DNA of 64,000 bases from NCBI GenBank assembly GCA_963827655.1, contig CAWHCF010000009.1, positions 19,791 through 83,790 of the forward strand, in the 5' to 3' direction. Origin of the DNA: an uncultured Acidobacteriota bacterium (GTDB taxonomy: Bacteria > Acidobacteriota > UBA6911). Within the stretch, counting starts at the first letter, position 1, and the number at the start of each line of letters is the position of its first letter. This document shows positions 1-64,000 of the stretch, one piece after another. The translations under genes and the position numbers were made by a program. The notes under the pieces are model-generated. The model saw only the letters and a program-made list of their open reading frames with translations. It had not been told where the DNA came from and did not search any database.

Positions 1-372
1 CTTGCAGAGCAGCCCGAACTCATCAAACGGCGCAGGGCATTTTTCTTCGACTCTCAGGCACTTGGGAAGGAGAAGAAGCCGGCGCTCGAATGGAACCGGA
101 GCGAGGTGTTCCCGCCAGGCTTCGTTGCTTAGCACGACGGCCAGGTAATCACGGTACTTCGGATCGAGGTTGAGCCGATGGCAGAGTTCCTCCGAATGGT
201 TGCGAAGTTCCTCCAGCGAGAGCGGAGGAACCGGGCGGACTTGTTCGACATACCCGATCACGGCCTCCTTGACCCGGTCGCGCTCACCGCGTGTCTGTGG
301 GATGTTTGCCTGCGGTGTGCGGTAAGTCTGAACCGGAACCGGTCGTGGGATATTCAAAATTGGAATCTGCAT
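1..372 (-). CDS. DUF116-domain / polyprenyl synthetase family protein, N-terminal part (runs off window edge)
   Basis: Not in the ORF track; translated by hand from ATG 372 (RBS GAGGAG): MQIPILNIPRPVPVQ...RRLLLLPKCLRVEEKCPAPFDEFGLLCK. LLLPxCLR..C...C is the DUF116 motif. The polyprenyl synthase fusion is inferred from family knowledge and lies outside the window. Confidence 0.7.
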   Translation of the reverse strand, partial: MQIPILNIPRPVPVQTYRTPQANIPQTRGERDRVKEAVIGYVEQVRPVPPLSLEELRNHSEELCHRLNLDPKYRDYLAVVLSNEAWREHLAPVPFERRLLLLPKCLRVEEKCPAPFDEFGLLCK

Positions 373-403
373 GCGCTCCTCGCCTGAGAGTGCGTCCGCT
401 TCC

Positions 404-1597
404 TTAGGTATACGCGCCGAAACCAAAGAACCAGTGCTTCTTGGCAAATCGATAGGCCCAGTGCTCCTCGGGTACTTCATTTCCGGGATTATGCTGACTG
501 TTTCGCCCGGTCAGCCCGCCCAGCTCGACCAGAGCAGTTCCTCTCTGGGTGGTATCCCGGGCGCCATGCCGGAGGACGAGGTCCTGCACCAGGTCGGGGC
601 GCTCCAGAACGATACAGCCGCGCGTCGCGCCTGCCGCAGTCTCGCGGAATTCGCGCAGGAACGAAGATCCGTTCATGGTCTCGAAAAGGCCTCGGCCATC
701 ATGGATCGTCTCCTTGGCGAACTGGATGATCGGGCAGGGCTCGATATCCCCGTAGGGACTGATGTGGTGGCTGACTCCCGTCGCCATCGGGCAGAGCGCC
801 TGGCCCTGATCGTCCCAATAGGCATCGACGATGGCGATCGGCAGCCGGGCCCGCATGCGCACGATAAACCGGCGCACCTGGAGCACCTGTTCCGGAGTGA
901 GCGCGAGCTCCGGAGACGCTTTGGGACCGATCACACGGTAGGTGTGGAACCAGACGTAGTGAACGCCGAGTCCGACCAGCCGGCGAAGCCAGGCCTCCGA
1001 GACCAGGTCGTCGATGTTGGTCCGGCAGACGCTGGTTGCGACCCCGGTGATCAGGCGGTTGCGCCGGCAATTCTCCAGGCCGGCCAGAGTCCGATCGAGC
1101 ACCTGCGCGCGGCCGCGGCGCTCGTCGCTCACCGCGGCAGTCCCCTCGATGCTGACCAACGGACTGGCATTCCCGACGCGGCGCAATTCGCGCGCGACTT
1201 CGTCGCTGATCAGCTGGCCGTTCGTGAAAATCTGAAAGTAGCAGTCCGGGTGCGCCTCCAGAATCCGGAAAAGCTCGGGATGCAGGAAGGGTTCGCCGCC
1301 GAGAATGCCGAAGTAGCTGTTGCCATGTCGCTTCGCATCGTTGAGCAGGCGGTTCATGTCGTCGAGCGAAATGAACTGCCGCGGCGCCTCCACGTCCACC
1401 CAGCACCCCTGGCAGCGGAGCTGGCAGCTATTGATGATCGAGATGAAGAGAAAAGGGGGAAAGTGCTCGCCGCGGCGCAAGCGCTTCTTGTAGAGCTGGA
1501 CCGAACGCATCCCTTTGTAGCCGAAGTTATAGGCAAACTTCCACACCAGCCGTCTGTCCGGTTCGGTCATCATGCGGCGCGCGAAGCTGAGCATCAT
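404..1597 (-). CDS. Radical SAM protein with SPASM/twitch-like C-terminal region
   Basis: CQLRCQGC (CxxxCxxC), GGEPF, FTNG, and C-terminal CP...ISPYGDIEPCP. Confidence 0.92.
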   Translation of the reverse strand: MMLSFARRMMTEPDRRLVWKFAYNFGYKGMRSVQLYKKRLRRGEHFPPFLFISIINSCQLRCQGCWVDVEAPRQFISLDDMNRLLNDAKRHGNSYFGILGGEPFLHPELFRILEAHPDCYFQIFTNGQLISDEVARELRRVGNASPLVSIEGTAAVSDERRGRAQVLDRTLAGLENCRRNRLITGVATSVCRTNIDDLVSEAWLRRLVGLGVHYVWFHTYRVIGPKASPELALTPEQVLQVRRFIVRMRARLPIAIVDAYWDDQGQALCPMATGVSHHISPYGDIEPCPIIQFAKETIHDGRGLFETMNGSSFLREFRETAAGATRGCIVLERPDLVQDLVLRHGARDTTQRGTALVELGGLTGRNSQHNPGNEVPEEHWAYRFAKKHWFFGFGAYT

Positions 1598-1628
1598 AGG
1601 ACGGACCCACCCGTTATACTTTGATTCA

Positions 1629-2498
1629 TCATTCCGAAATTCCCTGTCCCGCGTCTGCCAGCGCGGCCTCTGATCTGACCTTCGCGGCTTCCGCCTTCGC
1701 TCGGATCTGGTCGAGAGAAGGGAGCGACGCCAGCACCTCCGGCGGAATATCGAGCTTTTGCTGGAGCTGAATCAGGCATCGCTGCCGCTCCTTCAAAGCG
1801 CGCTCCTCATCCCGCTCCTTGGAGAACCTGGACTTGGCGCGTGTGCTCCGGTCACGCAGCGCGGCATAGATGTCCCCGCCGAGCAGGGCGGAAATATCGA
1901 CTTTCATCGCTTCGCGGCGAACATCTTCGGTATTCACTTCATCGCCGTTGATGGGGCTGTGCCGGTATTTCGGGAACAGGATGGCCACCTCGGGACAGAC
2001 GCGCGAACAGGCCGGACAGTCGGTCTTGCAGTTGCTCTGGTTCTGCACGCGGATCTTCCCTTCCGGCGAGACCGCGTACACCTCGAACAAACAGAAGCTC
2101 AGGCACTGCATGCAATTCGTGCAGCGCGAATAATCGATGACCGGGAACCAAGGTTTCCAGGCACGGGGCTGAGGCGGCTGCGATTCGGTGCGCAACTGCT
2201 CCGCGATGGCGAGGACGTTGTCCGGTCCTAAACCCTCGATGTCATGAAACTGAACCCGAACCGCTCCCCGGTCATCGATTGCGAGCGCAGGATTCTGCTG
2301 CAGGAAGCGGCCCAGCACCAGAAGGGATCCGCCTGCTGCCGGCAGCGCCAGCGATCCGTTCCCGCGAGCGCACGAAACCGGGAAGCCCTTCTCCAGCAGA
2401 CCCCGGAGAATCAGGCCGCGGTCGGCCTGCGGGAGAGGCCGGCTGCCGGTACCCTCATAGAGAATTACCTGCCACGGGGTGCTGGTGGGCCGGGTCAC
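1629..2498 (-). CDS. 4Fe-4S dicluster ferredoxin-domain protein
   Basis: CTNCMQCLSFC and CKTDCPACSRVCP. GTG start at 2498 overlaps the upstream TGA (GTGA) and has RBS GGAGG. Confidence 0.88.
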   Translation of the reverse strand: MTRPTSTPWQVILYEGTGSRPLPQADRGLILRGLLEKGFPVSCARGNGSLALPAAGGSLLVLGRFLQQNPALAIDDRGAVRVQFHDIEGLGPDNVLAIAEQLRTESQPPQPRAWKPWFPVIDYSRCTNCMQCLSFCLFEVYAVSPEGKIRVQNQSNCKTDCPACSRVCPEVAILFPKYRHSPINGDEVNTEDVRREAMKVDISALLGGDIYAALRDRSTRAKSRFSKERDEERALKERQRCLIQLQQKLDIPPEVLASLPSLDQIRAKAEAAKVRSEAALADAGQGISE

Positions 2499-2848
2499 GA
2501 TTGTTCCTCCTCTTCCGCGACCAGCCTCCCGACAACACTTTCTGCGCTCTCGGTCCTCATATTGAGGATCTGGACCCCCTCCTGCGCCAGCGGCGCCTCG
2601 GCCGCGGCGAAGAGCCATCGGACCGCGCGCGGGTAGCACGCGACGATTTTCAGCGGGCCGCTCCCTAGCTCCTTGAGCGCCGGATCATGGCGCGCGGACA
2701 ACTCACATAGATCAGGTACCGCATCGAAGGCCTGGCCGGAAGCCGCCAGACGGTCCAGTACTTCGCGCTTCACGTCCGCCGGTACCACTTCGGCATAGGC
2801 GCAATGGCAATAGAGAATCCGCGCTCCGGGTTGCTTCACGTCACCCAT
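2495..2848 (-). CDS. Small Cys-rich protein resembling the HdrA N-terminal domain
   Basis: YCHCAY...DLCELS...VACYPRAVRWLF...LNMR parallels HdrA CxCG..LCS..AACSPR..NIRE. ATG 2848 with GGAG RBS. Confidence 0.7.
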   Translation of the reverse strand: MGDVKQPGARILYCHCAYAEVVPADVKREVLDRLAASGQAFDAVPDLCELSARHDPALKELGSGPLKIVACYPRAVRWLFAAAEAPLAQEGVQILNMRTESAESVVGRLVAEEEEQS

Positions 2849-2877
2849 AGAACTCCGCAAAACTCAGATTCCCGTGG

Positions 2878-3047
2878 TAGTGTGGCTCAGACATTCTTCC
2901 GAGCACCCTGTGGCGACGGGCCATTGGCCCGTCGCAAGTAACGTAATCGGCATGCCTTAACCTTAAAAAGTTCAGTAGTGCCCCTCGGGAGCCGGACGGG
3001 CTTGATAGCCCGTCCGCACATATACCGGGAGGTTTTGCGACAATCTC
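2878..3047. repeat. ~165-bp intergenic repeat with two GC hairpins (REP-doublet/MITE-like), copy 1
   Basis: Near-identical to 6158-6318. Palindromes GCGACGGGCCATTGGCCCGTCGC and CGGACGGGCTTGATAGCCCGTCCG. Confidence 0.9.
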
Positions 3048-3147
3048 TGATGACCCGCGCATTCTTCTCACGGCTGCGTCTACTCTCTCGGTCCTTCGTG
3101 CCTCAACTGCTCCACAATACGCTACTCGTAATTGCGAACAGCAGTAT

Positions 3148-3615
3148 TCAGCCATCCGCTCTTTCCTGCTTTTCCAGCATCTTGTCAATGGTGGCGTCCA
3201 GTATCGCGACGTAACCGTGTACGTCCACACTGCCGGGATCGGGCTCTCCGCGGGCCTGGTAGAGCCATCCAAGGTAGGGATTCGAATCAATCAGCGTGAT
3301 GTCCTGTGCGAGTTCGGCGCTGCTCCCGGCGAATTCGCCCCTGATGACCGAATAGACGTCCGTGATTGCTTTGAACCCTTCGATCCAACCTATCGTCTGG
3401 CCGACCGTCACCGGCTCGCCTTCCTTTACTTTGAATTCCAGCTCCACCAGATCACCGAGCATCCGGGTCGCGAACTTGGTCAGGCCCACCCGCACCAATC
3501 CGCCGGCATTCCGGGCAATCCAGTAGTGCGATGCCGTGTACAAAAGATCCACAGGCAAACGGGTCGAGAAGCGCGACCGTTTGTAGTAGACAGTTTCAGG
3601 TGGAGCTGGCTGCAT
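3148..3615 (-). CDS. gcvH: Glycine cleavage H-like lipoyl carrier protein
   Basis: YTASHYW, VGLTKFATRMLGDLV, IEGFKAITDVYSV (lipoyl Lys retained), NPYLGWLY. Confidence 0.88.
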   Translation of the reverse strand: MQPAPPETVYYKRSRFSTRLPVDLLYTASHYWIARNAGGLVRVGLTKFATRMLGDLVELEFKVKEGEPVTVGQTIGWIEGFKAITDVYSVIRGEFAGSSAELAQDITLIDSNPYLGWLYQARGEPDPGSVDVHGYVAILDATIDKMLEKQERADG

Positions 3616-3646
3616 GGCTGCATCCCACGGTTCCCCGAGGCCGGCA

Positions 3647-4780
3647 TTATAGCGTAAGTTCGTGGAGGGCCCAAACCATCCTGGCCAGGTCCGGCGCTTC
3701 CGTAAGGTGAGACCAGGAAAAGCGAATCGCCCCGTCCATCCGCCCGCGGTCCAGTCCCATTGCGCTCAACACGTGGCTGCAGGTGTAGCTCTGGGACGTG
3801 CAGGCGGCTCCGTTCGAGACGGCCACGAGGTCTTTCCAGGCCTCGATCACGACCTCCGCATCGAGATCCGGAAAAGACAGGTTCAGAATGTTCGGCGTCC
3901 GGCGCTCCGGATCGCCGTTGATCCGCGGATGAAATGGTTCCAGGGCTGCCATCAGCCGTCCGCCGAATTCGCGGCAGGCTTGAGCACGGTTCTCGCACTC
4001 CTCGAGCGCCAGTTCGGCGGCCAGACCCAGGCCCGCGATCAGATGGACCGGAAGGGTTCCCGACCGCAGGCCACGCTCCTGACCTCCTCCATACATCAAC
4101 GGAGCGAGGGGGGGCCGTTCGCCATTGCGCCGCCGGGCCACAAGCGCTCCCACTCCTTTCGGCGCGTGAATCTTGTGACCGCTGATACTGATCAAATCGA
4201 TTCGGCGATTCCGCAACGACTCGACGTCCTTGCCGAAGCCCTGAGCGGCATCCGCGTGAAAGTAGACGGGAGACTGGTCCAGAAGTTCGGCAATTCTGGC
4301 CAGCGGCTGAATGACGCCGGTCTCGTTGTTCACGTGCATGACTGAAACCAGGAGGGTATCGCTGCGGAGAGCCGAGAGGACCGAGGCGGGATCAATCCAG
4401 CCGCCCGCATTCGGTTCGACCAGCGTGATCTCGAAACCTTGCTCCCTCAATTGGGCCAGGGGCTCCAGGACGGCGTGATGCTCGATGCGCGTGCTGACAA
4501 TGTGGCGCCGGCCGCTGCGCAACCCATGCGGGGCGAGTCCCAGAAGCGCCAGGTTGTTGCTCTCGGTGGCTCCGCTGGTGAACGTCACTTCGCCGCGCGA
4601 GGCCCCGACCACCTGCGCCACCTGGTCGCGAGCTTTCTCGACGGCGCGGCGGGCACGAATGCCGTACTCGTGAGTTCGGCTGCCGGAGTTGCCGAACTCT
4701 TCTGCAAGGTAGTGGGTGACCACGGCGTAGACCCTGGGATCAATCGGAGTGGTCGCCGCGCAATCGAGATAAACTGCCAT
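3647..4780 (-). CDS. Cysteine desulfurase (group I, DndA-like)
   Basis: YLDCAATTP, FGNSGSRTHEYG, TSGATESNN, SGHKIHAPKGVG (PLP Lys), RSGT, GAACTSQSY (catalytic Cys). Confidence 0.93.
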   Translation of the reverse strand: MAVYLDCAATTPIDPRVYAVVTHYLAEEFGNSGSRTHEYGIRARRAVEKARDQVAQVVGASRGEVTFTSGATESNNLALLGLAPHGLRSGRRHIVSTRIEHHAVLEPLAQLREQGFEITLVEPNAGGWIDPASVLSALRSDTLLVSVMHVNNETGVIQPLARIAELLDQSPVYFHADAAQGFGKDVESLRNRRIDLISISGHKIHAPKGVGALVARRRNGERPPLAPLMYGGGQERGLRSGTLPVHLIAGLGLAAELALEECENRAQACREFGGRLMAALEPFHPRINGDPERRTPNILNLSFPDLDAEVVIEAWKDLVAVSNGAACTSQSYTCSHVLSAMGLDRGRMDGAIRFSWSHLTEAPDLARMVWALHELTL

Positions 4781-4922
4781 CACGTCCTGATTCTCCGGGT
4801 TTCTGTCCCACACAGGATACCCGGGTGATTGCGCAATGTTATCCTGTGTCGCGGTCTTTTCAAATAGGCTGAGATGCGCTCACTTCCGGAAACGCGAGCC
4901 GGCGAGCACTGGAGCTCTCCAA

Positions 4923-5654
4923 GTGGTCCGACTGCTTGATCAAACCCTCTCCTCGCCGGAGGAGAATCTGGCGCTCGACGAAGCGCTCCTTGTAGAGCTC
5001 GAGTGCGCCGTCGACGAGGGGAGGAAGCCTCTTTCCTGCGAGACCCTCCGGTTGTGGGAGAGCCCGGTGCCCTTTGTCACGCTCGGCGCCGGCAGTAAAG
5101 TGCGGGACGAGGTCGATCGCGAACTATGCCATGCCGATAGACTCCCGATCCTGCGCCGCTGCTCCGGGGGTGGAACTGTGGTGCTGGGTCCCGGCTGCTT
5201 GAGTTTCACCCTCATTCTCTCGCTGGAACTTCGTCCCGAGCTGCGCGATGTGCGCGCCAGTTACGACAGGCTGCTGGGCGCGCTGGCACAGGCGTTCGCT
5301 CTCGAAGGCCTCGCGCGCGCGGGCCCGTCGGACCTGGCCTACCACGGGCGGAAGTTTTCAGGAAATGCCCAGATGCGGAAGAGCTCCAGCATGCTCCATC
5401 ATGGAACGATTCTGTACGGCTTCGACCTCGATCTCGTCGACCGGTACCTGCCGGTGCCGAGGTTGATTCCGCGGTACCGTCGCGGGAGATCCCACCGCGA
5501 TTTTCTGTGCAATCTTCCTCTGAACGCCCGACAGGTCCGCGCGGTACTCGCGCGCGCTTTTGAAGCCAATGCCGCGAGCGATGCGGAACTGCCGGAGTAC
5601 TCCCGGTTGGTGGCGGAGAAGTATGCCCGATCGAGCTGGATCGAGCGGCGATGA
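4923..5654 (+). CDS. lplA: Lipoate-protein ligase A family (catalytic domain only)
   Basis: NLALDEALL, LRLWE, RRCSGGGTV, RKFSGNAQ, HHGTIL. Start probably GTG 4923. Confidence 0.9.
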   Translation: MVRLLDQTLSSPEENLALDEALLVELECAVDEGRKPLSCETLRLWESPVPFVTLGAGSKVRDEVDRELCHADRLPILRRCSGGGTVVLGPGCLSFTLILSLELRPELRDVRASYDRLLGALAQAFALEGLARAGPSDLAYHGRKFSGNAQMRKSSSMLHHGTILYGFDLDLVDRYLPVPRLIPRYRRGRSHRDFLCNLPLNARQVRAVLARAFEANAASDAELPEYSRLVAEKYARSSWIERR

Positions 5655-5726
5655 ATCGGGACCTCCGGTGCGCTCACGGGTTTCTGGGTAGACCTGTGAA
5701 GCCGGGTTTCATGTTAAACTTGCGTC

Positions 5727-6086
5727 ATGATGCGCCGACGAGCTACTCGAAACGTCGCCGACCCCGGGAGCGATCTGTTGCTCTTTGAAGGATTCGACTG
5801 TGTGGGCGCGCTCAAGGCGCTGGGCGAGGACACGCGAGTGCGCATCATGGGTCTCTTGCTGGAAGCGCCCCTTGGCGTCTGTGAGATCGCGCGCCGTCTC
5901 GGCACGACCCACTACAACATATCCAAACATCTGCGCATCCTGCGCGAGGCGGGGCTGCTGGACGTCGAAAGGCACGGCCGGGAGCGTCTCTACATGGTGC
6001 CTGAGAGAATCCGGCGCGGCCGAAGAGCGCACGCTAAAGTGCTGGACCTGGGTTGCTGCAGCTTTCAATTCGATCAACGGTCCTGA
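5727..6086 (+). CDS. ArsR/SmtB family transcriptional repressor with C-terminal Cys-Cys
   Basis: LKALGEDTRVRIM, VCEIA, ISKHLRILREAGLL, LDLGCC. Confidence 0.9.
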   Translation: MMRRRATRNVADPGSDLLLFEGFDCVGALKALGEDTRVRIMGLLLEAPLGVCEIARRLGTTHYNISKHLRILREAGLLDVERHGRERLYMVPERIRRGRRAHAKVLDLGCCSFQFDQRS

Positions 6087-6157
6087 GAAGCTGGAAAAAA
6101 ATTGGGGACTGGGCTCAGTCGGCAGAGACGCATAACACAAGCCCAAGGTTCTTGTAC

Positions 6158-6318
6158 TAGCGTGGCTCACACATTCTTCCGAGCACCCTGTGGCGACGGG
6201 CCAGTGGCCCGTCGCAAATAACGTAATCGGATGCCTTAACCTTCAGTTGTGCCCCTCGGGAGCCGGACGGGCTTGATAGCCCGTCCGCACATGTATCGGG
6301 ACGTTTTGAGACAGTCTC
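6158..6318. repeat. ~165-bp intergenic repeat, copy 2
   Basis: Direct copy of 2878-3047, between convergent arsR-like and arsI-like genes; ends TTTTGAGACAGTCTC. Confidence 0.9.
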
Positions 6319-6432
6319 CGAATTCATCTGTACCATCAACCACGCCTGACGGGCGTGGCTACTTTCTGCCGGCTCTTCGAGCCTCTCCAATTTCTTCACA
6401 CCTCCTGAGGCCCGGACTTCGCGCTCACCTTC

Positions 6433-7512
6433 TCACCGGACGCCGAAGTCGGGAGGCTCGTCCTCATCGGCACACGCGGCGTCGCGGACCTTGGGTGCGA
6501 GAAAGACAAACGCCGCGCCGGCCTCTCCCTTCGACAGCATCTGCCAATCATGCACGTTGAGCGGGGTCAGCTCACCGCGGCGAAACACGTTCCCGTAGTC
6601 GTCCGCTACCTGTGCCAGCGGCCCTCGATAGACGGCGTGATGAGTTTTCGCTTTCGAGCGGTGACCCGGTTTCGTGGCCCGGATACGAAATTCGCGCATG
6701 GGCACTCCCGCAACGACGAAGTACGCCGTCTGTGAAAGCGTCTCGAGCTCGACTTCGACAAAGCCGGCCTGAGTGAGCTCCACCACCATTTCGGTCGCGG
6801 TAGGGACATACTCCACGGCCATTGCCGGACCTGGGAGCGACAGCTTTTCATCGTTACCGGGGTAATCGCCCGCCAGTCCGTGGATCTGGATGCTGCCCCC
6901 GGGCCGCAATGCCCGCAGCGCTTCCGGGATCAGTCGATCGCGATGGACTGCGTTAGGGCTGGCGTTGAGACTACCCTCCAGCGCCACTTCGTGCAGTGTG
7001 TTCGCTTCGTGAGGAATCTTGTCGGGAAAGGCTTCGCCCAGACGGTGCGACCAGATCAACCGCGGTTTCGAAACGACGACGGGCGGGTTGAGCGCCTCGA
7101 TTGGAATGGTCGCATCGCCCCGCTCGGGGATGTCTTCGTGAAAGACATAGATTTCCCACAGCATGCGATCCGGATCGGAAACCCAGAACTTCGTCTGACG
7201 GGCATAGCAACACTCGACTCCTTCCTCCCGCCTGGTGCCGATGCCGGCAGCTTCGAGGCGCCTTTGCACCTCCACCAGCTCGTCCGCGTTTCGCACACGC
7301 AAACCGACGTGATTCACGTTCCCGCCCGGCTTGCCGGGGATCAACGATAGTATGAGCGGAGGTTCGGCAAGTTCGAACTTGGCATAATCCCCTCGAACCT
7401 TTGCCGGCTCCACGCCAAGCAGCACTCGGTAGAACGCAACCGATCGTGTGAGGTCGGTCACAGTCAGCGAGGCATGGAACTTCAGAAGCGAGTCGTGAAC
7501 CGGTCCTGCCAT
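6433..7512 (-). CDS. ArsI/CadI-family VOC metalloenzyme fused to a degenerate methyltransferase-like C-terminal domain
   Basis: KFHASL, YAKF, NHVGL, ECCYARQTKFWVSDPD, WEIY (ArsI/CadI signature). C-terminal half has ALRALRPGG and YRGP...DDYGNVFRRGE. Confidence 0.85.
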   Translation of the reverse strand: MAGPVHDSLLKFHASLTVTDLTRSVAFYRVLLGVEPAKVRGDYAKFELAEPPLILSLIPGKPGGNVNHVGLRVRNADELVEVQRRLEAAGIGTRREEGVECCYARQTKFWVSDPDRMLWEIYVFHEDIPERGDATIPIEALNPPVVVSKPRLIWSHRLGEAFPDKIPHEANTLHEVALEGSLNASPNAVHRDRLIPEALRALRPGGSIQIHGLAGDYPGNDEKLSLPGPAMAVEYVPTATEMVVELTQAGFVEVELETLSQTAYFVVAGVPMREFRIRATKPGHRSKAKTHHAVYRGPLAQVADDYGNVFRRGELTPLNVHDWQMLSKGEAGAAFVFLAPKVRDAACADEDEPPDFGVR

Positions 7513-7532
7513 AGTATCCTCCAGATTGATAG

Positions 7533-7625
7533 GTGTCTTGGCGTCTTCGTGTCTTTGTGGTTAGCCCCCCGAAACAAATACCACCAGGATACAAAGACAC
7601 GAAGAAACACCAAGAATCTTTGTGT
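7533..7625. repeat. Inverted CACGAAG/CACAAAG-type short repeat pair (REP-like)
   Basis: GTGTCTTGGCGTCTTCGTGTCTTTGTGG faces CCACCAGGATACAAAGACACGAAGAAACACCAAG. A related unit lies at 25577-25697. Confidence 0.55.
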
Positions 7626-8823
7626 GCCCGGGGGAGGATGACACGGACGGCAAGGAGACTCGCAGCGCCGCAACGCCCAGCGCAGCTATCGCCGGCGCCA
7701 GCATCCAAAGCGCAGGCATGTAGGAGCCTGTCAGCTCCGCGCACTTGGCGAACAGGAGCGGACCCAGTGCTGAAGCCAGCACCGTCAGCATCTGGGCGGC
7801 GCCCTGGATTCTGCCGAGGTGTGCGGCGCCGTAGGCGCGCCGCCAGATAGCAAAGAAGATCACGGTAATCATGCCGCCGGAAAGCCCCATCAGCGCCGCA
7901 AAGACCCATAAACCGGACAGTGCCGTGAGCAGCGGAAACACGGCCAGAGCCAAAGCGTATGCGGCCAGGGCAAGCGCCAGGATACGCTGCATCGACCAAC
8001 GCAGCGTGAGAAACCCGCACCCGAGTTGACCGAACAGCGCGATGAGCGCCGAGCCGGCGAGAAACTGGTGGTACGTCTCGCGGTTGAAGCCACGCTCGGC
8101 AAGCACCGCTTCATTGAACAACCCCAGACCCGAGGAGACGAGACCATACAGCGACGTGGCGCCACCGAAGACCCAGAACGCAGGAGTGGTCAGCGCGTCC
8201 GACAACGACAGCCCCTCGGCTGTTCCGTTCGGCTGCAAACCCGGATCGCTCTTGCCGGGTTCACGAGCGAAGAATAGCACGACCGGCGCCACGAACAAGG
8301 CCAGCGCCCATGCGATCGCGGCCCACGCGTCGCGCCAGCCCCGGTCACGAACCAGGCTGCCGACGATCGTGAACGCGCCGGCGAAGAACAGGCTCAGCAA
8401 CACGGAGTACACGCCCATGGCCAGGCCCACACCGCGGTCGAAGCCTTTGCCTACCACCGTGATGCTCGCAACTGAAAGCGCGCTCTGGCCCAGCGCGCGG
8501 GTGGCGAGAACGAGAAGGAACAAGAACAGGATGCCGCCTGAGAGCCCGCTCATCTGCCAGACGGTCAGGCTCAGGAGCGCCGTGATCAATACCGTGGTCA
8601 GGCGCAAACCGAAGCGATCGAAGATCCGGCCGACCGGAAGGCAGACGACAGCTCCGAGCAGCGTGGCCCAGAGATTGAGGTGCGCGTAAGATATCCGATC
8701 CAGATGCAGGTCCCGCAGCAGTGGCTCTGTGATGAGGCCCAGGCCCTGAGTTCTGCCGGGCAGGGTCGCGACCATGATCAGCGCTCCGACAACGACATTG
8801 ATCCAGGCGCTGATCCGGCGCAT
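7561..8823 (-). CDS. MFS transporter
   Basis: About 12 hydrophobic segments, motif A GRIFDRFGLR, YGAAHLGRIQG. Confidence 0.9.
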   Translation of the reverse strand: MRRISAWINVVVGALIMVATLPGRTQGLGLITEPLLRDLHLDRISYAHLNLWATLLGAVVCLPVGRIFDRFGLRLTTVLITALLSLTVWQMSGLSGGILFLFLLVLATRALGQSALSVASITVVGKGFDRGVGLAMGVYSVLLSLFFAGAFTIVGSLVRDRGWRDAWAAIAWALALFVAPVVLFFAREPGKSDPGLQPNGTAEGLSLSDALTTPAFWVFGGATSLYGLVSSGLGLFNEAVLAERGFNRETYHQFLAGSALIALFGQLGCGFLTLRWSMQRILALALAAYALALAVFPLLTALSGLWVFAALMGLSGGMITVIFFAIWRRAYGAAHLGRIQGAAQMLTVLASALGPLLFAKCAELTGSYMPALWMLAPAIAALGVAALRVSLPSVSSSPGHTKILGVSSCLCILVVFVSGG

Positions 8824-8826
8824 AGC

Positions 8827-9612
8827 TTAGCGGAAGAAGGTCATCGTCTTGCCGTACTCGGCATAACGATCCTTGAGCCATTCGGCGAACTCTGCATAGT
8901 GCCGTTCGCGCTGATCGCCGCCGTCGCTGAACGCGTTGTAGCTCAGATAAAGCAGGCGCCGCGACCGGCTCGATCGGTTGGGCAGCGAACGATGCGGGGT
9001 ATACCCGCTGAAGACGGCGACATCCCCCGGCTCCAGGCAAAGGAGCACACCGGTTGAGGGATCGACGGCATCGTCCGGCAACTGGTGATACATGCCGTCC
9101 CGGGGCGACATGCAACCGCGGCGATGATAACCAGGAAACACTTCCGTCGCACCGTTCTCATGATCGCAGGGATCGATGGCGACGATGGCGGTGACGAAGC
9201 TGGTGGGAAAAGACTCCCAGGCAATGTAGTCCTGATGAAGGCGGTAACCGTCCGCGCCCGGAAGTTTGAAAATCAACTTGTCCTTGAACAGGCAGGCTCG
9301 CTCGCCATAAAGCTGCCCGACGAGCTCGAGCAGCACTCGGCTGCGGGCGATGCGTTCGCAAGCGGGGCTGAGATCGATTACGGGGTCGAAGCAGTCGAAG
9401 CGGCACTCGCCGGTCTGGAAGTGATTCTGCCAGCGGCAACGAATGTTGTCGCTATCGATGAGATCGATGCGCTGGTAGAGACGGACTGCTTCCGCATCGA
9501 GCTCGGAAATCTCTCCGGCGGACAGGACACCACGGACGATGACGAAGCCATCCTGGACATATTGCCGGATCGCCGCATCCTCCAGCCGCCGCTCAGTCGC
9601 CGCCTTGAGCAT
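8827..9612 (-). CDS. Phytanoyl-CoA dioxygenase (PhyH) family Fe(II)/2OG oxygenase
   Basis: QDGFVIVRGVLS, HQD, NGAT, GDVAVF...PHRSLPNRS..RR. Confidence 0.92.
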   Translation of the reverse strand: MLKAATERRLEDAAIRQYVQDGFVIVRGVLSAGEISELDAEAVRLYQRIDLIDSDNIRCRWQNHFQTGECRFDCFDPVIDLSPACERIARSRVLLELVGQLYGERACLFKDKLIFKLPGADGYRLHQDYIAWESFPTSFVTAIVAIDPCDHENGATEVFPGYHRRGCMSPRDGMYHQLPDDAVDPSTGVLLCLEPGDVAVFSGYTPHRSLPNRSSRSRRLLYLSYNAFSDGGDQRERHYAEFAEWLKDRYAEYGKTMTFFR

Positions 9613-9637
9613 GGCAAACTTTCCTTTCGCTCCTGGC

Positions 9638-11794
9638 TCAGAAGGTCAGCCCCATGGTAATCCCGAACTGGCGCGGCGCCCCCATTTCCCCGACAAATCC
9701 TGACGGCGCCAGAGCGCCGTAGGCAAACGCTATCGGGATGTACCGCGTGTCGAACGCATTCTTGACCCAGCCTTCGACGAACCCGTACCGCACGCGCACT
9801 CCGGCGCGGAAGTTCGCGAGGGAGTATGCCTCCTGAGCTCGACTGTTGGCGTCATTGTAATCGAAACCGCCGTTGAACCATACCTCGCCGCGCCCATAAA
9901 GGGTCACCGATGGGCTGAGGATACGGGAGTACTGCGCGCCCAGTGTCGCCGTAAAGTCCGGAGTGCTGGGAAGTTTGTTTCCGGACACATCGAGGCCGCT
10001 GGAAGAGGTTCCGTCAGCGAAGCGCGCGTGCGTGTAACCGAAAACGCCGAAGAGATCGATGGCCGGGTGAGGCCGCGCAATGAGTTCCAGCTCGACTCCC
10101 TTGCTCCGGGCGCCGCCGATGTTTGCAATGTAAAACTGGGCCGGTACGGCCGGGTTGGGCAGGTTGAGTTGCAGCCCGCTCCAGTCGATGTAGAACACGG
10201 CCGCGTTGGCGGATACCTTGCCATCGGCCAGCAGGGTCTTGACTCCGCTTTCCACATGCCAGGCGTGCTCTTCGTCATAGGCTTCGTTGCCGGGCGGAGA
10301 CGCCGCGTTGAAACCGCCGGCCTTGAATCCCCGGCCCGCCGAAGCATACACCATCCGGCCCGGCTGGAAGCGGTAGGAGGCTGCAAACTGCGGCGACACG
10401 TTGGAAAAGTCCTTTTCGGCCGACACGCTGCGGCCCGGACTGAAGGCCGGATCAAAGAATGTGTTCAGCACCGCTTCCTTGTCCTCATAATCGAAACGGG
10501 CGCCCAGGGTAATGTCGAAGTTGTCGCTGAACGTCGTCGTGACCTGGCCGTACACACCCACGCCCACGTCATCCAGGTCGGCCTCCGGCGAATGCTGGTT
10601 TATCGGGAAATTCAGCTGAGGCGATAAGACGAACGGCGCAAAGCTGTTGATGGCGTCCTGTTCGTAGCTCTGGGTGAAGAAGAATATGCCGGTCTGCCAT
10701 TTCATCGTAACGCCGTCCGCCAGGCGCGCCGGCGCAGCGGTAGCCGAGGCAAAGCGCACTTCCTGAGTGAACTGGAAATCGGTCTCGCTGTTGTCACGAG
10801 TTATCAGAGGCGCGGGCGAGTAGTCCAGGTCGGTCACGTCCTGCGTCTTCCAGTGGACGAATCCTGTGGTGGTGGCGAAAGCGAAGCGCTGCCCTTCGCG
10901 GCGCGTCTGGATGACCGTGGACAGCACGTCCCGGTTCGTGAAGCCTTCAAAGTCGCGGGCTGAGTGAAAGGGATTCTGCCGCAGGGCCTCCAGATCGTTG
11001 AGCGCGTAGTCGCCGTCGCGGTCGCGCTCTCCCGTGAGGATGACCCGCGCTTCCCATTCGCTGTTGGGCACCCACCAGAGTTGAGCCTTCCCGTAGGAGG
11101 CCGCGCGAGAGTCCAGGTCGTTACCCGTGACGTCGTTGAGCGTGAAACCCTCGCGCTCACCGTGCCCGATCGTCAGTCCCACACCCAGCTTGTCGGTTAC
11201 CGGTCCCGACACACTTCCCCTCGCGTCCCAGTTCGAGTAGTTGCCCACCGGAACGATCACACTGCCGGCCCATTTCGACAGAGAGGGTCTCTGGGTGGTG
11301 ATGTTGACCAGCCCACCGAGCGTGTTGCGGCCGAATAACGCGCTTTGCGGTCCGCGAACGAACTCGACCTGGCCGATGTCCAGGAACTCGATGTTGGACG
11401 AGTTCGTGTTGAGCTGGGGCACACCGTCGATATAGGTCGTGATCCCGGGATTCATCGGGCTCGAACTGATGCCGCGAAACCGGGCATTGCTCAGCTTGCG
11501 CGCCGTGAACTCCGAAAAAAATGTGTTGGGCGCATATATGGAGGCGTCGCTTACCTTCAGGACGCCGGCGTTTTTCAGCACCGTCTCGGACACTCCGGTC
11601 ACGCTGACCGGCAACCGCTGGGCGTCGTCCGGCTCCTTGTAAACGTGGACCGTTATCGGCGGCAGCCGGATCGGATCCGGTTCCTGCGCCGGCGCCGATT
11701 GTGCCAGCGCAGCAGGCGGGGCGCCCGTCCCGAGGACGCCGGAGATGAGGATGAGCAGGAGCAACGGGGTCGCATTTCCACGCAGGATTCGCAT
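9638..11794 (-). CDS. TonB-dependent receptor
   Basis: Signal peptide, plug motif VEFVRGPQSALFGRNTLGG, GFKAGGFN, terminal Phe. Start 11794 chosen because the promoter and operator lie at 11811-11850. Confidence 0.92.
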   Translation of the reverse strand: MRILRGNATPLLLLILISGVLGTGAPPAALAQSAPAQEPDPIRLPPITVHVYKEPDDAQRLPVSVTGVSETVLKNAGVLKVSDASIYAPNTFFSEFTARKLSNARFRGISSSPMNPGITTYIDGVPQLNTNSSNIEFLDIGQVEFVRGPQSALFGRNTLGGLVNITTQRPSLSKWAGSVIVPVGNYSNWDARGSVSGPVTDKLGVGLTIGHGEREGFTLNDVTGNDLDSRAASYGKAQLWWVPNSEWEARVILTGERDRDGDYALNDLEALRQNPFHSARDFEGFTNRDVLSTVIQTRREGQRFAFATTTGFVHWKTQDVTDLDYSPAPLITRDNSETDFQFTQEVRFASATAAPARLADGVTMKWQTGIFFFTQSYEQDAINSFAPFVLSPQLNFPINQHSPEADLDDVGVGVYGQVTTTFSDNFDITLGARFDYEDKEAVLNTFFDPAFSPGRSVSAEKDFSNVSPQFAASYRFQPGRMVYASAGRGFKAGGFNAASPPGNEAYDEEHAWHVESGVKTLLADGKVSANAAVFYIDWSGLQLNLPNPAVPAQFYIANIGGARSKGVELELIARPHPAIDLFGVFGYTHARFADGTSSSGLDVSGNKLPSTPDFTATLGAQYSRILSPSVTLYGRGEVWFNGGFDYNDANSRAQEAYSLANFRAGVRVRYGFVEGWVKNAFDTRYIPIAFAYGALAPSGFVGEMGAPRQFGITMGLTF

Positions 11795-11810
11795 CGGCGC
11801 ACGTTTTAAC

Positions 11811-11848
11811 ATGTGCGCCATTATGCACATTTCGCCCCGGCACGCAAA
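11811..11848 (-). promoter_or_regulatory. Putative sigma70 promoter overlapped by a palindromic operator (ArsR-type?)
   Basis: ATGTGC-N8-GCACAT at 11811-11830 overlaps the minus-strand TTGCGT-N16-CATAAT. Confidence 0.5.
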
Positions 11849-11877
11849 TTATTTGAGGATGTGGGCCATGCGACTAA

Positions 11878-12109
11878 GGGCTCGCGCAGAAATAACTTCA
11901 CATTCTGGCGCGAGAGTGGGTGTCAATCATGAACCGGTTTCTGTTCGCTAAGCACGGTGAGGATCGCGCCCCTTCGGGCTGCGGCCCGCAGGCCCGCTGG
12001 CTTTGTTGCTCGCTCCTCACGTACCGCACCGGGTACGCATCGTCGCTCGCGCCTCGCCAGCGGGCCTGGGGGCCTGCAGCAGAATGCGAACCTATTTCTG
12101 CGCGAACCC
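11878..12109. mobile_element. 232-bp MITE, copy 1
   Basis: TIR GGGCTCGCGCAGAAATA / TATTTCTGCGCGAACCC, 3-bp TSD TAA, long internal hairpin, no transposase. Confidence 0.88.
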
Positions 12110-13215
12110 TAAGCGGAGGCCATGCGATAAGTGGGCACCGGCCTTGCCGGCCGGAAATGCTCGGTATGCACGGTATCGGCGCGCGCGCCGATGCGTGAAG
12201 TCACGGCGGCAAGCGCATCAAGCACCGCCCGGTGCAAAGACTCGGGATCCGCCTCGGCACGCAGGTTCACAATAAGCTCGCCGGAGCTTAGTTCGTCCCG
12301 AAGCGTGTGGGATAGTTCGGCTGCGCGATCGTTACCGACCTGGTTGAGCACGGCGATGTCGCCGACATCCTCGTCCGGGGTGAGGACAACTTTGAAATGC
12401 GCCAGTTCGGGGCGTCCGGCCGCAAGATGACTGGTAACTTCATGCGCCAGGTCGGAGAGGAACTTGTTGCCATCGAAGCCCTCGGGTGCCGTCACATGGA
12501 AGGTACCGTTGAACCAGCCCAGCAGCGCTTCGCCTTCGGCATACAAATCGTAGTCCACGTCCGGCGCGACTCGCGTGTCCGACTCGGTGCTGCCGACGCG
12601 CTCGAACCACCCTTCGAGTCCATCACGGGTTCTGGCGCTGACCAGAAAAACTTCAGCCGCGCCGTAGGTCGCTCGCAGCGCGTCTTCCAGCGACGATAGT
12701 TTCTCCTTTCCCAGGAGATCCGACTTGTTGATAACGATAATATCCGCTTCCTCCAACTGCTTGTGGTAGACGTAGAGCACCTTATCCGAGAATCCTTTGC
12801 CGGACTCGAGGCCGAGAATCCGGCGCGCGCGGATGGGATCCACAAGAACGCTTAACGGCGCGATGCGATAGTCATCTCCATACAGACGGCGCAGAGGATA
12901 TTGCACGGAGGCGCGCAGATCGGTGCAGCTTCCCACGGGCTCGGCAAGAAACACGTCAGGCTTCGCCGCTTCGGTCAATCGTTCCGCGGCAGAGGTCAAT
13001 GAATTGAACCGGCAGCAAAAACATCCGCCCGTGATCTCCTGGACCGGATACCCGTGAGAGTCCACCATCGCAGTGTCCACGAGACCGGTACTCTGATCAT
13101 TGGTGATCAACCCGACGCGCCGTCCTCTCGAGGTCAGATGTTCTGCCAGTCTGAGCAGGGCCGTCGTCTTCCCGGCGCCCAGGAAGCCTCCCACCATTAT
13201 GTAATCAGCTTTCAT
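12109..13215 (-). CDS. CobW/COG0523 (G3E) family metallochaperone GTPase
   Basis: GGFLGAGKTT, ITND, GCFCC, EPVGSC, INKSD. ATG 13215 with GGAGG RBS. Confidence 0.92.
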   Translation of the reverse strand: MKADYIMVGGFLGAGKTTALLRLAEHLTSRGRRVGLITNDQSTGLVDTAMVDSHGYPVQEITGGCFCCRFNSLTSAAERLTEAAKPDVFLAEPVGSCTDLRASVQYPLRRLYGDDYRIAPLSVLVDPIRARRILGLESGKGFSDKVLYVYHKQLEEADIIVINKSDLLGKEKLSSLEDALRATYGAAEVFLVSARTRDGLEGWFERVGSTESDTRVAPDVDYDLYAEGEALLGWFNGTFHVTAPEGFDGNKFLSDLAHEVTSHLAAGRPELAHFKVVLTPDEDVGDIAVLNQVGNDRAAELSHTLRDELSSGELIVNLRAEADPESLHRAVLDALAAVTSRIGARADTVHTEHFRPARPVPTYRMASA

Positions 13216-13544
13216 CGTTCGGTTCCTCCGTCGAATGCCGCGGCTAGTTGTGTTGGGAGTCAGGGGCCGCATCGATCCCAACTCTACCAACTCCATTTCG
13301 AAACTGCAATCACCGCGGGATTCGATTCGTCACCTCCTTGTGCTCGGTGGTTATCCTCACGTTCGGCTCCGGGAGAAGAGCGTCGTTGGCCAGGCCCACC
13401 ACAGCGAAAGCTAAAATCGTTTGCCTTCTGCCCGAAAGACTGTGTGAGAATTACCTGGTTCGTGCAAATTCGGAGTTCTTCGTGCCGGGTCAACGCCGGG
13501 TTCCGGGCCCATGCACGAAGTCGATTTTTCGGAGACAGACTAGA

Positions 13545-13940
13545 ATGGCAGACCAGACTAAAGAGAATGCGGCGCCACTCAATATCTCGACCAGGCTTGC
13601 GTTTGATCGCACGCGGCTAGCCCATGATCGAACCATGATGGCCTGGGTCCGAACGGCGACCTCGCTCATTACTTTCGGTTTCGCGATCTATAAATTCTTC
13701 CAGTTCGAACTTAAGAGGACCGAGCCGGTTGACCGAATGATCGGGCCACGCGAGTTTGCGCTGATCATGATCAGCATCGGCCTTGCTTGCCTCACGATGG
13801 CGACCATTCAGCACCGGCGGGACAGGAACGCGCTGATAGCCATGGATCCCGAGATGCCCCGCTCGCTGGCGGCACTGCTCGCGGCCCTGGTCGCGATGCT
13901 GGGGCTTGTGGCCCTGACGGCGGTCATCCTCGGGCATTGA
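13545..13940 (+). CDS. DUF202 (YidH-like) membrane protein
   Basis: LAHDRTMMAWVRTATSLITFGF, three TM segments. Confidence 0.88.
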   Translation: MADQTKENAAPLNISTRLAFDRTRLAHDRTMMAWVRTATSLITFGFAIYKFFQFELKRTEPVDRMIGPREFALIMISIGLACLTMATIQHRRDRNALIAMDPEMPRSLAALLAALVAMLGLVALTAVILGH

Positions 13941-14000
13941 CAATCGTTCAAGGTCGGCGAGCTGCTCGGAGTAGTGTTGCTGGCTTGACATGCGATCTTA

Positions 14001-14233
14001 GGGCTCGCGCAAAAATAACTTCACATTCTGGCGCGAGAGTCGGTGGTCAATCATGAATCGGTTTCTGTTAGCCAACCACCCTGAGGATCGCGCCCCTTCG
14101 GGCTGCGGCCCGCAGGCCCGCTGGCTTTGTTGCTCGCTCCTCACGTACCGCACCGGGTACGCATCGTCGCTCGCGCCTCGCCAGCGGGCCTGGGGGCCTG
14201 CAGCAGAATGCGAACTTATTTCTGCGCGAACCC
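14001..14233. mobile_element. 233-bp MITE, copy 2
   Basis: Near-identical to 11878-12109, same TIRs, TSD TTA. Confidence 0.88.
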
Positions 14234-14286
14234 TTAGGAGTGTTTGGGCCACGTGAGACACGATCTCACTAATCGGAGAGTCTGAC

Positions 14287-15063
14287 ATGAGTTTCACATT
14301 TTCAGCGTTATTGTTTGCCTTTGTTCTTTTTCTCGGCATGTTGCTGCTACTGGAAGTTGGCCGACGGATCGCGCTGCGACAGAAAATGAAGGAAGGCGAC
14401 GGGGCGTCGGATGGCTTTGGTGCTTTGGGAGGATCCGTCTTCGCCCTGTTGGGCCTGCTGATCGCGTTCACCTTCTCGGGAGCTGCCTCCAGGTTCGATG
14501 TGCGACGGCACCTGGTCGTCGAGGAAACCAACGCTATCGGCACTGCGTACCTTCGGCTCGACCTGCTGCCGGCCCAGGCCCAAGCGCGGTTGAAAGAAGG
14601 TTTCCGGCAATACCTGGACGCGCGGCTGGAAGCCTATCGAAGGCTACCAGACATTGCCGCGGCGAGAGAAGGACTTGCCAGAGCCACGACGTTGCAGGGC
14701 GAGATCTGGCGCCAGGCCGTCGCCGCCCTCCAGGAGGCAAACAATACCCCGGCTACGACTCTCCTTCTATCCGCTCTGAACGAAATGATCGACATCACGA
14801 CTACCCGGACTATGGCGGCCGAAATGCATCCGCCGATGATCATATTCGTGATGCTGGGGGGGATGATACTGGCGTCTTCCCTGCTGGCCGGCTACGGCAT
14901 GGCAAGTATCAAATCGGGCAGCTGGATACCCAAGCTTGTCTTCGCGGCCAGCCTTGCGGTCGCCGTTTATGTCATCATCGACCTCGAGTATCCGCGCCTG
15001 GGGTTGATTCGAGTCGAGGGATTCGATCAGGCGCTCGTCGAGCTGCGACAAAGCATGAAGTGA
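14287..15063 (+). CDS. DUF4239-like (bestrophin-like) membrane protein
   Basis: LLGLLIAFTF, EETNAIGTAYLR, IIDLEYPRLGLIR. Confidence 0.82.
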   Translation: MSFTFSALLFAFVLFLGMLLLLEVGRRIALRQKMKEGDGASDGFGALGGSVFALLGLLIAFTFSGAASRFDVRRHLVVEETNAIGTAYLRLDLLPAQAQARLKEGFRQYLDARLEAYRRLPDIAAAREGLARATTLQGEIWRQAVAALQEANNTPATTLLLSALNEMIDITTTRTMAAEMHPPMIIFVMLGGMILASSLLAGYGMASIKSGSWIPKLVFAASLAVAVYVIIDLEYPRLGLIRVEGFDQALVELRQSMK

Positions 15064-15381
15064 GCCGCGCCTCTTCCCTTCTTGCGCACGAATTGCAGCA
15101 CGAAACTTAGTACCCGGTTTCATAAGGGCGGTAACTTATTTCCAGTGGTTTTTCGGGATGCAAACCGTGGTCGCGCGAGGCGAAGCAAGCTTCGCAAACC
15201 AAGACGGTAGCAAGCTTACCGCCCTCCAAAGACTCGCCCTTTGAATTCGTAGCTTGTTAAAGGTCCCTCGCCATCACCGGCGTTGAAGGGCGGGTCTGAC
15301 GTCCACCAAAGAGCGGACTCCGCAAAGACCCCGAACCCGAGCCTCCCCTGCACTTGCAAGGGCCCCATTTAAAGAAAAAGC

Positions 15382-15445
15382 TTGACACACCACCGGCTCT
15401 GTCCCAAGATTTGGTCCGCTAATGATGAAATTCAATTTCAATTTC
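15382..15445 (+). promoter_or_regulatory. sigma70 promoter plus Fur-like box
   Basis: TTGACA-N17-CAAGAT (15382-15410), then perfect inverted repeat TGAAATT-C-AATTTCA (15426-15440), upstream of iron-uptake genes. Confidence 0.6.
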
Positions 15446-15485
15446 TATTTGATCGATTGCTCGGACCGATGCGGGGTGGTGACTG

Positions 15486-16730
15486 ATGGATCTCGACAGA
15501 CTTAAGAATCGTCCCAAAGACGTGCGCGCGCGTGTCTGGATTTTCCGCGTCCACCTATGGGTTGGCATTACCATCGGACTCTATGCTTGCTTCATCGGAA
15601 CCACCGGAAGCGTGCTGATGTTCCGGGGTCACTTCGAACGAGCGGCCAATCGTGATTGGCTTGCCGTCGAACCTGAGCCAGGGGCTCGCAGGCTCTCTAC
15701 GGATGAAGTTGTTGCTCTGGTTCGTGAGCGCTCCCCCGAGAGTCGCATCATCGGGCTCATACTCCCGCAGGATGAAAACGGCAGTTTTCAGGTTACCATC
15801 CAGGTCTCCCAACCAGGCCCTGCTGCTCAACCAGGAACCGGCGGCTCCCGAAGCGGAAGTCCGGCAAGAAACCAGACTCTTTACATTCATCCGGAAACCG
15901 GAGCGCTGCTCGGAGCGAGTCAACCGGGTGGGGGTTTCTGGCAATGGATGCACGTCTTTCACGGCAGCCTTCAGGCGGGCCGGACCGGGCGGGTCATCAA
16001 TGGTTATGCCGGTATTCTCATGGTCATCATGTGTCTGACCGGCCTGTGCATCTGGTGGCCCGGACTGCCGAGTTGGAAACGCCATCTTGGAGTTAATCGG
16101 AAGGCCGGGTGGAAGCGCCTGGTGTGGGAGCTTCATAGCGCCACGGGTTTCTGGTCTGTGCTCTTTATTCTCGTGCTCTCCCTTACCGGCATCTACTACA
16201 CGTGGCCGGATGCCTACCGCAATCTCATATCCAGAATCAGTCCCTTGACTCGGAATCAGCAGCCGCCAGCCGTGGCGTGGGACGGGACGGCCCGGCCCCT
16301 GACCATTGGCTCACTGGTCACGATCGCTGAAGAGACGCTTCCAGGCAAGAAGGTTTCCAGGGTCCGCATGTCTCCGGGGGGAAAACAGGCCATCCAGATG
16401 ATGCTGCCGGAGAGTTCCTGGGAAGAATCGCGCAACGTCAATTCCATCTACTTGAATCCCTACACCGGGGAGGTGGTGAAGAAGGACCTCCTGCAGAATT
16501 GGACGCTGGGTGACCGGCTCCTTTCATGGGTCACGCCGATTCACTTTGGTACTTTCGGCGGGATTGCTCTCCGAATCTTGTATTTCGTGCTTGGTCTTTC
16601 TCTCCCGCTCCTGTTCATCACCAGCTATGTGATGTGGTGGAACCGCGTCGTCCGAAAACGTGTGTTCTCTCTAAGCGGAGCTGGCGAGCGCGGAGGCGAG
16701 ATGGCGCCCAGCGAGGGTGAAGCGGCTTAG
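15486..16730 (+). CDS. PepSY-associated TM helix protein (PiuB-like)
   Basis: HLWVGI, TGSVL, H..L..G..G, LHSATG, IHFGTFGG. Confidence 0.9.
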   Translation: MDLDRLKNRPKDVRARVWIFRVHLWVGITIGLYACFIGTTGSVLMFRGHFERAANRDWLAVEPEPGARRLSTDEVVALVRERSPESRIIGLILPQDENGSFQVTIQVSQPGPAAQPGTGGSRSGSPARNQTLYIHPETGALLGASQPGGGFWQWMHVFHGSLQAGRTGRVINGYAGILMVIMCLTGLCIWWPGLPSWKRHLGVNRKAGWKRLVWELHSATGFWSVLFILVLSLTGIYYTWPDAYRNLISRISPLTRNQQPPAVAWDGTARPLTIGSLVTIAEETLPGKKVSRVRMSPGGKQAIQMMLPESSWEESRNVNSIYLNPYTGEVVKKDLLQNWTLGDRLLSWVTPIHFGTFGGIALRILYFVLGLSLPLLFITSYVMWWNRVVRKRVFSLSGAGERGGEMAPSEGEAA

Positions 16731-16827
16731 AGGTAATTGCACAGAGACTGGGCCATGTGTTTCCCGAGCCCCTTTCGCATCGCGTACCCAACCCGGTCCA
16801 TCAGGATTATATATTGAGAGGTGAAAG

Positions 16828-19292
16828 TTGAAAACCGGAAACCGCAGCGCAATGAACCGGCATAGAAGAAAGATCTCCAGAAAGAATCGAAATAAGTCCC
16901 ATCAGGGCGGAGCGAAATATTGGATGGCGATGGGGACTCTGGCGGCGTGCACGGTCCTGCGCCCCGAAGAAAGCGCCGCGGCTCCTAAACCAAGAGGCGC
17001 CTATCAGATCGACGCATCCACAAGACTCATCACGGGTGGTTCAGGTGAGCCGATTTGACATCCCGGCCGGCACCTTGGACTCGGCGCTCAAGACCTTTGA
17101 GAGTGTGACTGGATTCCGGATAGTTCTCGCGAATGAAGGAATAGGAAACCTGGCGTCGCCGGGAGTTTCGGGTACCTTCACAACGGATCAGGCCCTGCAG
17201 CGACTGTTGACCGGAACCGGCGTCGCGTACCGAATCACGGCTCCGGATACCATAACTCTGGAACTGCGTGGTCCCAGCGGGGCCGTGGAAGTAACGGCAA
17301 TCAGCCCCGTCGTGACCGTGTCGTCGCCCAAGTATACGGGTCCACTCCGGACGGTGCCTCAGACCATCACGGTGATTCCCCAGACCGTCATCGAGGAACA
17401 GGGCGCCACAACCTTGCGCGACGTGCTGCGCAATGTTCCAGGACTCACGATGACTGCCGGCGAAGGGGGAACTCCGGCAGGCGACAATCTAACGCTGCGC
17501 GGTTTCAGTGCGCGCAACGACCTTTTTGTCGACGGAGTGCGCGATATGGGTCCGACTTCCCGCGATCCTTTCAATATCGAACAGGTGGAAGTGGTCAAGG
17601 GTCCGGGATCGGCGTTCAGCGGCCGCGGTTCCACCGGAGGAACCATCAATCTGGTGAGCAAATCTCCCAGTCTTACGCCCTTCTACGGCGGAACGCTCAA
17701 TTTCGGCAGTGACGAAACCAAACGCGCCACCGTGGATGTCAACCTTCCGGTGAAAGCACTCGGGGACCGCGCTGCATTTCGATTGAATCTGCTGGGCCAT
17801 GATTCCGAAGTGGCCGGCCGTGATGCCGTGGAAAACCGGCGCTGGGGGGCGGCGCCGTCCCTGCTGCTTGGCCTGGGCCCGCAGACAAGGCTTACCCTGA
17901 GCTATTTCATTATGGAGCAGGATAACCTTCCCGATTACGGTATTCCCTGGGTCACTGCAACTCACAACCTGCTGGTCGATTTTCGCGACCAGCCTGCGCC
18001 AGTGCCTCGCGATACGTTTTACGGGTTGAAATCTAGAGACCACGAAGAGACGAGATCCCACCTGGCGACGGGAAAGGTCGAGCACGATTTCAGCGATTCC
18101 CTTACTTTACGCAATCAGGTCCGCTATGGACGTTCGACTCGCGACTCCGTAACCACCGCGCCCCGGTTCGCAAGCAACGATTCGCTGGTCATCAACCGCA
18201 ACGGGCCCTCATGGATCACGGAAGATGACATCTTCGATAACCAGACGGATCTGCGAGTTGGCTTCGAGACCGGCGAAATCAAACACACGCTTGTGACCGG
18301 CCTGGCGCTCAGCCGGGAGCAGAACATTCGCGTCACCCGGACCGTCGCAGGCGCCCCGCCTACCATGCTCTATAATCCGGATCCGGACGAGCCCTTCAAC
18401 GGAACCACAACGATCAGCCCGAATGTCGGAGACGTCACCGGAGATTCGCTCGCCGTTTACGCCTTCGACACCTTGAAACTTGGCAACCAATGGGAACTGA
18501 ACGGTGGCGTGCGCTGGGACCGGTTTGCTGTCGACGGGGTCAATACGGCTGCCGTGCCGGTTGAGAGGACCGACAGGATGTTCGGTTTTCGTGGAGGTGT
18601 CGTATACAAGCCGAAGTCGAACGGCAGCGTTTATGCGGCCATCGGAAATTCGCTCGACCCCTCACTCGAGGGCCTTTCATACGGAACCGCCAATACGGCG
18701 ATTGGTCCCGAGAAGACTTACAATCTCGAACTGGGCAGCAAGTGGGACCTCCTGGGAGAGAAGCTGTCGGTAAGCGGGGCCCTGTTTCAGCGTGGAAAAG
18801 ACCAACGCCCGGACTCCTGGGCTGCTACCCGACGATCCGCCGCAGGTCCTGGAAGGAAGACAGCGCGTGAACGGAATCGAATTCGGCGCCGTCGGAAGCA
18901 TCACGTCAGTCTGGAAGGTGTTTGGGGCGTATACGCTCCTGGATGACGACATTCTAGAGTCGAACGTGCCCGCGGAAGTTGGCAAACGGCTGATCAACAC
19001 GCCCAGAAATTCCGGCAATATCTGGACCACCTACGAGATGAGAGGGAAACTCAGCCTGGGCGGGGGCGCCCGATTTGTCGGCCGCCGCTTTGGAAACACG
19101 ATCAACACGCGGTCAGTCGGCAGCTACTGGAGTCTCGATGCGATGGTCATGTTCCCGGTGAGCCGGCACCTCGATCTCCGGTTGAATCTCTACAATCTGA
19201 ATAATGTTTACTACTTTGACCGGCTTGCAGGCGGTCATCTCATTCCGGGCGTGGGACGGTCGCTTTCTCTCACGACGGGTTTTCGGTTCTGA
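16828..19292 (+). CDS. TonB-dependent siderophore receptor (Fiu/PiuA-like) with STN domain, split by two frameshifts
   Basis: ORFs 16828-17058, 17036-18946 and 18792-19292 join into one receptor: FDIPAG, VEVVKGP, GGTINLVSK, terminal RF. Extra T near 18786. Confidence 0.85.
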
Positions 19293-19376
19293 GCTGAAAG
19301 AGCGTCCGGGAGCGCGATTCCCTTCCCGTTTTCCCGGCGTTTCTTCGGCCAGGTTTGCATTTAGATAAAAGGTCAC

Positions 19377-20057
19377 ATGCTGGTGCAGATTCCCGAAGTC
19401 CTCAGGTTGCCCGAGGTCGCTCACTACAGGCAAGTACTGGATGAGGCGGACTGGATTGATGGCCGGGCGACGGCCGGGCCCCAATCGGCTCGGGCGAAGG
19501 ACAACATGCAGCTTCCCGAGGAGCATCCCGCCGCGCGCCAGCTTGGCAGTGAACTGATCGCTGCGCTCGAACGCAATACCCTCTTCATGGCTGCGGCGCT
19601 GCCTTCGAAGGTATTCCCGCCCCTCTTCAACCGCTACCAGGCCGGCCAGGCTTTTGGCAATCACATTGACAATGCAATCCGCCAGGTGACCGGGACGCCG
19701 CATCGTATCCGCACGGATCTCTCAGCTACCCTGTTCTTGACTCCGCCGGACGAGTATGATGGCGGTGAGCTTATCGTCGAGGACACCTACGGGGTTCATA
19801 GCATCAAGCTGCCTCCGGGACACATGATTCTGTACCCGGCGAGCAGCCTCCACCGGGTGAATCCCGTGACCCGCGGAACCCGAATCGCCTCCTTCTTCTG
19901 GATCCAGAGCATGGTTCGCGATGATGGCCGGCGCACTCTACTCTTCGACCTCGACATGGCCATCCAGCAGATCGTCGGCGACGTGCCCGACCATCCTGCG
20001 ACTGTGCAGCTTACCGGCATCTATCATAATCTCCTGCGCCGCTGGGCGGAGGTTTGA
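19377..20057 (+). CDS. ybiX: PKHD-type Fe(II)/2OG hydroxylase (YbiX/PiuC)
   Basis: [50 protein letters not shown]. Confidence 0.95.
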
Positions 20058-20347
20058 GCGGCTGGTTCTCGATCGACCGGGCCGTGTCAGGCGGGTGGAT
20101 CGGACACTCCGCATTTCGCTCGCTCCTGTCCCCGGCGTGCGTGCAGGTCTTGCAGGAAGCACGCGAACCCCAAATCGAGTACACTAAGCGATCGGGTCCT
20201 GACCGGCCGGCGTCATCCTCTCTATGGGGGATGAAATCTGGCGGGCGGCTCACATGGCTGTCGATCTCACGGGGTTGAACAACGCAGTTGTAGTGGGCAC
20301 GGCGCACAGGTGAGAATTCCATGCCAAACCATTAACCCGGGAGAATC

Positions 20348-20854
20348 ATGAAAACTGAAGAACTGCGCGCGTTGCAGGCGCCTCTTAAAGAAAGGTATCG
20401 CCAGGATCCTCAAGCCGCGTATATTACTCTTAAAGCCGAGGGCCGCCTGGGTGAACAGATTACCTGCAAAGTTGATACGGGACGAGCTTTGGTCGAAGCA
20501 GGACTCCATCCGGCCACAGGAGGCGATGGACTCAGCGCCTGTTCGGGGGACATGCTGCTCGAAGCGTTAGTGGCCTGTGCCGGAGTGACGCTGAGCGCGG
20601 TCGCTACGGCCATCGGTGTTGGAATCCGGGGCGGTGTGATTCGGGCGGAAGGTGATCTTGATTTCCGCGGCACAATGGGTGTTGCTAAAGAGACTCCTGT
20701 GGGATTTCAGCGCATCCGGCTTGGATTCGACCTGGACACCGACGGAACCGAGGAGCAGTTGGTGACGCTGATCCGTTTGACTGAACGCTATTGTGTGGTT
20801 TATCAGACGCTGCGCCGGCCTCCGGAGATCGAAGTCTCGCGCGGCGTACACTGA
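20348..20854 (+). CDS. OsmC family protein
   Basis: ACSGDMLLEALVACAG, GDLDFRG, TERYCVV. Confidence 0.9.
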   Translation: MKTEELRALQAPLKERYRQDPQAAYITLKAEGRLGEQITCKVDTGRALVEAGLHPATGGDGLSACSGDMLLEALVACAGVTLSAVATAIGVGIRGGVIRAEGDLDFRGTMGVAKETPVGFQRIRLGFDLDTDGTEEQLVTLIRLTERYCVVYQTLRRPPEIEVSRGVH

Positions 20855-20914
20855 GGCGGAAACGAGGCTCGGACGGCGATTCTGGCAGTGCCAGTCGAGC
20901 GGAAGAGTGAAACG

Positions 20915-22189
20915 ATGGGACACTTGAGAAGACGAGAGTTATTGAAATCCACGCCCCTTGCGGCCGGCGTGCTTGCGGCCGCTCTCCCTTCCCTTTCTGC
21001 GGAAAAAGACGTGGATTGGAACCTGGTGCGCGCCGATTTCCCGTGGCTCAAGCGCCGGCTCTGGCTCACCGCAGCGGACTATCACCCGCTAAGCATCCAT
21101 TCGCTGTCCGCCATGGAACGGCACCTCCGATACAGGACCCACGGTGAGGGCGAGGGGAATTCCCCGTTCGCTGGCGAAGAACTCGAGACCAAGCGGTTGT
21201 TCGCCGAGCTGATCAACGCCAAGGCGAGCGAAATCGCATTTGTGCAAAGCACAACAGACGGGGAAAATATCGTGATCGCAGGAATGCGCCTGGGCGAGAC
21301 CAAAGGGAACGTCGTGATCGACGATCTGCACTACCAGGCGTCGAAGTTTATGTACCGCATGCTGGAGAAGGAGGGCCGGATCGAGCTGCGCGTGGTCCGG
21401 CACACCGAAAGAAACGGTTGCTGGGCCGTTCACCCCGAGGAAATGGAACGCGCTATCGACAAGAACACCAAGCTGGTTTCCCTGGCGCTGGTGTCCAACA
21501 TTAACGGCTATCTGCACGAGGTCCGGCGAACCAGTGAAGCGGCTCACCGTCACGGCGCATTTCTGTATGCCGACATTATTCAGGGAGCCGGTTCGACTCC
21601 GATTGACGTACAGGCGATGGGAATCGACTTTGCAGCTTGCGGCGCCTACAAGTGGCTCATGGGGGACTTTGGTTTCGGGTTCCTGTACGTACGCGAGGAT
21701 CTGCAGGAGAGAGTGGTAAAGCGGTCCCGGTGGGGCGTCCGCCAGTACACCAGTCCGAACAACACGCAGGCGGATTCTCAATTCGCGCTCCGTCCGGGCG
21801 CTGCGCGGTACGAGACGGGCAGTTTCTCTTACATCGGCGGAACCTGCGCGCACGCTGCCCTGCGATACATTCGCGAGCTGGGCGTTGCCAATATTCGGGC
21901 ACACGCGAAGCAACTCACCGAACGGCTACAGAAAGAACTGCCTCGGCTGGGTTACTCTCAGCTCACGCCGCCGGATAACGAGACGCCGATCGTGAGCTTT
22001 CGCGTGCCCGATTACCAGAAAACTGCGGCCAAGCTAAAGAAAGCCTTCGCTGCGACGGTGATTGCATTGCGGAGGTGGGAGTTTACCGAGCCGACCGGCG
22101 AAGTGCGGATCGTGCCGGGGATGAGAATTTCACCTTCGGTCTACAACAATCAGGCGGATATAGAGAGGTTGCTCGAGGCACTGGCTTGA
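20915..22189 (+). CDS. Class V PLP-dependent aminotransferase/lyase with Tat-like signal
   Basis: LRRRELLK, ADIIQGAG, YKWLMG, RYETG, RISP. Confidence 0.85.
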   Translation: MGHLRRRELLKSTPLAAGVLAAALPSLSAEKDVDWNLVRADFPWLKRRLWLTAADYHPLSIHSLSAMERHLRYRTHGEGEGNSPFAGEELETKRLFAELINAKASEIAFVQSTTDGENIVIAGMRLGETKGNVVIDDLHYQASKFMYRMLEKEGRIELRVVRHTERNGCWAVHPEEMERAIDKNTKLVSLALVSNINGYLHEVRRTSEAAHRHGAFLYADIIQGAGSTPIDVQAMGIDFAACGAYKWLMGDFGFGFLYVREDLQERVVKRSRWGVRQYTSPNNTQADSQFALRPGAARYETGSFSYIGGTCAHAALRYIRELGVANIRAHAKQLTERLQKELPRLGYSQLTPPDNETPIVSFRVPDYQKTAAKLKKAFAATVIALRRWEFTEPTGEVRIVPGMRISPSVYNNQADIERLLEALA

Positions 22190-22307
22190 CCTTCACCCTG
22201 TTGCCCACGTCCGGCGCGCAGGCTAAAGCCATTGACCAGAATTCACCGCCCTCGCTTTATCTCGTTCTGGAGTGTCCGGGAAGAACAGTTGACAGTGCGG
22301 GAATCTA

Positions 22308-22553
22308 ATGAAACCTCGTAATCTATTCCGTTTCGTAGTGGGCGGCCGCCAGGAGACTTGTGAGGCATGCCAGCAGCCTTTTCCCTGCGGTTCGCTGCTT
22401 CAAGGGTGCTGGTGCCTGCAAATGAAGTTGTCTGCAGAGACGCGCCAGCGATTGCGAACCAAGTACCATCACTGCTTGTGCCGCGCTTGTCTGGAGAAAG
22501 CCGAGGCAGAGCGTGAAGGAATGGAGGAGTCTGGGCGGGCGCCGACCCTGTGA
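22308..22553 (+). CDS. Cysteine-rich CWC family protein
   Basis: CEAC..F.CG....CWC...CLCRACL. Confidence 0.8.
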   Translation: MKPRNLFRFVVGGRQETCEACQQPFPCGSLLQGCWCLQMKLSAETRQRLRTKYHHCLCRACLEKAEAEREGMEESGRAPTL

Positions 22554-22623
22554 ACAGCCGTAGCTTCTCGATCGGGGCCTCGACAGCTTGCGACAGGAGC
22601 GGTCTTGCCATCGCACGCGTATT

Positions 22624-22992
22624 TCAGATCGTCGGGTTGGCCTTCGGAAGGCCGGCGAGCTCGAGTACCGGCCGGATTTCGATAGTGCCCATGCGCGCGA
22701 CTGGAATCCGAGCTGCTATGCCGATAGCCTCGTCGAGATCCCTCGCGGTGATCAAGAAGTAGCCGCCCAGCTGCTCGCGCGTCTCGGCGAACGGGCCATC
22801 GGTCACCAGAGCTTTGCCGTCGCGTACCTGGACGCTGGTCGCGGTCGAAGTAGGGTGCAACGGCGAGGCGGCCAGATAGTGCCCGCTCGAGGTGAGTTCC
22901 TGGGCCAGCCCCGCGGATTCAACGTAACAGTGTTCCCGCTCGGTCTCGCTCAGGGCCTGTTCGTCTAGGTAGACCAGCAACATGTATCTCAT
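22624..22992 (-). CDS. YciI/DGPF domain protein
   Basis: TDGPFAETREQLGGYF, IEIRP. ATG 22992 with GGAGG. Confidence 0.92.
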   Translation of the reverse strand: MRYMLLVYLDEQALSETEREHCYVESAGLAQELTSSGHYLAASPLHPTSTATSVQVRDGKALVTDGPFAETREQLGGYFLITARDLDEAIGIAARIPVARMGTIEIRPVLELAGLPKANPTI

Positions 22993-23209
22993 CGGTTTGC
23001 CTCCACACAATAAGTCGAACGGAGAATGCCCGGATCGACACTCCGACGGAAATCTTTTATCATAGGAACATGCTCCCGGACGCCAACGCGGCTGTGGATG
23101 CGGTCTATCGCTCGCGTAGTCGAACGAAAGATTCTTCCCAGTGTAAAACTTATTCTTGCCGAATAAGCGAGTTTCGTGGCCACGACCGGTGGCCGTAAAG
23201 GAAGTTACG

Positions 23210-24578
23210 ATGAACGGACGGACTATCTTCCTGCTGGTTATGATTGCCTTTGCCGCAGCTGGGCAGTGGCGCGCCGATGCCGACAACAACACGTCGCACT
23301 CGGACGGCTGGCTCGCCGCTGCGCCGCGCGATGAGATTCGCCCGCAGTTCGATTACCTGCGCACGGGCGGACCGGATGGCAAAGGCTGTCTGGTTATCGC
23401 GGCGGATGATCGCGAAGGGATGCACGGATACTGGAAGAAATCCTTCGCCGTGACAGGCGGCAGGCCCTACCGCTTCTTCGCGCTTCGCAAAGTCAAGAAC
23501 GTCGCTTCGCCGCGCCGCAGTGTCGTGGCGCGCGTCGTCTGGCAGGGTGATGGCGGTAAACCGGTGCAGCGCGACCAGCCCGTTGTCAGCGGCTACCTGC
23601 CGGGCTTCCCGCCGACCGCCGAGCCTGAATACCCGACGGACAAGACGACGGCCGCGGACGGATGGCTGGAAGTCTCCGACACTTACATCGCGCCGAAGCA
23701 GGCCACTCGTGCTGTCGTCGAACTGCATCTGCAATGGGCGCCCCGAGGCAGGGTCGAATGGAGCAGAGTTTCATTTACCGAAACCGAACCGATGGCGCCG
23801 CGGAAAGTGCGGCTCGCCGCAGTACATTTCCGCCCGCAGCGAGACGCGGTTGGTGAGCGCACGCCCATGGGCAACTGCCGACTGTTTGAGCCATTCATCG
23901 CCGAAGGCTGGGCGGCAGGGCGCCGATCTCGTCGTGCTGCCCGAAACGCTGACTTACTACGGGCTGGGCACGAGTTACGTGGACGCGGCTCAGCCGATTC
24001 CCGGCCCGGCTACGGACTACTTCGGCGCGCTGGCGAAACAGCACAACTTGTACATCGTCGCCGGCCTGCTCGAACGCGACCGGCACCTGGTCTATAACGT
24101 CGCCGTGCTGCTCGGTCCTGACGGAAAGATCGCGGGCAAGTACCGCAAAGTCACGCTGCCGCGCGGCGAGATCGAGGGCGGACTTGCGCCGGGCAGCGAG
24201 TACCCGGTTTTCGAGACGCGGTTCGGCAAGCTGGGGATGATGATCTGCTACGACGGCTTCTTCCCGGAGATCGCGCGGCAGTTGACGGCCAACGGCGCGG
24301 AAATAATCGCATGGCCGGTCTGGGGCTGCAACCCGCTGCTGGCTCAGGCCCGAGCCGTCGAGAACCATGTCTACCTGGTCAGCAGCACTTACGAAGACAT
24401 CTCGCGCAACTGGATGCTCACCGCGGTCTACGACCATTCGGGTCGCGCGCTGGCCCACGCCGAGAAGTGGGGCACGGTCGTAATCAGCGAAGTCGATTTG
24501 AATGAGCGGCTGCACTGGGCGAGTCTGGGCGACTTCAAGGCGGAAATTCCGCGCCATCGTCCGGCGGATCCGAAGTGA
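23210..24578 (+). CDS. Secreted carbon-nitrogen hydrolase (nitrilase family), one frameshift near 23905
   Basis: Signal peptide and N-domain in ORF 23156-24097; LPE, YRK, ICYD catalytic triad in ORF 23520-24578. Confidence 0.85.
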
Positions 24579-24636
24579 TGTCTCGGGTATGCCAGTACCG
24601 ACAAGGCGTGCCCAGGATCACGGTTCGAACCCGGTT

Positions 24637-25548
24637 TCAAAAAAGCCCCAGGCTGCGCAGCCATTTGACGCAAAGCTGCGTCCAGCTCGATGGGAGCTTC
24701 TCGTTTTGGCGCACGCCGAAGTCGTGGTCGCCGGTCGCATAGATGTGCAGCTCGGCCGGGATGCCGGCGCGCTTCAAGGCCAGGTACATGAACACGCTGT
24801 TCTCGGCGTTGGAGCCCCCATGGCTCTCCCTGTCGTCGGAGGCATGGGTCAGCAGGATCGGGGGCGTATCGGCTGGAATGCGCAGACCGGGCCAGATTTC
24901 ATCCTTGTCCCTGGCCTTCAGATATCCCGGATAACACACGACCGCGAAATCCGGCCGGCAGCTGACGTCGTCCACGGCGTCGATCCGTTCATAGGTGCGC
25001 TTCTCGAAACTGGTGGCGGTTGCCACAGCTAGATGGCCGCCCGCCGAGAAACCGACAACTCCGATCCGCTTCGGGTCGATTCCCCATTCCGCGGCCTTGC
25101 TGCGGACCAGGCTCACAGCCCTTTGGGAATCGAGCAGCGGGCCCGACGCGGGCTCGCCTCGGACATCCCCGGGGCGACGCGGCACGCGATACTTGAGAAT
25201 TATTCCGGTCATGCCCAGGGAGTTCAGCCAGGCCGCCACTTCCTCCCCTTCGAGTTCCCAGTAAAGGTCCCAGTAGCCGCCTCCCGGATATATCAGCATC
25301 GCCGTTCCTGTGTTTTTATCCTTGGCCGGCTGATAGATCGTGAGGGTCGGCTTGCTGACATTGGTAATCAGCTTGGTTGGCCCGACGATTGGCGATGGAT
25401 GAATGCGGCTGTATTCCTGCCCCGTGATGCCGACGTCTCCGGGAGTTTTCCCCGGCCAGACGTCCAGAACCAGTGGGTCGGCCGCGAATGCGGAAGAGGA
25501 CACTAAAACCCAGACAATCGGCAAGATGGCGGAAGAGATTCGGTTCAT
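24637..25548 (-). CDS. Alpha/beta hydrolase (BD-FAE/esterase-like)
   Basis: Signal peptide, PGGGY, GFSAGG, HDFG. Confidence 0.88.
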   Translation of the reverse strand: MNRISSAILPIVWVLVSSSAFAADPLVLDVWPGKTPGDVGITGQEYSRIHPSPIVGPTKLITNVSKPTLTIYQPAKDKNTGTAMLIYPGGGYWDLYWELEGEEVAAWLNSLGMTGIILKYRVPRRPGDVRGEPASGPLLDSQRAVSLVRSKAAEWGIDPKRIGVVGFSAGGHLAVATATSFEKRTYERIDAVDDVSCRPDFAVVCYPGYLKARDKDEIWPGLRIPADTPPILLTHASDDRESHGGSNAENSVFMYLALKRAGIPAELHIYATGDHDFGVRQNEKLPSSWTQLCVKWLRSLGLF

Positions 25549-25762
25549 TCGGTGCTGCTTGCTTTCGAAACAAATACCACTAGGACACGAAGACACTAAG
25601 GTTCGTTCGGGACTTCGCCCCGAACGAAGGCCCCTAATGAACGACAACATGTTTGTTCGAACGTTTCACCAAGCGCCTAAGAAACACTAAGACACATTAA
25701 TGGCCGGCGATACGTTACCGCATCTATGAAACCAGGTACTAAGGGTTTTTCCTTGCTGCTGT

Positions 25763-26533
25763 TCACTTCACGGCCTTCTCTGCGGGCTCGGGACACGAAT
25801 TCCGGTCCACAAAGAGTGTGCCTTCAAACCGGCTCAACACGGACGCCGGCAGCTCTGTCGTTGGCGTTGGCATTGCGAGCAGCCGGGTCAGTATGTCCCG
25901 CTTTAGAGCGAGGGGCACCATCGTGAATATGTGCGGGGCTGAGAGCATGGCCGGCAATGTCATGGTGATGCCTTTATTCGGGATGGCGCCATAATCTCTG
26001 AAGTTGGGGTCCTCCGAGAGTTGACGCTTGGACTGTTCAGCGATATCCACCACTCGGACCCAGGCAGGGTCCTTGAAGTCTGCTTGAAAAGGCTCGTTCA
26101 AGGCTAAATGACCGGAGGTCCCGATTCCCTGGCAGAGAATATCCATGGGACCGGCCGCGCGCATCAGCGATTCGAAACGCCGTGCTTCGGCATAAGGATC
26201 TGGGGCATTGAACCGCACCAGGTTGAAACTCTTGGGATGAACTTTGTCATAGAGCTGGGTACGGGTCTGGTAACCGCACGTGAACCGTTCCGGAATGTTT
26301 GCATCCCAGAAATCGTCCATATTGAAACAAACCACGCGATTCCACTCGATTCGAGGTTCTTGGACCAGGGCATTCAGGAATGTGATCTGGCTTTCTCCGG
26401 CAGCGAAGATCATGCGGATATCTTCTTGCCGTTTCAGGAGACTTCGCATCTTGTCGGCCACAGCCGCGGCCGACTTCTTTCCCAGATCGTTCTCGTCCTC
26501 ACAGACGACAATCTTTGTTCTTCCGTAGTGCAT
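25763..26533 (-). CDS. Glucosamine-6-phosphate deaminase/6-phosphogluconolactonase family
   Basis: FNMDD, GIGTSGHLALNEP, ITMTLP. Confidence 0.85.
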   Translation of the reverse strand: MHYGRTKIVVCEDENDLGKKSAAAVADKMRSLLKRQEDIRMIFAAGESQITFLNALVQEPRIEWNRVVCFNMDDFWDANIPERFTCGYQTRTQLYDKVHPKSFNLVRFNAPDPYAEARRFESLMRAAGPMDILCQGIGTSGHLALNEPFQADFKDPAWVRVVDIAEQSKRQLSEDPNFRDYGAIPNKGITMTLPAMLSAPHIFTMVPLALKRDILTRLLAMPTPTTELPASVLSRFEGTLFVDRNSCPEPAEKAVK

Positions 26534-26601
26534 TGTGGGCCACTGAATAACCCGAGCATCCTATCATCGGTGGACGCGCGTCGGGACGAGCGGGCGACGG
26601 G

Positions 26602-27962
26602 TTAGACAGCGGCTTTCGCAAGCGCGGCGCTGTGCTTCTGAATCTTCCGAATTGCTTCTACGATGTGGTCGATGTCGCGGCGGTCGGCCAGCAGCAGATT
26701 CTGCGTCATCCCTACTGTCGTCTCGCAGACCTGCCGGTTGCCTTTCAGTTCCTGGAAACTATCGCGATAGGCTTTGAGCCTTTGGGCGCTGAACAGGCGC
26801 TTGAATCCGCGCGAATTGATCGCCTCGTCGAGCAGGCCGTCGAAATATTGCTCGTGATAAACGCTGCTGGAAGGAATCCCTTCGGCGCCGAGCGCTCGGA
26901 TGAACTTGTCGCGCGGCAGTCCGTTGAATTGTTGTGCGTCGTATCGCAACGGGTAGAGATGCCAGACCGCCCGGCTGTTTTCCGGCAAACGCGCGGGCTG
27001 AATGCCCGGAATCTCTTTCAACTGGGAGGTCAGATATTCCGCGTTCTCGCACCGGCGCGCCGTTTCCTGCAACAAGCTTGTCGAACTGCTGCAAGAGGAT
27101 CATGGCCTGGAACTGCTGCATGCGGTAGTTGCTGCCGCGGGTGAAATACGGGCGTTTGCCCTTGAAGCTTCCGGTGGCGCGTCCGACATTGTGGAAGGAG
27201 TGGCATCGGTCCAGGAGTTCATCGCTGTTGCCCGTTACCGCGCCGCCTTCGCCTGATGGCAGATGCTTGGAATTCTGGAAGCTGAAACAAGCGAGGTCGC
27301 CGAGTGTGCCACACTTGCGGCCTTTGTATTCGGCCAGCCAAGCCTGGCAGGCATCCTCGATCACGGCGAGCTTGTGTTTGCGGGCAATCGCGTTGATTGG
27401 GTCCATGTCGCAAGGCATGCCGTAGATGTGTACCGGCAGGATAGCGCGGGTTCGTTCGGTGATCCGGCTTTCGATCGAAGCCGGGTCCATGGTAAGGGTG
27501 GCCGGGATCAGTATCTGCGAATACCGGCAGAGCTTTGTTAATCAGGATCGCGTTGTAGGTCGCGATGAACGTGTAGGGTGACACAATCACTTCGTCGCCG
27601 GCATCCACGTCCATAACCTGGAGGGCGACCAGCAACGCCGTCGTGCCGCTGGCCGTGGCCAGGCAGCGCTTGGCGCCGAGTAGTTTCGCGTAGGCCGTCT
27701 CGAATTCTGCCACGTGCCCCCCGTCGCCGCGGTACCATTGTCCGCTGCGCAAGACCTTGACGATCGCCGGTTCCCAGGATTGCTGCCATACCGGCCACTT
27801 GGGCCAGCCTCCCTGATGCACGGGAGCGCCGCCGAGCAGGGCCGGTTTTGCGGCATCGACGCCCATCGCCATAGGTGCCTTGCGAGCGCTCAGCCAGGTC
27901 AAGGCGGCAGAACCCGCCGTTGCATGCCGTATGAATCTACGCCTTGTGAGAGAGTCTTTCAT
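26602..27962 (-). CDS. DegT/DnrJ/EryC1/StrS aminotransferase with Tat signal, two frameshifts
   Basis: TRRRFI, ASGTTAL, EDACQA, SFQNSKHL..GEGG across three overlapping ORFs. Confidence 0.85.
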
Positions 27963-28063
27963 GGGTGTACATCCCTCAGTTTTAAATTGAGCTGTCTTGG
28001 CTCTTGATGTCGATCTTACACGATGTATCCAGTCGACATCACGTCGAAAAACACTTTACAGGT

Positions 28064-29461
28064 TTACGCGATTCGAACCGGCACTCGGTGGATCGAGTTA
28101 TTCCCGTAACCGAGCTGATTCCACTCAGCCTCTTCGGGTTGTGCGCGGCCGGCCAGGTCCGTGGCACGGGCGCGCAAGACAATCTCACCGGGCTGCTGAA
28201 TCCGGGTGAGCAGCTCCCACCACTGCCAGCTGTGTCGCTTCCGCTCGCTGACAAGACGCGCGTCCTGCCAGGCGCCACCTCCCACACTTACTTCGACGCG
28301 GGCGATCGGCGCGGCGCCTGACCAGGCGACACCACGGATGGTCAGCTCACCACGTGGCGCCACTTGTTGGGGGCTCGGGTCGGTAATCAGCGCGCGTACC
28401 TGCTGGAGCGTGACCGGCTCGCGGATTACTTGCCCGTCTCGTTTCCATTCGTACCAGTATTTTTCGGTCTGATAGTGGCCGGCAAACGGGCGATCGATGA
28501 GCTCGATTTCGGTGAGCCACTTGACCGACGCCACCGCGTACCAGCCTGGCACAATGAGACGCAGCGGATATCCATGCTGAATCGGCAGGGGTTCGCCGTT
28601 CATTGCATGCGCCAGCAGAGCATCAGCATCGCGAGCCTGATCGATCGGAAGGCTGCGCTCGAAATGGATTGGATCCGTGTGTCCCGCAACGGCGCCACCA
28701 TCCGCGCCGCGGAACAGGACCTCTCGAGCGCTGGCGTGGATGCCGGCGCGATCGAGCACTTCCATCAGCGGTACGCCGATCCACTCCGCCGTGCTGACGG
28801 CGCCCAGGCTCCACTTCTCGCCCTCGATTGGCGGATTGAACAAAGTGCGGCCGTTGCCAGCGCATTCGAGCGTGACGACCAGTGTCTTCGACGGCATCTG
28901 ACGAAGGTCGCGCACGCTGAGACTGAGCGGGCGCTCCACCAGGCCGCCAACCGCCAAACGAAAGGTCGATGGATCAAGATCGGGAATTTGAAAGTGATTG
29001 CGGACGTAGAAATGTGCGCTCGGCATGACGACCCCGCCGACGAGCGCCGGGATGGAGGTTTCACAATTTAGCGGATAGGCACGGTGCACGACCAGCCCGG
29101 CTTCGATTGCGTCCTGGCATGCTTCTTCCGGATCGACGGCCGGAACAGCTTCGCTGAGCGGCAGCGCCGCCCCGCAGCCGCCGCTGGCTACGACGCGGGT
29201 GCACGTCGAGGCGGGGTAGATGTCGAGGCTGCCGGCCATCTGGAAGGGCTGTAAGAACTCACGCAGCCTCTCCTCTTCGCCCGCTTCGACGATGAAGTAC
29301 AAGGTGTGCTCGCCCTGGACGACCGCTTCACCTTGAATCTCGATACCGTACTGGCGGACGTTCGGGCGGCTCAGATAATTCAACAGCCAGGCTCCCGCAT
29401 AGGGATCATGGGCAGGGCAATGTTCTGCCGCATGCTGATGCCTGACAACGAAGAGTGCCAT
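28064..29461 (-). CDS. Sulfite oxidase family molybdoenzyme with an extra N-terminal domain
   Basis: FYVRNHF, LECAGNGR, HGYPLRLIVPGWY, SVKWL, C-terminal dimerisation domain. Confidence 0.9.
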   Translation of the reverse strand: MALFVVRHQHAAEHCPAHDPYAGAWLLNYLSRPNVRQYGIEIQGEAVVQGEHTLYFIVEAGEEERLREFLQPFQMAGSLDIYPASTCTRVVASGGCGAALPLSEAVPAVDPEEACQDAIEAGLVVHRAYPLNCETSIPALVGGVVMPSAHFYVRNHFQIPDLDPSTFRLAVGGLVERPLSLSVRDLRQMPSKTLVVTLECAGNGRTLFNPPIEGEKWSLGAVSTAEWIGVPLMEVLDRAGIHASAREVLFRGADGGAVAGHTDPIHFERSLPIDQARDADALLAHAMNGEPLPIQHGYPLRLIVPGWYAVASVKWLTEIELIDRPFAGHYQTEKYWYEWKRDGQVIREPVTLQQVRALITDPSPQQVAPRGELTIRGVAWSGAAPIARVEVSVGGGAWQDARLVSERKRHSWQWWELLTRIQQPGEIVLRARATDLAGRAQPEEAEWNQLGYGNNSIHRVPVRIA

Positions 29462-29684
29462 GGCCGCCTCCGAGGCGATCTTACACTGGATTCGCTTTAT
29501 GGGGCGTTTTATCTCGAGCGCAACGGAAGGCCCTCAGGAGGCCAGCTGAGGTCCAGACGAGCGAGAGTGTATGCCGGCCGACGCGCCTGACAGAAGAGTG
29601 CGTCGGCCAGACCGGACGGCTGGCGGCCAACGGCCGGAGTATACAACCCTGATCCTGACGGGCGAAGCTAGTTTACTACCGTTA

Positions 29685-30972
29685 TCAGGCGGCGCGTTTT
29701 TCCGGCTCCTCGCTCTTCTGGGCAAAACGCCTGCCCGCGTAGATGGCGCACCATACCATAGCCAGGACGACCGGGATGGTGAGCAGGCCCAGGTATCTTG
29801 CGGGAATGGCAAGCGCGGCAAGGGCCAACAAGACGAAGATTGCGGCCCCCTTGGCCAGGCGCTGGACGAACATGCTAGTGAAGGCCCGGGCTTTGTACTT
29901 CTCCTCCGGCGTGGTGACCGAATAGAGGGATTCGCGAGCTGTTTGCTGCACGGAGTAGTTCAGCCCATTGTCAGAAATGACCATGAAGCTGGCCACAAAC
30001 AAGGTGGGAACGGCAAGGAAGGCGGCTGAACTGGCAATCAAGGCGACGGGAAGAACGAGGAGCGCCGTGATGACGCCGAATTTCCGCATCACAAGACTCA
30101 CGAGGAACAACTGGACGATCACCGCGAGCATGTTCGCGATGAAGTAAACCTGCGCCATGAAGGCCTGGGTGTTGGTCACTCCAGAAATGGTCTCCGAGGC
30201 GAGTTTGAACTGGTAGTCCATTATCTGTGAAGCGATCTCATAGGAGGCCATGATCCCGACGATGGCTGCCAGGTAGGGAGACCTTGCCACGAGCCGGAAG
30301 CCCTCGATCGCTTCCTGGAAGTCAAACCCCTTGCTTGCGGCCGACCTGCGCCTTCCGGCGTTCGCGCCCCAGGGCGCCGGACTGGACGAGCTTTTCGAGC
30401 AGGAATACCACCAGCAAAAGAACCGCCATCATCCCCGCGGCCAGAACCAGCAGCCCATCCATCCCGATGGCCTTCAGGAACTCCCTTGCGAAGGTAATGC
30501 CGACCCATCCCCCGATGACGCCGCCGCTTCCCGCTATTCCGAAGAACCTCAGAGCTTGACTCGGTGTCGTGATGTCGGTGGCATAGGCCCAGAACGCCGC
30601 CACCAGCAGGGTGGATTCCAGGTCGCCGAGCAGGTAAAAAATCCAGATCGGTACCGGGCTTGATTCGTCGAGAATCTGGGTGAAGAGCAGGAAACTGAGG
30701 AGAAAGAACAAACAGAGAACGTAAACCAGCTTCCGGTTCATCCGGTCGTACAGATAGGTAAAGGCCACAACCCCGACGGCAGCCACCGCGATGTTCGCCA
30801 GCTTGGCGTAGAGCTCGAGGTCAGCGCCGAGCAATTCGATGAAGAGCCCGTTCTTGAGGGGTTTCAGGATCTGAAAGACTGCAATTACCAGAAAGAAGAA
30901 GGAGAAAAGGAGCACGACGACAGGAATCTCCCTCTTTTCCAGGTCAAAGATTTCTCGAACAGGGTTAGCCAT
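29685..30972 (-). CDS. Npt1/Npt2-like (TLC) MFS transporter, one frameshift near 30320
   Basis: ILKPLK, FWAYATDI, NYSVQQTARESLY...KYKARAF. Confidence 0.8.
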
Positions 30973-31048
30973 GATGACCTCCTGGTCCGGAGTTGAGCTC
31001 AGCCTCGTTTGAGGCACACTTCGACTGTATTCCGTCGGCAAGCATTAG

Positions 31049-31063
31049 GCAAGTCGTATGCCG
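31049..31063 (-). promoter_or_regulatory. Possible sigma54 -24/-12 promoter
   Basis: Minus strand CGGCATACGACTTGC (GG-N10-GC), about 80 bp upstream of the transporter. Confidence 0.35.
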
Positions 31064-31260
31064 GATTGGGCGCCATCATTTTGCTTGCTCCTGATAGGAT
31101 ACGGATCGGTTGCTGAGGCTGAAAGCGCGGCGGCTTCCAGGTATACTTTGGCACGTTTGTCTGAATTGCTCGTAGACGAAAGCGACTGAGGCTATCATTG
31201 GGACGTGAACGCCGCGACCTGCCACCTCATCGACAACGCCCTCAGGTAAGGATGGATGCC

Positions 31261-32124
31261 ATGAAGCACTTCGTCGGTCTGTTGATCGCCTTTGCTCTTC
31301 TGTCGGAAACGCAGGCTCAGGACGTCAAACGCGACATCCGTTATGCCGATTCGACTCATCAGCGTCACGTGCTCGATATCTATTCGCCGCGTGGCGCCAA
31401 GAACCTGCCCGTGGTCTTCTGGATTCACGGCGGAGGGTGGCAGACGGGCGACAAGTCGAGCGTCCAGATCAAGCCACAGTATTTCATGGACAAAGGGATC
31501 GTCTTTGTCTCGACCAACTATCGGCTTCTGCCAGACGTCGACATGGGGACGATCGTGCGCGACATCGCCAAGTCGATTCACTGGGTGCATGACCATATCG
31601 CCGAGCACGGGGGCGATCCGCAGCGTCTGTTCGTCATGGGCCATTCCGCCGGCGCGCAACTCGCCGCGCTGGTTTGCATCGACGACCGTTATCTGAAGGC
31701 CGAGGGGCTGTCCCTGGCGATCATCAAGGGCTGCGTGCCCGTCGATGGGGACACCTATGACGTGCCGGCCATCATCGAGACGGCGGAGACCCGACGTCGG
31801 GTGCATGGTCTGCCGCAAGCGAAATTTGGTCACCGTGAGAAGTTCGGCAACGACGCGGCGAAGCACCGCGACTTCTCCGCCGTCACGCATGTGGCCAAGG
31901 ACAAAGGCATTCCTCCGTTCCTGATCCTGCACGTCGCCGAGCATCCCGACACGAGCGCGCAGGCGCAGCGTCTGGGCAACGTGCTGAAGGAAGCGGGCAT
32001 CCCCGCCACGGTCTTCGGTGGCAGAGAGACCACCCACAACAAGATCAACGCCGACCTCGGCCTGCCCGACGATCCAGCCACCAAGGCGCTCGATGAGTTC
32101 GTGCGCGCGGCACTGAAGAGGTGA
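31261..32124 (+). CDS. Alpha/beta hydrolase (HSL/arylformamidase-like)
   Basis: Signal peptide, IHGGGW, NYRL, GHSAG. Confidence 0.9.
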
Positions 32125-32481
32125 CCCGCTCCCAGCATCATCTTTTTCGTTGTATTGAGTGAGAAGGCACTGCCCTCCGGATGATTGACTTGATTCCCAG
32201 ACCGAAGGGCCGCCCGGTTCAATGCAACCGATCGATAACGGAATTCCAGTACCTTTATTGGGCAGGTCCAAGCGATCAAAAACTCCGGCTGGCTGGTCCC
32301 CGATCCTGTGATTCGAACCAAGGATCGGCAAGACCACATGTTGAAGGCGTAGATCGGGGGAACATCCTCAACCGATGTCTCAGCGTGATTCTATGCCGAG
32401 TTCTTCGCTGGAAGATATTGCGCCCGTCACGCCCTCGATGGCATGATGAGCGCCCGGAACTCACCACCTGGAAGGGTTTAC

Positions 32482-34215
32482 ATGCAGATCCAAGACACCG
32501 AAAATCGTCCGTCCCCAACCGCTCCCGATCACCGTGTCTCGGCTCTGAAGGACAGATGGAGTGTTTTGTGGTCATGTTGTGCGATTTTAGGGCTCTGCCT
32601 TGTCGTGGGCCTGCCGACAATTCGGCCGGACAACTACTTCTTAGGCGACGACTTCGGGCTGGTGCACCATCTACACAAGCTGCCGCTCTATCGATTTCTG
32701 TCTTATTTCGCTTCGGATTGGACCGAAGGTATCTACGGATTCACGCTGGATGAGCTGCGGCCTTTTTTAGCCTTTACATACTGGCTGGATAGCCGGCTCT
32801 TTGGAGCGGCGAACGCGCAGGGCTACCACGCGACTAATGTCGTTCTGCACATGCTGAATGGTCTGCTGGTACTGGCGATCGCTCGGTCTGTCGCACCAGG
32901 GCAGAAAGCCGTCGCGCTTCTGGCGGCCTCGATATTCGTGCTCATGCCAAGCCACGCCGAACCGATATCGTGGATCAGCGGCCGAGTCGATTCAGTTGCG
33001 GCGCTGTTCTACTTGGCCGCGTTCTTATGTTTCGTCCGGTTTCGTCTCCGACAACACCGCGCATGGTTCGTTGCTACACTCGTCATCTTCATTTGTGGTC
33101 TGTTTGCGAAACAGTCACTAGTTACCTTTCCAGTACTCATCCTGGCTTATGATGTCGTGTTTGGGCCCACCCTCCAGGGCTCAACACGTACCGGCGTCAT
33201 TTCACGATATGCGTCTCATGTGCCGTTTTTTCTGCTGCTGGTGGCGTATCTGGGGCTTCGGCACTATCTTTTTGGTAATGCTATTCGTGAAAGCCTCCTC
33301 ACGTTGACGGCCTTCAAAGAGTTCGCTTCCCGACAATACTTTTACGTCACGAAGCTCTTCCCGATTGCGGACAATGCCTCGTCTGAGACCAGATTGTGGC
33401 TGACAATCATAATGGTGCTCGTGCTGGCGGCGTGCGGATGGTCTCTGTTCGTTTCACGCTCCAGGTATGGGCCGGTGATTCGACGTTTGATTTTCTTTGG
33501 CGCGATTTGGTACGCGATCACCATTGCTCCAATGGTTGTGACCTACAGTTCTGCGCGTCATCTCTATCTGACCTCCGCAGGACTAAGCATCGCGCTCGCA
33601 TCACTGATTTTGCCGGGGAGGTTGCGCGACAAGATTCCATGGACGGCCGGGCGCATCATAGCGGCCGCCGTGCTTGTTTTGCTCAACGGCCTCGCGCTGA
33701 AGTGGAACACGGGGAAATGGATTGAGAACGGTATCGAGTCGCAAAAATTCGTAACCGCTCTGCCTCCCTTGCTTCGATCTCTCCGCCCTGGGAGCCTCGT
33801 TCTCATCGATATTCCCGAGACGAACCGTGGCGCCTGGTTCTGGTCCTGGGGACTCCCGTTCGCCTTAGAGAAGCCTTTCTTGCCTGAAGACTTATACCCC
33901 CAGTTTGCGATCGTAGAACGTCCCGCCGTATACTGTTGTCCGCAGAACCAGTGGTGGATGGCCAAAGAGACGGCGCTTACCCGACTACTGAACTCGCCTG
34001 ACCCACACGAAGTGACCTCCATTTTGCCCGTGCCCCATGCACTCGGGTCTCTCGTGCTCCGAACACGAGGAGTGAATGGCCCGGCATTAAGGCTGAAAAT
34101 TGAAAGCGCGATCGGGAGGCCTCTCGAGAGCGTCTCTACCAACTTCACCTATCCTGAAGCCCAGCAGGTGATGGGGATTCTCCTCGAGCCCTTCAACGCA
34201 GCAGTGAGTCCATAA
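32482..34215 (+). CDS. GT-C-like multi-pass membrane protein
   Basis: GDDF, RP motif, YHATNVVLH, HAEPISWISGR, AKQ, many TM segments. Confidence 0.75.
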   Translation: MQIQDTENRPSPTAPDHRVSALKDRWSVLWSCCAILGLCLVVGLPTIRPDNYFLGDDFGLVHHLHKLPLYRFLSYFASDWTEGIYGFTLDELRPFLAFTYWLDSRLFGAANAQGYHATNVVLHMLNGLLVLAIARSVAPGQKAVALLAASIFVLMPSHAEPISWISGRVDSVAALFYLAAFLCFVRFRLRQHRAWFVATLVIFICGLFAKQSLVTFPVLILAYDVVFGPTLQGSTRTGVISRYASHVPFFLLLVAYLGLRHYLFGNAIRESLLTLTAFKEFASRQYFYVTKLFPIADNASSETRLWLTIIMVLVLAACGWSLFVSRSRYGPVIRRLIFFGAIWYAITIAPMVVTYSSARHLYLTSAGLSIALASLILPGRLRDKIPWTAGRIIAAAVLVLLNGLALKWNTGKWIENGIESQKFVTALPPLLRSLRPGSLVLIDIPETNRGAWFWSWGLPFALEKPFLPEDLYPQFAIVERPAVYCCPQNQWWMAKETALTRLLNSPDPHEVTSILPVPHALGSLVLRTRGVNGPALRLKIESAIGRPLESVSTNFTYPEAQQVMGILLEPFNAAVSP

Positions 34216-34367
34216 GCTCGCGAATTTTGAGCCCACCCGGCGTCCTGCGGAGTGGAAAAATCCAAAGCTAACCTTTGCGGGCTACGATGCAGCCGCCCGG
34301 GCCGGCGGCGGCCCGAGGCGGCCACCTGTGCCGTGGATCGCGTTAAAGAGATCGCAAGAACGCGTCG

Positions 34368-34424
34368 CCCGGTTCATGTGCGGACGGGCTATCAAGCCCG
34401 TCCGGCCTCCGAGGGCAGTACTAA
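34368..34424. repeat. Partial inverted copy of the ~165-bp repeat
   Basis: CCCGGTTCATGTGCGGACGGGCTATCAAGCCCGTCCGGC matches the reverse complement of ~2985-3030. Confidence 0.8.
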
Positions 34425-34502
34425 AATCAGGGGATTTAGCCCTGTGGCGGCACTATAAGACCTCTATTTTGGCTCAAGATCCCGCTGTGCTTCGTTCTTC
34501 CC

Positions 34503-35690
34503 TCAGCCTATGTTGAGCTGCCCGGTCGCCCATCGGGGGTACATCTTGCCCAAATTCACGACTGCACACAGCAACGCCCACTGGGCTTTGACTTTTTCCA
34601 GGCCACGCACCGTCCAGCGCCGAAATCCCATCAGCTGCTTGATCCAGGCAAAGATCGGCTCGACGATGCCCATCCGTTTTTTTATAAGCTGACTCTTTTG
34701 TTTGTCCTTCTGTTTTTCCTTTTGACGCAAAATGACTTCGTAATAAGGACTGACATCGAGCTTTCGTCCTTGCTGGTCCTTGCTACACTGCCACCGCACG
34801 GGACATTCCTTGAAGCTCCGGCAGCGATACCTGCGAACTGCATAGCGCTTGTCGGGGGACTTGCTCATTCCTTCAAAGGTAAGCACTTCCCCAAGGGGAC
34901 AGGTCCAACAATCTTTCTCTCTCTCATAGACAAACTTCGATGAGTGAAACTCCCCGCCTCGTTCTGCTTGCGTCTCCAGTTCCTTGAGGCTGACCAGTAC
35001 CTCTGTCTGTCGTTCTTCCGCTTTGGCCAACTGTTCCCCGGACAAGTAACCTGAATCGGCCACCGTTTCCTGTGCCACCGACCCTACCGTCTCAACCACG
35101 GCCTCGATCATCGGCATCAGTTGAAACTTGTCATTCTGATCCGTCGTAACATCGGCCGCCACGATGATGTCCGCCTTACTGTCCACTACCACCTGCGCGT
35201 TATATCCCAGTCTTATCCCTTCCTGGGTCTTCATTACTTCAGCTTCCCGCTCTCCAGGATGCATCTGATCCCGTTCTTCTTTCTCTAATTCGGCAAGCTT
35301 GGCTCGGATCGTTTGCTGTAACTTAACTTTCTCCTGCAATTCCTCAGGCAACCGATATTCCTCTGCCCCTGGCTCTTGCGCCCCCTCAACCTCTCGCATT
35401 ACTCGAGTCAGAAGGTCCTCCACGCGTGCCAGCGTCTTCTCCAGCTTCCTCTTCTTCCACATCTCCCGCGTCGACGATTGCGAGGCCAGCTTCGTCCCGT
35501 CCACCGCGTTGAGAACCATGTCCACCAACTCTGCCTTTATCGCTACTTGAATCGTCTTGCGAAATACCTGCTTCAGCGGCTTTCGGTTATCCCGCCAAAA
35601 CCTTCACAGCGAACTGTGATCCGGTTAAGGCATACCGGTTAGCCACATCAAGCTCATGCTGCCGCGCATGGTCTGTGCCAAGCGCTCGCT
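34503..35690 (-). mobile_element. IS1182 family transposase remnant (5' truncated, internal stops)
   Basis: WLTGMP*PDHSSL*RF, VDGTKL, GYNAQ, ADSGY, CPLG, VEPIFAWIKQLMGFRR..RGLEKV. Confidence 0.88.
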
Positions 35691-35721
35691 GACACGTGGA
35701 TTGCTCCTGTACGCTGCTCGT

Positions 35722-36618
35722 TCAGGAAGATACCTGATCCCGCACGAGCTCGCCGAATAGCTCCGGCCTGCGCGTGCGTAGCGCGTAGTTGGCCAGCGCC
35801 CGCTCGCGCGCCAGCAGCATCGGATCAAGGTCGGCGACGATCATCTCCTCCTGTATGCGCTCCCTTTGAGCGCTGGCCAGAAGGTCCCCGTTGGGTCCCC
35901 AGATCATAGCGACGCCGGCGTGGTGTGGTTGGTTTTCGTGATCCTTGGGGTAGTTGTCCAGAGTTCCGGCCCGACCGGCCTGGTCGGTTAACACGGCGAA
36001 GCAGGCGTTTTCGCGGGCTCGCAGAGCGTACACGGCGACGAAATCGTGGGAATGCCGACGCGCCGCCGCTTCTCCTTCAGGCGTATCTGGCCAGGGCTTG
36101 AAACGGGCAGCGTGGGGCATCAGGAGCACCTCGGCCCCGCGCAGGGATAGCACGCGGCCTACCTCGGGAAACTGATTGTCGTAGCAGATGACCGTGCCCA
36201 CTTTACAGGGTCCCACGTCGAACACGTGAATGTCCCGGCCGCCCTTGTAGTAGTTCACCTCGTCACGCGAAAGGTGCAGCTTCCGCTGCTTGCCGATGTA
36301 GCCATCGGGTCCGACCAGGATCTGCGTGTTGTAGACAATGTCGCGTTCTTTCTCGCTGAGTCCGACGGAGAGCACCAGACCATGACGCCGGGCGAGCTCG
36401 CTCAGCTTGCGGGCGCTCGGACCCTCCGGCACGGGCTCGGCCAACTCCCAGGTCTTAGGGGTACAGTGGCCGTGGACCACCAGTTCGGGAAAGAGCACAA
36501 GATCAGCCTTCGCCGCTGCCGCGCGCTCGCACCAGCCGTCGATGGCGGCCAGCACGCGCTCCGGTTCGCCCAGAAACCCATTCATGCTCACGGCCGCCAC
36601 ACGGGTCACTTGCATCAT
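35722..36618 (-). CDS. Nitrilase/carbon-nitrogen hydrolase
   Basis: FPEL, RKLH, ICYD triad. Confidence 0.9.
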   Translation of the reverse strand: MMQVTRVAAVSMNGFLGEPERVLAAIDGWCERAAAAKADLVLFPELVVHGHCTPKTWELAEPVPEGPSARKLSELARRHGLVLSVGLSEKERDIVYNTQILVGPDGYIGKQRKLHLSRDEVNYYKGGRDIHVFDVGPCKVGTVICYDNQFPEVGRVLSLRGAEVLLMPHAARFKPWPDTPEGEAAARRHSHDFVAVYALRARENACFAVLTDQAGRAGTLDNYPKDHENQPHHAGVAMIWGPNGDLLASAQRERIQEEMIVADLDPMLLARERALANYALRTRRPELFGELVRDQVSS

Positions 36619-37078
36619 GAAATCCTCTCCTTCTTGGGGCAGTCGCGCTCACGTCCAACACGAGACGCAACCGTCTGGATCTGTCTCTACGGCACCCAAT
36701 CGCTGCCGGCTCAAGCTATTGAACAGGCTACGGGAATTTACACCACATCTCAACTGCTTGTCGCGAGGTTCCGCCAACTTTCCACAGCAATCGGGCTGGC
36801 GGCTGCAAAGTGCATCCAAAAATGCAGCCAGGATCGGCGGCGATCTGCGCTGCCCGACAGCGCGGGCACGCCTATGTGCCACAGATACGACAACAAAACT
36901 GGTAGAGCTGGATCACAGGGGCTATTAGAATAGCCGTATGAACATGGGGTTGGAACACATGATGCGGTTGGCCAAGGCCCGGGCGCGTCAGTCCCTTGCC
37001 CACGGATGATCGAAGTGGCAATGAGGTCCGTAATCTTGTTGGCCACGCGCGCGCTCGACACTGTGTATAGTGCGAGAG

Positions 37079-37939
37079 ATGTCTACGTCGGAAAAGAATC
37101 TGCGATCTCTGGAAGCTGGCATCGTCACCGATTTCAAGGATCGGATGAGCTATGCAGGCTACCTCTGCCTCGATGGGTTGCTCTCCCAGCAGCGGCCGCT
37201 TTCCCGGCCACCGCACCACGATGAAATGCTGTTCATCATCCAGCATCAGGTCGCGGAACTCTGGATCAAGCTGCTGATCCACGAGTTGGAGGCAGCGATC
37301 CGTTATGTGCAGCAGGACCAGCTCGATCCCTGCTTCAAGATTCTGTCGCGTGCCAAGCTCATCCAGATGCAGCTCTTTGACCAATGGGCCGTATTGGAAA
37401 CGCTCACTCCATCCGAATACATGGAATTCCGCGGAGTGATCGGCCATGCTTCCGGCTTTCAGTCGTATCAGTACCGCAAGTTTGAGTTTCTACTGGGAAA
37501 CAAGAATCGGGGCACGCTCCAGGTCTTTACCCATGTTCCGGAGATCCATCAGGATTTGCAGAAGACGCTTGAGTCGCCCAGCCTTTACGATGAATTTCTG
37601 CGACATCTCAAGCGGCGCGGCCTTGCTGTGCCCCAAGCCTGCGTCGAGCGTGACTGGTCCGAGCCTTATCAGAAAAATGATGAATTGATAGAGGTTTTGA
37701 GGGACATTTATGAGCATCCACGCGAACACTGGGACGCATATGAAATGTGCGAAAAGCTCGTGGATGTAGAAGAGTACTTCCAGCTCTGGCGCTTTCGCCA
37801 CATGAAAACCGTCGAGCGTATTATCGGTTTTCGCCCCGGCACCGGAGGCTCATCCGGCGTTGGCTTTCTGCGTCAGGCGTTGGAATTGACTTTTTTCCCC
37901 GAACTGTTTGCCGTCCGCACAGGACTGAAGCAACGATGA
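37079..37939 (+). CDS. kynA: Tryptophan 2,3-dioxygenase
   Basis: [41 protein letters not shown]. Confidence 0.96.
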
Positions 37940-37946
37940 GCCAGCA

Positions 37947-39158
37947 ATGAGCCGTAGTATTGTCGAAGCCGTTGCTCGCCTTGGCCCCTGTGCGCTTACG
38001 GAAGAATCCGTGCAGCAGCACATCGCGCCGTTGTTTTCCCGCGTGCTGGCCGGTGATCGCATCTATCTCGCCAATCATTCTTTGGGCCGTCCTCTCGACG
38101 TTATGGCAGAGGACCTGCGCGAAGCGACTTTGCTTTGGGAAACAAAGCTCGGCGACGCATGGGATGCGTGGCTGGCGGAACAGGAAGCCTTTCGCGCCCG
38201 CATCGCCCAGCTCATCCATGCTCCGCGTGTGGATTGCATTGTGCCCAAAACATCTGCCGGACAGGGCCTGCGTGCTGTGTTGAATGCGCTGTCCGGAACG
38301 CCGCGCGTCTTGAGCACGCGTGGAGAATTCGATTCCATAGACCTGCTGCTGAAACAGTATGCGTCGCTTGGACGTATCGAGGTGCACTGGGTCGAACCCG
38401 ATGCTGACGGTCTGTTTACCGTGCCAGGAATGATGGAGCATCTGGGGGATGGAGTCGATCTTGTCGTGATCTCCCAGGTCATGTTCATGAACGGACAAGT
38501 CGTGCATCATCTGGACCAACTCGCCGATGCTTGCCACACCGTCGGCGCAAAGCTGTTGGTCGATTCCTATCACGCTATCGGCGTCTTTCCTGTGGATGTC
38601 GCCGCCATGCGGACCGATTTCGCGATTGGTGGTAGTTATAAATATCTTCGCGGTGGTCCCGGCGCGTGTTTTCTTTATCTGTCGCCGGAAATCCTTGCCG
38701 GCGGATTGCGTCCGCTCGATACAGGTTGGTTCGCGCGCGAAAATACATTCGGCTATGAGCGGCCTGACCCGCCATTGCTGCGTGCAGGCGGCGACGCTTT
38801 TCTCGAATCGACGCCTCCTGTGCTCACCTACTACCAGGCACGCAGCGGGCAGCACTTTACGCTGGCCATGGGTATGGAACGACTGCGTGACTACGGACGA
38901 AAACAGCTCAATCAGTTGAAGCGTTATCTTGCCGATGCAGGCATAGACGCAATTGGCGGCGATGCCGACCACGGCGCATTTCTCTCTGTTCGGCATAGGA
39001 ATGCCGGCGATCTTGCGATAAAGACAGCAGAGAACAATGTCATCACCGACGCTCGCGGTGAATGGCTGCGCCTGTGCCCCGATTGCCTCACGCGGGAGGA
39101 GGAGCTGCGAACAGCGGCTTCTGTCTTGCAACGGGAGCTGGAACAACTGCATCGCTGA
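37947..39158 (+). CDS. kynU: Kynureninase-like PLP enzyme
   Basis: YLANHSLG, DSYHAIG, SYKYLRGGPG, GWFA; directly follows kynA. Confidence 0.8.
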   Translation: MSRSIVEAVARLGPCALTEESVQQHIAPLFSRVLAGDRIYLANHSLGRPLDVMAEDLREATLLWETKLGDAWDAWLAEQEAFRARIAQLIHAPRVDCIVPKTSAGQGLRAVLNALSGTPRVLSTRGEFDSIDLLLKQYASLGRIEVHWVEPDADGLFTVPGMMEHLGDGVDLVVISQVMFMNGQVVHHLDQLADACHTVGAKLLVDSYHAIGVFPVDVAAMRTDFAIGGSYKYLRGGPGACFLYLSPEILAGGLRPLDTGWFARENTFGYERPDPPLLRAGGDAFLESTPPVLTYYQARSGQHFTLAMGMERLRDYGRKQLNQLKRYLADAGIDAIGGDADHGAFLSVRHRNAGDLAIKTAENNVITDARGEWLRLCPDCLTREEELRTAASVLQRELEQLHR

Positions 39159-39293
39159 GCGCCGTCAAACCCTCAGGCCCATTGCTTTCAAAGCCTGTTC
39201 GAAAGGTTCAGGCGCCATGGTGGCCAGTCATGAAACGGATCATAGCTCGACCGCTTGCGGCCCGAGAAGTGAGAGAGTCTTCGCCATCGAGTT

Positions 39294-40064
39294 ATGCAGA
39301 CGTCGATAACTTCAGCCGTTGAAGATCCGTCATGCCTTCGATCCTTCTGTGCCTGCTCCCGCGTGCTGATACGGATCGTTCTTTGGCTGCTGCCTGTTCT
39401 CTGTGCCGCCCGGCTGCAGGCAGAGGATACCCGCAATGAATTCTGGCCGGAGTTTGATGCCTATCTCAAACTGAATGAGAAGTCCCGTCTGTTCTTTATG
39501 TATAGCGCCACCAAACTGGATCAGCGGGCGACGCATGCCGACGGCACGCTCGGAGGGCATTTGGACTTCTACACGTTACCACTGTTCGGGCGGAGGCTGC
39601 TGCAGCATCGCGCCGATGTAGCCAGGAGCAAGTCGTTCATGTTGCGGGCCGGTTATCTCTTTTCCCGGACTCCCTCCGGCAGCACCGACCCATTTACGGA
39701 ACACACGCCGACCGTCGAGACTCACTGGCGCTTTTCCCTCCCGGGGTCCATGCTGCTGACGGATCGCAATCGTGCGGACTTCCGGTTCGTGGACGGCAAC
39801 TACCAGCCTCGCTACCGCAATCGGCTCAAGCTGGAACGAACGTTCAAGGCTGGACGCCTGGATGTCACTCCATTTGCTCATGCGGAGGCGTTCTATGACT
39901 GGAGGTTTGACAAATTTCACCGCTTCCGCTATGCGGCGGGAGCAGAAGTAACCCTGGGGCGGCACGTGATCTTGGAAGGTTACTATTTGAGGCAAAGGGA
40001 CACGGTCTCTTCGCCGCACCACGTCAACGCCATGGGGCTTGCTCTGCAATTCTATTTCCCCTGA
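39294..40064 (+). CDS. DUF2490 outer-membrane beta-barrel protein
   Basis: DRNRADFRF..RYRNRL, EAFYD, aromatic C-terminus. Start uncertain. Confidence 0.75.
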   Translation: MQTSITSAVEDPSCLRSFCACSRVLIRIVLWLLPVLCAARLQAEDTRNEFWPEFDAYLKLNEKSRLFFMYSATKLDQRATHADGTLGGHLDFYTLPLFGRRLLQHRADVARSKSFMLRAGYLFSRTPSGSTDPFTEHTPTVETHWRFSLPGSMLLTDRNRADFRFVDGNYQPRYRNRLKLERTFKAGRLDVTPFAHAEAFYDWRFDKFHRFRYAAGAEVTLGRHVILEGYYLRQRDTVSSPHHVNAMGLALQFYFP

Positions 40065-40104
40065 AGCTGGAGGACGAACCAATCCAGATCAGATCACCAA
40101 CAGA

Positions 40105-40615
40105 GATCACCCCCCGGGCTGCGACGGACGGATGCCCTTCGAGAACGGAATGCTCTCGGAGATGCTGTTGAAAACGGCTATAATGCGTTTTTGCTTCGGC
40201 AAGTGGCACCTCAATCCGTCGGAGGAAAGCACTCCGGCGGGGCGCGTGTCACCGCTGGCCGCTGGGTCGCGCGCTTCTACGGCTTCCTCGGCGGCGAGAC
40301 CAATCAGTGGTTCCCCGACCTGACCTACGACAACCATTCGGCGCCGCAGCCAAAGACGGTCGAAGAGGGCTACCATTAGAGCGAAGACCTGGCGGACAAG
40401 GCGATCCAGTTCATCCTCAACGCGCCCGACAAGCCCTTCTTCCTGTACTATGCGACCAGGGGCCGCGCACGCGCCGCATCAGGTCGGCCCGGACTGGATC
40501 GAGAAGTACAAAGGCAAATTCGACATGGGCTGGGACAGGTACCGCGAGGCGTGTCAGAAGAAGTTGGGGATCTTCCCAGCCAACGCTGGGCTTTCGCGGC
40601 ACGATCCCGACGGGC
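40105..40615 (+). pseudogene. Arylsulfatase internal fragment, decayed
   Basis: FGKWHL, FYGFLGGETNQW, KPFFLYY..AHAPHQ, YKGKFDMGWD in shifting frames with a stop. Confidence 0.8.
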
Positions 40616-40705
40616 CGGCTCCTGCCCGCATTCGGCGGCTTGATAAAGATGTTACGCAGGCAGTCAGCAAAGTCAGACGTTGAAACTAGAGAGGAAGGAA
40701 TCAAA

Positions 40706-41509
40706 ATGAACCCAGAGAATCGGAGAAAACTTTTCGCGGGCCTCTTCGCCGATCAGGCCGCCAGATGCGGAGCTCCCTTCGTGACGGCCTTGCTGCTGCT
40801 GAGCTTGCCCCTGCCCGCTCAACAGCCCGATGCTGCTGCCAAGCAGCAGATGATCCAGGAGAGGGTAGCAGCCCTGAAGCAGTCGCTGGCTCAGAACCAG
40901 GCGGCGCTGAAGCAGTATACCTGGACGGAAACCACCGAGATCAGCTTGAAAGGGGAGGTGAAGAAGCGGGAACAGAAGGAGTGTCACTACGGCCCGGATG
41001 GCAAAGTCCAGAAGACACCGATCGCTGGAGGAGAGCCACCCGCACAAGACCAGCAGCAGGCCGGGGGGCGGTCGGGCCGCCGGGGCGGGGCCGTGAAGAA
41101 AAAGGTCGTCGAGAACAAGGTGGGAGATCTGAAGGACTACATGGAGAATGTGGCCGCGCTGGTTCACGAATATGTGCCGCCCGATCCCGCCAAGATCCAG
41201 GCTGCCGCCAAGGGTGGCAAAGCCGCGCCCGAGCGGAGCGCCGAGGGAGGACTGACGGCGCTTACCTTGACAGACTATGCCAAAGCAGGCGACAAGCTCT
41301 CACTCGGTTTCGACGCGGTGGCGAAGAAGATCCGGAGCTACAACGTTGCTTCATACCTGGACAAGCCGGAAGACGCGGTCACGCTGCGGGTGAGCTTCGA
41401 CAGCCTGCCCGACGGCACCAATTACCCGAAGGAAACGGTGCTGGATGCCAAGGCCAAACAGATCCAGGTAAAGATTAGCAACTCCGGGCACAAGAAGGCC
41501 GGATCCTGA
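40706..41509 (+). CDS. Secreted hypothetical protein
   Basis: ATG with GAGGAAGG RBS, signal-like segment, strong GC3 bias (NQAALKQYTWTE). Confidence 0.75.
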   Translation: MNPENRRKLFAGLFADQAARCGAPFVTALLLLSLPLPAQQPDAAAKQQMIQERVAALKQSLAQNQAALKQYTWTETTEISLKGEVKKREQKECHYGPDGKVQKTPIAGGEPPAQDQQQAGGRSGRRGGAVKKKVVENKVGDLKDYMENVAALVHEYVPPDPAKIQAAAKGGKAAPERSAEGGLTALTLTDYAKAGDKLSLGFDAVAKKIRSYNVASYLDKPEDAVTLRVSFDSLPDGTNYPKETVLDAKAKQIQVKISNSGHKKAGS

Positions 41510-41626
41510 TCGAAAAACCTCCAGACGTCCTTTTCCTGTATCCTCCTTTGAACTTACTTGCACTTGTCGAGTTAAAACGTTTGCGACAATCGGCAGGCCG
41601 GGCATGTCTGGTTGTTGTTGCTTCTT

Positions 41627-41890
41627 TCACCTTGCAACAGCGGCTCTCCCCGCGACGAAGACAGTCTTCCAATCGGTCTTGATATTCACCACCGTAGAGC
41701 CGTTCTTCTTTGCGGCGTCGAGCGAGAGGTTGTCCTTCTCCGCGTAGGCGAACTCGCGCGCCTCGTCATCGTGGTTGATCAGGAGTTGGAACGAAGGCCC
41801 CGTACACCCCTTCGAGTACTCCATCATCGCGATGTCGCCTGCATTGCCAACGTTCCCGCCCGCAAAGATGGGGCGCCGATCTGGCGCTGC
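41627..41890 (-). pseudogene. HAD-family hydrolase C-terminal fragment
   Basis: RRPIFAGGN...GDIAMM...HDDEAREFAY...DWKTVF; N-terminus absent. Confidence 0.7.
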
Positions 41891-42017
41891 TCCCACCTCT
41901 TTACCTTGGTCGGTTGCTGGACTCCCGTCGATAGAAATCACCAGCAACGTACGTGCTGGCAGAAGGAACGACGCCAGCAGAACGAGAACAGGCAACTTGC
42001 TCAAGCTCCGCGGGCTC

Positions 42018-43178
42018 CTAACCCTTCAATTGCAAATTCCTTGTCAGGTCCAGGTTATATGAATACTGGCTCATGTCCACCTTTGCACCGTAAACGAGCA
42101 GAGGAATCCGAGACTCGTGACGCGAACCATGCGAGCGTACCTTTACGGGCTCTCTGCCTTTTTCAAGCTCGCCGAACACATAGTCCTTCTTCGCCAGTAC
42201 GAAAAGATCCCCAATCCGGTCCGGATAGAGATGAAACTCGGCGGCAGCTCTTCTCGAGTCGAAGACTTCTTCAACACCTTCTGTTTGCGTGAGAATCTCA
42301 ATTGCTCTGGACTTGTCGCTGATCCGGTCCAGATACACGTAGCAGGCCCCGCCGAGATTGCTGTGATGTGTCCTGTGGGCATCGCGAATAATCGGGATCG
42401 CTTCCGATAGAATTGATTTTTCCCGCAGGATCAGCGCGGGATTAATGCCCTCGCGCTTGGCGTTCATTCCATGATCGGCTGTCAGATAGATTTCAATGCG
42501 AGGGTGGTCATCGACAATGTCCGCCAGCATCTTGTCCAGTCGATGCAGGTGCTCGAGAGAAGGACTCTCCTCGGGACCATAGGTGTGCATCATATAGTCG
42601 GTAGTCGAAATGTACATCAGATCGACAGAATCGCTCTTCAAAATCAGACGGGCCGCCCGGAAGGTCCAGTAGTTCACGTCGGCCGAGTACATCTTCTCTT
42701 TCTGCCCGATGCGCTGGATCCACTCCGACTCCGGCTTCTCCGCGGAAACAACGATGTCCGCCCCGCGGGAGCAAAGCGTCCGCACCTTGTCCTTAGAACT
42801 GACCAGTGCAGTTCGCAACCCGAACTTCTTTGCCTTTTCGAAGATTGTAGGCTTCAGGAGAAACTCGGCCGACTCCATCTCAGATGAAGTTTTCGTGCGT
42901 CGGTCGTAGTGATAGTTCGTGGTAATGCCATGCTCGATTGGAAAGGAACCGGTCACGAGTGAAGCGTTATTGACATTCGTCACCGATGGAATCACACAAA
43001 GCCCGGCTTTCAGCCCTCCCTCCTTACCTATGCGCTTCAGGTTCGGCATGTCGCTCGCTTCCAGATAGTCCATCCCGAATCCGTCCACCAGTACGATGAC
43101 TATCTTTCTACCCGGGTGGCGGCTCTGACCTAAAGCAGTGGCAGCGAGACTTGCGAAGATGAAATGGCGTCTGGTCAT
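42018..43178 (-). CDS. phnA: Alkaline phosphatase superfamily, phosphonoacetate hydrolase-like, Tat-like signal
   Basis: VDG, PSVTNVNN, TTDYMMH, TADHGM, RSHG; MTRRHFIF. Confidence 0.75.
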   Translation of the reverse strand: MTRRHFIFASLAATALGQSRHPGRKIVIVLVDGFGMDYLEASDMPNLKRIGKEGGLKAGLCVIPSVTNVNNASLVTGSFPIEHGITTNYHYDRRTKTSSEMESAEFLLKPTIFEKAKKFGLRTALVSSKDKVRTLCSRGADIVVSAEKPESEWIQRIGQKEKMYSADVNYWTFRAARLILKSDSVDLMYISTTDYMMHTYGPEESPSLEHLHRLDKMLADIVDDHPRIEIYLTADHGMNAKREGINPALILREKSILSEAIPIIRDAHRTHHSNLGGACYVYLDRISDKSRAIEILTQTEGVEEVFDSRRAAAEFHLYPDRIGDLFVLAKKDYVFGELEKGREPVKVRSHGSRHESRIPLLVYGAKVDMSQYSYNLDLTRNLQLKG

Positions 43179-43312
43179 CGGTCTCCGTTCCACGGTGAAC
43201 CATCCTTTTCCCGATTCAACGCTCGATTACGACAAAGCCGGACCTTCGAGGGTTGAAATATGCCATTTAACGTTCAACCAGGAGCGCCGGTCACGGGCCA
43301 TACACTCGCGGA

Positions 43313-44125
43313 TCAGCGAGTCCGGCTCACGTCGCGGATCGCCTGAATAATGAGCTCAGGTTGATCGCGCTGGATGAAGTGTCCACTCTTTTCAGCGAGT
43401 CGAAACTCCCCGTGCGTTGAGCGCTTCGCGAGATCCTCCTGAAACTCTCTCCAAATGCGATCCCATGCCGCAAACTGCTCTTCGGTCATTCGGTTTGTTT
43501 GCGAGTCGCTTCCGTCACGCGCCTTGCGTGGAAACGGAGTTCCGCGACCGATCACGATCAACGGAAGCTCCGTTCGCCATTCCAGCCGCTCACCCGGTTT
43601 CACAAAAAAACCAAGCCGCGCAGTCACGTCGGTAAGGCCCGGCCCCTGGGGATCGAGTTCATGCAGCCGCAGTGCTTGTTCCTCATGGGACGAATCCACG
43701 AACACCAGTCCGGCCGCTTCGCGCGGATATCTTGTTACGAAGCGCCGGGCATAGAACCCCGAGTTCGAATGACTCACCAGGATGAAAGGCCCTTTCTCGC
43801 CCGACGCTTCGAGCCACGCGTGCAGATCGTCTACGACTTCATCAACCGATTGCAGTTTGACAGGCGCCTTGTCGCTCTCGCCAAAATTGGCGTGATCATA
43901 ACTGCACACCCGCGTGAAACTCGCTACGGCAGGTTGGATCGTTGCCCAATCCTGGGCTGTTCTCCCGCCGGCCGGAATCAGTACCACCGTTGGTGAACGC
44001 GTAGCTTCTCCGTCGCAGTAGACGGACAAGCGACGATCTCCAATGCCGATCATCCGCTGTTCACCGAATGCCGCAATCGAGGTGGCCAGCAGGCTGGCGA
44101 TGATGAGGAGAGAGACCCGGAGCAT
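43313..44125 (-). CDS. Secreted alpha/beta hydrolase
   Basis: RVCSYD, SHSNSG, FVDSSHE, SGHFIQRDQP. Confidence 0.85.
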   Translation of the reverse strand: MLRVSLLIIASLLATSIAAFGEQRMIGIGDRRLSVYCDGEATRSPTVVLIPAGGRTAQDWATIQPAVASFTRVCSYDHANFGESDKAPVKLQSVDEVVDDLHAWLEASGEKGPFILVSHSNSGFYARRFVTRYPREAAGLVFVDSSHEEQALRLHELDPQGPGLTDVTARLGFFVKPGERLEWRTELPLIVIGRGTPFPRKARDGSDSQTNRMTEEQFAAWDRIWREFQEDLAKRSTHGEFRLAEKSGHFIQRDQPELIIQAIRDVSRTR

Positions 44126-44187
44126 GCTGATTTTATAGCGCACAGGGACAAGAGAACACATTGCAAGTGACCCACTGGGCCATTGAC

Positions 44188-44310
44188 GCGGATAGGCGGA
44201 ACAAAGAGTCATCTTCGGCTCAAGGCAGCGGTTAGTCAAGTTCGGAGAATAGGGCTCATGTCAACTCGACGCCCCTGGAAGTTCCCGTGCCGCGCCGGCG
44301 ACTGCCATCT
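44188..44310 (-). mobile_element. IS91/ISCR-like oriIS end, copy A (123 bp)
   Basis: Shared with 53689, 54971 and 59139; minus-strand terminus CTCTTTGTTCCGCCTATCCGC. Confidence 0.7.
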
Positions 44311-44343
44311 CAACAAGTCAGGGCAGGCGCCGAGCGCGGGGCC

Positions 44344-44705
44344 GAATGGACTACCGCCGGATCCGGTGCGCGTTTCCGTTTGATCGTCCACCACACCGAC
44401 GCCGAGCGCGAGTGGGCTTATGACCGCCAGTAACGGTGACCTCGAAGTAAGACAGATATTTTAAGCTAAACGCCTTCACAATAGAGGTAAACTGCCGTGG
44501 GATCCCAGCTGGGTTTTGCTTCACAACTCTGCTTGCTTGTGCGATGCTGCATCCGCTTTGTCTTCCCACCGCTCGCTCCAGTGCTCCAATATTACCAATG
44601 GGGTCCCACATCGGGAAGTTGGACAAGGCCCGGGACGAAGCCACCGTGAAAGGATGGACGGTGGTGGACATGAAGAAAGATTGGGAAGCAGGCTTTCCGC
44701 CGCCG
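44344..44705 (+). pseudogene. Second HAD-family C-terminal fragment, interrupted by a 173-bp insert
   Basis: EWTTAGSGARFRLIVHHTDAEREWAYDRQ | insert 44431-44603 | SHIGKLDKARDEA..GWTVVDMKKDW. Confidence 0.7.
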
Positions 44706-44883
44706 GCTCGATGAGCTCGCAGGCCGACATAATGACCTGGCTCGGTAAGACCTACGATGAGAGGCCTTGATTGCCGAGACTCCTTCTCCCGGTGGGAGAG
44801 GGAAACAACGCAGGATCGTGGGATCGCTGAACAATGCTTTGTTCCGCCCTGCAAGTTGTACGTTTCTGAAAGGAGGAAACGCA

Positions 44884-46096
44884 ATGAGCAAACAGATTGT
44901 GGCAGTAACGTTGGTCCTGGCGATGGTCTTCACTCCCTACACAACATTGGGTGAGCCGGCCGGGCCGACTCAGAGTAGCACCGAGGATCAACAGGCGATG
45001 GACAAGCTGCTGGCGCCCATCGCACTTTATCCGGATGCACTGCTGGCGCAGACCCTCGCCTGTGCCAGCAGCCCGGACCAGGTGCACGAGGTGAGCGAGT
45101 GGCTGAAGAAAAACAGCAACTTACAGGGGAGCGACCTTCAGAAAGCCGCGGAACAGGCAGGCTTCGATGCCAGCTTTGTGGCGATTGTGCTGTTTCCCGA
45201 CGTGCTCAAGCTGCTGGAAGACAATAAACCATGGACCACCGAACTCGGCAAGGCGTTCTTGAGCGATCAGAAAGCCGTGCTGGCGTCGGCGCAGCGCTTG
45301 CGCGAACAGGCGAAAAAGGTCGGTAACCTGAAAACCACTCCTCAGCAGGAAGTGAAAACCGAAACCTCGAGCGGACAGCAGGTGATTGTGATTCAGCCCG
45401 CCAACCCTCAGGTTGTGTATGTGCCGCAATACAACCCGGAAACGGTCTACACCACTCCGGCACCGCCACCCCAGCAACAAAGTAGCAGCAGCGGGGATGC
45501 TATGGCAGCGGGATTGATCGGGTTCACGGCCGGCATCATTCTCGGCGCAGCCGTGGCAGACGATAACTACGGCTACTCCGGTTGGGGTGCCTGGGGTTGT
45601 GGCTGGCACACCAACACCGTGGTGGTTCGTGGCGGAGCATGGCGCGTGCCACCGAGGGCGCGCTATCCCTACGCGCGACCTGTCAATGGCTATCGCGCGC
45701 CGGCCAACGTGTATGCTCCGCGCTCCAGCAACGTGAACGTCAACGTCAACCGGAATGTGAACGTCAACAACGTGAACGTCAACAACGTGAACCGACAGAA
45801 TACGGTGAACGATCGCACACCGCGGCCGACCACTGCGACATCCACACGAGCGACAGCTCCCGCACAGAACACCGCGGCTACGCGACAAGCGCGGCCTGAC
45901 GCGAATACCTCGAACTCGGCTTCGCGTGGACGTAGCTCGGCTTCTACTTCGGCAAATCCGAGTCCCGCGAAGCAAATGGAAAGCGGCTCGCGCACCAGCG
46001 CATTTTCCGGCTACCAGAATGCCAGTGAAGAGCGGCAAGCAAGTTCCCGTGGTAGTCGCAAGTTCATCGGGTGGCGGCGCACGCGGCCGGCGTTAA
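44884..46096 (+). CDS. DUF3300 domain protein (frameshift near 46060)
   Basis: LLAPIALYPDALLAQ, IQPANPQVVYVPQYNP; alternative frame ends GGGARGRR* at 46096. Confidence 0.85.
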
Positions 46097-46113
46097 AGGT
46101 GAAAGGAGAGATC

Positions 46114-47034
46114 ATGAATACTAAAACGAGAACCCGCCTATATGTGCTGGCCGCGATTCTGATTCTAGTGACCCCACGCGCGTGGGGGCAGAAACCGGCC
46201 CAGGAAACTTTTCCGACGGCGGAAGATGCCGTCGTCGCCATGGTTGACGCCCTGAAAGCGGACGACAAGCAGAAACTGCTGTCCATTTTTGGACCCGAGG
46301 TTCGCGAAGTCGTATCCTCGGATAACGAAGCCGCCGACCGCAATGGCCGCGACTTGTTCCTTGCCGCCTACCACGAACGTGCCCGGCTTCTGGGAAATTC
46401 GACCAAGAAGACGCTGCTCATTGGAAGCGAGGAATGGCCCTTCCCAATCCCTCTGGCTCGGGGAGCCAGCGGGTGGAAATTCGAGACGGCGCTGGGTCTT
46501 CAAGAACTTCGCAACCGGCGCATTGGGCGCAACGAACTCGCCACAATCCGCACGTGCTTGGAGTTCGTCGACGCGCAAAAGGAGTACGCGCAAACGGGCC
46601 ATGACGGTAAACCGGCCGGCGCCTTCGCACAAAAGTTCGTCAGCGAACTCGGCAAGCAGAATGGCCTGTATTGGAAGGTCGAAGAAGGCCAAGAGCCCAG
46701 CCCGCTAGGTGATCTGGCTGCAGAAGCTGCCGCCGAAGGCTACAAGCGTAGTACCGACAAACCGAACCCGTTTCGCGGCTATTACTTCCGAATCCTTACC
46801 GAACAGGGTGCAAACGCAAGAGGCGGCGCGAAGAATTACCTCGTCAACGGCGAAATGCGCGACGGGTTTGCGATGATTGCCTTCCCGGCGGAGTATGGAG
46901 CCAGCGGAGTGATGACTTTCCTTGTCAGTCGGGATGGAGTTGTTTTTCAAAAGGACCTCGGCTCGGATACGGCCAAGGTTGCCGGTGAAATAAAGGAGTA
47001 CAATCCCGACAAAACTTGGGTGAAGGCCAACTGA
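46114..47034 (+). CDS. DUF2950 family protein
   Basis: Own RBS AAGGAG plus ATG; WPFPIPL, RRIGRNEL, GYYFRIL, YGASGVMTF. Confidence 0.9.
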   Translation: MNTKTRTRLYVLAAILILVTPRAWGQKPAQETFPTAEDAVVAMVDALKADDKQKLLSIFGPEVREVVSSDNEAADRNGRDLFLAAYHERARLLGNSTKKTLLIGSEEWPFPIPLARGASGWKFETALGLQELRNRRIGRNELATIRTCLEFVDAQKEYAQTGHDGKPAGAFAQKFVSELGKQNGLYWKVEEGQEPSPLGDLAAEAAAEGYKRSTDKPNPFRGYYFRILTEQGANARGGAKNYLVNGEMRDGFAMIAFPAEYGASGVMTFLVSRDGVVFQKDLGSDTAKVAGEIKEYNPDKTWVKAN

Positions 47035-47236
47035 AACGACTTGGAGGTTTCGAGGTGAATGTTGAACGAGGTTCGAGCACAGAAACCGTTCCGGAAACCA
47101 GGCGAGAGCGGGCGCGTTTTCCTCTTGGTCTGCGTCGACTGCTCTCGAAGAAGCGCATTTCGACCACGCGAACCTTCACGATGGCGGCATTGTCCAGCGA
47201 GACGTGGGCCACGCCGTGCCCGCGCTGCGCCAAGGT

Positions 47237-49132
47237 TCAGTTACGTGGCAGAGCGTACGCCACGATCCCGGTAGGTCCTGCGGGTGCAGGGAGGTTGGCG
47301 TCGGCGCCGGCACCCGATGCCGTGACAAGGAGGTACTGTCGCCCGCCAAGTTCGAACATGGAGGGCGATCCACTGGTTGTACCACCCAACTGAAACTCAC
47401 ACAACTGCTTGCCAATGGTGCTGTCGTACACGTGGACCTTGCGGTCAGCGGCCGTGACGAACAAGAGTCCCGTGGCGGTGGGGATGATCCCCCCCTTGAT
47501 CGTCGCCGCCGTACCCGTTCCTGTCACGCCTTGGCCGACCAGACGCAGATCGTCGCCGAGCCCAATCTGCCACTTGATCGTGCCCTTGTTGAGATCGTAC
47601 GCCGTCAACGTGGTGTATGGCGGGTTGATGATCGTCGGGAAGAGTCCGAAGCCGTCCGTCACATACCGTCCCTCTGTCACAACCTCCTGTGCGCCGCCGC
47701 GTCTTCCCGGGCGTACCTCGCCCGGCTTCAGGAGTCGAATGATCGTCGGCACGTTGAAGCCGATGACGTACACGCTGCCGTCCGTCGGATGGGCCGCCGT
47801 GCTGCCCCAATTCGATCCGCCCTGATTGCCAGGCATGTGAATTACCTCGTCAAACCCGATCGGCGTGAAGGGCCCTTCATTTCGGGCCTTCAGGATGCGC
47901 TTCCTGAACTGCTCACGTTCCTCCGTCGTCAGCATGTTCGGATTCAAATCGTCCACCGTGAACTTCTGACGGGAGAAGGGCGGCGGGTTGGTCGGAAACG
48001 GCTGCGTGGGCCACAGCTGCTCACCGGGGACATCCGTCCGCTGGGGCACGGGCCGCTCTTCGATCGGCCAGATCGGCTGTCCCGTGACGCGATCAAACAC
48101 ATAGAGGTAGCCGGTCTTGCTGGCCATGGCGACGACATCGATGCTCCGGCCGTTCCGGCGGATGGTCGTCAACTGCGGGGCCGAATTGTTGTCGAGGTCC
48201 CAGATGTCGTGGTGGACCGTCTGGAAATGCCACAGACGCTTGCCGGTCCTGGCATCAAGTGCGATCAGGCAGTCCGCAAAGAGATTGGCGCCTTTTCGGT
48301 TCCCCCCATAGAAGTTGTACTTGGCGCTCGAAGTGGGGACGTATACGATGCCGCGCTTCTCGTCGATCGACTGCTCCCCCCAGTTGTTGGCGCCGCCCAC
48401 GGTCTTCCACGCATCTTCGGGCCAGGTGTCGTAGCCGAACTCGCCGGGCCGCGGCACGGTGTGAAAGGTCCACGCCAGGGCCCCTGTGCGTACATCGAAC
48501 GCCCGAATGTCGCCGGGCGCCGAGGCGTACTCCTGATTCGTCGCCGAGCCCATGATGATGAGGGTTTCGAATACGCGCCCCGGTATGCGGGTTTGCTGGT
48601 TGATCGTCGACGGATCCCGGTCCAGACCCACTCGCAAATCCACGCGGCCGTTCACTCCGAACGAGGGAATGGTCAGCCCGGTTTGCGCGTCGATCTCCTG
48701 GAGGAAGTTGTTCGAGCTGAAAATCAGACGGCGGTCCTTGCCGTCCTTGCTCTCCCAGTAGTTCACGCCTCGACTGTTAAAGCCCTGAACACCCTCGTGG
48801 ATCCAGATCTGCTTTCCGGTCGCAGCATCGAGCGCCACGAAAGCGCCGTTCGCGCCGCGGCCGTAGATGACCCCGCGCACGACGAGAGGATTGAAGTCGG
48901 TCTGGCCGGCGGCGTACGTCCAGACCACCTGAAGCTGGTTCACATTGGACTTGGTGATCTGCTTCGCGGCGACGAACCGGGAGCTGTCGGGGCCGCCGGC
49001 GTAGTCGCGCCATTCGCGCTGGTCCTGGTCGGAGACCGAGAGTCCCGTAGCACCGACCGCCGCCAGCATCATCGCTGCCTTGACGACGCCGACCGTCCAA
49101 CGTGATAGTGCTGAACTCCGTTTCCTGGCCAT
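47237..49132 (-). CDS. PQQ-dependent (glucose/quinate-type) dehydrogenase
   Basis: SRGVNYW, GDIRAFDVRTG, GGANNW, WHFQTVHHDIWD, GGRQY. Confidence 0.9.
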   Translation of the reverse strand: MARKRSSALSRWTVGVVKAAMMLAAVGATGLSVSDQDQREWRDYAGGPDSSRFVAAKQITKSNVNQLQVVWTYAAGQTDFNPLVVRGVIYGRGANGAFVALDAATGKQIWIHEGVQGFNSRGVNYWESKDGKDRRLIFSSNNFLQEIDAQTGLTIPSFGVNGRVDLRVGLDRDPSTINQQTRIPGRVFETLIIMGSATNQEYASAPGDIRAFDVRTGALAWTFHTVPRPGEFGYDTWPEDAWKTVGGANNWGEQSIDEKRGIVYVPTSSAKYNFYGGNRKGANLFADCLIALDARTGKRLWHFQTVHHDIWDLDNNSAPQLTTIRRNGRSIDVVAMASKTGYLYVFDRVTGQPIWPIEERPVPQRTDVPGEQLWPTQPFPTNPPPFSRQKFTVDDLNPNMLTTEEREQFRKRILKARNEGPFTPIGFDEVIHMPGNQGGSNWGSTAAHPTDGSVYVIGFNVPTIIRLLKPGEVRPGRRGGAQEVVTEGRYVTDGFGLFPTIINPPYTTLTAYDLNKGTIKWQIGLGDDLRLVGQGVTGTGTAATIKGGIIPTATGLLFVTAADRKVHVYDSTIGKQLCEFQLGGTTSGSPSMFELGGRQYLLVTASGAGADANLPAPAGPTGIVAYALPRN

Positions 49133-49440
49133 CAACACGACCTCCGCGTCTTTAGAGCTCGACTACCTCGGTACGTCCCCGGCCGAGCCGCCCGTAACAT
49201 TACACTAGCAAGTGTCCGCCGTGAATCTCGATGTTTTCCCCGATGAAACAGCCGGCGGAGTCGCATGCCACAAAATGCGGCGCCTTTAAACCTCTCACTT
49301 TTCTCGAGAAGGTGCATTTTCCGGCATGAGCCCTGCTGCCAAGCGGGACCTGCACTTCGCGGGGACCAAGACAATTGCGGCCTACGCGGCACAGGCGCCC
49401 GTCCCCTGAGCTGCGTCATCACCTGAGGGCTTCTACTTCA

Positions 49441-52400
49441 CTAGGTCGTGCGCCGAATGGCGCGACGGATCGCCTCCTCGATTCGGCTTCCGATTCGGTC
49501 GAATCCGAGTGCCTCTGCGACTTCCCGTACGATCTGCTCGTCCGTTAATAGCTCACCGCTCTTAACCCAGGTCACCATCTGATCAAGCTCGCGATCCGAG
49601 TAAAGTGTAATCTGTCCGCGTCCGGATGGTACGGGCGGCCGAGGCTGGCGACGCGGAAGCGAAACTTCCATCGGTCCCGCCGATTTGCCGTCTGCCACGT
49701 CTTCAATACCGGACTGTGAGTCGGGCGGACAGTCCGCGCGACGCACCGCTTCTTCGTACCTCTTCAGCGTCCGTGCAATCTCCTCGTCGCGTCGTAGGAA
49801 CCAGTCCGTTGACCAGATCCGATGAAACACCCAGCCCAGCGCCTCGAGGTGCTGTTGTCGAAGCCGGTCCCTGTCACGCGCAGTCGGGGATGCGTGGTAC
49901 GACGCGCCGTCACACTCAATGGCGAGCACCGACTTGCCCGGCTGCGCCGGATGCATGGCAACGAGATCGATACGATAACGTGACGCGCCGAGCTGCGGAA
50001 CCAGAGTCAGTCCACTTTTCACGAGCGCATCGTGCACCGACTGCTCGAAGTCATTGAGCGGCACGGCAGTGACGACGCTGCCGTCAAGGCGTCTGCCGCC
50101 TGACGAGGCGTATTCGAGATAGGCGCGCAGCAGTTCGACGCCCTTGGCTTTCGAACGGCCAGGCGCCATGTCGTGATGGCTGAACGAGGACACGACATCT
50201 ACCCGCTGCCGTGCGCGCGTGATCGCCACGTTCAGGCGCCGTTCTCCTCCTTCGCTCAGCAGGGGTCCGAACCGATACAGCAGCTTGCCGGCAGGGTCCT
50301 TTCCGTAGCCGACGGTCAGGATAATTGCCTCGCGCTCGTCGCCCTGTACTCGTTCAAGGTTCTTTACAAAGAAGCGCTCGTGACGGTCGGCTGCGAAAAA
50401 ATCGTCCAACTCTGGATGGTCCAGCCGAGCACGATCAAGCGCGGCTTCCACGCGCTGCGCGTGTTTGATACCCATGGCGATAACGCCCAAGCTCGCGTCA
50501 GGCCGTGTGCTGGCATGCTCCAAGACCAACTGCACCACTTTCTCGACTTCGGCCCCGACGCTCTCCTCGTTGCCGGCCCCTGACGTGTGGGGCGCGAGGT
50601 GGTGCGTGAGCGCAGGCGTGCCTCCCGGGCCCGGGAACGTTACTAGCCGGTCACCGTAGATATGACGATTCGAGAAGGCAATGAGCGCTTCGTCCCGGCT
50701 CCTGTAGTGCCAGTCAAGGGACCACACGGGCTCGAGAAACGCCGACATCACGTCGAGGATGCTCTCGAACCCGGTGACCTCGGCGGCCTCGTCCTCGTCG
50801 ACTTCTCCTTCGCCGGCTGCGAAGAATGTCGTCGGAGGGAGCTGGTGTCGGTCGCCGGCGACCACCGCCCGTCGCCCGCGGAGCAGGGCTGTCGCGGCAT
50901 CCTCCGGCAGGACCTGGCTTGCCTCGTCGAAAACAACGATATCGAAGAAGGGCCGCTCCGCCGGAATCAGTTGGCTCACCGAGAGGGGGCTGGCCATCCA
51001 GCAGGGGCGGAGCGCCAGGAGCACGTCGGGGGCTTCGCCGAGCAACCGGCGCAGGGGCAGATGGCGCGACTTCTTCTCGGCCTCACGCGACACGACGCTG
51101 TCCTGGTCACGATACCGATTGCGAACCGCAATCACTTGCTCAGCATGGGCGCGTCGCACGCGATCGACGGCAACCTTCAATCGCTGCCGATCCAGCTTCT
51201 TGAACTCCTCCACAAGGTCGTCATGGCTTCGGCCGCTGAACGCCGGGATCGATGGATCCTGTCGCCACGCCTCGTCGAGACACGAACGTAACCACGCGTA
51301 CGTGAACACGTCGCTCCACAGACTAGGACCTGGCTTGCAACGTCGAATCTCCTTCAGGCTGCGACCGCCATCGATTTGTTGGAGTTCGCGCTCAAGTTCG
51401 GCCGCACGGGCAATCCGAAACGGCGTGACGCTATCGCCTGCCAGACGGGGTAGCCAGTCGGCGAGCGTAATCAGCGTCAAACCGCTTAGCGGTCGCCCTG
51501 GAAAGGAAAGCATCAGTCCCGTGAGGTCATCGCTCACCTCACCGAACGCATGTCGCAGCCGTGAGGCGTCCGGAACAGGACGAGGAGAGGTGTCCGGACG
51601 CGCAATGTCCCTCCACCTGCTGCGCACCGAGCGAAGCTCGTCCACTTCCTGAAGCAGGGTCCCGACTGAGGCCTTTCCGGCCGTGCGCGAAGCGAGGAGC
51701 GCGGCTCGGGATACCCGGAAGTCACGGTTGGTGCAGAATGCCCATGCTCGACCGAAAACATTGCGACCCTTGCTCAGACACGATGCCAACCGATCGAGAT
51801 CCAAGCCAAAAACAGACCTATCGTACCGAGCCACAGCAGCATCGGTGGCGGCCAGCACATCCAACATCTCTTGCACGTCCTGCACGCTGGTGCACGGACG
51901 AACAGTGTTGGTGGATTCGAAAGCCTGCAGCGCCGAGGCGACTTCCGGCCATCGCTGGGCCAGCCGGCCAGCCCGCTCCATCGCTTTCTGCGCGATGGTC
52001 GCGGTCGTTAGAACCGCCCCTGTCCAAGGCGAGGGGTCGTCACCTGTGACAAGCCCCGAAAACCCCGACGCGAGTTCCCGCAGGAGGTTTGTCGCTTGCT
52101 CAGCCTTCGGTGCATCGAGGCCGACGAGCTCCGCGCCAGCCCAACGCGCGTCATTTCGGGCCGCATCCGGCAGACTCTCCAGCTTGCCCAGGACTGCGTA
52201 GACACTGAGTTCGGCCGGGGCACGTCGATCGTGCATGCGACGGACGTGGGCATTCAGCTTATCGCGCTTGTCAACGAACTGTCGATGCAGCGACGCCGCG
52301 TCAGGCATCGGGACGGATCGGATCAGGTCAAGGCTGTCCTTGAGCTGACGAGCCACGAGCTTCTTGGAAATGTCCGCGCCGTGGAGGTCGAGGCAGAGAT

Positions 52401-53460
52401 GTCCGAGTGAGATGGATTTCAAGCGCTGGAGCACGACATCCAGAGCCGCGCGTTTCTCGGCCACGAAGAGCACGGTCTTGCCACGAGCCACGCACTCGGC
52501 AATCAGATTCGCGATGGTTTGGCTTTTCCCGGTGCCTGGTGGACCGCTGATGACGCCATTTCGCCCGCTGAGCGCGAGCCCGATCGCCTGCTGCTGAGTG
52601 GAATCCGCGTCCCGAACGAGGAACTCGTCGTCGGGCGGGACGACATCGAGTTCACGCGGATCACCCAAGGAACGATCTCCGCGCGCGCTCTCCCGGGCCT
52701 CGCGATCTCCGGCGATTCCTGCGATGACGTCATGTGCGGCGAGTTGGTCTCCATGCTCCTTCAGGTCCTTGACGATCGCCAGCTTCTGGAAATGAAAATT
52801 GCTGACGATGTATCGTGTCGAGATCGCGAAGCCAGGCACCTGCGCCGCTGCCATGCGCAGTCGATCGAACAGCGGCTCCAGATCGAAATCTTCTCCTTCG
52901 TCGTCTCCAAGGACTTCAGTCAGCAACGCCTCTGCCTCGAGCGCCACGCCGTGCTGAATCTCAAGGGCATGCAAAAGCACATCATTGAGGCGCACATCAC
53001 CGTTTCGCTTCAGCGTCCATGTGCGCGACTCCCGTCCTGTGGAGGTCACCACAAGCGGCATCAGCAGGATGGGCGCATCCGCGGGTCGCCCGTCATCGAC
53101 CGGCTGCCAGGTCGCCATGCCTAACCCGAGAAAGAGCGTGTCGAGGCCCCGCTCTTCCAAGTTCATCTGCGCACGCGCTGCAATCCCCTTCAGTTTGGCT
53201 GCGGCGGCTGTTTGCTGCACCGCCGGCAGGACCTTGTTCAATGGGACGCCACTGGCTCCTTCGTGACCTGACTGCAACAGCGAGTGAATGGCATCAGGGG
53301 GCGCGCCCGACAGGTTGAGCGTCCCCGTCTGCAGATCCCTGTAGAACAGCAGGTTATTGCGCCGCGACAGGTCGATCAGCTTCTTGATCCACACCTCTCG
53401 GGCTCTGTCGACCTTCTCACGCCGTTCAGGTGTGACAACAGGAGGACTTGGCGCGGGCAT
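49441..53460 (-). CDS. DUF4011 - SF1 helicase - Vsr/MTES_1575-like nuclease - DUF3320 protein (Hhe-like anti-phage)
   Basis: W..KLIDLSRRNNLL, GPPGTGKSQTI, AEKRAAL, DEASQ, GDRHQLPP, HYRS, QGDE, RRLNVAITRAR, AIECDGASYH, LGFDRIG. Confidence 0.9.
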   Translation of the reverse strand: MPAPSPPVVTPERREKVDRAREVWIKKLIDLSRRNNLLFYRDLQTGTLNLSGAPPDAIHSLLQSGHEGASGVPLNKVLPAVQQTAAAAKLKGIAARAQMNLEERGLDTLFLGLGMATWQPVDDGRPADAPILLMPLVVTSTGRESRTWTLKRNGDVRLNDVLLHALEIQHGVALEAEALLTEVLGDDEGEDFDLEPLFDRLRMAAAQVPGFAISTRYIVSNFHFQKLAIVKDLKEHGDQLAAHDVIAGIAGDREARESARGDRSLGDPRELDVVPPDDEFLVRDADSTQQQAIGLALSGRNGVISGPPGTGKSQTIANLIAECVARGKTVLFVAEKRAALDVVLQRLKSISLGHLCLDLHGADISKKLVARQLKDSLDLIRSVPMPDAASLHRQFVDKRDKLNAHVRRMHDRRAPAELSVYAVLGKLESLPDAARNDARWAGAELVGLDAPKAEQATNLLRELASGFSGLVTGDDPSPWTGAVLTTATIAQKAMERAGRLAQRWPEVASALQAFESTNTVRPCTSVQDVQEMLDVLAATDAAVARYDRSVFGLDLDRLASCLSKGRNVFGRAWAFCTNRDFRVSRAALLASRTAGKASVGTLLQEVDELRSVRSRWRDIARPDTSPRPVPDASRLRHAFGEVSDDLTGLMLSFPGRPLSGLTLITLADWLPRLAGDSVTPFRIARAAELERELQQIDGGRSLKEIRRCKPGPSLWSDVFTYAWLRSCLDEAWRQDPSIPAFSGRSHDDLVEEFKKLDRQRLKVAVDRVRRAHAEQVIAVRNRYRDQDSVVSREAEKKSRHLPLRRLLGEAPDVLLALRPCWMASPLSVSQLIPAERPFFDIVVFDEASQVLPEDAATALLRGRRAVVAGDRHQLPPTTFFAAGEGEVDEDEAAEVTGFESILDVMSAFLEPVWSLDWHYRSRDEALIAFSNRHIYGDRLVTFPGPGGTPALTHHLAPHTSGAGNEESVGAEVEKVVQLVLEHASTRPDASLGVIAMGIKHAQRVEAALDRARLDHPELDDFFAADRHERFFVKNLERVQGDEREAIILTVGYGKDPAGKLLYRFGPLLSEGGERRLNVAITRARQRVDVVSSFSHHDMAPGRSKAKGVELLRAYLEYASSGGRRLDGSVVTAVPLNDFEQSVHDALVKSGLTLVPQLGASRYRIDLVAMHPAQPGKSVLAIECDGASYHASPTARDRDRLRQQHLEALGWVFHRIWSTDWFLRRDEEIARTLKRYEEAVRRADCPPDSQSGIEDVADGKSAGPMEVSLPRRQPRPPVPSGRGQITLYSDRELDQMVTWVKSGELLTDEQIVREVAEALGFDRIGSRIEEAIRRAIRRTT

Positions 53461-53688
53461 CGGAGATCTGGCTATCGCCTGGCTGGATGACGTCGAGCCG
53501 CCACAACCAGCGTCGAGGAACCTAGTTGTTCAACAGTCTTACCGACCGCTTGGCTTCCTTGTTCACGAACTTCGTCAGGGTCGCATCAGATGATCCCGGC
53601 ATCCTTGTGTCCCTGGGGTTGACCCAGTCCAGTGGCTCGGGAGATTACTCCGCGCACTTCATTATGCAGGGCCGGTCTTCTGCGTGAA

Positions 53689-53835
53689 CGGAAAGGCGGA
53701 ACAAAGAGTCATTTTCAGGTCAAGGCGCGGTTAGTCAAGTTCGGAGGATAGGGCATATGTCCACTCGACGCCCCTGGCAGTTCCGTACCGCGCCGACGAC
53801 GGCCATCTTAGATCAACCGGATGTAGTGAGACAAG
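53689..53835 (-). mobile_element. IS91/ISCR-like oriIS end, copy B (147 bp)
   Basis: Same terminus as copies A/C/D (one substitution); truncated at GAGACAAG. Confidence 0.7.
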
Positions 53836-54995
53836 TCCTCGAGCGGAAACGCTAGGAAGAGGAGCGAGACCATCGGCGCCAGCGTGCCCGCGACCAGGAT
53901 CAGGACCAGTCCCGGACCGAAAGGCACGAGCCGCATCCGCCGGATGACGTCGAAGCTCCCGGCCAGGTCGTTCAGCGACTGGATGTCGGCGCTCCCGAGG
54001 AGCGGCTCCCCCGGCGGGGCCCCGCCCCGGAGCCACTTCGCGTCGAATCCGTGGACGTAGGCGGTGGCGATACGGCCGTACTCGCGAAGGCCGCGCCGCT
54101 TGACGGCCACGAGCTGTGGGCCAAAGAAGAGGAGCGGGCCGAGGAAGAGCGCCAGGTTCAGGAGGACGAGTCCGAGCACGGGGAGGGCGAACCCTTTCAG
54201 AGCCGCGCCTCCGAACATCATCCTTTCGGCATACCCGCCGGCAGCCACCGCCGAGAAGGCGAAGCAGAGGAGGTCGAAGTGGCTCTGTGCGACGGGGAGA
54301 TAGCCGAGCCCACCCGCCAGGTCCGGGTGGGTCGGAACGAGCTGGAGGCGCAGGCGCGAGAAGCGCCAGAGGAAGACCCACCACACAAGCAGACGCCACC
54401 CCCACCGCCCGATCACGAACTGGTAGATCGGGAGCGCCACGAGACCGTACCACCACCCGGCCAGCGTGAGCCGGACACCTTCACCGGCTCCGCTCGCCCG
54501 CCAGGATCGGAGGTCGTCCGGCAGGTCGAACGGGCGGACGCCGAGCTGCACGAACGTAATCGCGAGGATCGCGAGCACCAGCTCGGCGGTCGCCGAATCC
54601 CGGAGCCGGTGCGCCAGGCGGATGGCGCGCTCGAGCGTGGGGACCTCAGCCTCCGGCACGAGTCGGGTGTCGACCGCGTCCCGGACGAAGTGGCGGAGAC
54701 GCGGACTGACCCACACCTCGGTCGCGAACACCAGGGGGAGTGTTATCAGGAATCGAACGTGGGTACTGACGCTTGCGAGGAACGAGACTGCCACGCCTTG
54801 GCCGGGCCCCAGCCGCTCGAGCGCGGTCAGGCACAGGAGGGGGACCCAGGCGAGCAGCGCCAGCCCGACGCCCAGCCCGAGTGGCCCGAGCGGCCGGCCG
54901 CGGAACCGGACCCTCCGGGCGAGCCGACGGAGTGGACCGCCCTCGACCAGCGAGAACTCGATTCCCGTGGGCGGATAGGCGGAACAAAGAGTCAT
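53808..54995 (-). CDS. Multi-pass membrane protein; both termini supplied by flanking repeats
   Basis: FSLVEGGP, PTHPDLAGGLGYL, LLGSADIQSLNDL. MTLCSAYP comes from copy C and LSHYIRLI* from copy B. Confidence 0.75.
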   Translation of the reverse strand: MTLCSAYPPTGIEFSLVEGGPLRRLARRVRFRGRPLGPLGLGVGLALLAWVPLLCLTALERLGPGQGVAVSFLASVSTHVRFLITLPLVFATEVWVSPRLRHFVRDAVDTRLVPEAEVPTLERAIRLAHRLRDSATAELVLAILAITFVQLGVRPFDLPDDLRSWRASGAGEGVRLTLAGWWYGLVALPIYQFVIGRWGWRLLVWWVFLWRFSRLRLQLVPTHPDLAGGLGYLPVAQSHFDLLCFAFSAVAAGGYAERMMFGGAALKGFALPVLGLVLLNLALFLGPLLFFGPQLVAVKRRGLREYGRIATAYVHGFDAKWLRGGAPPGEPLLGSADIQSLNDLAGSFDVIRRMRLVPFGPGLVLILVAGTLAPMVSLLFLAFPLEDLSHYIRLI

Positions 54996-55233
54996 TTTCA
55001 GGTCAAGGCGCGGTTAGTCAAGTTCGGAGAATAGGGCATATGTCAACTCGACGCCCCTGGAAGTTCTCGTGCCGCGCCGACGACGGCCATCTTAGATCAA
55101 CCGGATGTATGAGACAAGAATCTTGGCACACCTCTGCCTTCAGGCTCGAATCTCGATTGTCCACGTCCTCGTCCGTTCAGAATATTATCGGCTCCTCGAT
55201 GGGGCCGTCCGGTGAGGGCTTGGCAATCGGCGG
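54971..55233 (-). mobile_element. IS91/ISCR-like oriIS end, copy C (263 bp)
   Basis: Includes coding tail PPIAKPSPDGPIEEPIIF* ending about 206 bp before the terminus. Confidence 0.72.
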
Positions 55234-55357
55234 GAGCGAGACCTCGGCCGTGTTGGTTATGGTGGACCCGACGGGGACGTCGGCGACATCCGTGGTAAGC
55301 ACGGCCTCATTCGACACATCCGTCGCATTCTTCCGGTTCCTCGAGCTCGGCCATGGC

Positions 55358-55690
55358 TCATTTGTTCGTGAGGAAGTTCTCCACGACCCAGAGCTCGTTC
55401 ATTGGCCATCCGGCGGTGAACGTGATCCTCGTCCCGTCAGGATGGACGCTCACATCGCGAACTCCGGGCATGCTCAGCCCCAGCGGCCTGGGTTCGCCGC
55501 CGTGAAGCGGTACTCGCCAGAGCGAGATGGGATCGTTGTATTTCGCCCATCGTGTGAACAGCAACGATCGCCCGTCCGGGCTCCAATCCTGAAGCTGAAT
55601 CACCTCCGACGCGGATCCTCGGACCAGCTCGCGGGCAGGCGTCCCGGTACCGACCTTGATGGCAATGGAACGCGCTTCCACGTGCTCAGG
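55358..55690 (-). pseudogene. TolB/PD40 beta-propeller C-terminal fragment
   Basis: WSPDGRSLLF, VHPDGTRITF, ELWVVENFL*; no N-terminus. Confidence 0.65.
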
Positions 55691-56611
55691 CAGGGACCCG
55701 CTCGAGGTCGTGAATGCGAGCGTACGGTTATGAAGTAGCGGTCAGCCTTGAGGTTTCGACCTGTGGGCACGCAAGGCGAGTGCCACCTTTTCCTGTCCCC
55801 TCTCGTCAACCTGTGCGTTCTACCTGATTGAACTCAAACGGATGCGAGGTATCGGGATATTTTCGGGACAGGTGTGTCTGGCATCGAGATCCTTTGCGTC
55901 CCTCGCCGTGATTCAGATCTCGGCGGAGGGCTACGTTCGCCGCGGCCATTAACTCGAGCTGAAGGGGGACCGAAAGGCGCGATCGCGCAGTACGACCAAG
56001 CCATAGCCACGCGCTCGACTTTCGCTGATGTGCCCGGTGTCTTCGATCCGCTGCCGACCAAACTTTGCCGAAGCGCTTCTCCTCGACCGTTTCTTGTCGG
56101 TGGCGTACGTGTGCAGCACTCCGCGTCAAGCCGGACGATGCCAGCGGTACACTGGTTGGTAGCAATACGGATGGCCTTGATGTTGGCCACGTAGTGACCC
56201 TACCAGTTGTCCTCGCGGCTGCCCTGAAATTCGGGAAATGTTGCAACTGTTCCGGTAGCCACGAAGGATGAGCGGATAGAGAATCTATCTGCCTCGAACA
56301 ATTGCCGGCGACGAGACCGGTAACGACTGCGTACGGTTTCGCCGCTAAGTGGCGTCAGGCTGGCAATGCTCCCGCCGCATAATCCGCGGAGTCTGGACTC
56401 ATTCGAAAGCACGGAAGATTCGGTCAGTTAATCAAAGCCCTTTGTCGAAAGCTGGGCCTTTGCGGAACTCATGCGCTGTCAGGATGCTCTTACTACAAAT
56501 AGAGTGATACGGGCTTCGCTTCAATTTCACAATCGTTCGCAGACCGGATTCGACTTTGGTGGAAACTGTCTGCGAGAAACCATGCTTGATAATCATTAAC
56601 TGGAGGACCCA

Positions 56612-56806
56612 ATGAACGAAGAATTGATCATCACTATGGCGACGTCCATCATTCTCGCGACCGTCAAGAAGCCGGAAAAGAAAACCAAGCTGAAAAAAGC
56701 GATGGCGAAAATCTACACGACGATCGGTAATACTTATTTCGGCGATCCTGAATTTCAGGCACTGACGGGCGGCGGCGCGGGTACCACTGCGGGCGGCACC
56801 ACTTAG
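56612..56806 (+). CDS. Small hypothetical protein (64 aa)
   Basis: Strong RBS GGAGG, hydrophobic N-terminus followed by a Lys-rich segment. Confidence 0.65.
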   Translation: MNEELIITMATSIILATVKKPEKKTKLKKAMAKIYTTIGNTYFGDPEFQALTGGGAGTTAGGTT

Positions 56807-56896
56807 TGTGCTGTATCAGAATCAATTGCGTCGCGATAGTTGATGGGCCGGAGTTAAGTCGACCTCACGGACGCGTGTAAGCAAAGGAGGAGGTTT

Positions 56897-57325
56897 ATGT
56901 CAGCCGCGAAAATGTTCGGTCCTTACAAGCAGATAGAGGATGCAATAGAAGCCGGATTTGGTCACATTCGCCGAATGGGCGACTCGAACAAGAAGGAGTA
57001 TGCCTTCGTGGTAGCGCTCAAAATTGAAGGAACGAACAGATCGTATTGCTACACCGAGCCAAAAACAAGCAACTCACTTAGTTACGTTAAGTTGAATATC
57101 GAATTGCCGCCTGGACTTACGAGCCGGGCTTTTTGTCACAACCATCCAGACAACATTGCAGACGCTGGTTTTGGTAGTAGCGATGGTGGTTTATATGCTC
57201 AAGCAGTGAAAAATGGCTCGACTTTGGTGTGGTATATGATGAACAAATTTGACGAGATAAGAGTCGCCCATAGCCAGGCGGATTTCCCAAACGGGACGGT
57301 AACCAAACTCAAGCCTAAATCTTGA
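56897..57325 (+). CDS. JAB/MPN-like (DUF4329-like) metalloprotein
   Basis: RBS AAGGAGGAGG; EY...HNHP...FGSSD; visibly AT-richer than flanks. Confidence 0.6.
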   Translation: MSAAKMFGPYKQIEDAIEAGFGHIRRMGDSNKKEYAFVVALKIEGTNRSYCYTEPKTSNSLSYVKLNIELPPGLTSRAFCHNHPDNIADAGFGSSDGGLYAQAVKNGSTLVWYMMNKFDEIRVAHSQADFPNGTVTKLKPKS

Positions 57326-57326
57326 A

Positions 57327-57490
57327 GTGCAATACGCCGCGCGCCTGAATCAGCAGCTCGCGTACCGTGACGAGCGAATCGTGCACCTCGCCGTCGAGGA
57401 CCCGCGCGTGCCGCACCTGCGCTCGATCCGCAGCGTCGGCCCCATCAAGGCCGCCGCCTTCCTCGCCGCGGTCGATGATGCCCGTGCTTC
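57327..57490 (+). pseudogene. IS110 family transposase fragment
   Basis: DPRVPHLRSIRSVGPIKAAAFLAAVDD resembles the Transposase_20 L.SIPGVG..TA region. Confidence 0.55.
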
Positions 57491-57879
57491 CGTCATCGAA
57501 ATGTTGCTGGGATGGACTTAAGCCTTTATGAGGCAGTGATATTACAGACTAATTTGACTTCAGCAGTTCTATTTGAGCTAAATCGGACATAAGTGTGGTC
57601 GACACAATTAGATGGGACCGAGCCAGCATCAGAAGATTGCGGAAGCACCAACACGACCGCGTACTGCAGGCCGCCACTCTTGTCGAATAGAGAACATGCT
57701 GGGTCCTGCCGCCTTCGATCACGAAGGTCGGCGCCGGCGGCGTGCCAGCGAATGTGACGCGCCCCTCGATGACGCCGGGTGCGGCCTGGCCGACGATAGT
57801 CGCGGGTGAACGCGGGCCTGAGGGGCCCGCGCTCCAGAGCTGCGGAATCGCGAGCGCGACGCAGGCAGCGGCCGCCGCG

Positions 57880-58204
57880 CTACTCGGTCGTTTGGGCGGC
57901 GAGCCGGACCTCCTTCGCCACGGATGTCTTGTCCTTCGAGGTGTATGTAGATGACGACGACCCGCTCGCCTTCCTTGATTTCCGTCTTCACCGCCTTCTG
58001 TTTCCCGCGGAGGATCTTCGTCTGATCGTTCAGCGTCACCGTGACGGTCTTCCCATCCGTGGCCTTCACTTCCAGCTGGCTGCCCTGAATCCTGGCGACG
58101 GTCCCCATGACCTTGTGATCGTGGCCCTCGTGCGCCAGAACGATCGGGGCCAGACTCAGGATCACCGCGCCCGCATGCAGCAGGAGGGTTCGTAGACTAC
58201 TCAT
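57880..58204 (-). CDS. Small secreted OB-fold-like protein (heavy-metal cluster type), frameshift near 57945
   Basis: Signal peptide, AHEGHDHKVMGTV, GERVVV; alternative frame ends AKEVRLAAQTTE*. Confidence 0.65.
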
Positions 58205-58835
58205 CGTTTTCTCCCGGATGTCTGTGTTTCGGCTGCTGCGGCGGTGACGATGGCTTGTCCCCGCCGCGCAGGAAGTCTTCAATCGCTTTCTCGTCCTCGA
58301 GCTCTGCCGGAGAGCGCGGGTTCAGCGCCTCCATCTCTTCGATCTCCGCCTTCGTCAGCTTCGGCAGACGGCGGATGAAATGTACGAGATGCCAGCTCGC
58401 ATCCTGCCCTTCTTTCGTGCCAGTGCTCCACGCCGGCATTCCCGTGAACCTGATTCCATTCTCGATGATCCAGAAGAGCTCACCGTCCGAGAGCTCCTGC
58501 GTCGCGCTCGCGCGCATGTCGGGCGCCCGCGGATACAGTCCGCGTCCCATCTGCGTCTCACCGCCGCCGTCGTTCGCGTGGCAGACGGCGCAATGATCGG
58601 CAAAGTGCGCGCGTCCGGCCGCGACGACCTCGTCTGAGTATGGCACGGGATTCTGCAGGGACCGCGCATGCCGGGCGATGACGATCGTTCGGGCGCGCCG
58701 CGCGGCAACCGCTTCGAGCGCTCCCGGCTCCTCGCGCGCGCTGAGGCCCGTGCTCATGATGTACCAGATCCCTGCTGCGCCGATGATGACAAGCAGGAGC
58801 ACGACCAGCGCGAATGCCTTGAGCAACGATCTCAT
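58197..58835 (-). CDS. Membrane-anchored cytochrome c
   Basis: CAVCH, LSDGELFWIIENGIRFTGMPAW. Confidence 0.9.
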   Translation of the reverse strand: MRSLLKAFALVVLLLVIIGAAGIWYIMSTGLSAREEPGALEAVAARRARTIVIARHARSLQNPVPYSDEVVAAGRAHFADHCAVCHANDGGGETQMGRGLYPRAPDMRASATQELSDGELFWIIENGIRFTGMPAWSTGTKEGQDASWHLVHFIRRLPKLTKAEIEEMEALNPRSPAELEDEKAIEDFLRGGDKPSSPPQQPKHRHPGENDE

Positions 58836-59138
58836 GAGCCCCTCACTCCTTCCCTGCTGGAATTCTACGCGCTGCGGAGGAGCGATGAACCTCTACTGGA
58901 ATGCGGGGGCTGGTTGAGCGTGAATTTCCACGGGAGTGCGCACCTCGCGATCTCGAACGGTCGAGGCGCCCTTGGGGACGATCTTCCAGAACGCGGCCGC
59001 GGCCTCGCTGCCCAGCGGCTCGAGCAGCTGACGAGCCGTCTGGCTCGACGTGAGGTCGTGGTGCATCGTCAGCAGCACCGCCAGCTCGTCCCAGTCCTCC
59101 TCGTCCAGCGCGACGACGTCGACCATCCCCTGGTTGCA

Positions 59139-59422
59139 GCGGATAGGCGGAACAAAGAGTCATTTTCAGCTCAAGGCGCGGTTAGTCAAGTTCGGAGAAA
59201 TAGGGGCTTATGTCAACTCGACGCCCCTGGAAGTTCCCGTGCCGCGCCGGCAACTGCCATCTTAGGTCAACCGGATGCTATGAGACAAGAATCTTGGCAC
59301 ACCTCTGCCTTCAGGCTCGAATCTCGATTGTCCCCGTCCTCGTCCGTTCAGAATATCATCGGCTCCTCGATGGGGCCGTCCGGTGAGGGCTTGGCAATCG
59401 GCGGCGCCCTCACGGGCAGGCC
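59139..59422 (-). mobile_element. IS91/ISCR-like oriIS end, copy D (284 bp, longest)
   Basis: Tail GLPVRAPPIAKPSPDGPIEEPMIF* resembles the HLGLP..PP.AP C-terminus of IS91-family transposases. Confidence 0.75.
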
Positions 59423-59546
59423 GGAACTGGTTCGTTGGTGGCCCACGAAGGGTGGTTCCCGCTGAGACAACGTTCCGTCCGGGAACCACCCGCATCGTCC
59501 TTCGACCTGGCACCCCTCTTACCCGGGAGGGGATCCGCAGAACTCT

Positions 59547-61176
59547 TTACTGACCGCGGCTCGCCGGATCAACACGTGCGAATTCCAGCAAATCGACCAT
59601 CGTGAAGGTTCCCGGGACACGGCTCGGCAGAGTCGGGCGCCAGCGCCGGTCCTGTTCCAGGAAAGAGTTTTCGTCGAGCCGGATCAGCTCGCACATGACT
59701 TCACCGACAATTCTGGCGCCCACACCGGCGAGGCTTTGACCTCCGGCCAGCTCCGCTTCCTTGAGGATGTAGTACCAGAGCGGTGTACTCCGGTCCAGCC
59801 CCAAGGGCGCGAGTTCGCTCAACTGGCTCGGAGAGAGAGCCGGAATGCGCATGGCCTCAGCGATCGCCTGGCCTGAAGGAATGGACCAGGTCAGGTGCCG
59901 GAGCAAATTGCGTTGTGGAAGCGAAGTCGGTGGGTCTCCGCTGGCGATGGCGCCGAGTGGGAGGTTGAACAGAGGTGTGGAGATTTTGGTGTCAATAGTT
60001 TTGGTGAAACGAACATTCGTCGTCTGCGCACCTCCGAAATCGAAGAAGGTCTGCCAGCCGATGAAACGGCGCGCCGCACGGGCTCCTCCACGCAAATCGA
60101 CAGGATCTGCCTGACCTTGTCCAGCCGGGTCGAAGATGAACCCGAAGAAGGGCGCCCCCGCGTCGCCGGCAAGATTAGCGCGGTAAGAGGGCCGCACCAG
60201 GCTGTGGCCGAAACGATAACACGCCGCCTGAAATTCTACCGGTATCAGCTGCTCTCCCTTTTTTGGAGTGTAAAACCTCGGCCCGCGGGAGATGACGTCG
60301 TTTATCAAACCCTGACCACAGATCGCGGGCAGGAACTCATTCAGGATGATCCACTGATAGTGCCAGGTGACCAGGCGGCGAGCCTCCTCAAATACGCCGC
60401 GATTCCTGTCGCTGTCTCCCCCATCGGTCAGCCGTTCCAGCTCCAGGTTCCGGAACTGGTCCGCTTCGGCCAGCCTGTGGTCGTCACCGCGGTCGCGCAG
60501 CCAGTCCACGACGCGGTTGTGAAAGAGAAGAAATGCGACCTGCAAGCCGGCGATCATGAGGTTCTCGTCATTTCTCGGATCGGGGATGATCGCGGTTCCG
60601 TCGGATCTCCGGGGAAGGTCTTCGAACTGACCACCCGACTCCACTCTGAACTTGGCGCGGTCACGGGGATCGTAAAGCTCTGGACTGGAAGTCGGACCGC
60701 GACCGTACACGGAATCCAGATCGAACGAAGGTGTTCTTGTATTAGGGGACCGTTCCGGCCGGGTTGGTACACCGAGCCTGGAGGTGGTGTCGAACGTCAT
60801 GTCGTGGTCCAGAAATTGGCCCAGAAAAGTTGACGCCAGCCGTGTGCGTCGCACCGTCAAGATTATTGGGGCTCAGTTCCGGATTCGTGATCAGGCGGAT
60901 CGGCCCCTCCTTTAATGGATCCTTCGCATCGAGCAGACCGCCGGGCTTGCCCAACTCTAGCAGCGCATTCTGCACCTCTTTCGATGCTTCGGCGAACGGC
61001 CGAAGGTCATCAAAAATCCGGGTGAAGTTATTGGGAATCGAATCTCTTCGATCGCCAGAGTCCTGCGCGAAAACTCCAGCGGGCCGGAGTGCGGCGGCCG
61101 TGCCAGCGGCAGCGGCGCGCATCAGGAATTTTCTTCGGTCAATACCCTCGGTTTTTCGCTCATTTCCTGAATTCAT
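59547..61176 (-). CDS. Heme peroxidase (peroxidase-cyclooxygenase family) with Tat signal, frameshift near 60828
   Basis: DRRKFL, FLGQFLDHD, DPRNDEN, YRFGHS, TPLWYYILKEAE. Confidence 0.85.
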
Positions 61177-62084
61177 CGCTAATTCTCCTGGTTTGAATTT
61201 CGAGTTGAATGGCATTTTCAGGTCAAGAAGCTTCATTGGAGTTTCCCCCTTCTTTAGGAAGACTGCCCTAGCAGCCTGGAGTAAAACCAAGAGGGCGCAC
61301 CTCGAGCACCGCGAAACCAGACGGCAGTCGCATGTCGCACACCGCGGCCTTTGCCAGGTGTCTCGCTGGCAACTCCGCGAGGCACACCTCTACCGTCGAA
61401 GCACGGGCAACTCAACTGCCGGCGCGCCCGGGAAACATCCGGGCACACAGATATCGTGGGCGATCCTGGAGGTTTCGCCCAGGCTTCTAGCCACAGTTGT
61501 GGTTACTAGCCGAGCCTTGCTGTTTACTTTTGTGCTGGAAAGCGCTAGAGACCTGAGTCGGTTGAAAAACCGTATTTCAGGTGATCGCTCTACCCTAGAG
61601 GGAGCGATGCCGTAAAAACAAAACCGGCAGATCAAGCTTCTCGAGTCGCTTGAAGACCGTCGGATGAGAAGCTTACGAGGAAGACTTAGTTGGTGGTTTC
61701 GGTCGGCAACGACGATGACGGAGCTACTGTGCTCGTGTGCCGCGGAAATCCGGAGGAACTACAGGTTAAACGACGCGGGCAAACCCACGTACCGGCCGCT
61801 GCTTCCCCTTCATCTGGCGACCAAACCAATAGTTCAAAAGTGTGCCAGAGGCTGCTTGAACTCTCTTGCGACCGCTCCCTCTGGTGAATGCGGTTACAGA
61901 GAGAACGACAATTTATTGAACGGAACGTGAAGGCGGCCAATTTATTGAATCCTTGACGGCGATGTCAAGAGAAAAACGTTCTGATCGCGTTTTTTTCTGA
62001 CTTCCTCACGATCGCGCCCATGCCCCTCAAGTCGTACTTACGGCCCATTCGGCCGTGATTCCATCCCGCCGTTGGCCTTGAGCC

Positions 62085-62225
62085 ACGCCTGCCATCCCCC
62101 CCTTCAAGACCCGTACGCGCTGGAAACCTGCTTCCAAGAAAAGTTGCGCGGCAATACTCTGCCCCAGTGAGCCCCAAAAAATGCAGCAGGCCATGTGGGG
62201 ACCAGGACAAAATGGGAAAGCAATT
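62085..62225 (-). pseudogene. Rhodanese domain fragment
   Basis: AAQLFLEAGFQRVRVLKGGM. Confidence 0.5.
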
Positions 62226-62277
62226 TGGACGAAGGTCTGTCTCTGCGCGCGCCAGCGAGGCTCGCCACCGTCCTCGA

Positions 62278-63096
62278 TCACGCCAGGGTGACGAGCCGGT
62301 TGTTCTTCGCCGACGGCGTGAACTTGAGTGACTGGAAGAAGAACGCCTGGTAGCAGAGCCCCGAGTCTCCGCATTTGGTGGTCGTGTCTTGACCGTTCAA
62401 AAATTTATCACCGCGGGGAGAGTAGTATGGCCAGAAGCTGATGAATACGTAGCACAGCGACTCCTTGTAGGTGCCGATTGCCGCCATCGGCTGAGTGCGA
62501 ATCATGACGTAGTTGTTGCCGCTCCCGGTGCGATCGACCGACCACGTTATAGTATCGGGCTCCCAGTCGATCATGTAGCGATACGCGCTGGTGCCCCACC
62601 CGCTGGTCGTGTCGATGAGGTCCGTCGGCTTGTCGCCGACCCATAGTTTAGTGTCCGCGATGGTGTGCTGTACGTGGTTCCACCAGACGCACGTCAACAC
62701 GGACTGGGTGCCGCAGGGCTCCTGCGTTTGATCGCAGTGACCGGACATCTCAAAGTCGATCTCCTGGATCTGATCCTGATCGTACTGACTCAGGTAGAAG
62801 GTCGTGCATATACCGCTGCCCTTGCCGACCTTGATCGACTGTTCGTATCGGCCGAACCCGAGCGCGACACCGAGCCGCAACTTGGCCGAGTAAAACTTCT
62901 TGTCGGTGCCAAACACTGCCATGTTCATCGTCGCCATCTCGACGTTGCCGTTCTCCGGACGGGGCGGCGAATAGCTGTAGGTCGCCTTGGGGTTGTACCC
63001 GGCGAGGTTTTGCCAATGCGTCGAATTAAGGCTGTAATAGACGCTGCCGCCCACGACGGTGACACCGTTTGCCGGATCGCTCTTCAATTGAGGCAT
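62278..63096 (-). CDS. Glycoside hydrolase family 16-like protein
   Basis: FGRYE, GICTTFYL, EIDFE, YMIDWEPDTITWSVD. Confidence 0.75.
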   Translation of the reverse strand: MPQLKSDPANGVTVVGGSVYYSLNSTHWQNLAGYNPKATYSYSPPRPENGNVEMATMNMAVFGTDKKFYSAKLRLGVALGFGRYEQSIKVGKGSGICTTFYLSQYDQDQIQEIDFEMSGHCDQTQEPCGTQSVLTCVWWNHVQHTIADTKLWVGDKPTDLIDTTSGWGTSAYRYMIDWEPDTITWSVDRTGSGNNYVMIRTQPMAAIGTYKESLCYVFISFWPYYSPRGDKFLNGQDTTTKCGDSGLCYQAFFFQSLKFTPSAKNNRLVTLA

Positions 63097-63339
63097 ACCT
63101 TAGTCTCCCAAGTCCGCCGCTCGAGCGGACAGTCGAAAAACTGCGTTTTGGATCTACCGTTATCTTGCAGTTGGGGGAGCGAAAATCGGTGACAGTCACT
63201 AAATTGCGCGGTTAACAGCGCCAAACGACGGGTGTTTTGCTGCGCAATTCGGAGCCAGTCACTGATTTTCGCATGATCCATTGGAATTTCGCGACAGAAA
63301 ACTAGGTTAGCAGTTATCAGGGTTCTGTCTCGGCTTGCG

Positions 63340-63425
63340 GCGTGGGCGGGCATCCCCCACAACGCCAACTCGATCGCACGCCGTTCCAACCGGTCCGCCG
63401 AGAACCGCCGCAATGCGTACGCATG
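63340..63425 (-). pseudogene. DUF1254 N-terminal fragment
   Basis: ERRAIELALWGMPA, then the similarity stops. Confidence 0.45.
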
Positions 63426-63518
63426 GAGCAGATTGCCGGCGACCTTTCAGTCGATCTGTACGCGCCGGTTCCTCATGGCGACGGTTACTGGGCGCGGGGA
63501 AAGATGAAATGGGATTTG

Positions 63519-63655
63519 CTAGAGAAGCTCCAGGAACGCGATGATGTCGGCCTTGTCCTGCGGGGTGAAGCCGGGGAAGCCGAATTGAGCTCCGGCACGC
63601 CGCATGAAGAAGTCGTAATGCTCCATCACGTCCGAAAGCGTTTTCGCCGAATTGT
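63519..63655 (-). pseudogene. Cytochrome c peroxidase-like C-terminal fragment
   Basis: NSAKTLSDVMEHY...TPQDKADIIAFLELL*. Confidence 0.5.
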
Positions 63656-64000
63656 GCCTCTACCACCGAACGCCCTCTGACGTCAGAAACAGCGACCGGT
63701 TCTTGTGCAAGGTCGGCACCCTTTGAGTGCTTGAACGCGGGCACTAAGCCCGCGTTGCAGTGCACGCCGACGAAGCGAGCTTCGTCGAGGGGGAGCCCGC
63801 GGGGAGCTTCGAGTGCTTCACGCTCTCGAACATCCTCGACGGCGGGGACGAGGCGTACCGCGGGCGGCTTCTCGCCGCGGAAGACCGTGCGGTGCTGTGG
63901 GGGAGCGTCGTGGTGATCTAGGACGGCTCCGGTCCTCCCAGTCGGTCCACTCGACCGGTGCTTCGCGAGGTAGGCGCTCACCGCCTCGCCCAGCATCTCC

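Follow-up and report, generated by a model that had tools for sequence, protein, structure and literature searches.

The left end of the window (by which we mean the whole 64,000-nt stretch of DNA that we analysed, from an uncultured member of the Acidobacteriota) is half of a widely conserved, uncharacterised operon. The rest of the operon lies to the left of position 1. The conserved unit extends 4.2 kb beyond the window's left edge, to G000:C9:15625, and the two parts form one conserved set of nine genes (see the table). These encode a cysteine desulfurase, a GcvH-like carrier, a CobW-like GTPase, a split Fe-S protein (a 4-Cys subunit and a 2x[4Fe-4S] subunit), a radical SAM enzyme of the SPASM/twitch type, a DUF116 domain with seven cysteines that is fused to a trans-prenyl diphosphate synthase (DUF116::synthase), a single-barrel prenyltransferase-like protein (the toroid), and an SHC-like class II cyclase. 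We consider it probable that this set is a pathway for a non-squalene cyclic isoprenoid and that it includes a dedicated module for Fe-S, metallochaperone, and lipoyl redox functions. As the initial annotation had supposed, our literature searches yielded no characterised pathway that combines these genes.

We examined gene order around the best 80 of at least 577 relatives of the radical SAM enzyme, and for each gene we counted only those loci whose contig reaches the gene's expected place. Across these 80 loci, from Acidobacteriota, Planctomycetota, Armatimonadota, and Abditibacteriota, eight genes occur in one order: GcvH-like carrier, CobW-like GTPase, 4-Cys protein, 2x[4Fe-4S] protein, radical SAM enzyme, DUF116::synthase, toroid, and SHC-like cyclase. 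Such a recurrence in four phyla is far more than chance would produce. The GcvH-like gene is present in 64/66 covered loci, the CobW-like gene in 66/67 (flanked by the GcvH-like and small Cys genes), the small Cys protein in 72/73, the Fer4 protein in 73/74, the DUF116::synthase in 64/65 (after the radical SAM gene), and the toroid in 62/64. The cyclase gene is found in 52/59 covered loci and is absent nearby in the other 7, so the other genes do not need one close by in order to work. The desulfurase gene is present in 36 of the 48 loci that are covered on both sides, either upstream (15 loci) or after the cyclase (21 loci). We found no additional conserved family in the flanks of the set in the 80 loci. 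Family scans found all of the genes that the initial annotation had named, including the CobW-like gene, which does belong to the set, and the synteny it had asked about extends to these other genomes.

Table. Features of the conserved gene set and its surroundings. Plain numbers are positions in the window; positions with the prefix C9 are on the contig of the cluster in this genome (G000).
Feature	Position	Strand	Length	Remarks
DUF116::polyprenyl diphosphate synthase fusion, first 124 codons	1..372	-		runs off the window at position 1
DUF116::polyprenyl diphosphate synthase, whole gene	G000:C9:18438-20162	-	574 aa	from ATG at window position 372
Prenyltransferase-like toroid	C9:17612-18496		294 aa	outside the window, downstream of the synthase gene; Prenyltrans E 5e-12
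SHC-like cyclase	C9:15625-17535		636 aa	outside the window, downstream; SQHop_cyclase_C E 1e-34, SQHop_cyclase_N E 1.3e-19
Radical SAM enzyme	404..1597	-	397 aa	SPASM/twitch-like; Radical_SAM E 6.3e-16
Fe-S protein, 2x[4Fe-4S]	1629..2498	-	289 aa	Fer4_10 E 5.1e-7
Small 4-Cys protein	2495..2848	-	117 aa	flavodoxin-like fold; no Pfam or NCBIfam family
Dispersed repeat (~200 nt), copy 1	2856..3063			in the 299-nt gap (2849-3147), the CobW slot of relatives
GcvH-like putative lipoyl carrier	3148..3615	-	155 aa	GCV_H E 9.4e-19
Cysteine desulfurase, class I (IscS/NifS-type)	3647..4813	-		Aminotran_5 E 1.5e-67
Divergent LplA/LipB-type lipoate or octanoate ligase paralogue	4836..5654	+	272 aa	LplA-B_cat E 1.1e-29
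Dispersed repeat, copy 2	6158..6321			separates the ArsR gene from the inverted ArsI-to-receptor block
CobW-like (G3E, COG0523-type) GTPase	12109..13215	-		cobW E 6.8e-26; GCFCC motif; ORF to 13296

The initial annotation predicted a DDxxD prenyl synthase to the left of position 1 and suggested looking there for prenyltransferase and cyclase genes. The DUF116 gene does continue into a synthase domain with both Asp-rich motifs (Pfam DUF116, E 9.1e-35; polyprenyl_synt, E 4e-40, for the full ORF), and the toroid and the SHC-like cyclase follow it, which supports the tie to isoprenoid chemistry. The first and second motifs (FARM, DDIED; SARM, DDLDD) are invariant in 27/27 aligned DUF116::synthase sequences, as are seven cysteines and the residues at positions -5 (Ala) and -4 (Ser). 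With a chain-length rule from the literature applied to it, the domain would make a head-to-tail polyprenyl diphosphate whose chain would probably exceed C20, although the nearest solved relatives of the synthase are C20 synthases.

Two overlapping gene junctions had been claimed for the operon, and one of them stands. The small Cys and Fer4 genes share GTGA (stop at 2497-2495, GTG start at 2498), which is preceded by a GGAGGAGGAA stretch. The overlap of the radical SAM and DUF116 genes depends on taking the longest ORF: because of conservation, and because the ATG at 372 has GAGGAG upstream, we place the DUF116 start there, 31 nt past the radical SAM stop. To the left of the window, the synthase and toroid genes share 59 nt, and the toroid's N-terminus is conserved from the first residue. 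RNA evidence consists of short metatranscriptome contigs only, which could derive from DNA or from relatives.

The cyclase is a two-domain class II protein that keeps DxDD (DADDT is conserved), and it is the sole strong two-domain cyclase match in its genome as assembled (90% complete). The same assembly has no member of the squalene/phytoene synthase family (PF00494). Both genomes that we checked in one comparison, and 3 of 5 Acidobacteriota carriers in another, do have genes of this family, so squalene may be a substrate of the cyclase in those carriers. Hopanoid biosynthesis also places a two-domain class II cyclase with DxDD beside radical SAM and isoprenoid precursor genes. However, the cluster's cyclase scores 94.9 bits against a hopene cyclase cut-off of 431.1, its radical SAM enzyme scores 31.7 bits against the cut-off of 225 for HpnH (adenosyl-hopene transferase), and its genome lacks a squalene synthase family gene. 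Hopanoid clusters are not known to include a lipoyl carrier, a G3E GTPase, or a DUF116 domain.

From its taxa, length, and context, we infer that the cyclase belongs to the SHC-like clade. According to PMC12324236, no function has been demonstrated for this clade, and its sister group comprises cyclases that act on head-to-tail epoxy-polyprenyl substrates. In planctomycetes, SHC-like proteins retain catalytic residues, and their context suggests non-squalene precursors (Santana-Molina et al. 2020, PMC7306690). The cluster matches the clade in its taxa (PVC group and Acidobacteriota), in the kept catalytic residues, and in a context that points away from squalene (PMC7306690, PMC12324236), and the cyclase's length is within the 550-700 aa that the preprint gives for the clade (PMC12324236). 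In contrast, the Fe-S, carrier, and GTPase half is not described in the available text of PMC7306690 or PMC12324236. The Lon15/AtoE epoxy-polyprenyl cyclases and the Bacillus C35 route, in which heptaprenyl diphosphate is converted to tetraprenyl-beta-curcumene and then cyclised by SqhC (PMC12324236, PMC7306690), share the class II fold, the head-to-tail polyprenyl chains, and a dedicated prenyl synthase. They differ in that the conserved set has no epoxidase or YtpB-like gene and its cyclase keeps DxDD.

Makarova et al. (2015, PMC5898192) predicted that DUF116 is a Cys-rich, flavodoxin-like domain for electron transfer, and they already reported its fusion to a prenyl synthase in the planctomycete Pirellula. 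The cluster's domain shares the Cys-rich character and the CxxCxxC core of archaeal DUF116 proteins (arCOG02078). The archaeal proteins, as described, have two N-terminal membrane helices and lie by sulfite reductase or ArsA-like genes, whereas the cluster's domain forms part of an enzyme fusion within a terpenoid operon. In another phylum, according to a figure legend in a 2025 preprint, a DUF116 gene has IspH, a cyclase, an HpnH-type enzyme, and a prenyl synthase as its neighbours.

In the radical SAM enzyme, C58x3C62x2C65 and five further cysteines are invariant, and mean column identity is 77% (29 sequences). It falls below every NCBIfam cut-off, including HpnH's. Its nearest solved chains are BlsE and SkfB, and none of the nine solved chains that it matches at E <= 1e-3 is named LipA, BioB, MiaB, or lipoyl or biotin synthase. 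The 2x[4Fe-4S] protein has an N-terminal alpha/beta domain, a PorD-like 2x[4Fe-4S] domain, and a conserved helical tail; its eight cluster cysteines are invariant in 30 sequences, and its best solved match is the delta subunit of oxalate oxidoreductase (E 1.8e-4). The 4-Cys protein is a partner or split-off domain of this protein. Its C14, C16, C48, and C71 are invariant in 28 sequences (structure model pLDDT 90.1), and its profile matches 699 clusters at E <= 1e-3 among 1.84 billion representatives. Among its longer relatives, 12 of 14 that we scanned have a Fer4 domain downstream and are natural fusions. The proposed likeness of the 4-Cys protein to the N-terminal part of HdrA finds no support: it is no better than the likeness to many other flavodoxin-like folds.

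The carrier keeps the lipoyl-lysine (K82) in 64/64 aligned rows, the window's own included, and has no conserved cysteine. It misses the NCBIfam cut-offs for GcvH (75.8 vs. 117 and 62.2 vs. 115.85 bits). It is distinct from the housekeeping H protein: the canonical gcvH adjoins gcvT on another contig (C13), and the two carriers are only 28% identical. All GCV_T matches in the genome are on contigs other than the cluster's. As the initial annotation stated, the window lacks gcvT, gcvP, lpd, and 2-oxoacid dehydrogenase families among the ORFs that were scanned (19 in one scan and 35 of at least 170 aa in the other). The ligase paralogue has no C-terminal accessory domain and is the genome's second such gene; the better-scoring one is on contig C43. 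The carrier resembles LbpA of the sHdr sulfur-oxidation system, which comes with a dedicated ligase and LipS1/LipS2 (PMC10332631): it too is a GcvH paralogue outside glycine cleavage, has its own ligase in some lineages, and has radical SAM and Fe-S genes as neighbours. Unlike in sHdr, the carrier's partners in this cluster are isoprenoid enzymes, the ORF scans revealed no HdrB/C (CCG), DsrE, or TusA family, and none of the radical SAM enzyme's solved matches is a biotin or lipoyl synthase by name.

The initial annotation favoured a sulfur relay, in which the desulfurase's persulfide would pass to the carrier or the Fe-S proteins and then, via the radical SAM enzyme or DUF116, to the isoprenoid, giving a sulfur-containing terpenoid. 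We think this is unlikely. The desulfurase stays with the cluster despite its shifting place, but 12 of the 48 covered loci have none nearby. It scores 495.5 bits with the NCBIfam model for DndA, whose cut-off is 480, and DndA's sulfur does end up in a product; this genome has no dndC, and the desulfurase could equally supply the many Fe-S centres of the gene set, which alone would justify a dedicated enzyme. (Translation of the desulfurase probably begins a few codons into its ORF.) One singleton protein fuses an Aminotran_5 part to a GcvH-like part, but this is a single record and its desulfurase part is truncated. The radical SAM enzyme's five extra cysteines could hold auxiliary clusters, but the names of its solved matches do not include LipA, BioB, or MiaB. 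The sHdr system is a precedent for a lipoyl carrier that handles sulfur (PMC10332631), but a conserved cysteine is missing from this carrier.

By analogy only, the toroid, which is related to the beta subunits of protein prenyltransferases, might instead prenylate a thiol of the carrier's dihydrolipoyl arm, with later steps on the tethered chain. The invariant lysine of the carrier would fit, as would the toroid, which lacks DxDD, has an invariant Arg, Asp, His, and one Cys, and matches the Prenyltrans family; its Atlas clusters bear the automatic name prenyltransferase beta subunit. However, that Pfam family covers cyclase repeats too, and we saw no alpha-subunit-like gene in the conserved set. 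We judge this idea quite improbable. We give slightly less credence still to private lipoate assembly, in which the radical SAM enzyme, desulfurase, and Fe-S proteins would build lipoyl on the GcvH-like protein, with the terpenoid genes as mere neighbours. The clustered carrier, ligase, radical SAM, and desulfurase genes do resemble sets with LbpA, sLpl(AB), and LipS1/LipS2 (PMC10332631, PMC9585515), but the prenyl synthase gene almost always follows the radical SAM gene, the ligase is beside the cluster in just 7/55 covered loci, the genome has its own lipA elsewhere (above the cut-off), and the solved matches include no named lipoyl or biotin synthase.

In this genome, the operon is rearranged. 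The GTPase gene is a displaced member of the operon, 9 kb away, with a dispersed repeat in its slot. The GTPase is 82% identical to the copy that lies within the cluster at another locus (L020); at least 95% of 68 sequences keep its P-loop and CxCC, and its start is likely the Met codon at 13215, where the conserved part begins. The repeat's second copy is 88% identical to the first over 173 nt. The repeat has two perfect hairpins, 151 blastn matches at E <= 1e-3 within the genome, and no match in Rfam. Because the repeat interrupts the operon and the GTPase gene has moved, the operon may be impaired in this genome. The intervening block (5727-11830; ArsR, ArsI/CadI fusion, MFS, PhyH, and TonB receptor) consists of lineage-specific neighbours, outside the conserved set, which accompany it at just 3-4 of the 80 loci. 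A metalloid pathway in which these genes, the GTPase, and the cluster act on an organoarsenical is very improbable and leaves the proposed metalloid role unsupported: the GTPase gene heads a same-strand run of receptor, PhyH, MFS, and ArsI-fusion genes here, and those four genes adjoin the cluster in three other loci (L020, L034, and L044), but there the block is on the opposite strand with the GTPase still inside the cluster, block genes are missing from the other 76-77 loci, and ArsM-like and ArsH-like matches are far under their cut-offs.

We return to the non-squalene isoprenoid pathway, whose enzymatic steps are all inferred. The cyclase would protonate the terminal double bond of the polyprenyl chain to form a polycyclic isoprenoid, bypassing squalene, and the radical SAM enzyme would tailor the cyclase's substrate or product. 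Both the radical SAM enzyme and the Cys-rich DUF116 domain may draw low-potential electrons from the Fe-S proteins, while the GTPase and desulfurase would load the metal centres and the Fe-S centres. The carrier, which is presumably lipoylated and in some Acidobacteriota would be charged by a ligase of its own, might be a dithiol/disulfide redox or thiol partner of this module. The operon gives a defined gene set for finding the product of an orphan terpene cyclase.

A prenyl synthase and an orphan class II cyclase share a conserved gene set with a radical SAM enzyme, an Fe-S protein split over two genes, a G3E GTPase, a lipoyl-type carrier and, in most cases, a cysteine desulfurase. The window spans G000:C9:19791-83790. 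The initial annotation had pointed to the sequence left of window position 1 as the place to look for a prenyl synthase domain and for prenyltransferase or cyclase genes, and a Pfam scan of that part of the contig (L001, C9:6001-25900) found them there.

Genes of the cluster and of the adjoining arsenic-type block, in window coordinates
Feature	Position	Strand	Remark
Class I cysteine desulfurase	3647-4813	minus	Aminotran_5 E 1.5e-67
GcvH-like protein (carrier)	3148-3615	minus	GCV_H E 9.4e-19
Gap, carrier to small Cys gene	299 nt		in minus-strand gene order
Small Cys protein, 117 aa	2495-2848	minus	without Pfam or NCBIfam family
Fe-S protein	1629-2498	minus	2x[4Fe-4S] domain
Radical SAM enzyme	404-1597	minus	
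DUF116 gene	runs past window position 1	minus	
DUF116::polyprenyl synthase, complete ORF	L001		DUF116 E 9.1e-35; polyprenyl_synt E 4e-40
Toroid (single-barrel protein), 294 aa	left of window, after synthase		Prenyltrans family
Cyclase, 636 aa	left of window, after toroid		SQHop_cyclase_N and SQHop_cyclase_C both match
LplA/LipB-type ligase	4836-5654	plus	divergent from desulfurase gene
ArsR-family regulator	5727-6086	plus	
ArsI/CadI-type glyoxalase	6433-7512		C-terminal domain with weak ArsM-like match
MFS gene	7561-8823		
PhyH dioxygenase	8827-9612		
TonB-dependent receptor	9638-11830		
CobW-like GTPase	12109-13296		cobW domain E 6.8e-26

The toroid gene starts inside the synthase gene, with a 59-nt overlap. 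Of two overlapping junctions claimed within the window, one stands: the small Cys and Fe-S genes share GTGA, which is preceded by a strong ribosome-binding stretch. The other, at the DUF116 gene, exists only in that gene's longest ORF. Conservation starts at about residue 40 of this ORF, and the likelier start is the ATG at 372, with GAGGAG upstream, which would leave 31 nt between the radical SAM stop and the DUF116 gene. The reported absence of gcvT, gcvP, lpd and 2-oxoacid dehydrogenase genes holds for the window ORFs scanned, none of which matched these families.

Farther left of the cyclase lie genes for an FMN reductase and a molybdate-type ABC transporter, and a broken gene for an outer-membrane barrel. 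They are not conserved with the cluster: when the flanking ORFs of 14 loci were used as queries, no additional family turned up in more than 12 loci, antisense shadows aside. Five ORFs that overlap in different frames, at L001:951-4278 (G000:C9:6951-10278), match consecutive parts of OMP_b-brl_4, a model of one outer-membrane barrel with 838 positions, and a sixth ORF, which has a CarboxypepD_reg domain, rounds off the series. The series has the look of a large gene of receptor type with frameshifts, or of assembly errors.

To describe conservation, we scanned one genome per species and found at least 599 matching stretches, at least 577 of which code for relatives of the radical SAM enzyme. 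The best 80 of these (at least 577) relatives are 66-77% identical to the window's protein over the best aligned segment, and they come from Acidobacteriota, Planctomycetota, Armatimonadota and Abditibacteriota. For each other gene, we counted only loci whose contig extends to the expected gene position, and we required the same strand and order. Among the covered loci of the best 80, we found the GcvH-like gene in 64/66, the CobW-like gene in 66/67, the small Cys protein in 72/73, the Fe-S protein in 73/74, the DUF116::synthase in 64/65, the toroid in 62/64 and the cyclase in 52/59. The gene set that had first been picked out from a single sequence is, in other words, syntenic in related loci of four phyla. 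The cyclase is absent nearby in three Fimbriiglobus loci and four others. In one related locus (L068), genes for a 3-keto-disaccharide hydrolase and a BamB-like protein lie between the toroid and the cyclase and look unrelated; in another (L042), the one extra ORF scanned at this place has no Pfam family. When a Verrucomicrobial GcvH-like protein served as the query, the locus search returned nothing.

At E <= 1e-60, the radical SAM enzyme is found in 6 of 151 sampled genomes of the window's phylum (including its own) and in 28 of 151 sampled genomes from the phylum of a planctomycete with a related locus (L021, also counted), so the trait is patchy. We built a quick maximum-likelihood tree from 81 radical SAM sequences. 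In it, Acidobacteriota and Planctomycetota are intermixed, and the starred branches require at least 4 label changes per group. This pattern would fit transfers between phyla, without proving them. A radical SAM orthologue that is 69% identical (L029:9983-11194) occurs without the rest of the cluster, among housekeeping genes (queuosine synthesis, purH, a PP-loop protein and rsmB). Its bin is labelled Alcaligenaceae and it branches among Gemmataceae sequences in the tree; a binning error or an unlinked copy is possible.

The cyclase has the two-domain (beta-gamma) build with a DxDD proton donor: D345, D347, D348 and T349 of its VPDADDT motif are invariant in 27 sequences. It shares these features with squalene-hopene cyclases, but it is far under the curated cut-off for hopene cyclase (94.9 vs. 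431.1 bits, TIGR01507). In taxa, length (636 aa) and context, compared by description, it fits the "SHC-like" clade as PMC12324236 and PMC7306690 describe it. PMC7306690 notes that the SHC-like proteins of planctomycetes retain catalytic residues and that their gene context points to precursors other than squalene. According to PMC12324236, this clade of PVC, FCB, Spirochaetota and Acidobacteriota is without demonstrated function or structure and is sister to cyclases that act on head-to-tail epoxy-polyprenyl substrates; its substrate is named there as the missing information.

The synthase has the marks of a trans-isoprenyl diphosphate synthase: both Asp-rich motifs (DDIED and DDLDD) are invariant in 27 sequences, as are the substrate-binding Lys/Arg residues (R268, R270, K403) and T404. 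Ala and Ser are also invariant, at five and four residues ahead of the first Asp-rich motif. Small residues at these positions accompany products longer than C20, a rule that comes from mutational work on such synthases. Among solved structures, archaeal C20 synthases are nearest (E 9.8e-26). The DUF116 domain has seven invariant Cys, including a CxxCxxC (27 sequences), and an Atlas search with this domain gave no usable match once its own families were excluded. PMC5898192 describes DUF116 as a Cys-rich, probably flavodoxin-like electron-transfer domain and reports that in Pirellula staleyi it is fused to a prenyl synthase. For a Bipolaricaulota isolate, the legend to a figure in a preprint (10.1101/2025.11.21.689855) names a DUF116 gene whose neighbours encode IspH, a cyclase, a prenyl synthase and an adenosyl-hopene transferase. 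The toroid lacks DxDD; one Cys is invariant in it, as are Arg, Asp and His residues, and an Atlas search with it returned its own family only. When we searched for longer proteins, we found only singleton fusions (GcvH-like protein with a truncated desulfurase, toroid with cyclase, and synthase with part of a toroid), which may be gene-calling artefacts.

The genome of the window's own bacterium is 90% complete, and absences from it refer to the assembly. It has no match to the squalene/phytoene synthase family, no other strong match to a two-domain cyclase and no second DUF116 gene. We ruled out that the absence of squalene synthase is general, as other cluster-bearing genomes have genes of this family (2/2 in one check and 3/5 in another). 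The absence is thus a feature of this genome and not of the cluster.

The radical SAM enzyme has a CxxxCxxC motif, five further Cys that are invariant, and a C-terminal tail that is aromatic, basic and conserved. Among solved structures it is closest to BlsE (E 2.6e-15) and SkfB (E 2.5e-14), with weak matches to PqqE and the archaeal tetraether synthase (GDGT-MAS). Judged by chain name, none of the nine solved chains that matched at E <= 1e-3 is a lipoyl or biotin synthase. It is well under the curated cut-off for the adenosyl-hopene transferase HpnH (31.7 vs. 225.05 bits, TIGR03470).

The small Cys protein has four invariant Cys, and its high-confidence model is a flavodoxin-like domain (pLDDT 90.1). 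Foldseek gave no match to this model at E <= 0.001, with HdrA chains at E 0.05-0.13. In VIA-align, the N-terminal part of HdrA (residues 11-139) ranked among the best structural matches at Z 6.1, in a tie with many flavodoxin-like folds (top Z 6.8). The only PDB profile matches were designed repeat proteins, which we took as spurious. Searched against 1.84 billion representatives, the profile of this protein matches 699 clusters at E <= 1e-3. A Fer4 domain lies behind the small-Cys domain in 12 of the 14 longer matches scanned, and in some of the 80 loci the small Cys and Fe-S genes read as a single ORF, so the products of the two genes form one functional unit. The cluster domain of the Fe-S protein resembles the delta subunits of 2-oxoacid:ferredoxin oxidoreductases; Foldseek with the model of the Fe-S protein (pLDDT 71) found nothing usable. 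The evidence that the small Cys protein and the N-domain of the Fe-S protein are paralogues was too weak (hhalign, 54.7% probability), and we dropped this idea.

The carrier is not the bacterium's glycine cleavage H protein. It is under both curated cut-offs for GcvH (75.8 vs. 117 bits for NF002270, and 62.2 vs. 115.85 bits for TIGR00527) and is 28% identical to the canonical GcvH of its own genome. The gene for the latter (158.9 bits) adjoins gcvT on another contig (C13), and the own-genome search found no GCV_T match on C9. At both termini the carrier has conserved extensions, and it lacks conserved Cys. Its lipoyl-lysine (K82, in an EGFKA context) is kept in all 64 aligned rows, including the window's own.

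Our preferred reading is that the cluster would encode a cyclic isoprenoid pathway that does not start from squalene. This pathway would have a private module for electron supply and maturation, in which the dithiol of the carrier would take part. A live rival is that sulfur is transferred into the product. A desulfurase is present in 36 of 48 covered loci among the best 80 of at least 577 (15 upstream of the GcvH-like gene and 21 behind the cyclase). It scores above the cut-off of the DndA model (495.5 vs. 480 bits); we rejected DndA because there is no DndC match in this 90% complete genome, so we class it only as IscS/NifS-type. In the sHdr/LbpA system, sHdr and sulfur-transferase genes lie beside the carrier, whereas no HdrB/C CCG-domain or sulfur-transferase Pfam family is found here among the ORFs scanned (the window and 13.8 kb to its left). 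Prenylation of the carrier's dihydrolipoyl arm, with later steps on the tethered chain, is less likely. So is a private route to lipoate: a ligase gene is by the cluster in 7 of 55 covered loci (again among the best 80 of at least 577), and the window's genome has lipA, above its cut-off, and a second ligase that scores better.

The conserved set includes the CobW-like GTPase, whose gene is displaced in the window. In relatives, it lies between the GcvH-like and small Cys genes. The window has the 299-nt gap in this place and the orthologue 9 kb away, 82% identical to the in-cluster copy of a related locus (L020). More than 95% or exactly 95% of 68 sequences keep its GGFLGAGKTT P-loop and GCFCC (the CxCC metal motif), and it is far under the equivalog cut-offs for CobW, ZigA and HypB. 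The displaced gene heads a same-strand run with the TonB-dependent receptor, PhyH, MFS and ArsI/CadI-fusion genes. These last four flank the cluster on the opposite strand in L020 and in two other related loci, L034 and L044. To judge from gene order, at least two events separate the window's genome from these three, one that inverted the block and one that moved the GTPase gene.

A dispersed element of about 200 nt (2856-3063) with two perfect hairpins occupies the gap. Genome-wide, this repeat yields 151 blastn matches (E <= 1e-3), which are 75-100% identical and lie in both orientations. A further copy (6158-6321) borders the inverted ArsI-to-receptor block, and a partial copy (34368-34425) adjoins a DDE transposase gene (34503-35528). 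Rfam gave no match in 2700-3300, which includes the repeat. The same carrier/GTPase junction holds a 2.5-kb insertion in another related locus (L017:4933-7484). The interrupted operon of the window's genome may work less well than those of its relatives. Metatranscriptome contigs from four soil runs in three studies match the radical SAM, carrier, desulfurase and ligase genes over part of their length, at 92-100% identity; as contigs from RNA libraries, they are no proof of transcription or of an operon transcript. Depth is 111-149 for contigs on the repeat and at most 10 on genes, and the peak at 2801-3200 is that of the multi-copy repeat.

The block at 5727-11830 may be an uptake and detoxification unit for organoarsenicals or other compounds. 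A metalloid role for the cluster itself finds almost no support. Farther right (15486-22189) is an iron-uptake-like neighbourhood with a PepSY-TM protein, an STN-domain TonB-dependent receptor and a PKHD-type 2OG hydroxylase; it includes a second gene resembling class V aminotransferases or desulfurases (20888-22189). Two neighbouring ORFs at 29685-31041, each a partial match to the TLC ATP/ADP transporter family (E 3.3e-8 and 7.2e-10), may represent a nucleotide transporter gene that has split or diverged. At 49441-53460, a 1339-aa protein combines DUF4011, AAA_11/AAA_12 helicase and MTES_1575 restriction-endonuclease-like domains, a type known from defence or repair helicase-nucleases.

We know of no earlier case in which terpenoid genes go together with a lipoyl carrier and a COG0523-type GTPase. 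We also found no description of the gene set in the literature, and part of the neighbourhood may be drawn in the supplement of PMC7306690. Two analyses of triterpenoid cyclase evolution call the "SHC-like" clade functionally unknown, and according to them its substrate would constrain scenarios for the origin of cyclic triterpenoids (PMC7306690, PMC12324236). The nine-gene set indicates what to express or delete together, and it may explain why the cyclase alone yields no function. DUF116 gains a concrete enzymatic partner. The window's genome offers a natural variant, with the GTPase gene displaced, a dedicated ligase present and squalene synthase not found.

A bolder idea, which we think is rather unlikely to hold in full, would make the H-protein-type carrier, the G3E metallochaperone and the private Fe-S chain built-in catalytic components of the isoprenoid lipid pathway. 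Thiol, sulfur or electrons from them would feed a reaction of a polyprenyl chain, which the "SHC-like" cyclase would then turn into an unrecognised polycyclic lipid. If so, the DUF116::synthase makes the chain, and the reaction on it is without known counterpart. The lipid, possibly sulfur-bearing, would be made by Planctomycetota, Acidobacteriota and Armatimonadota of soil and water, and it would be a candidate source of orphan biomarkers.
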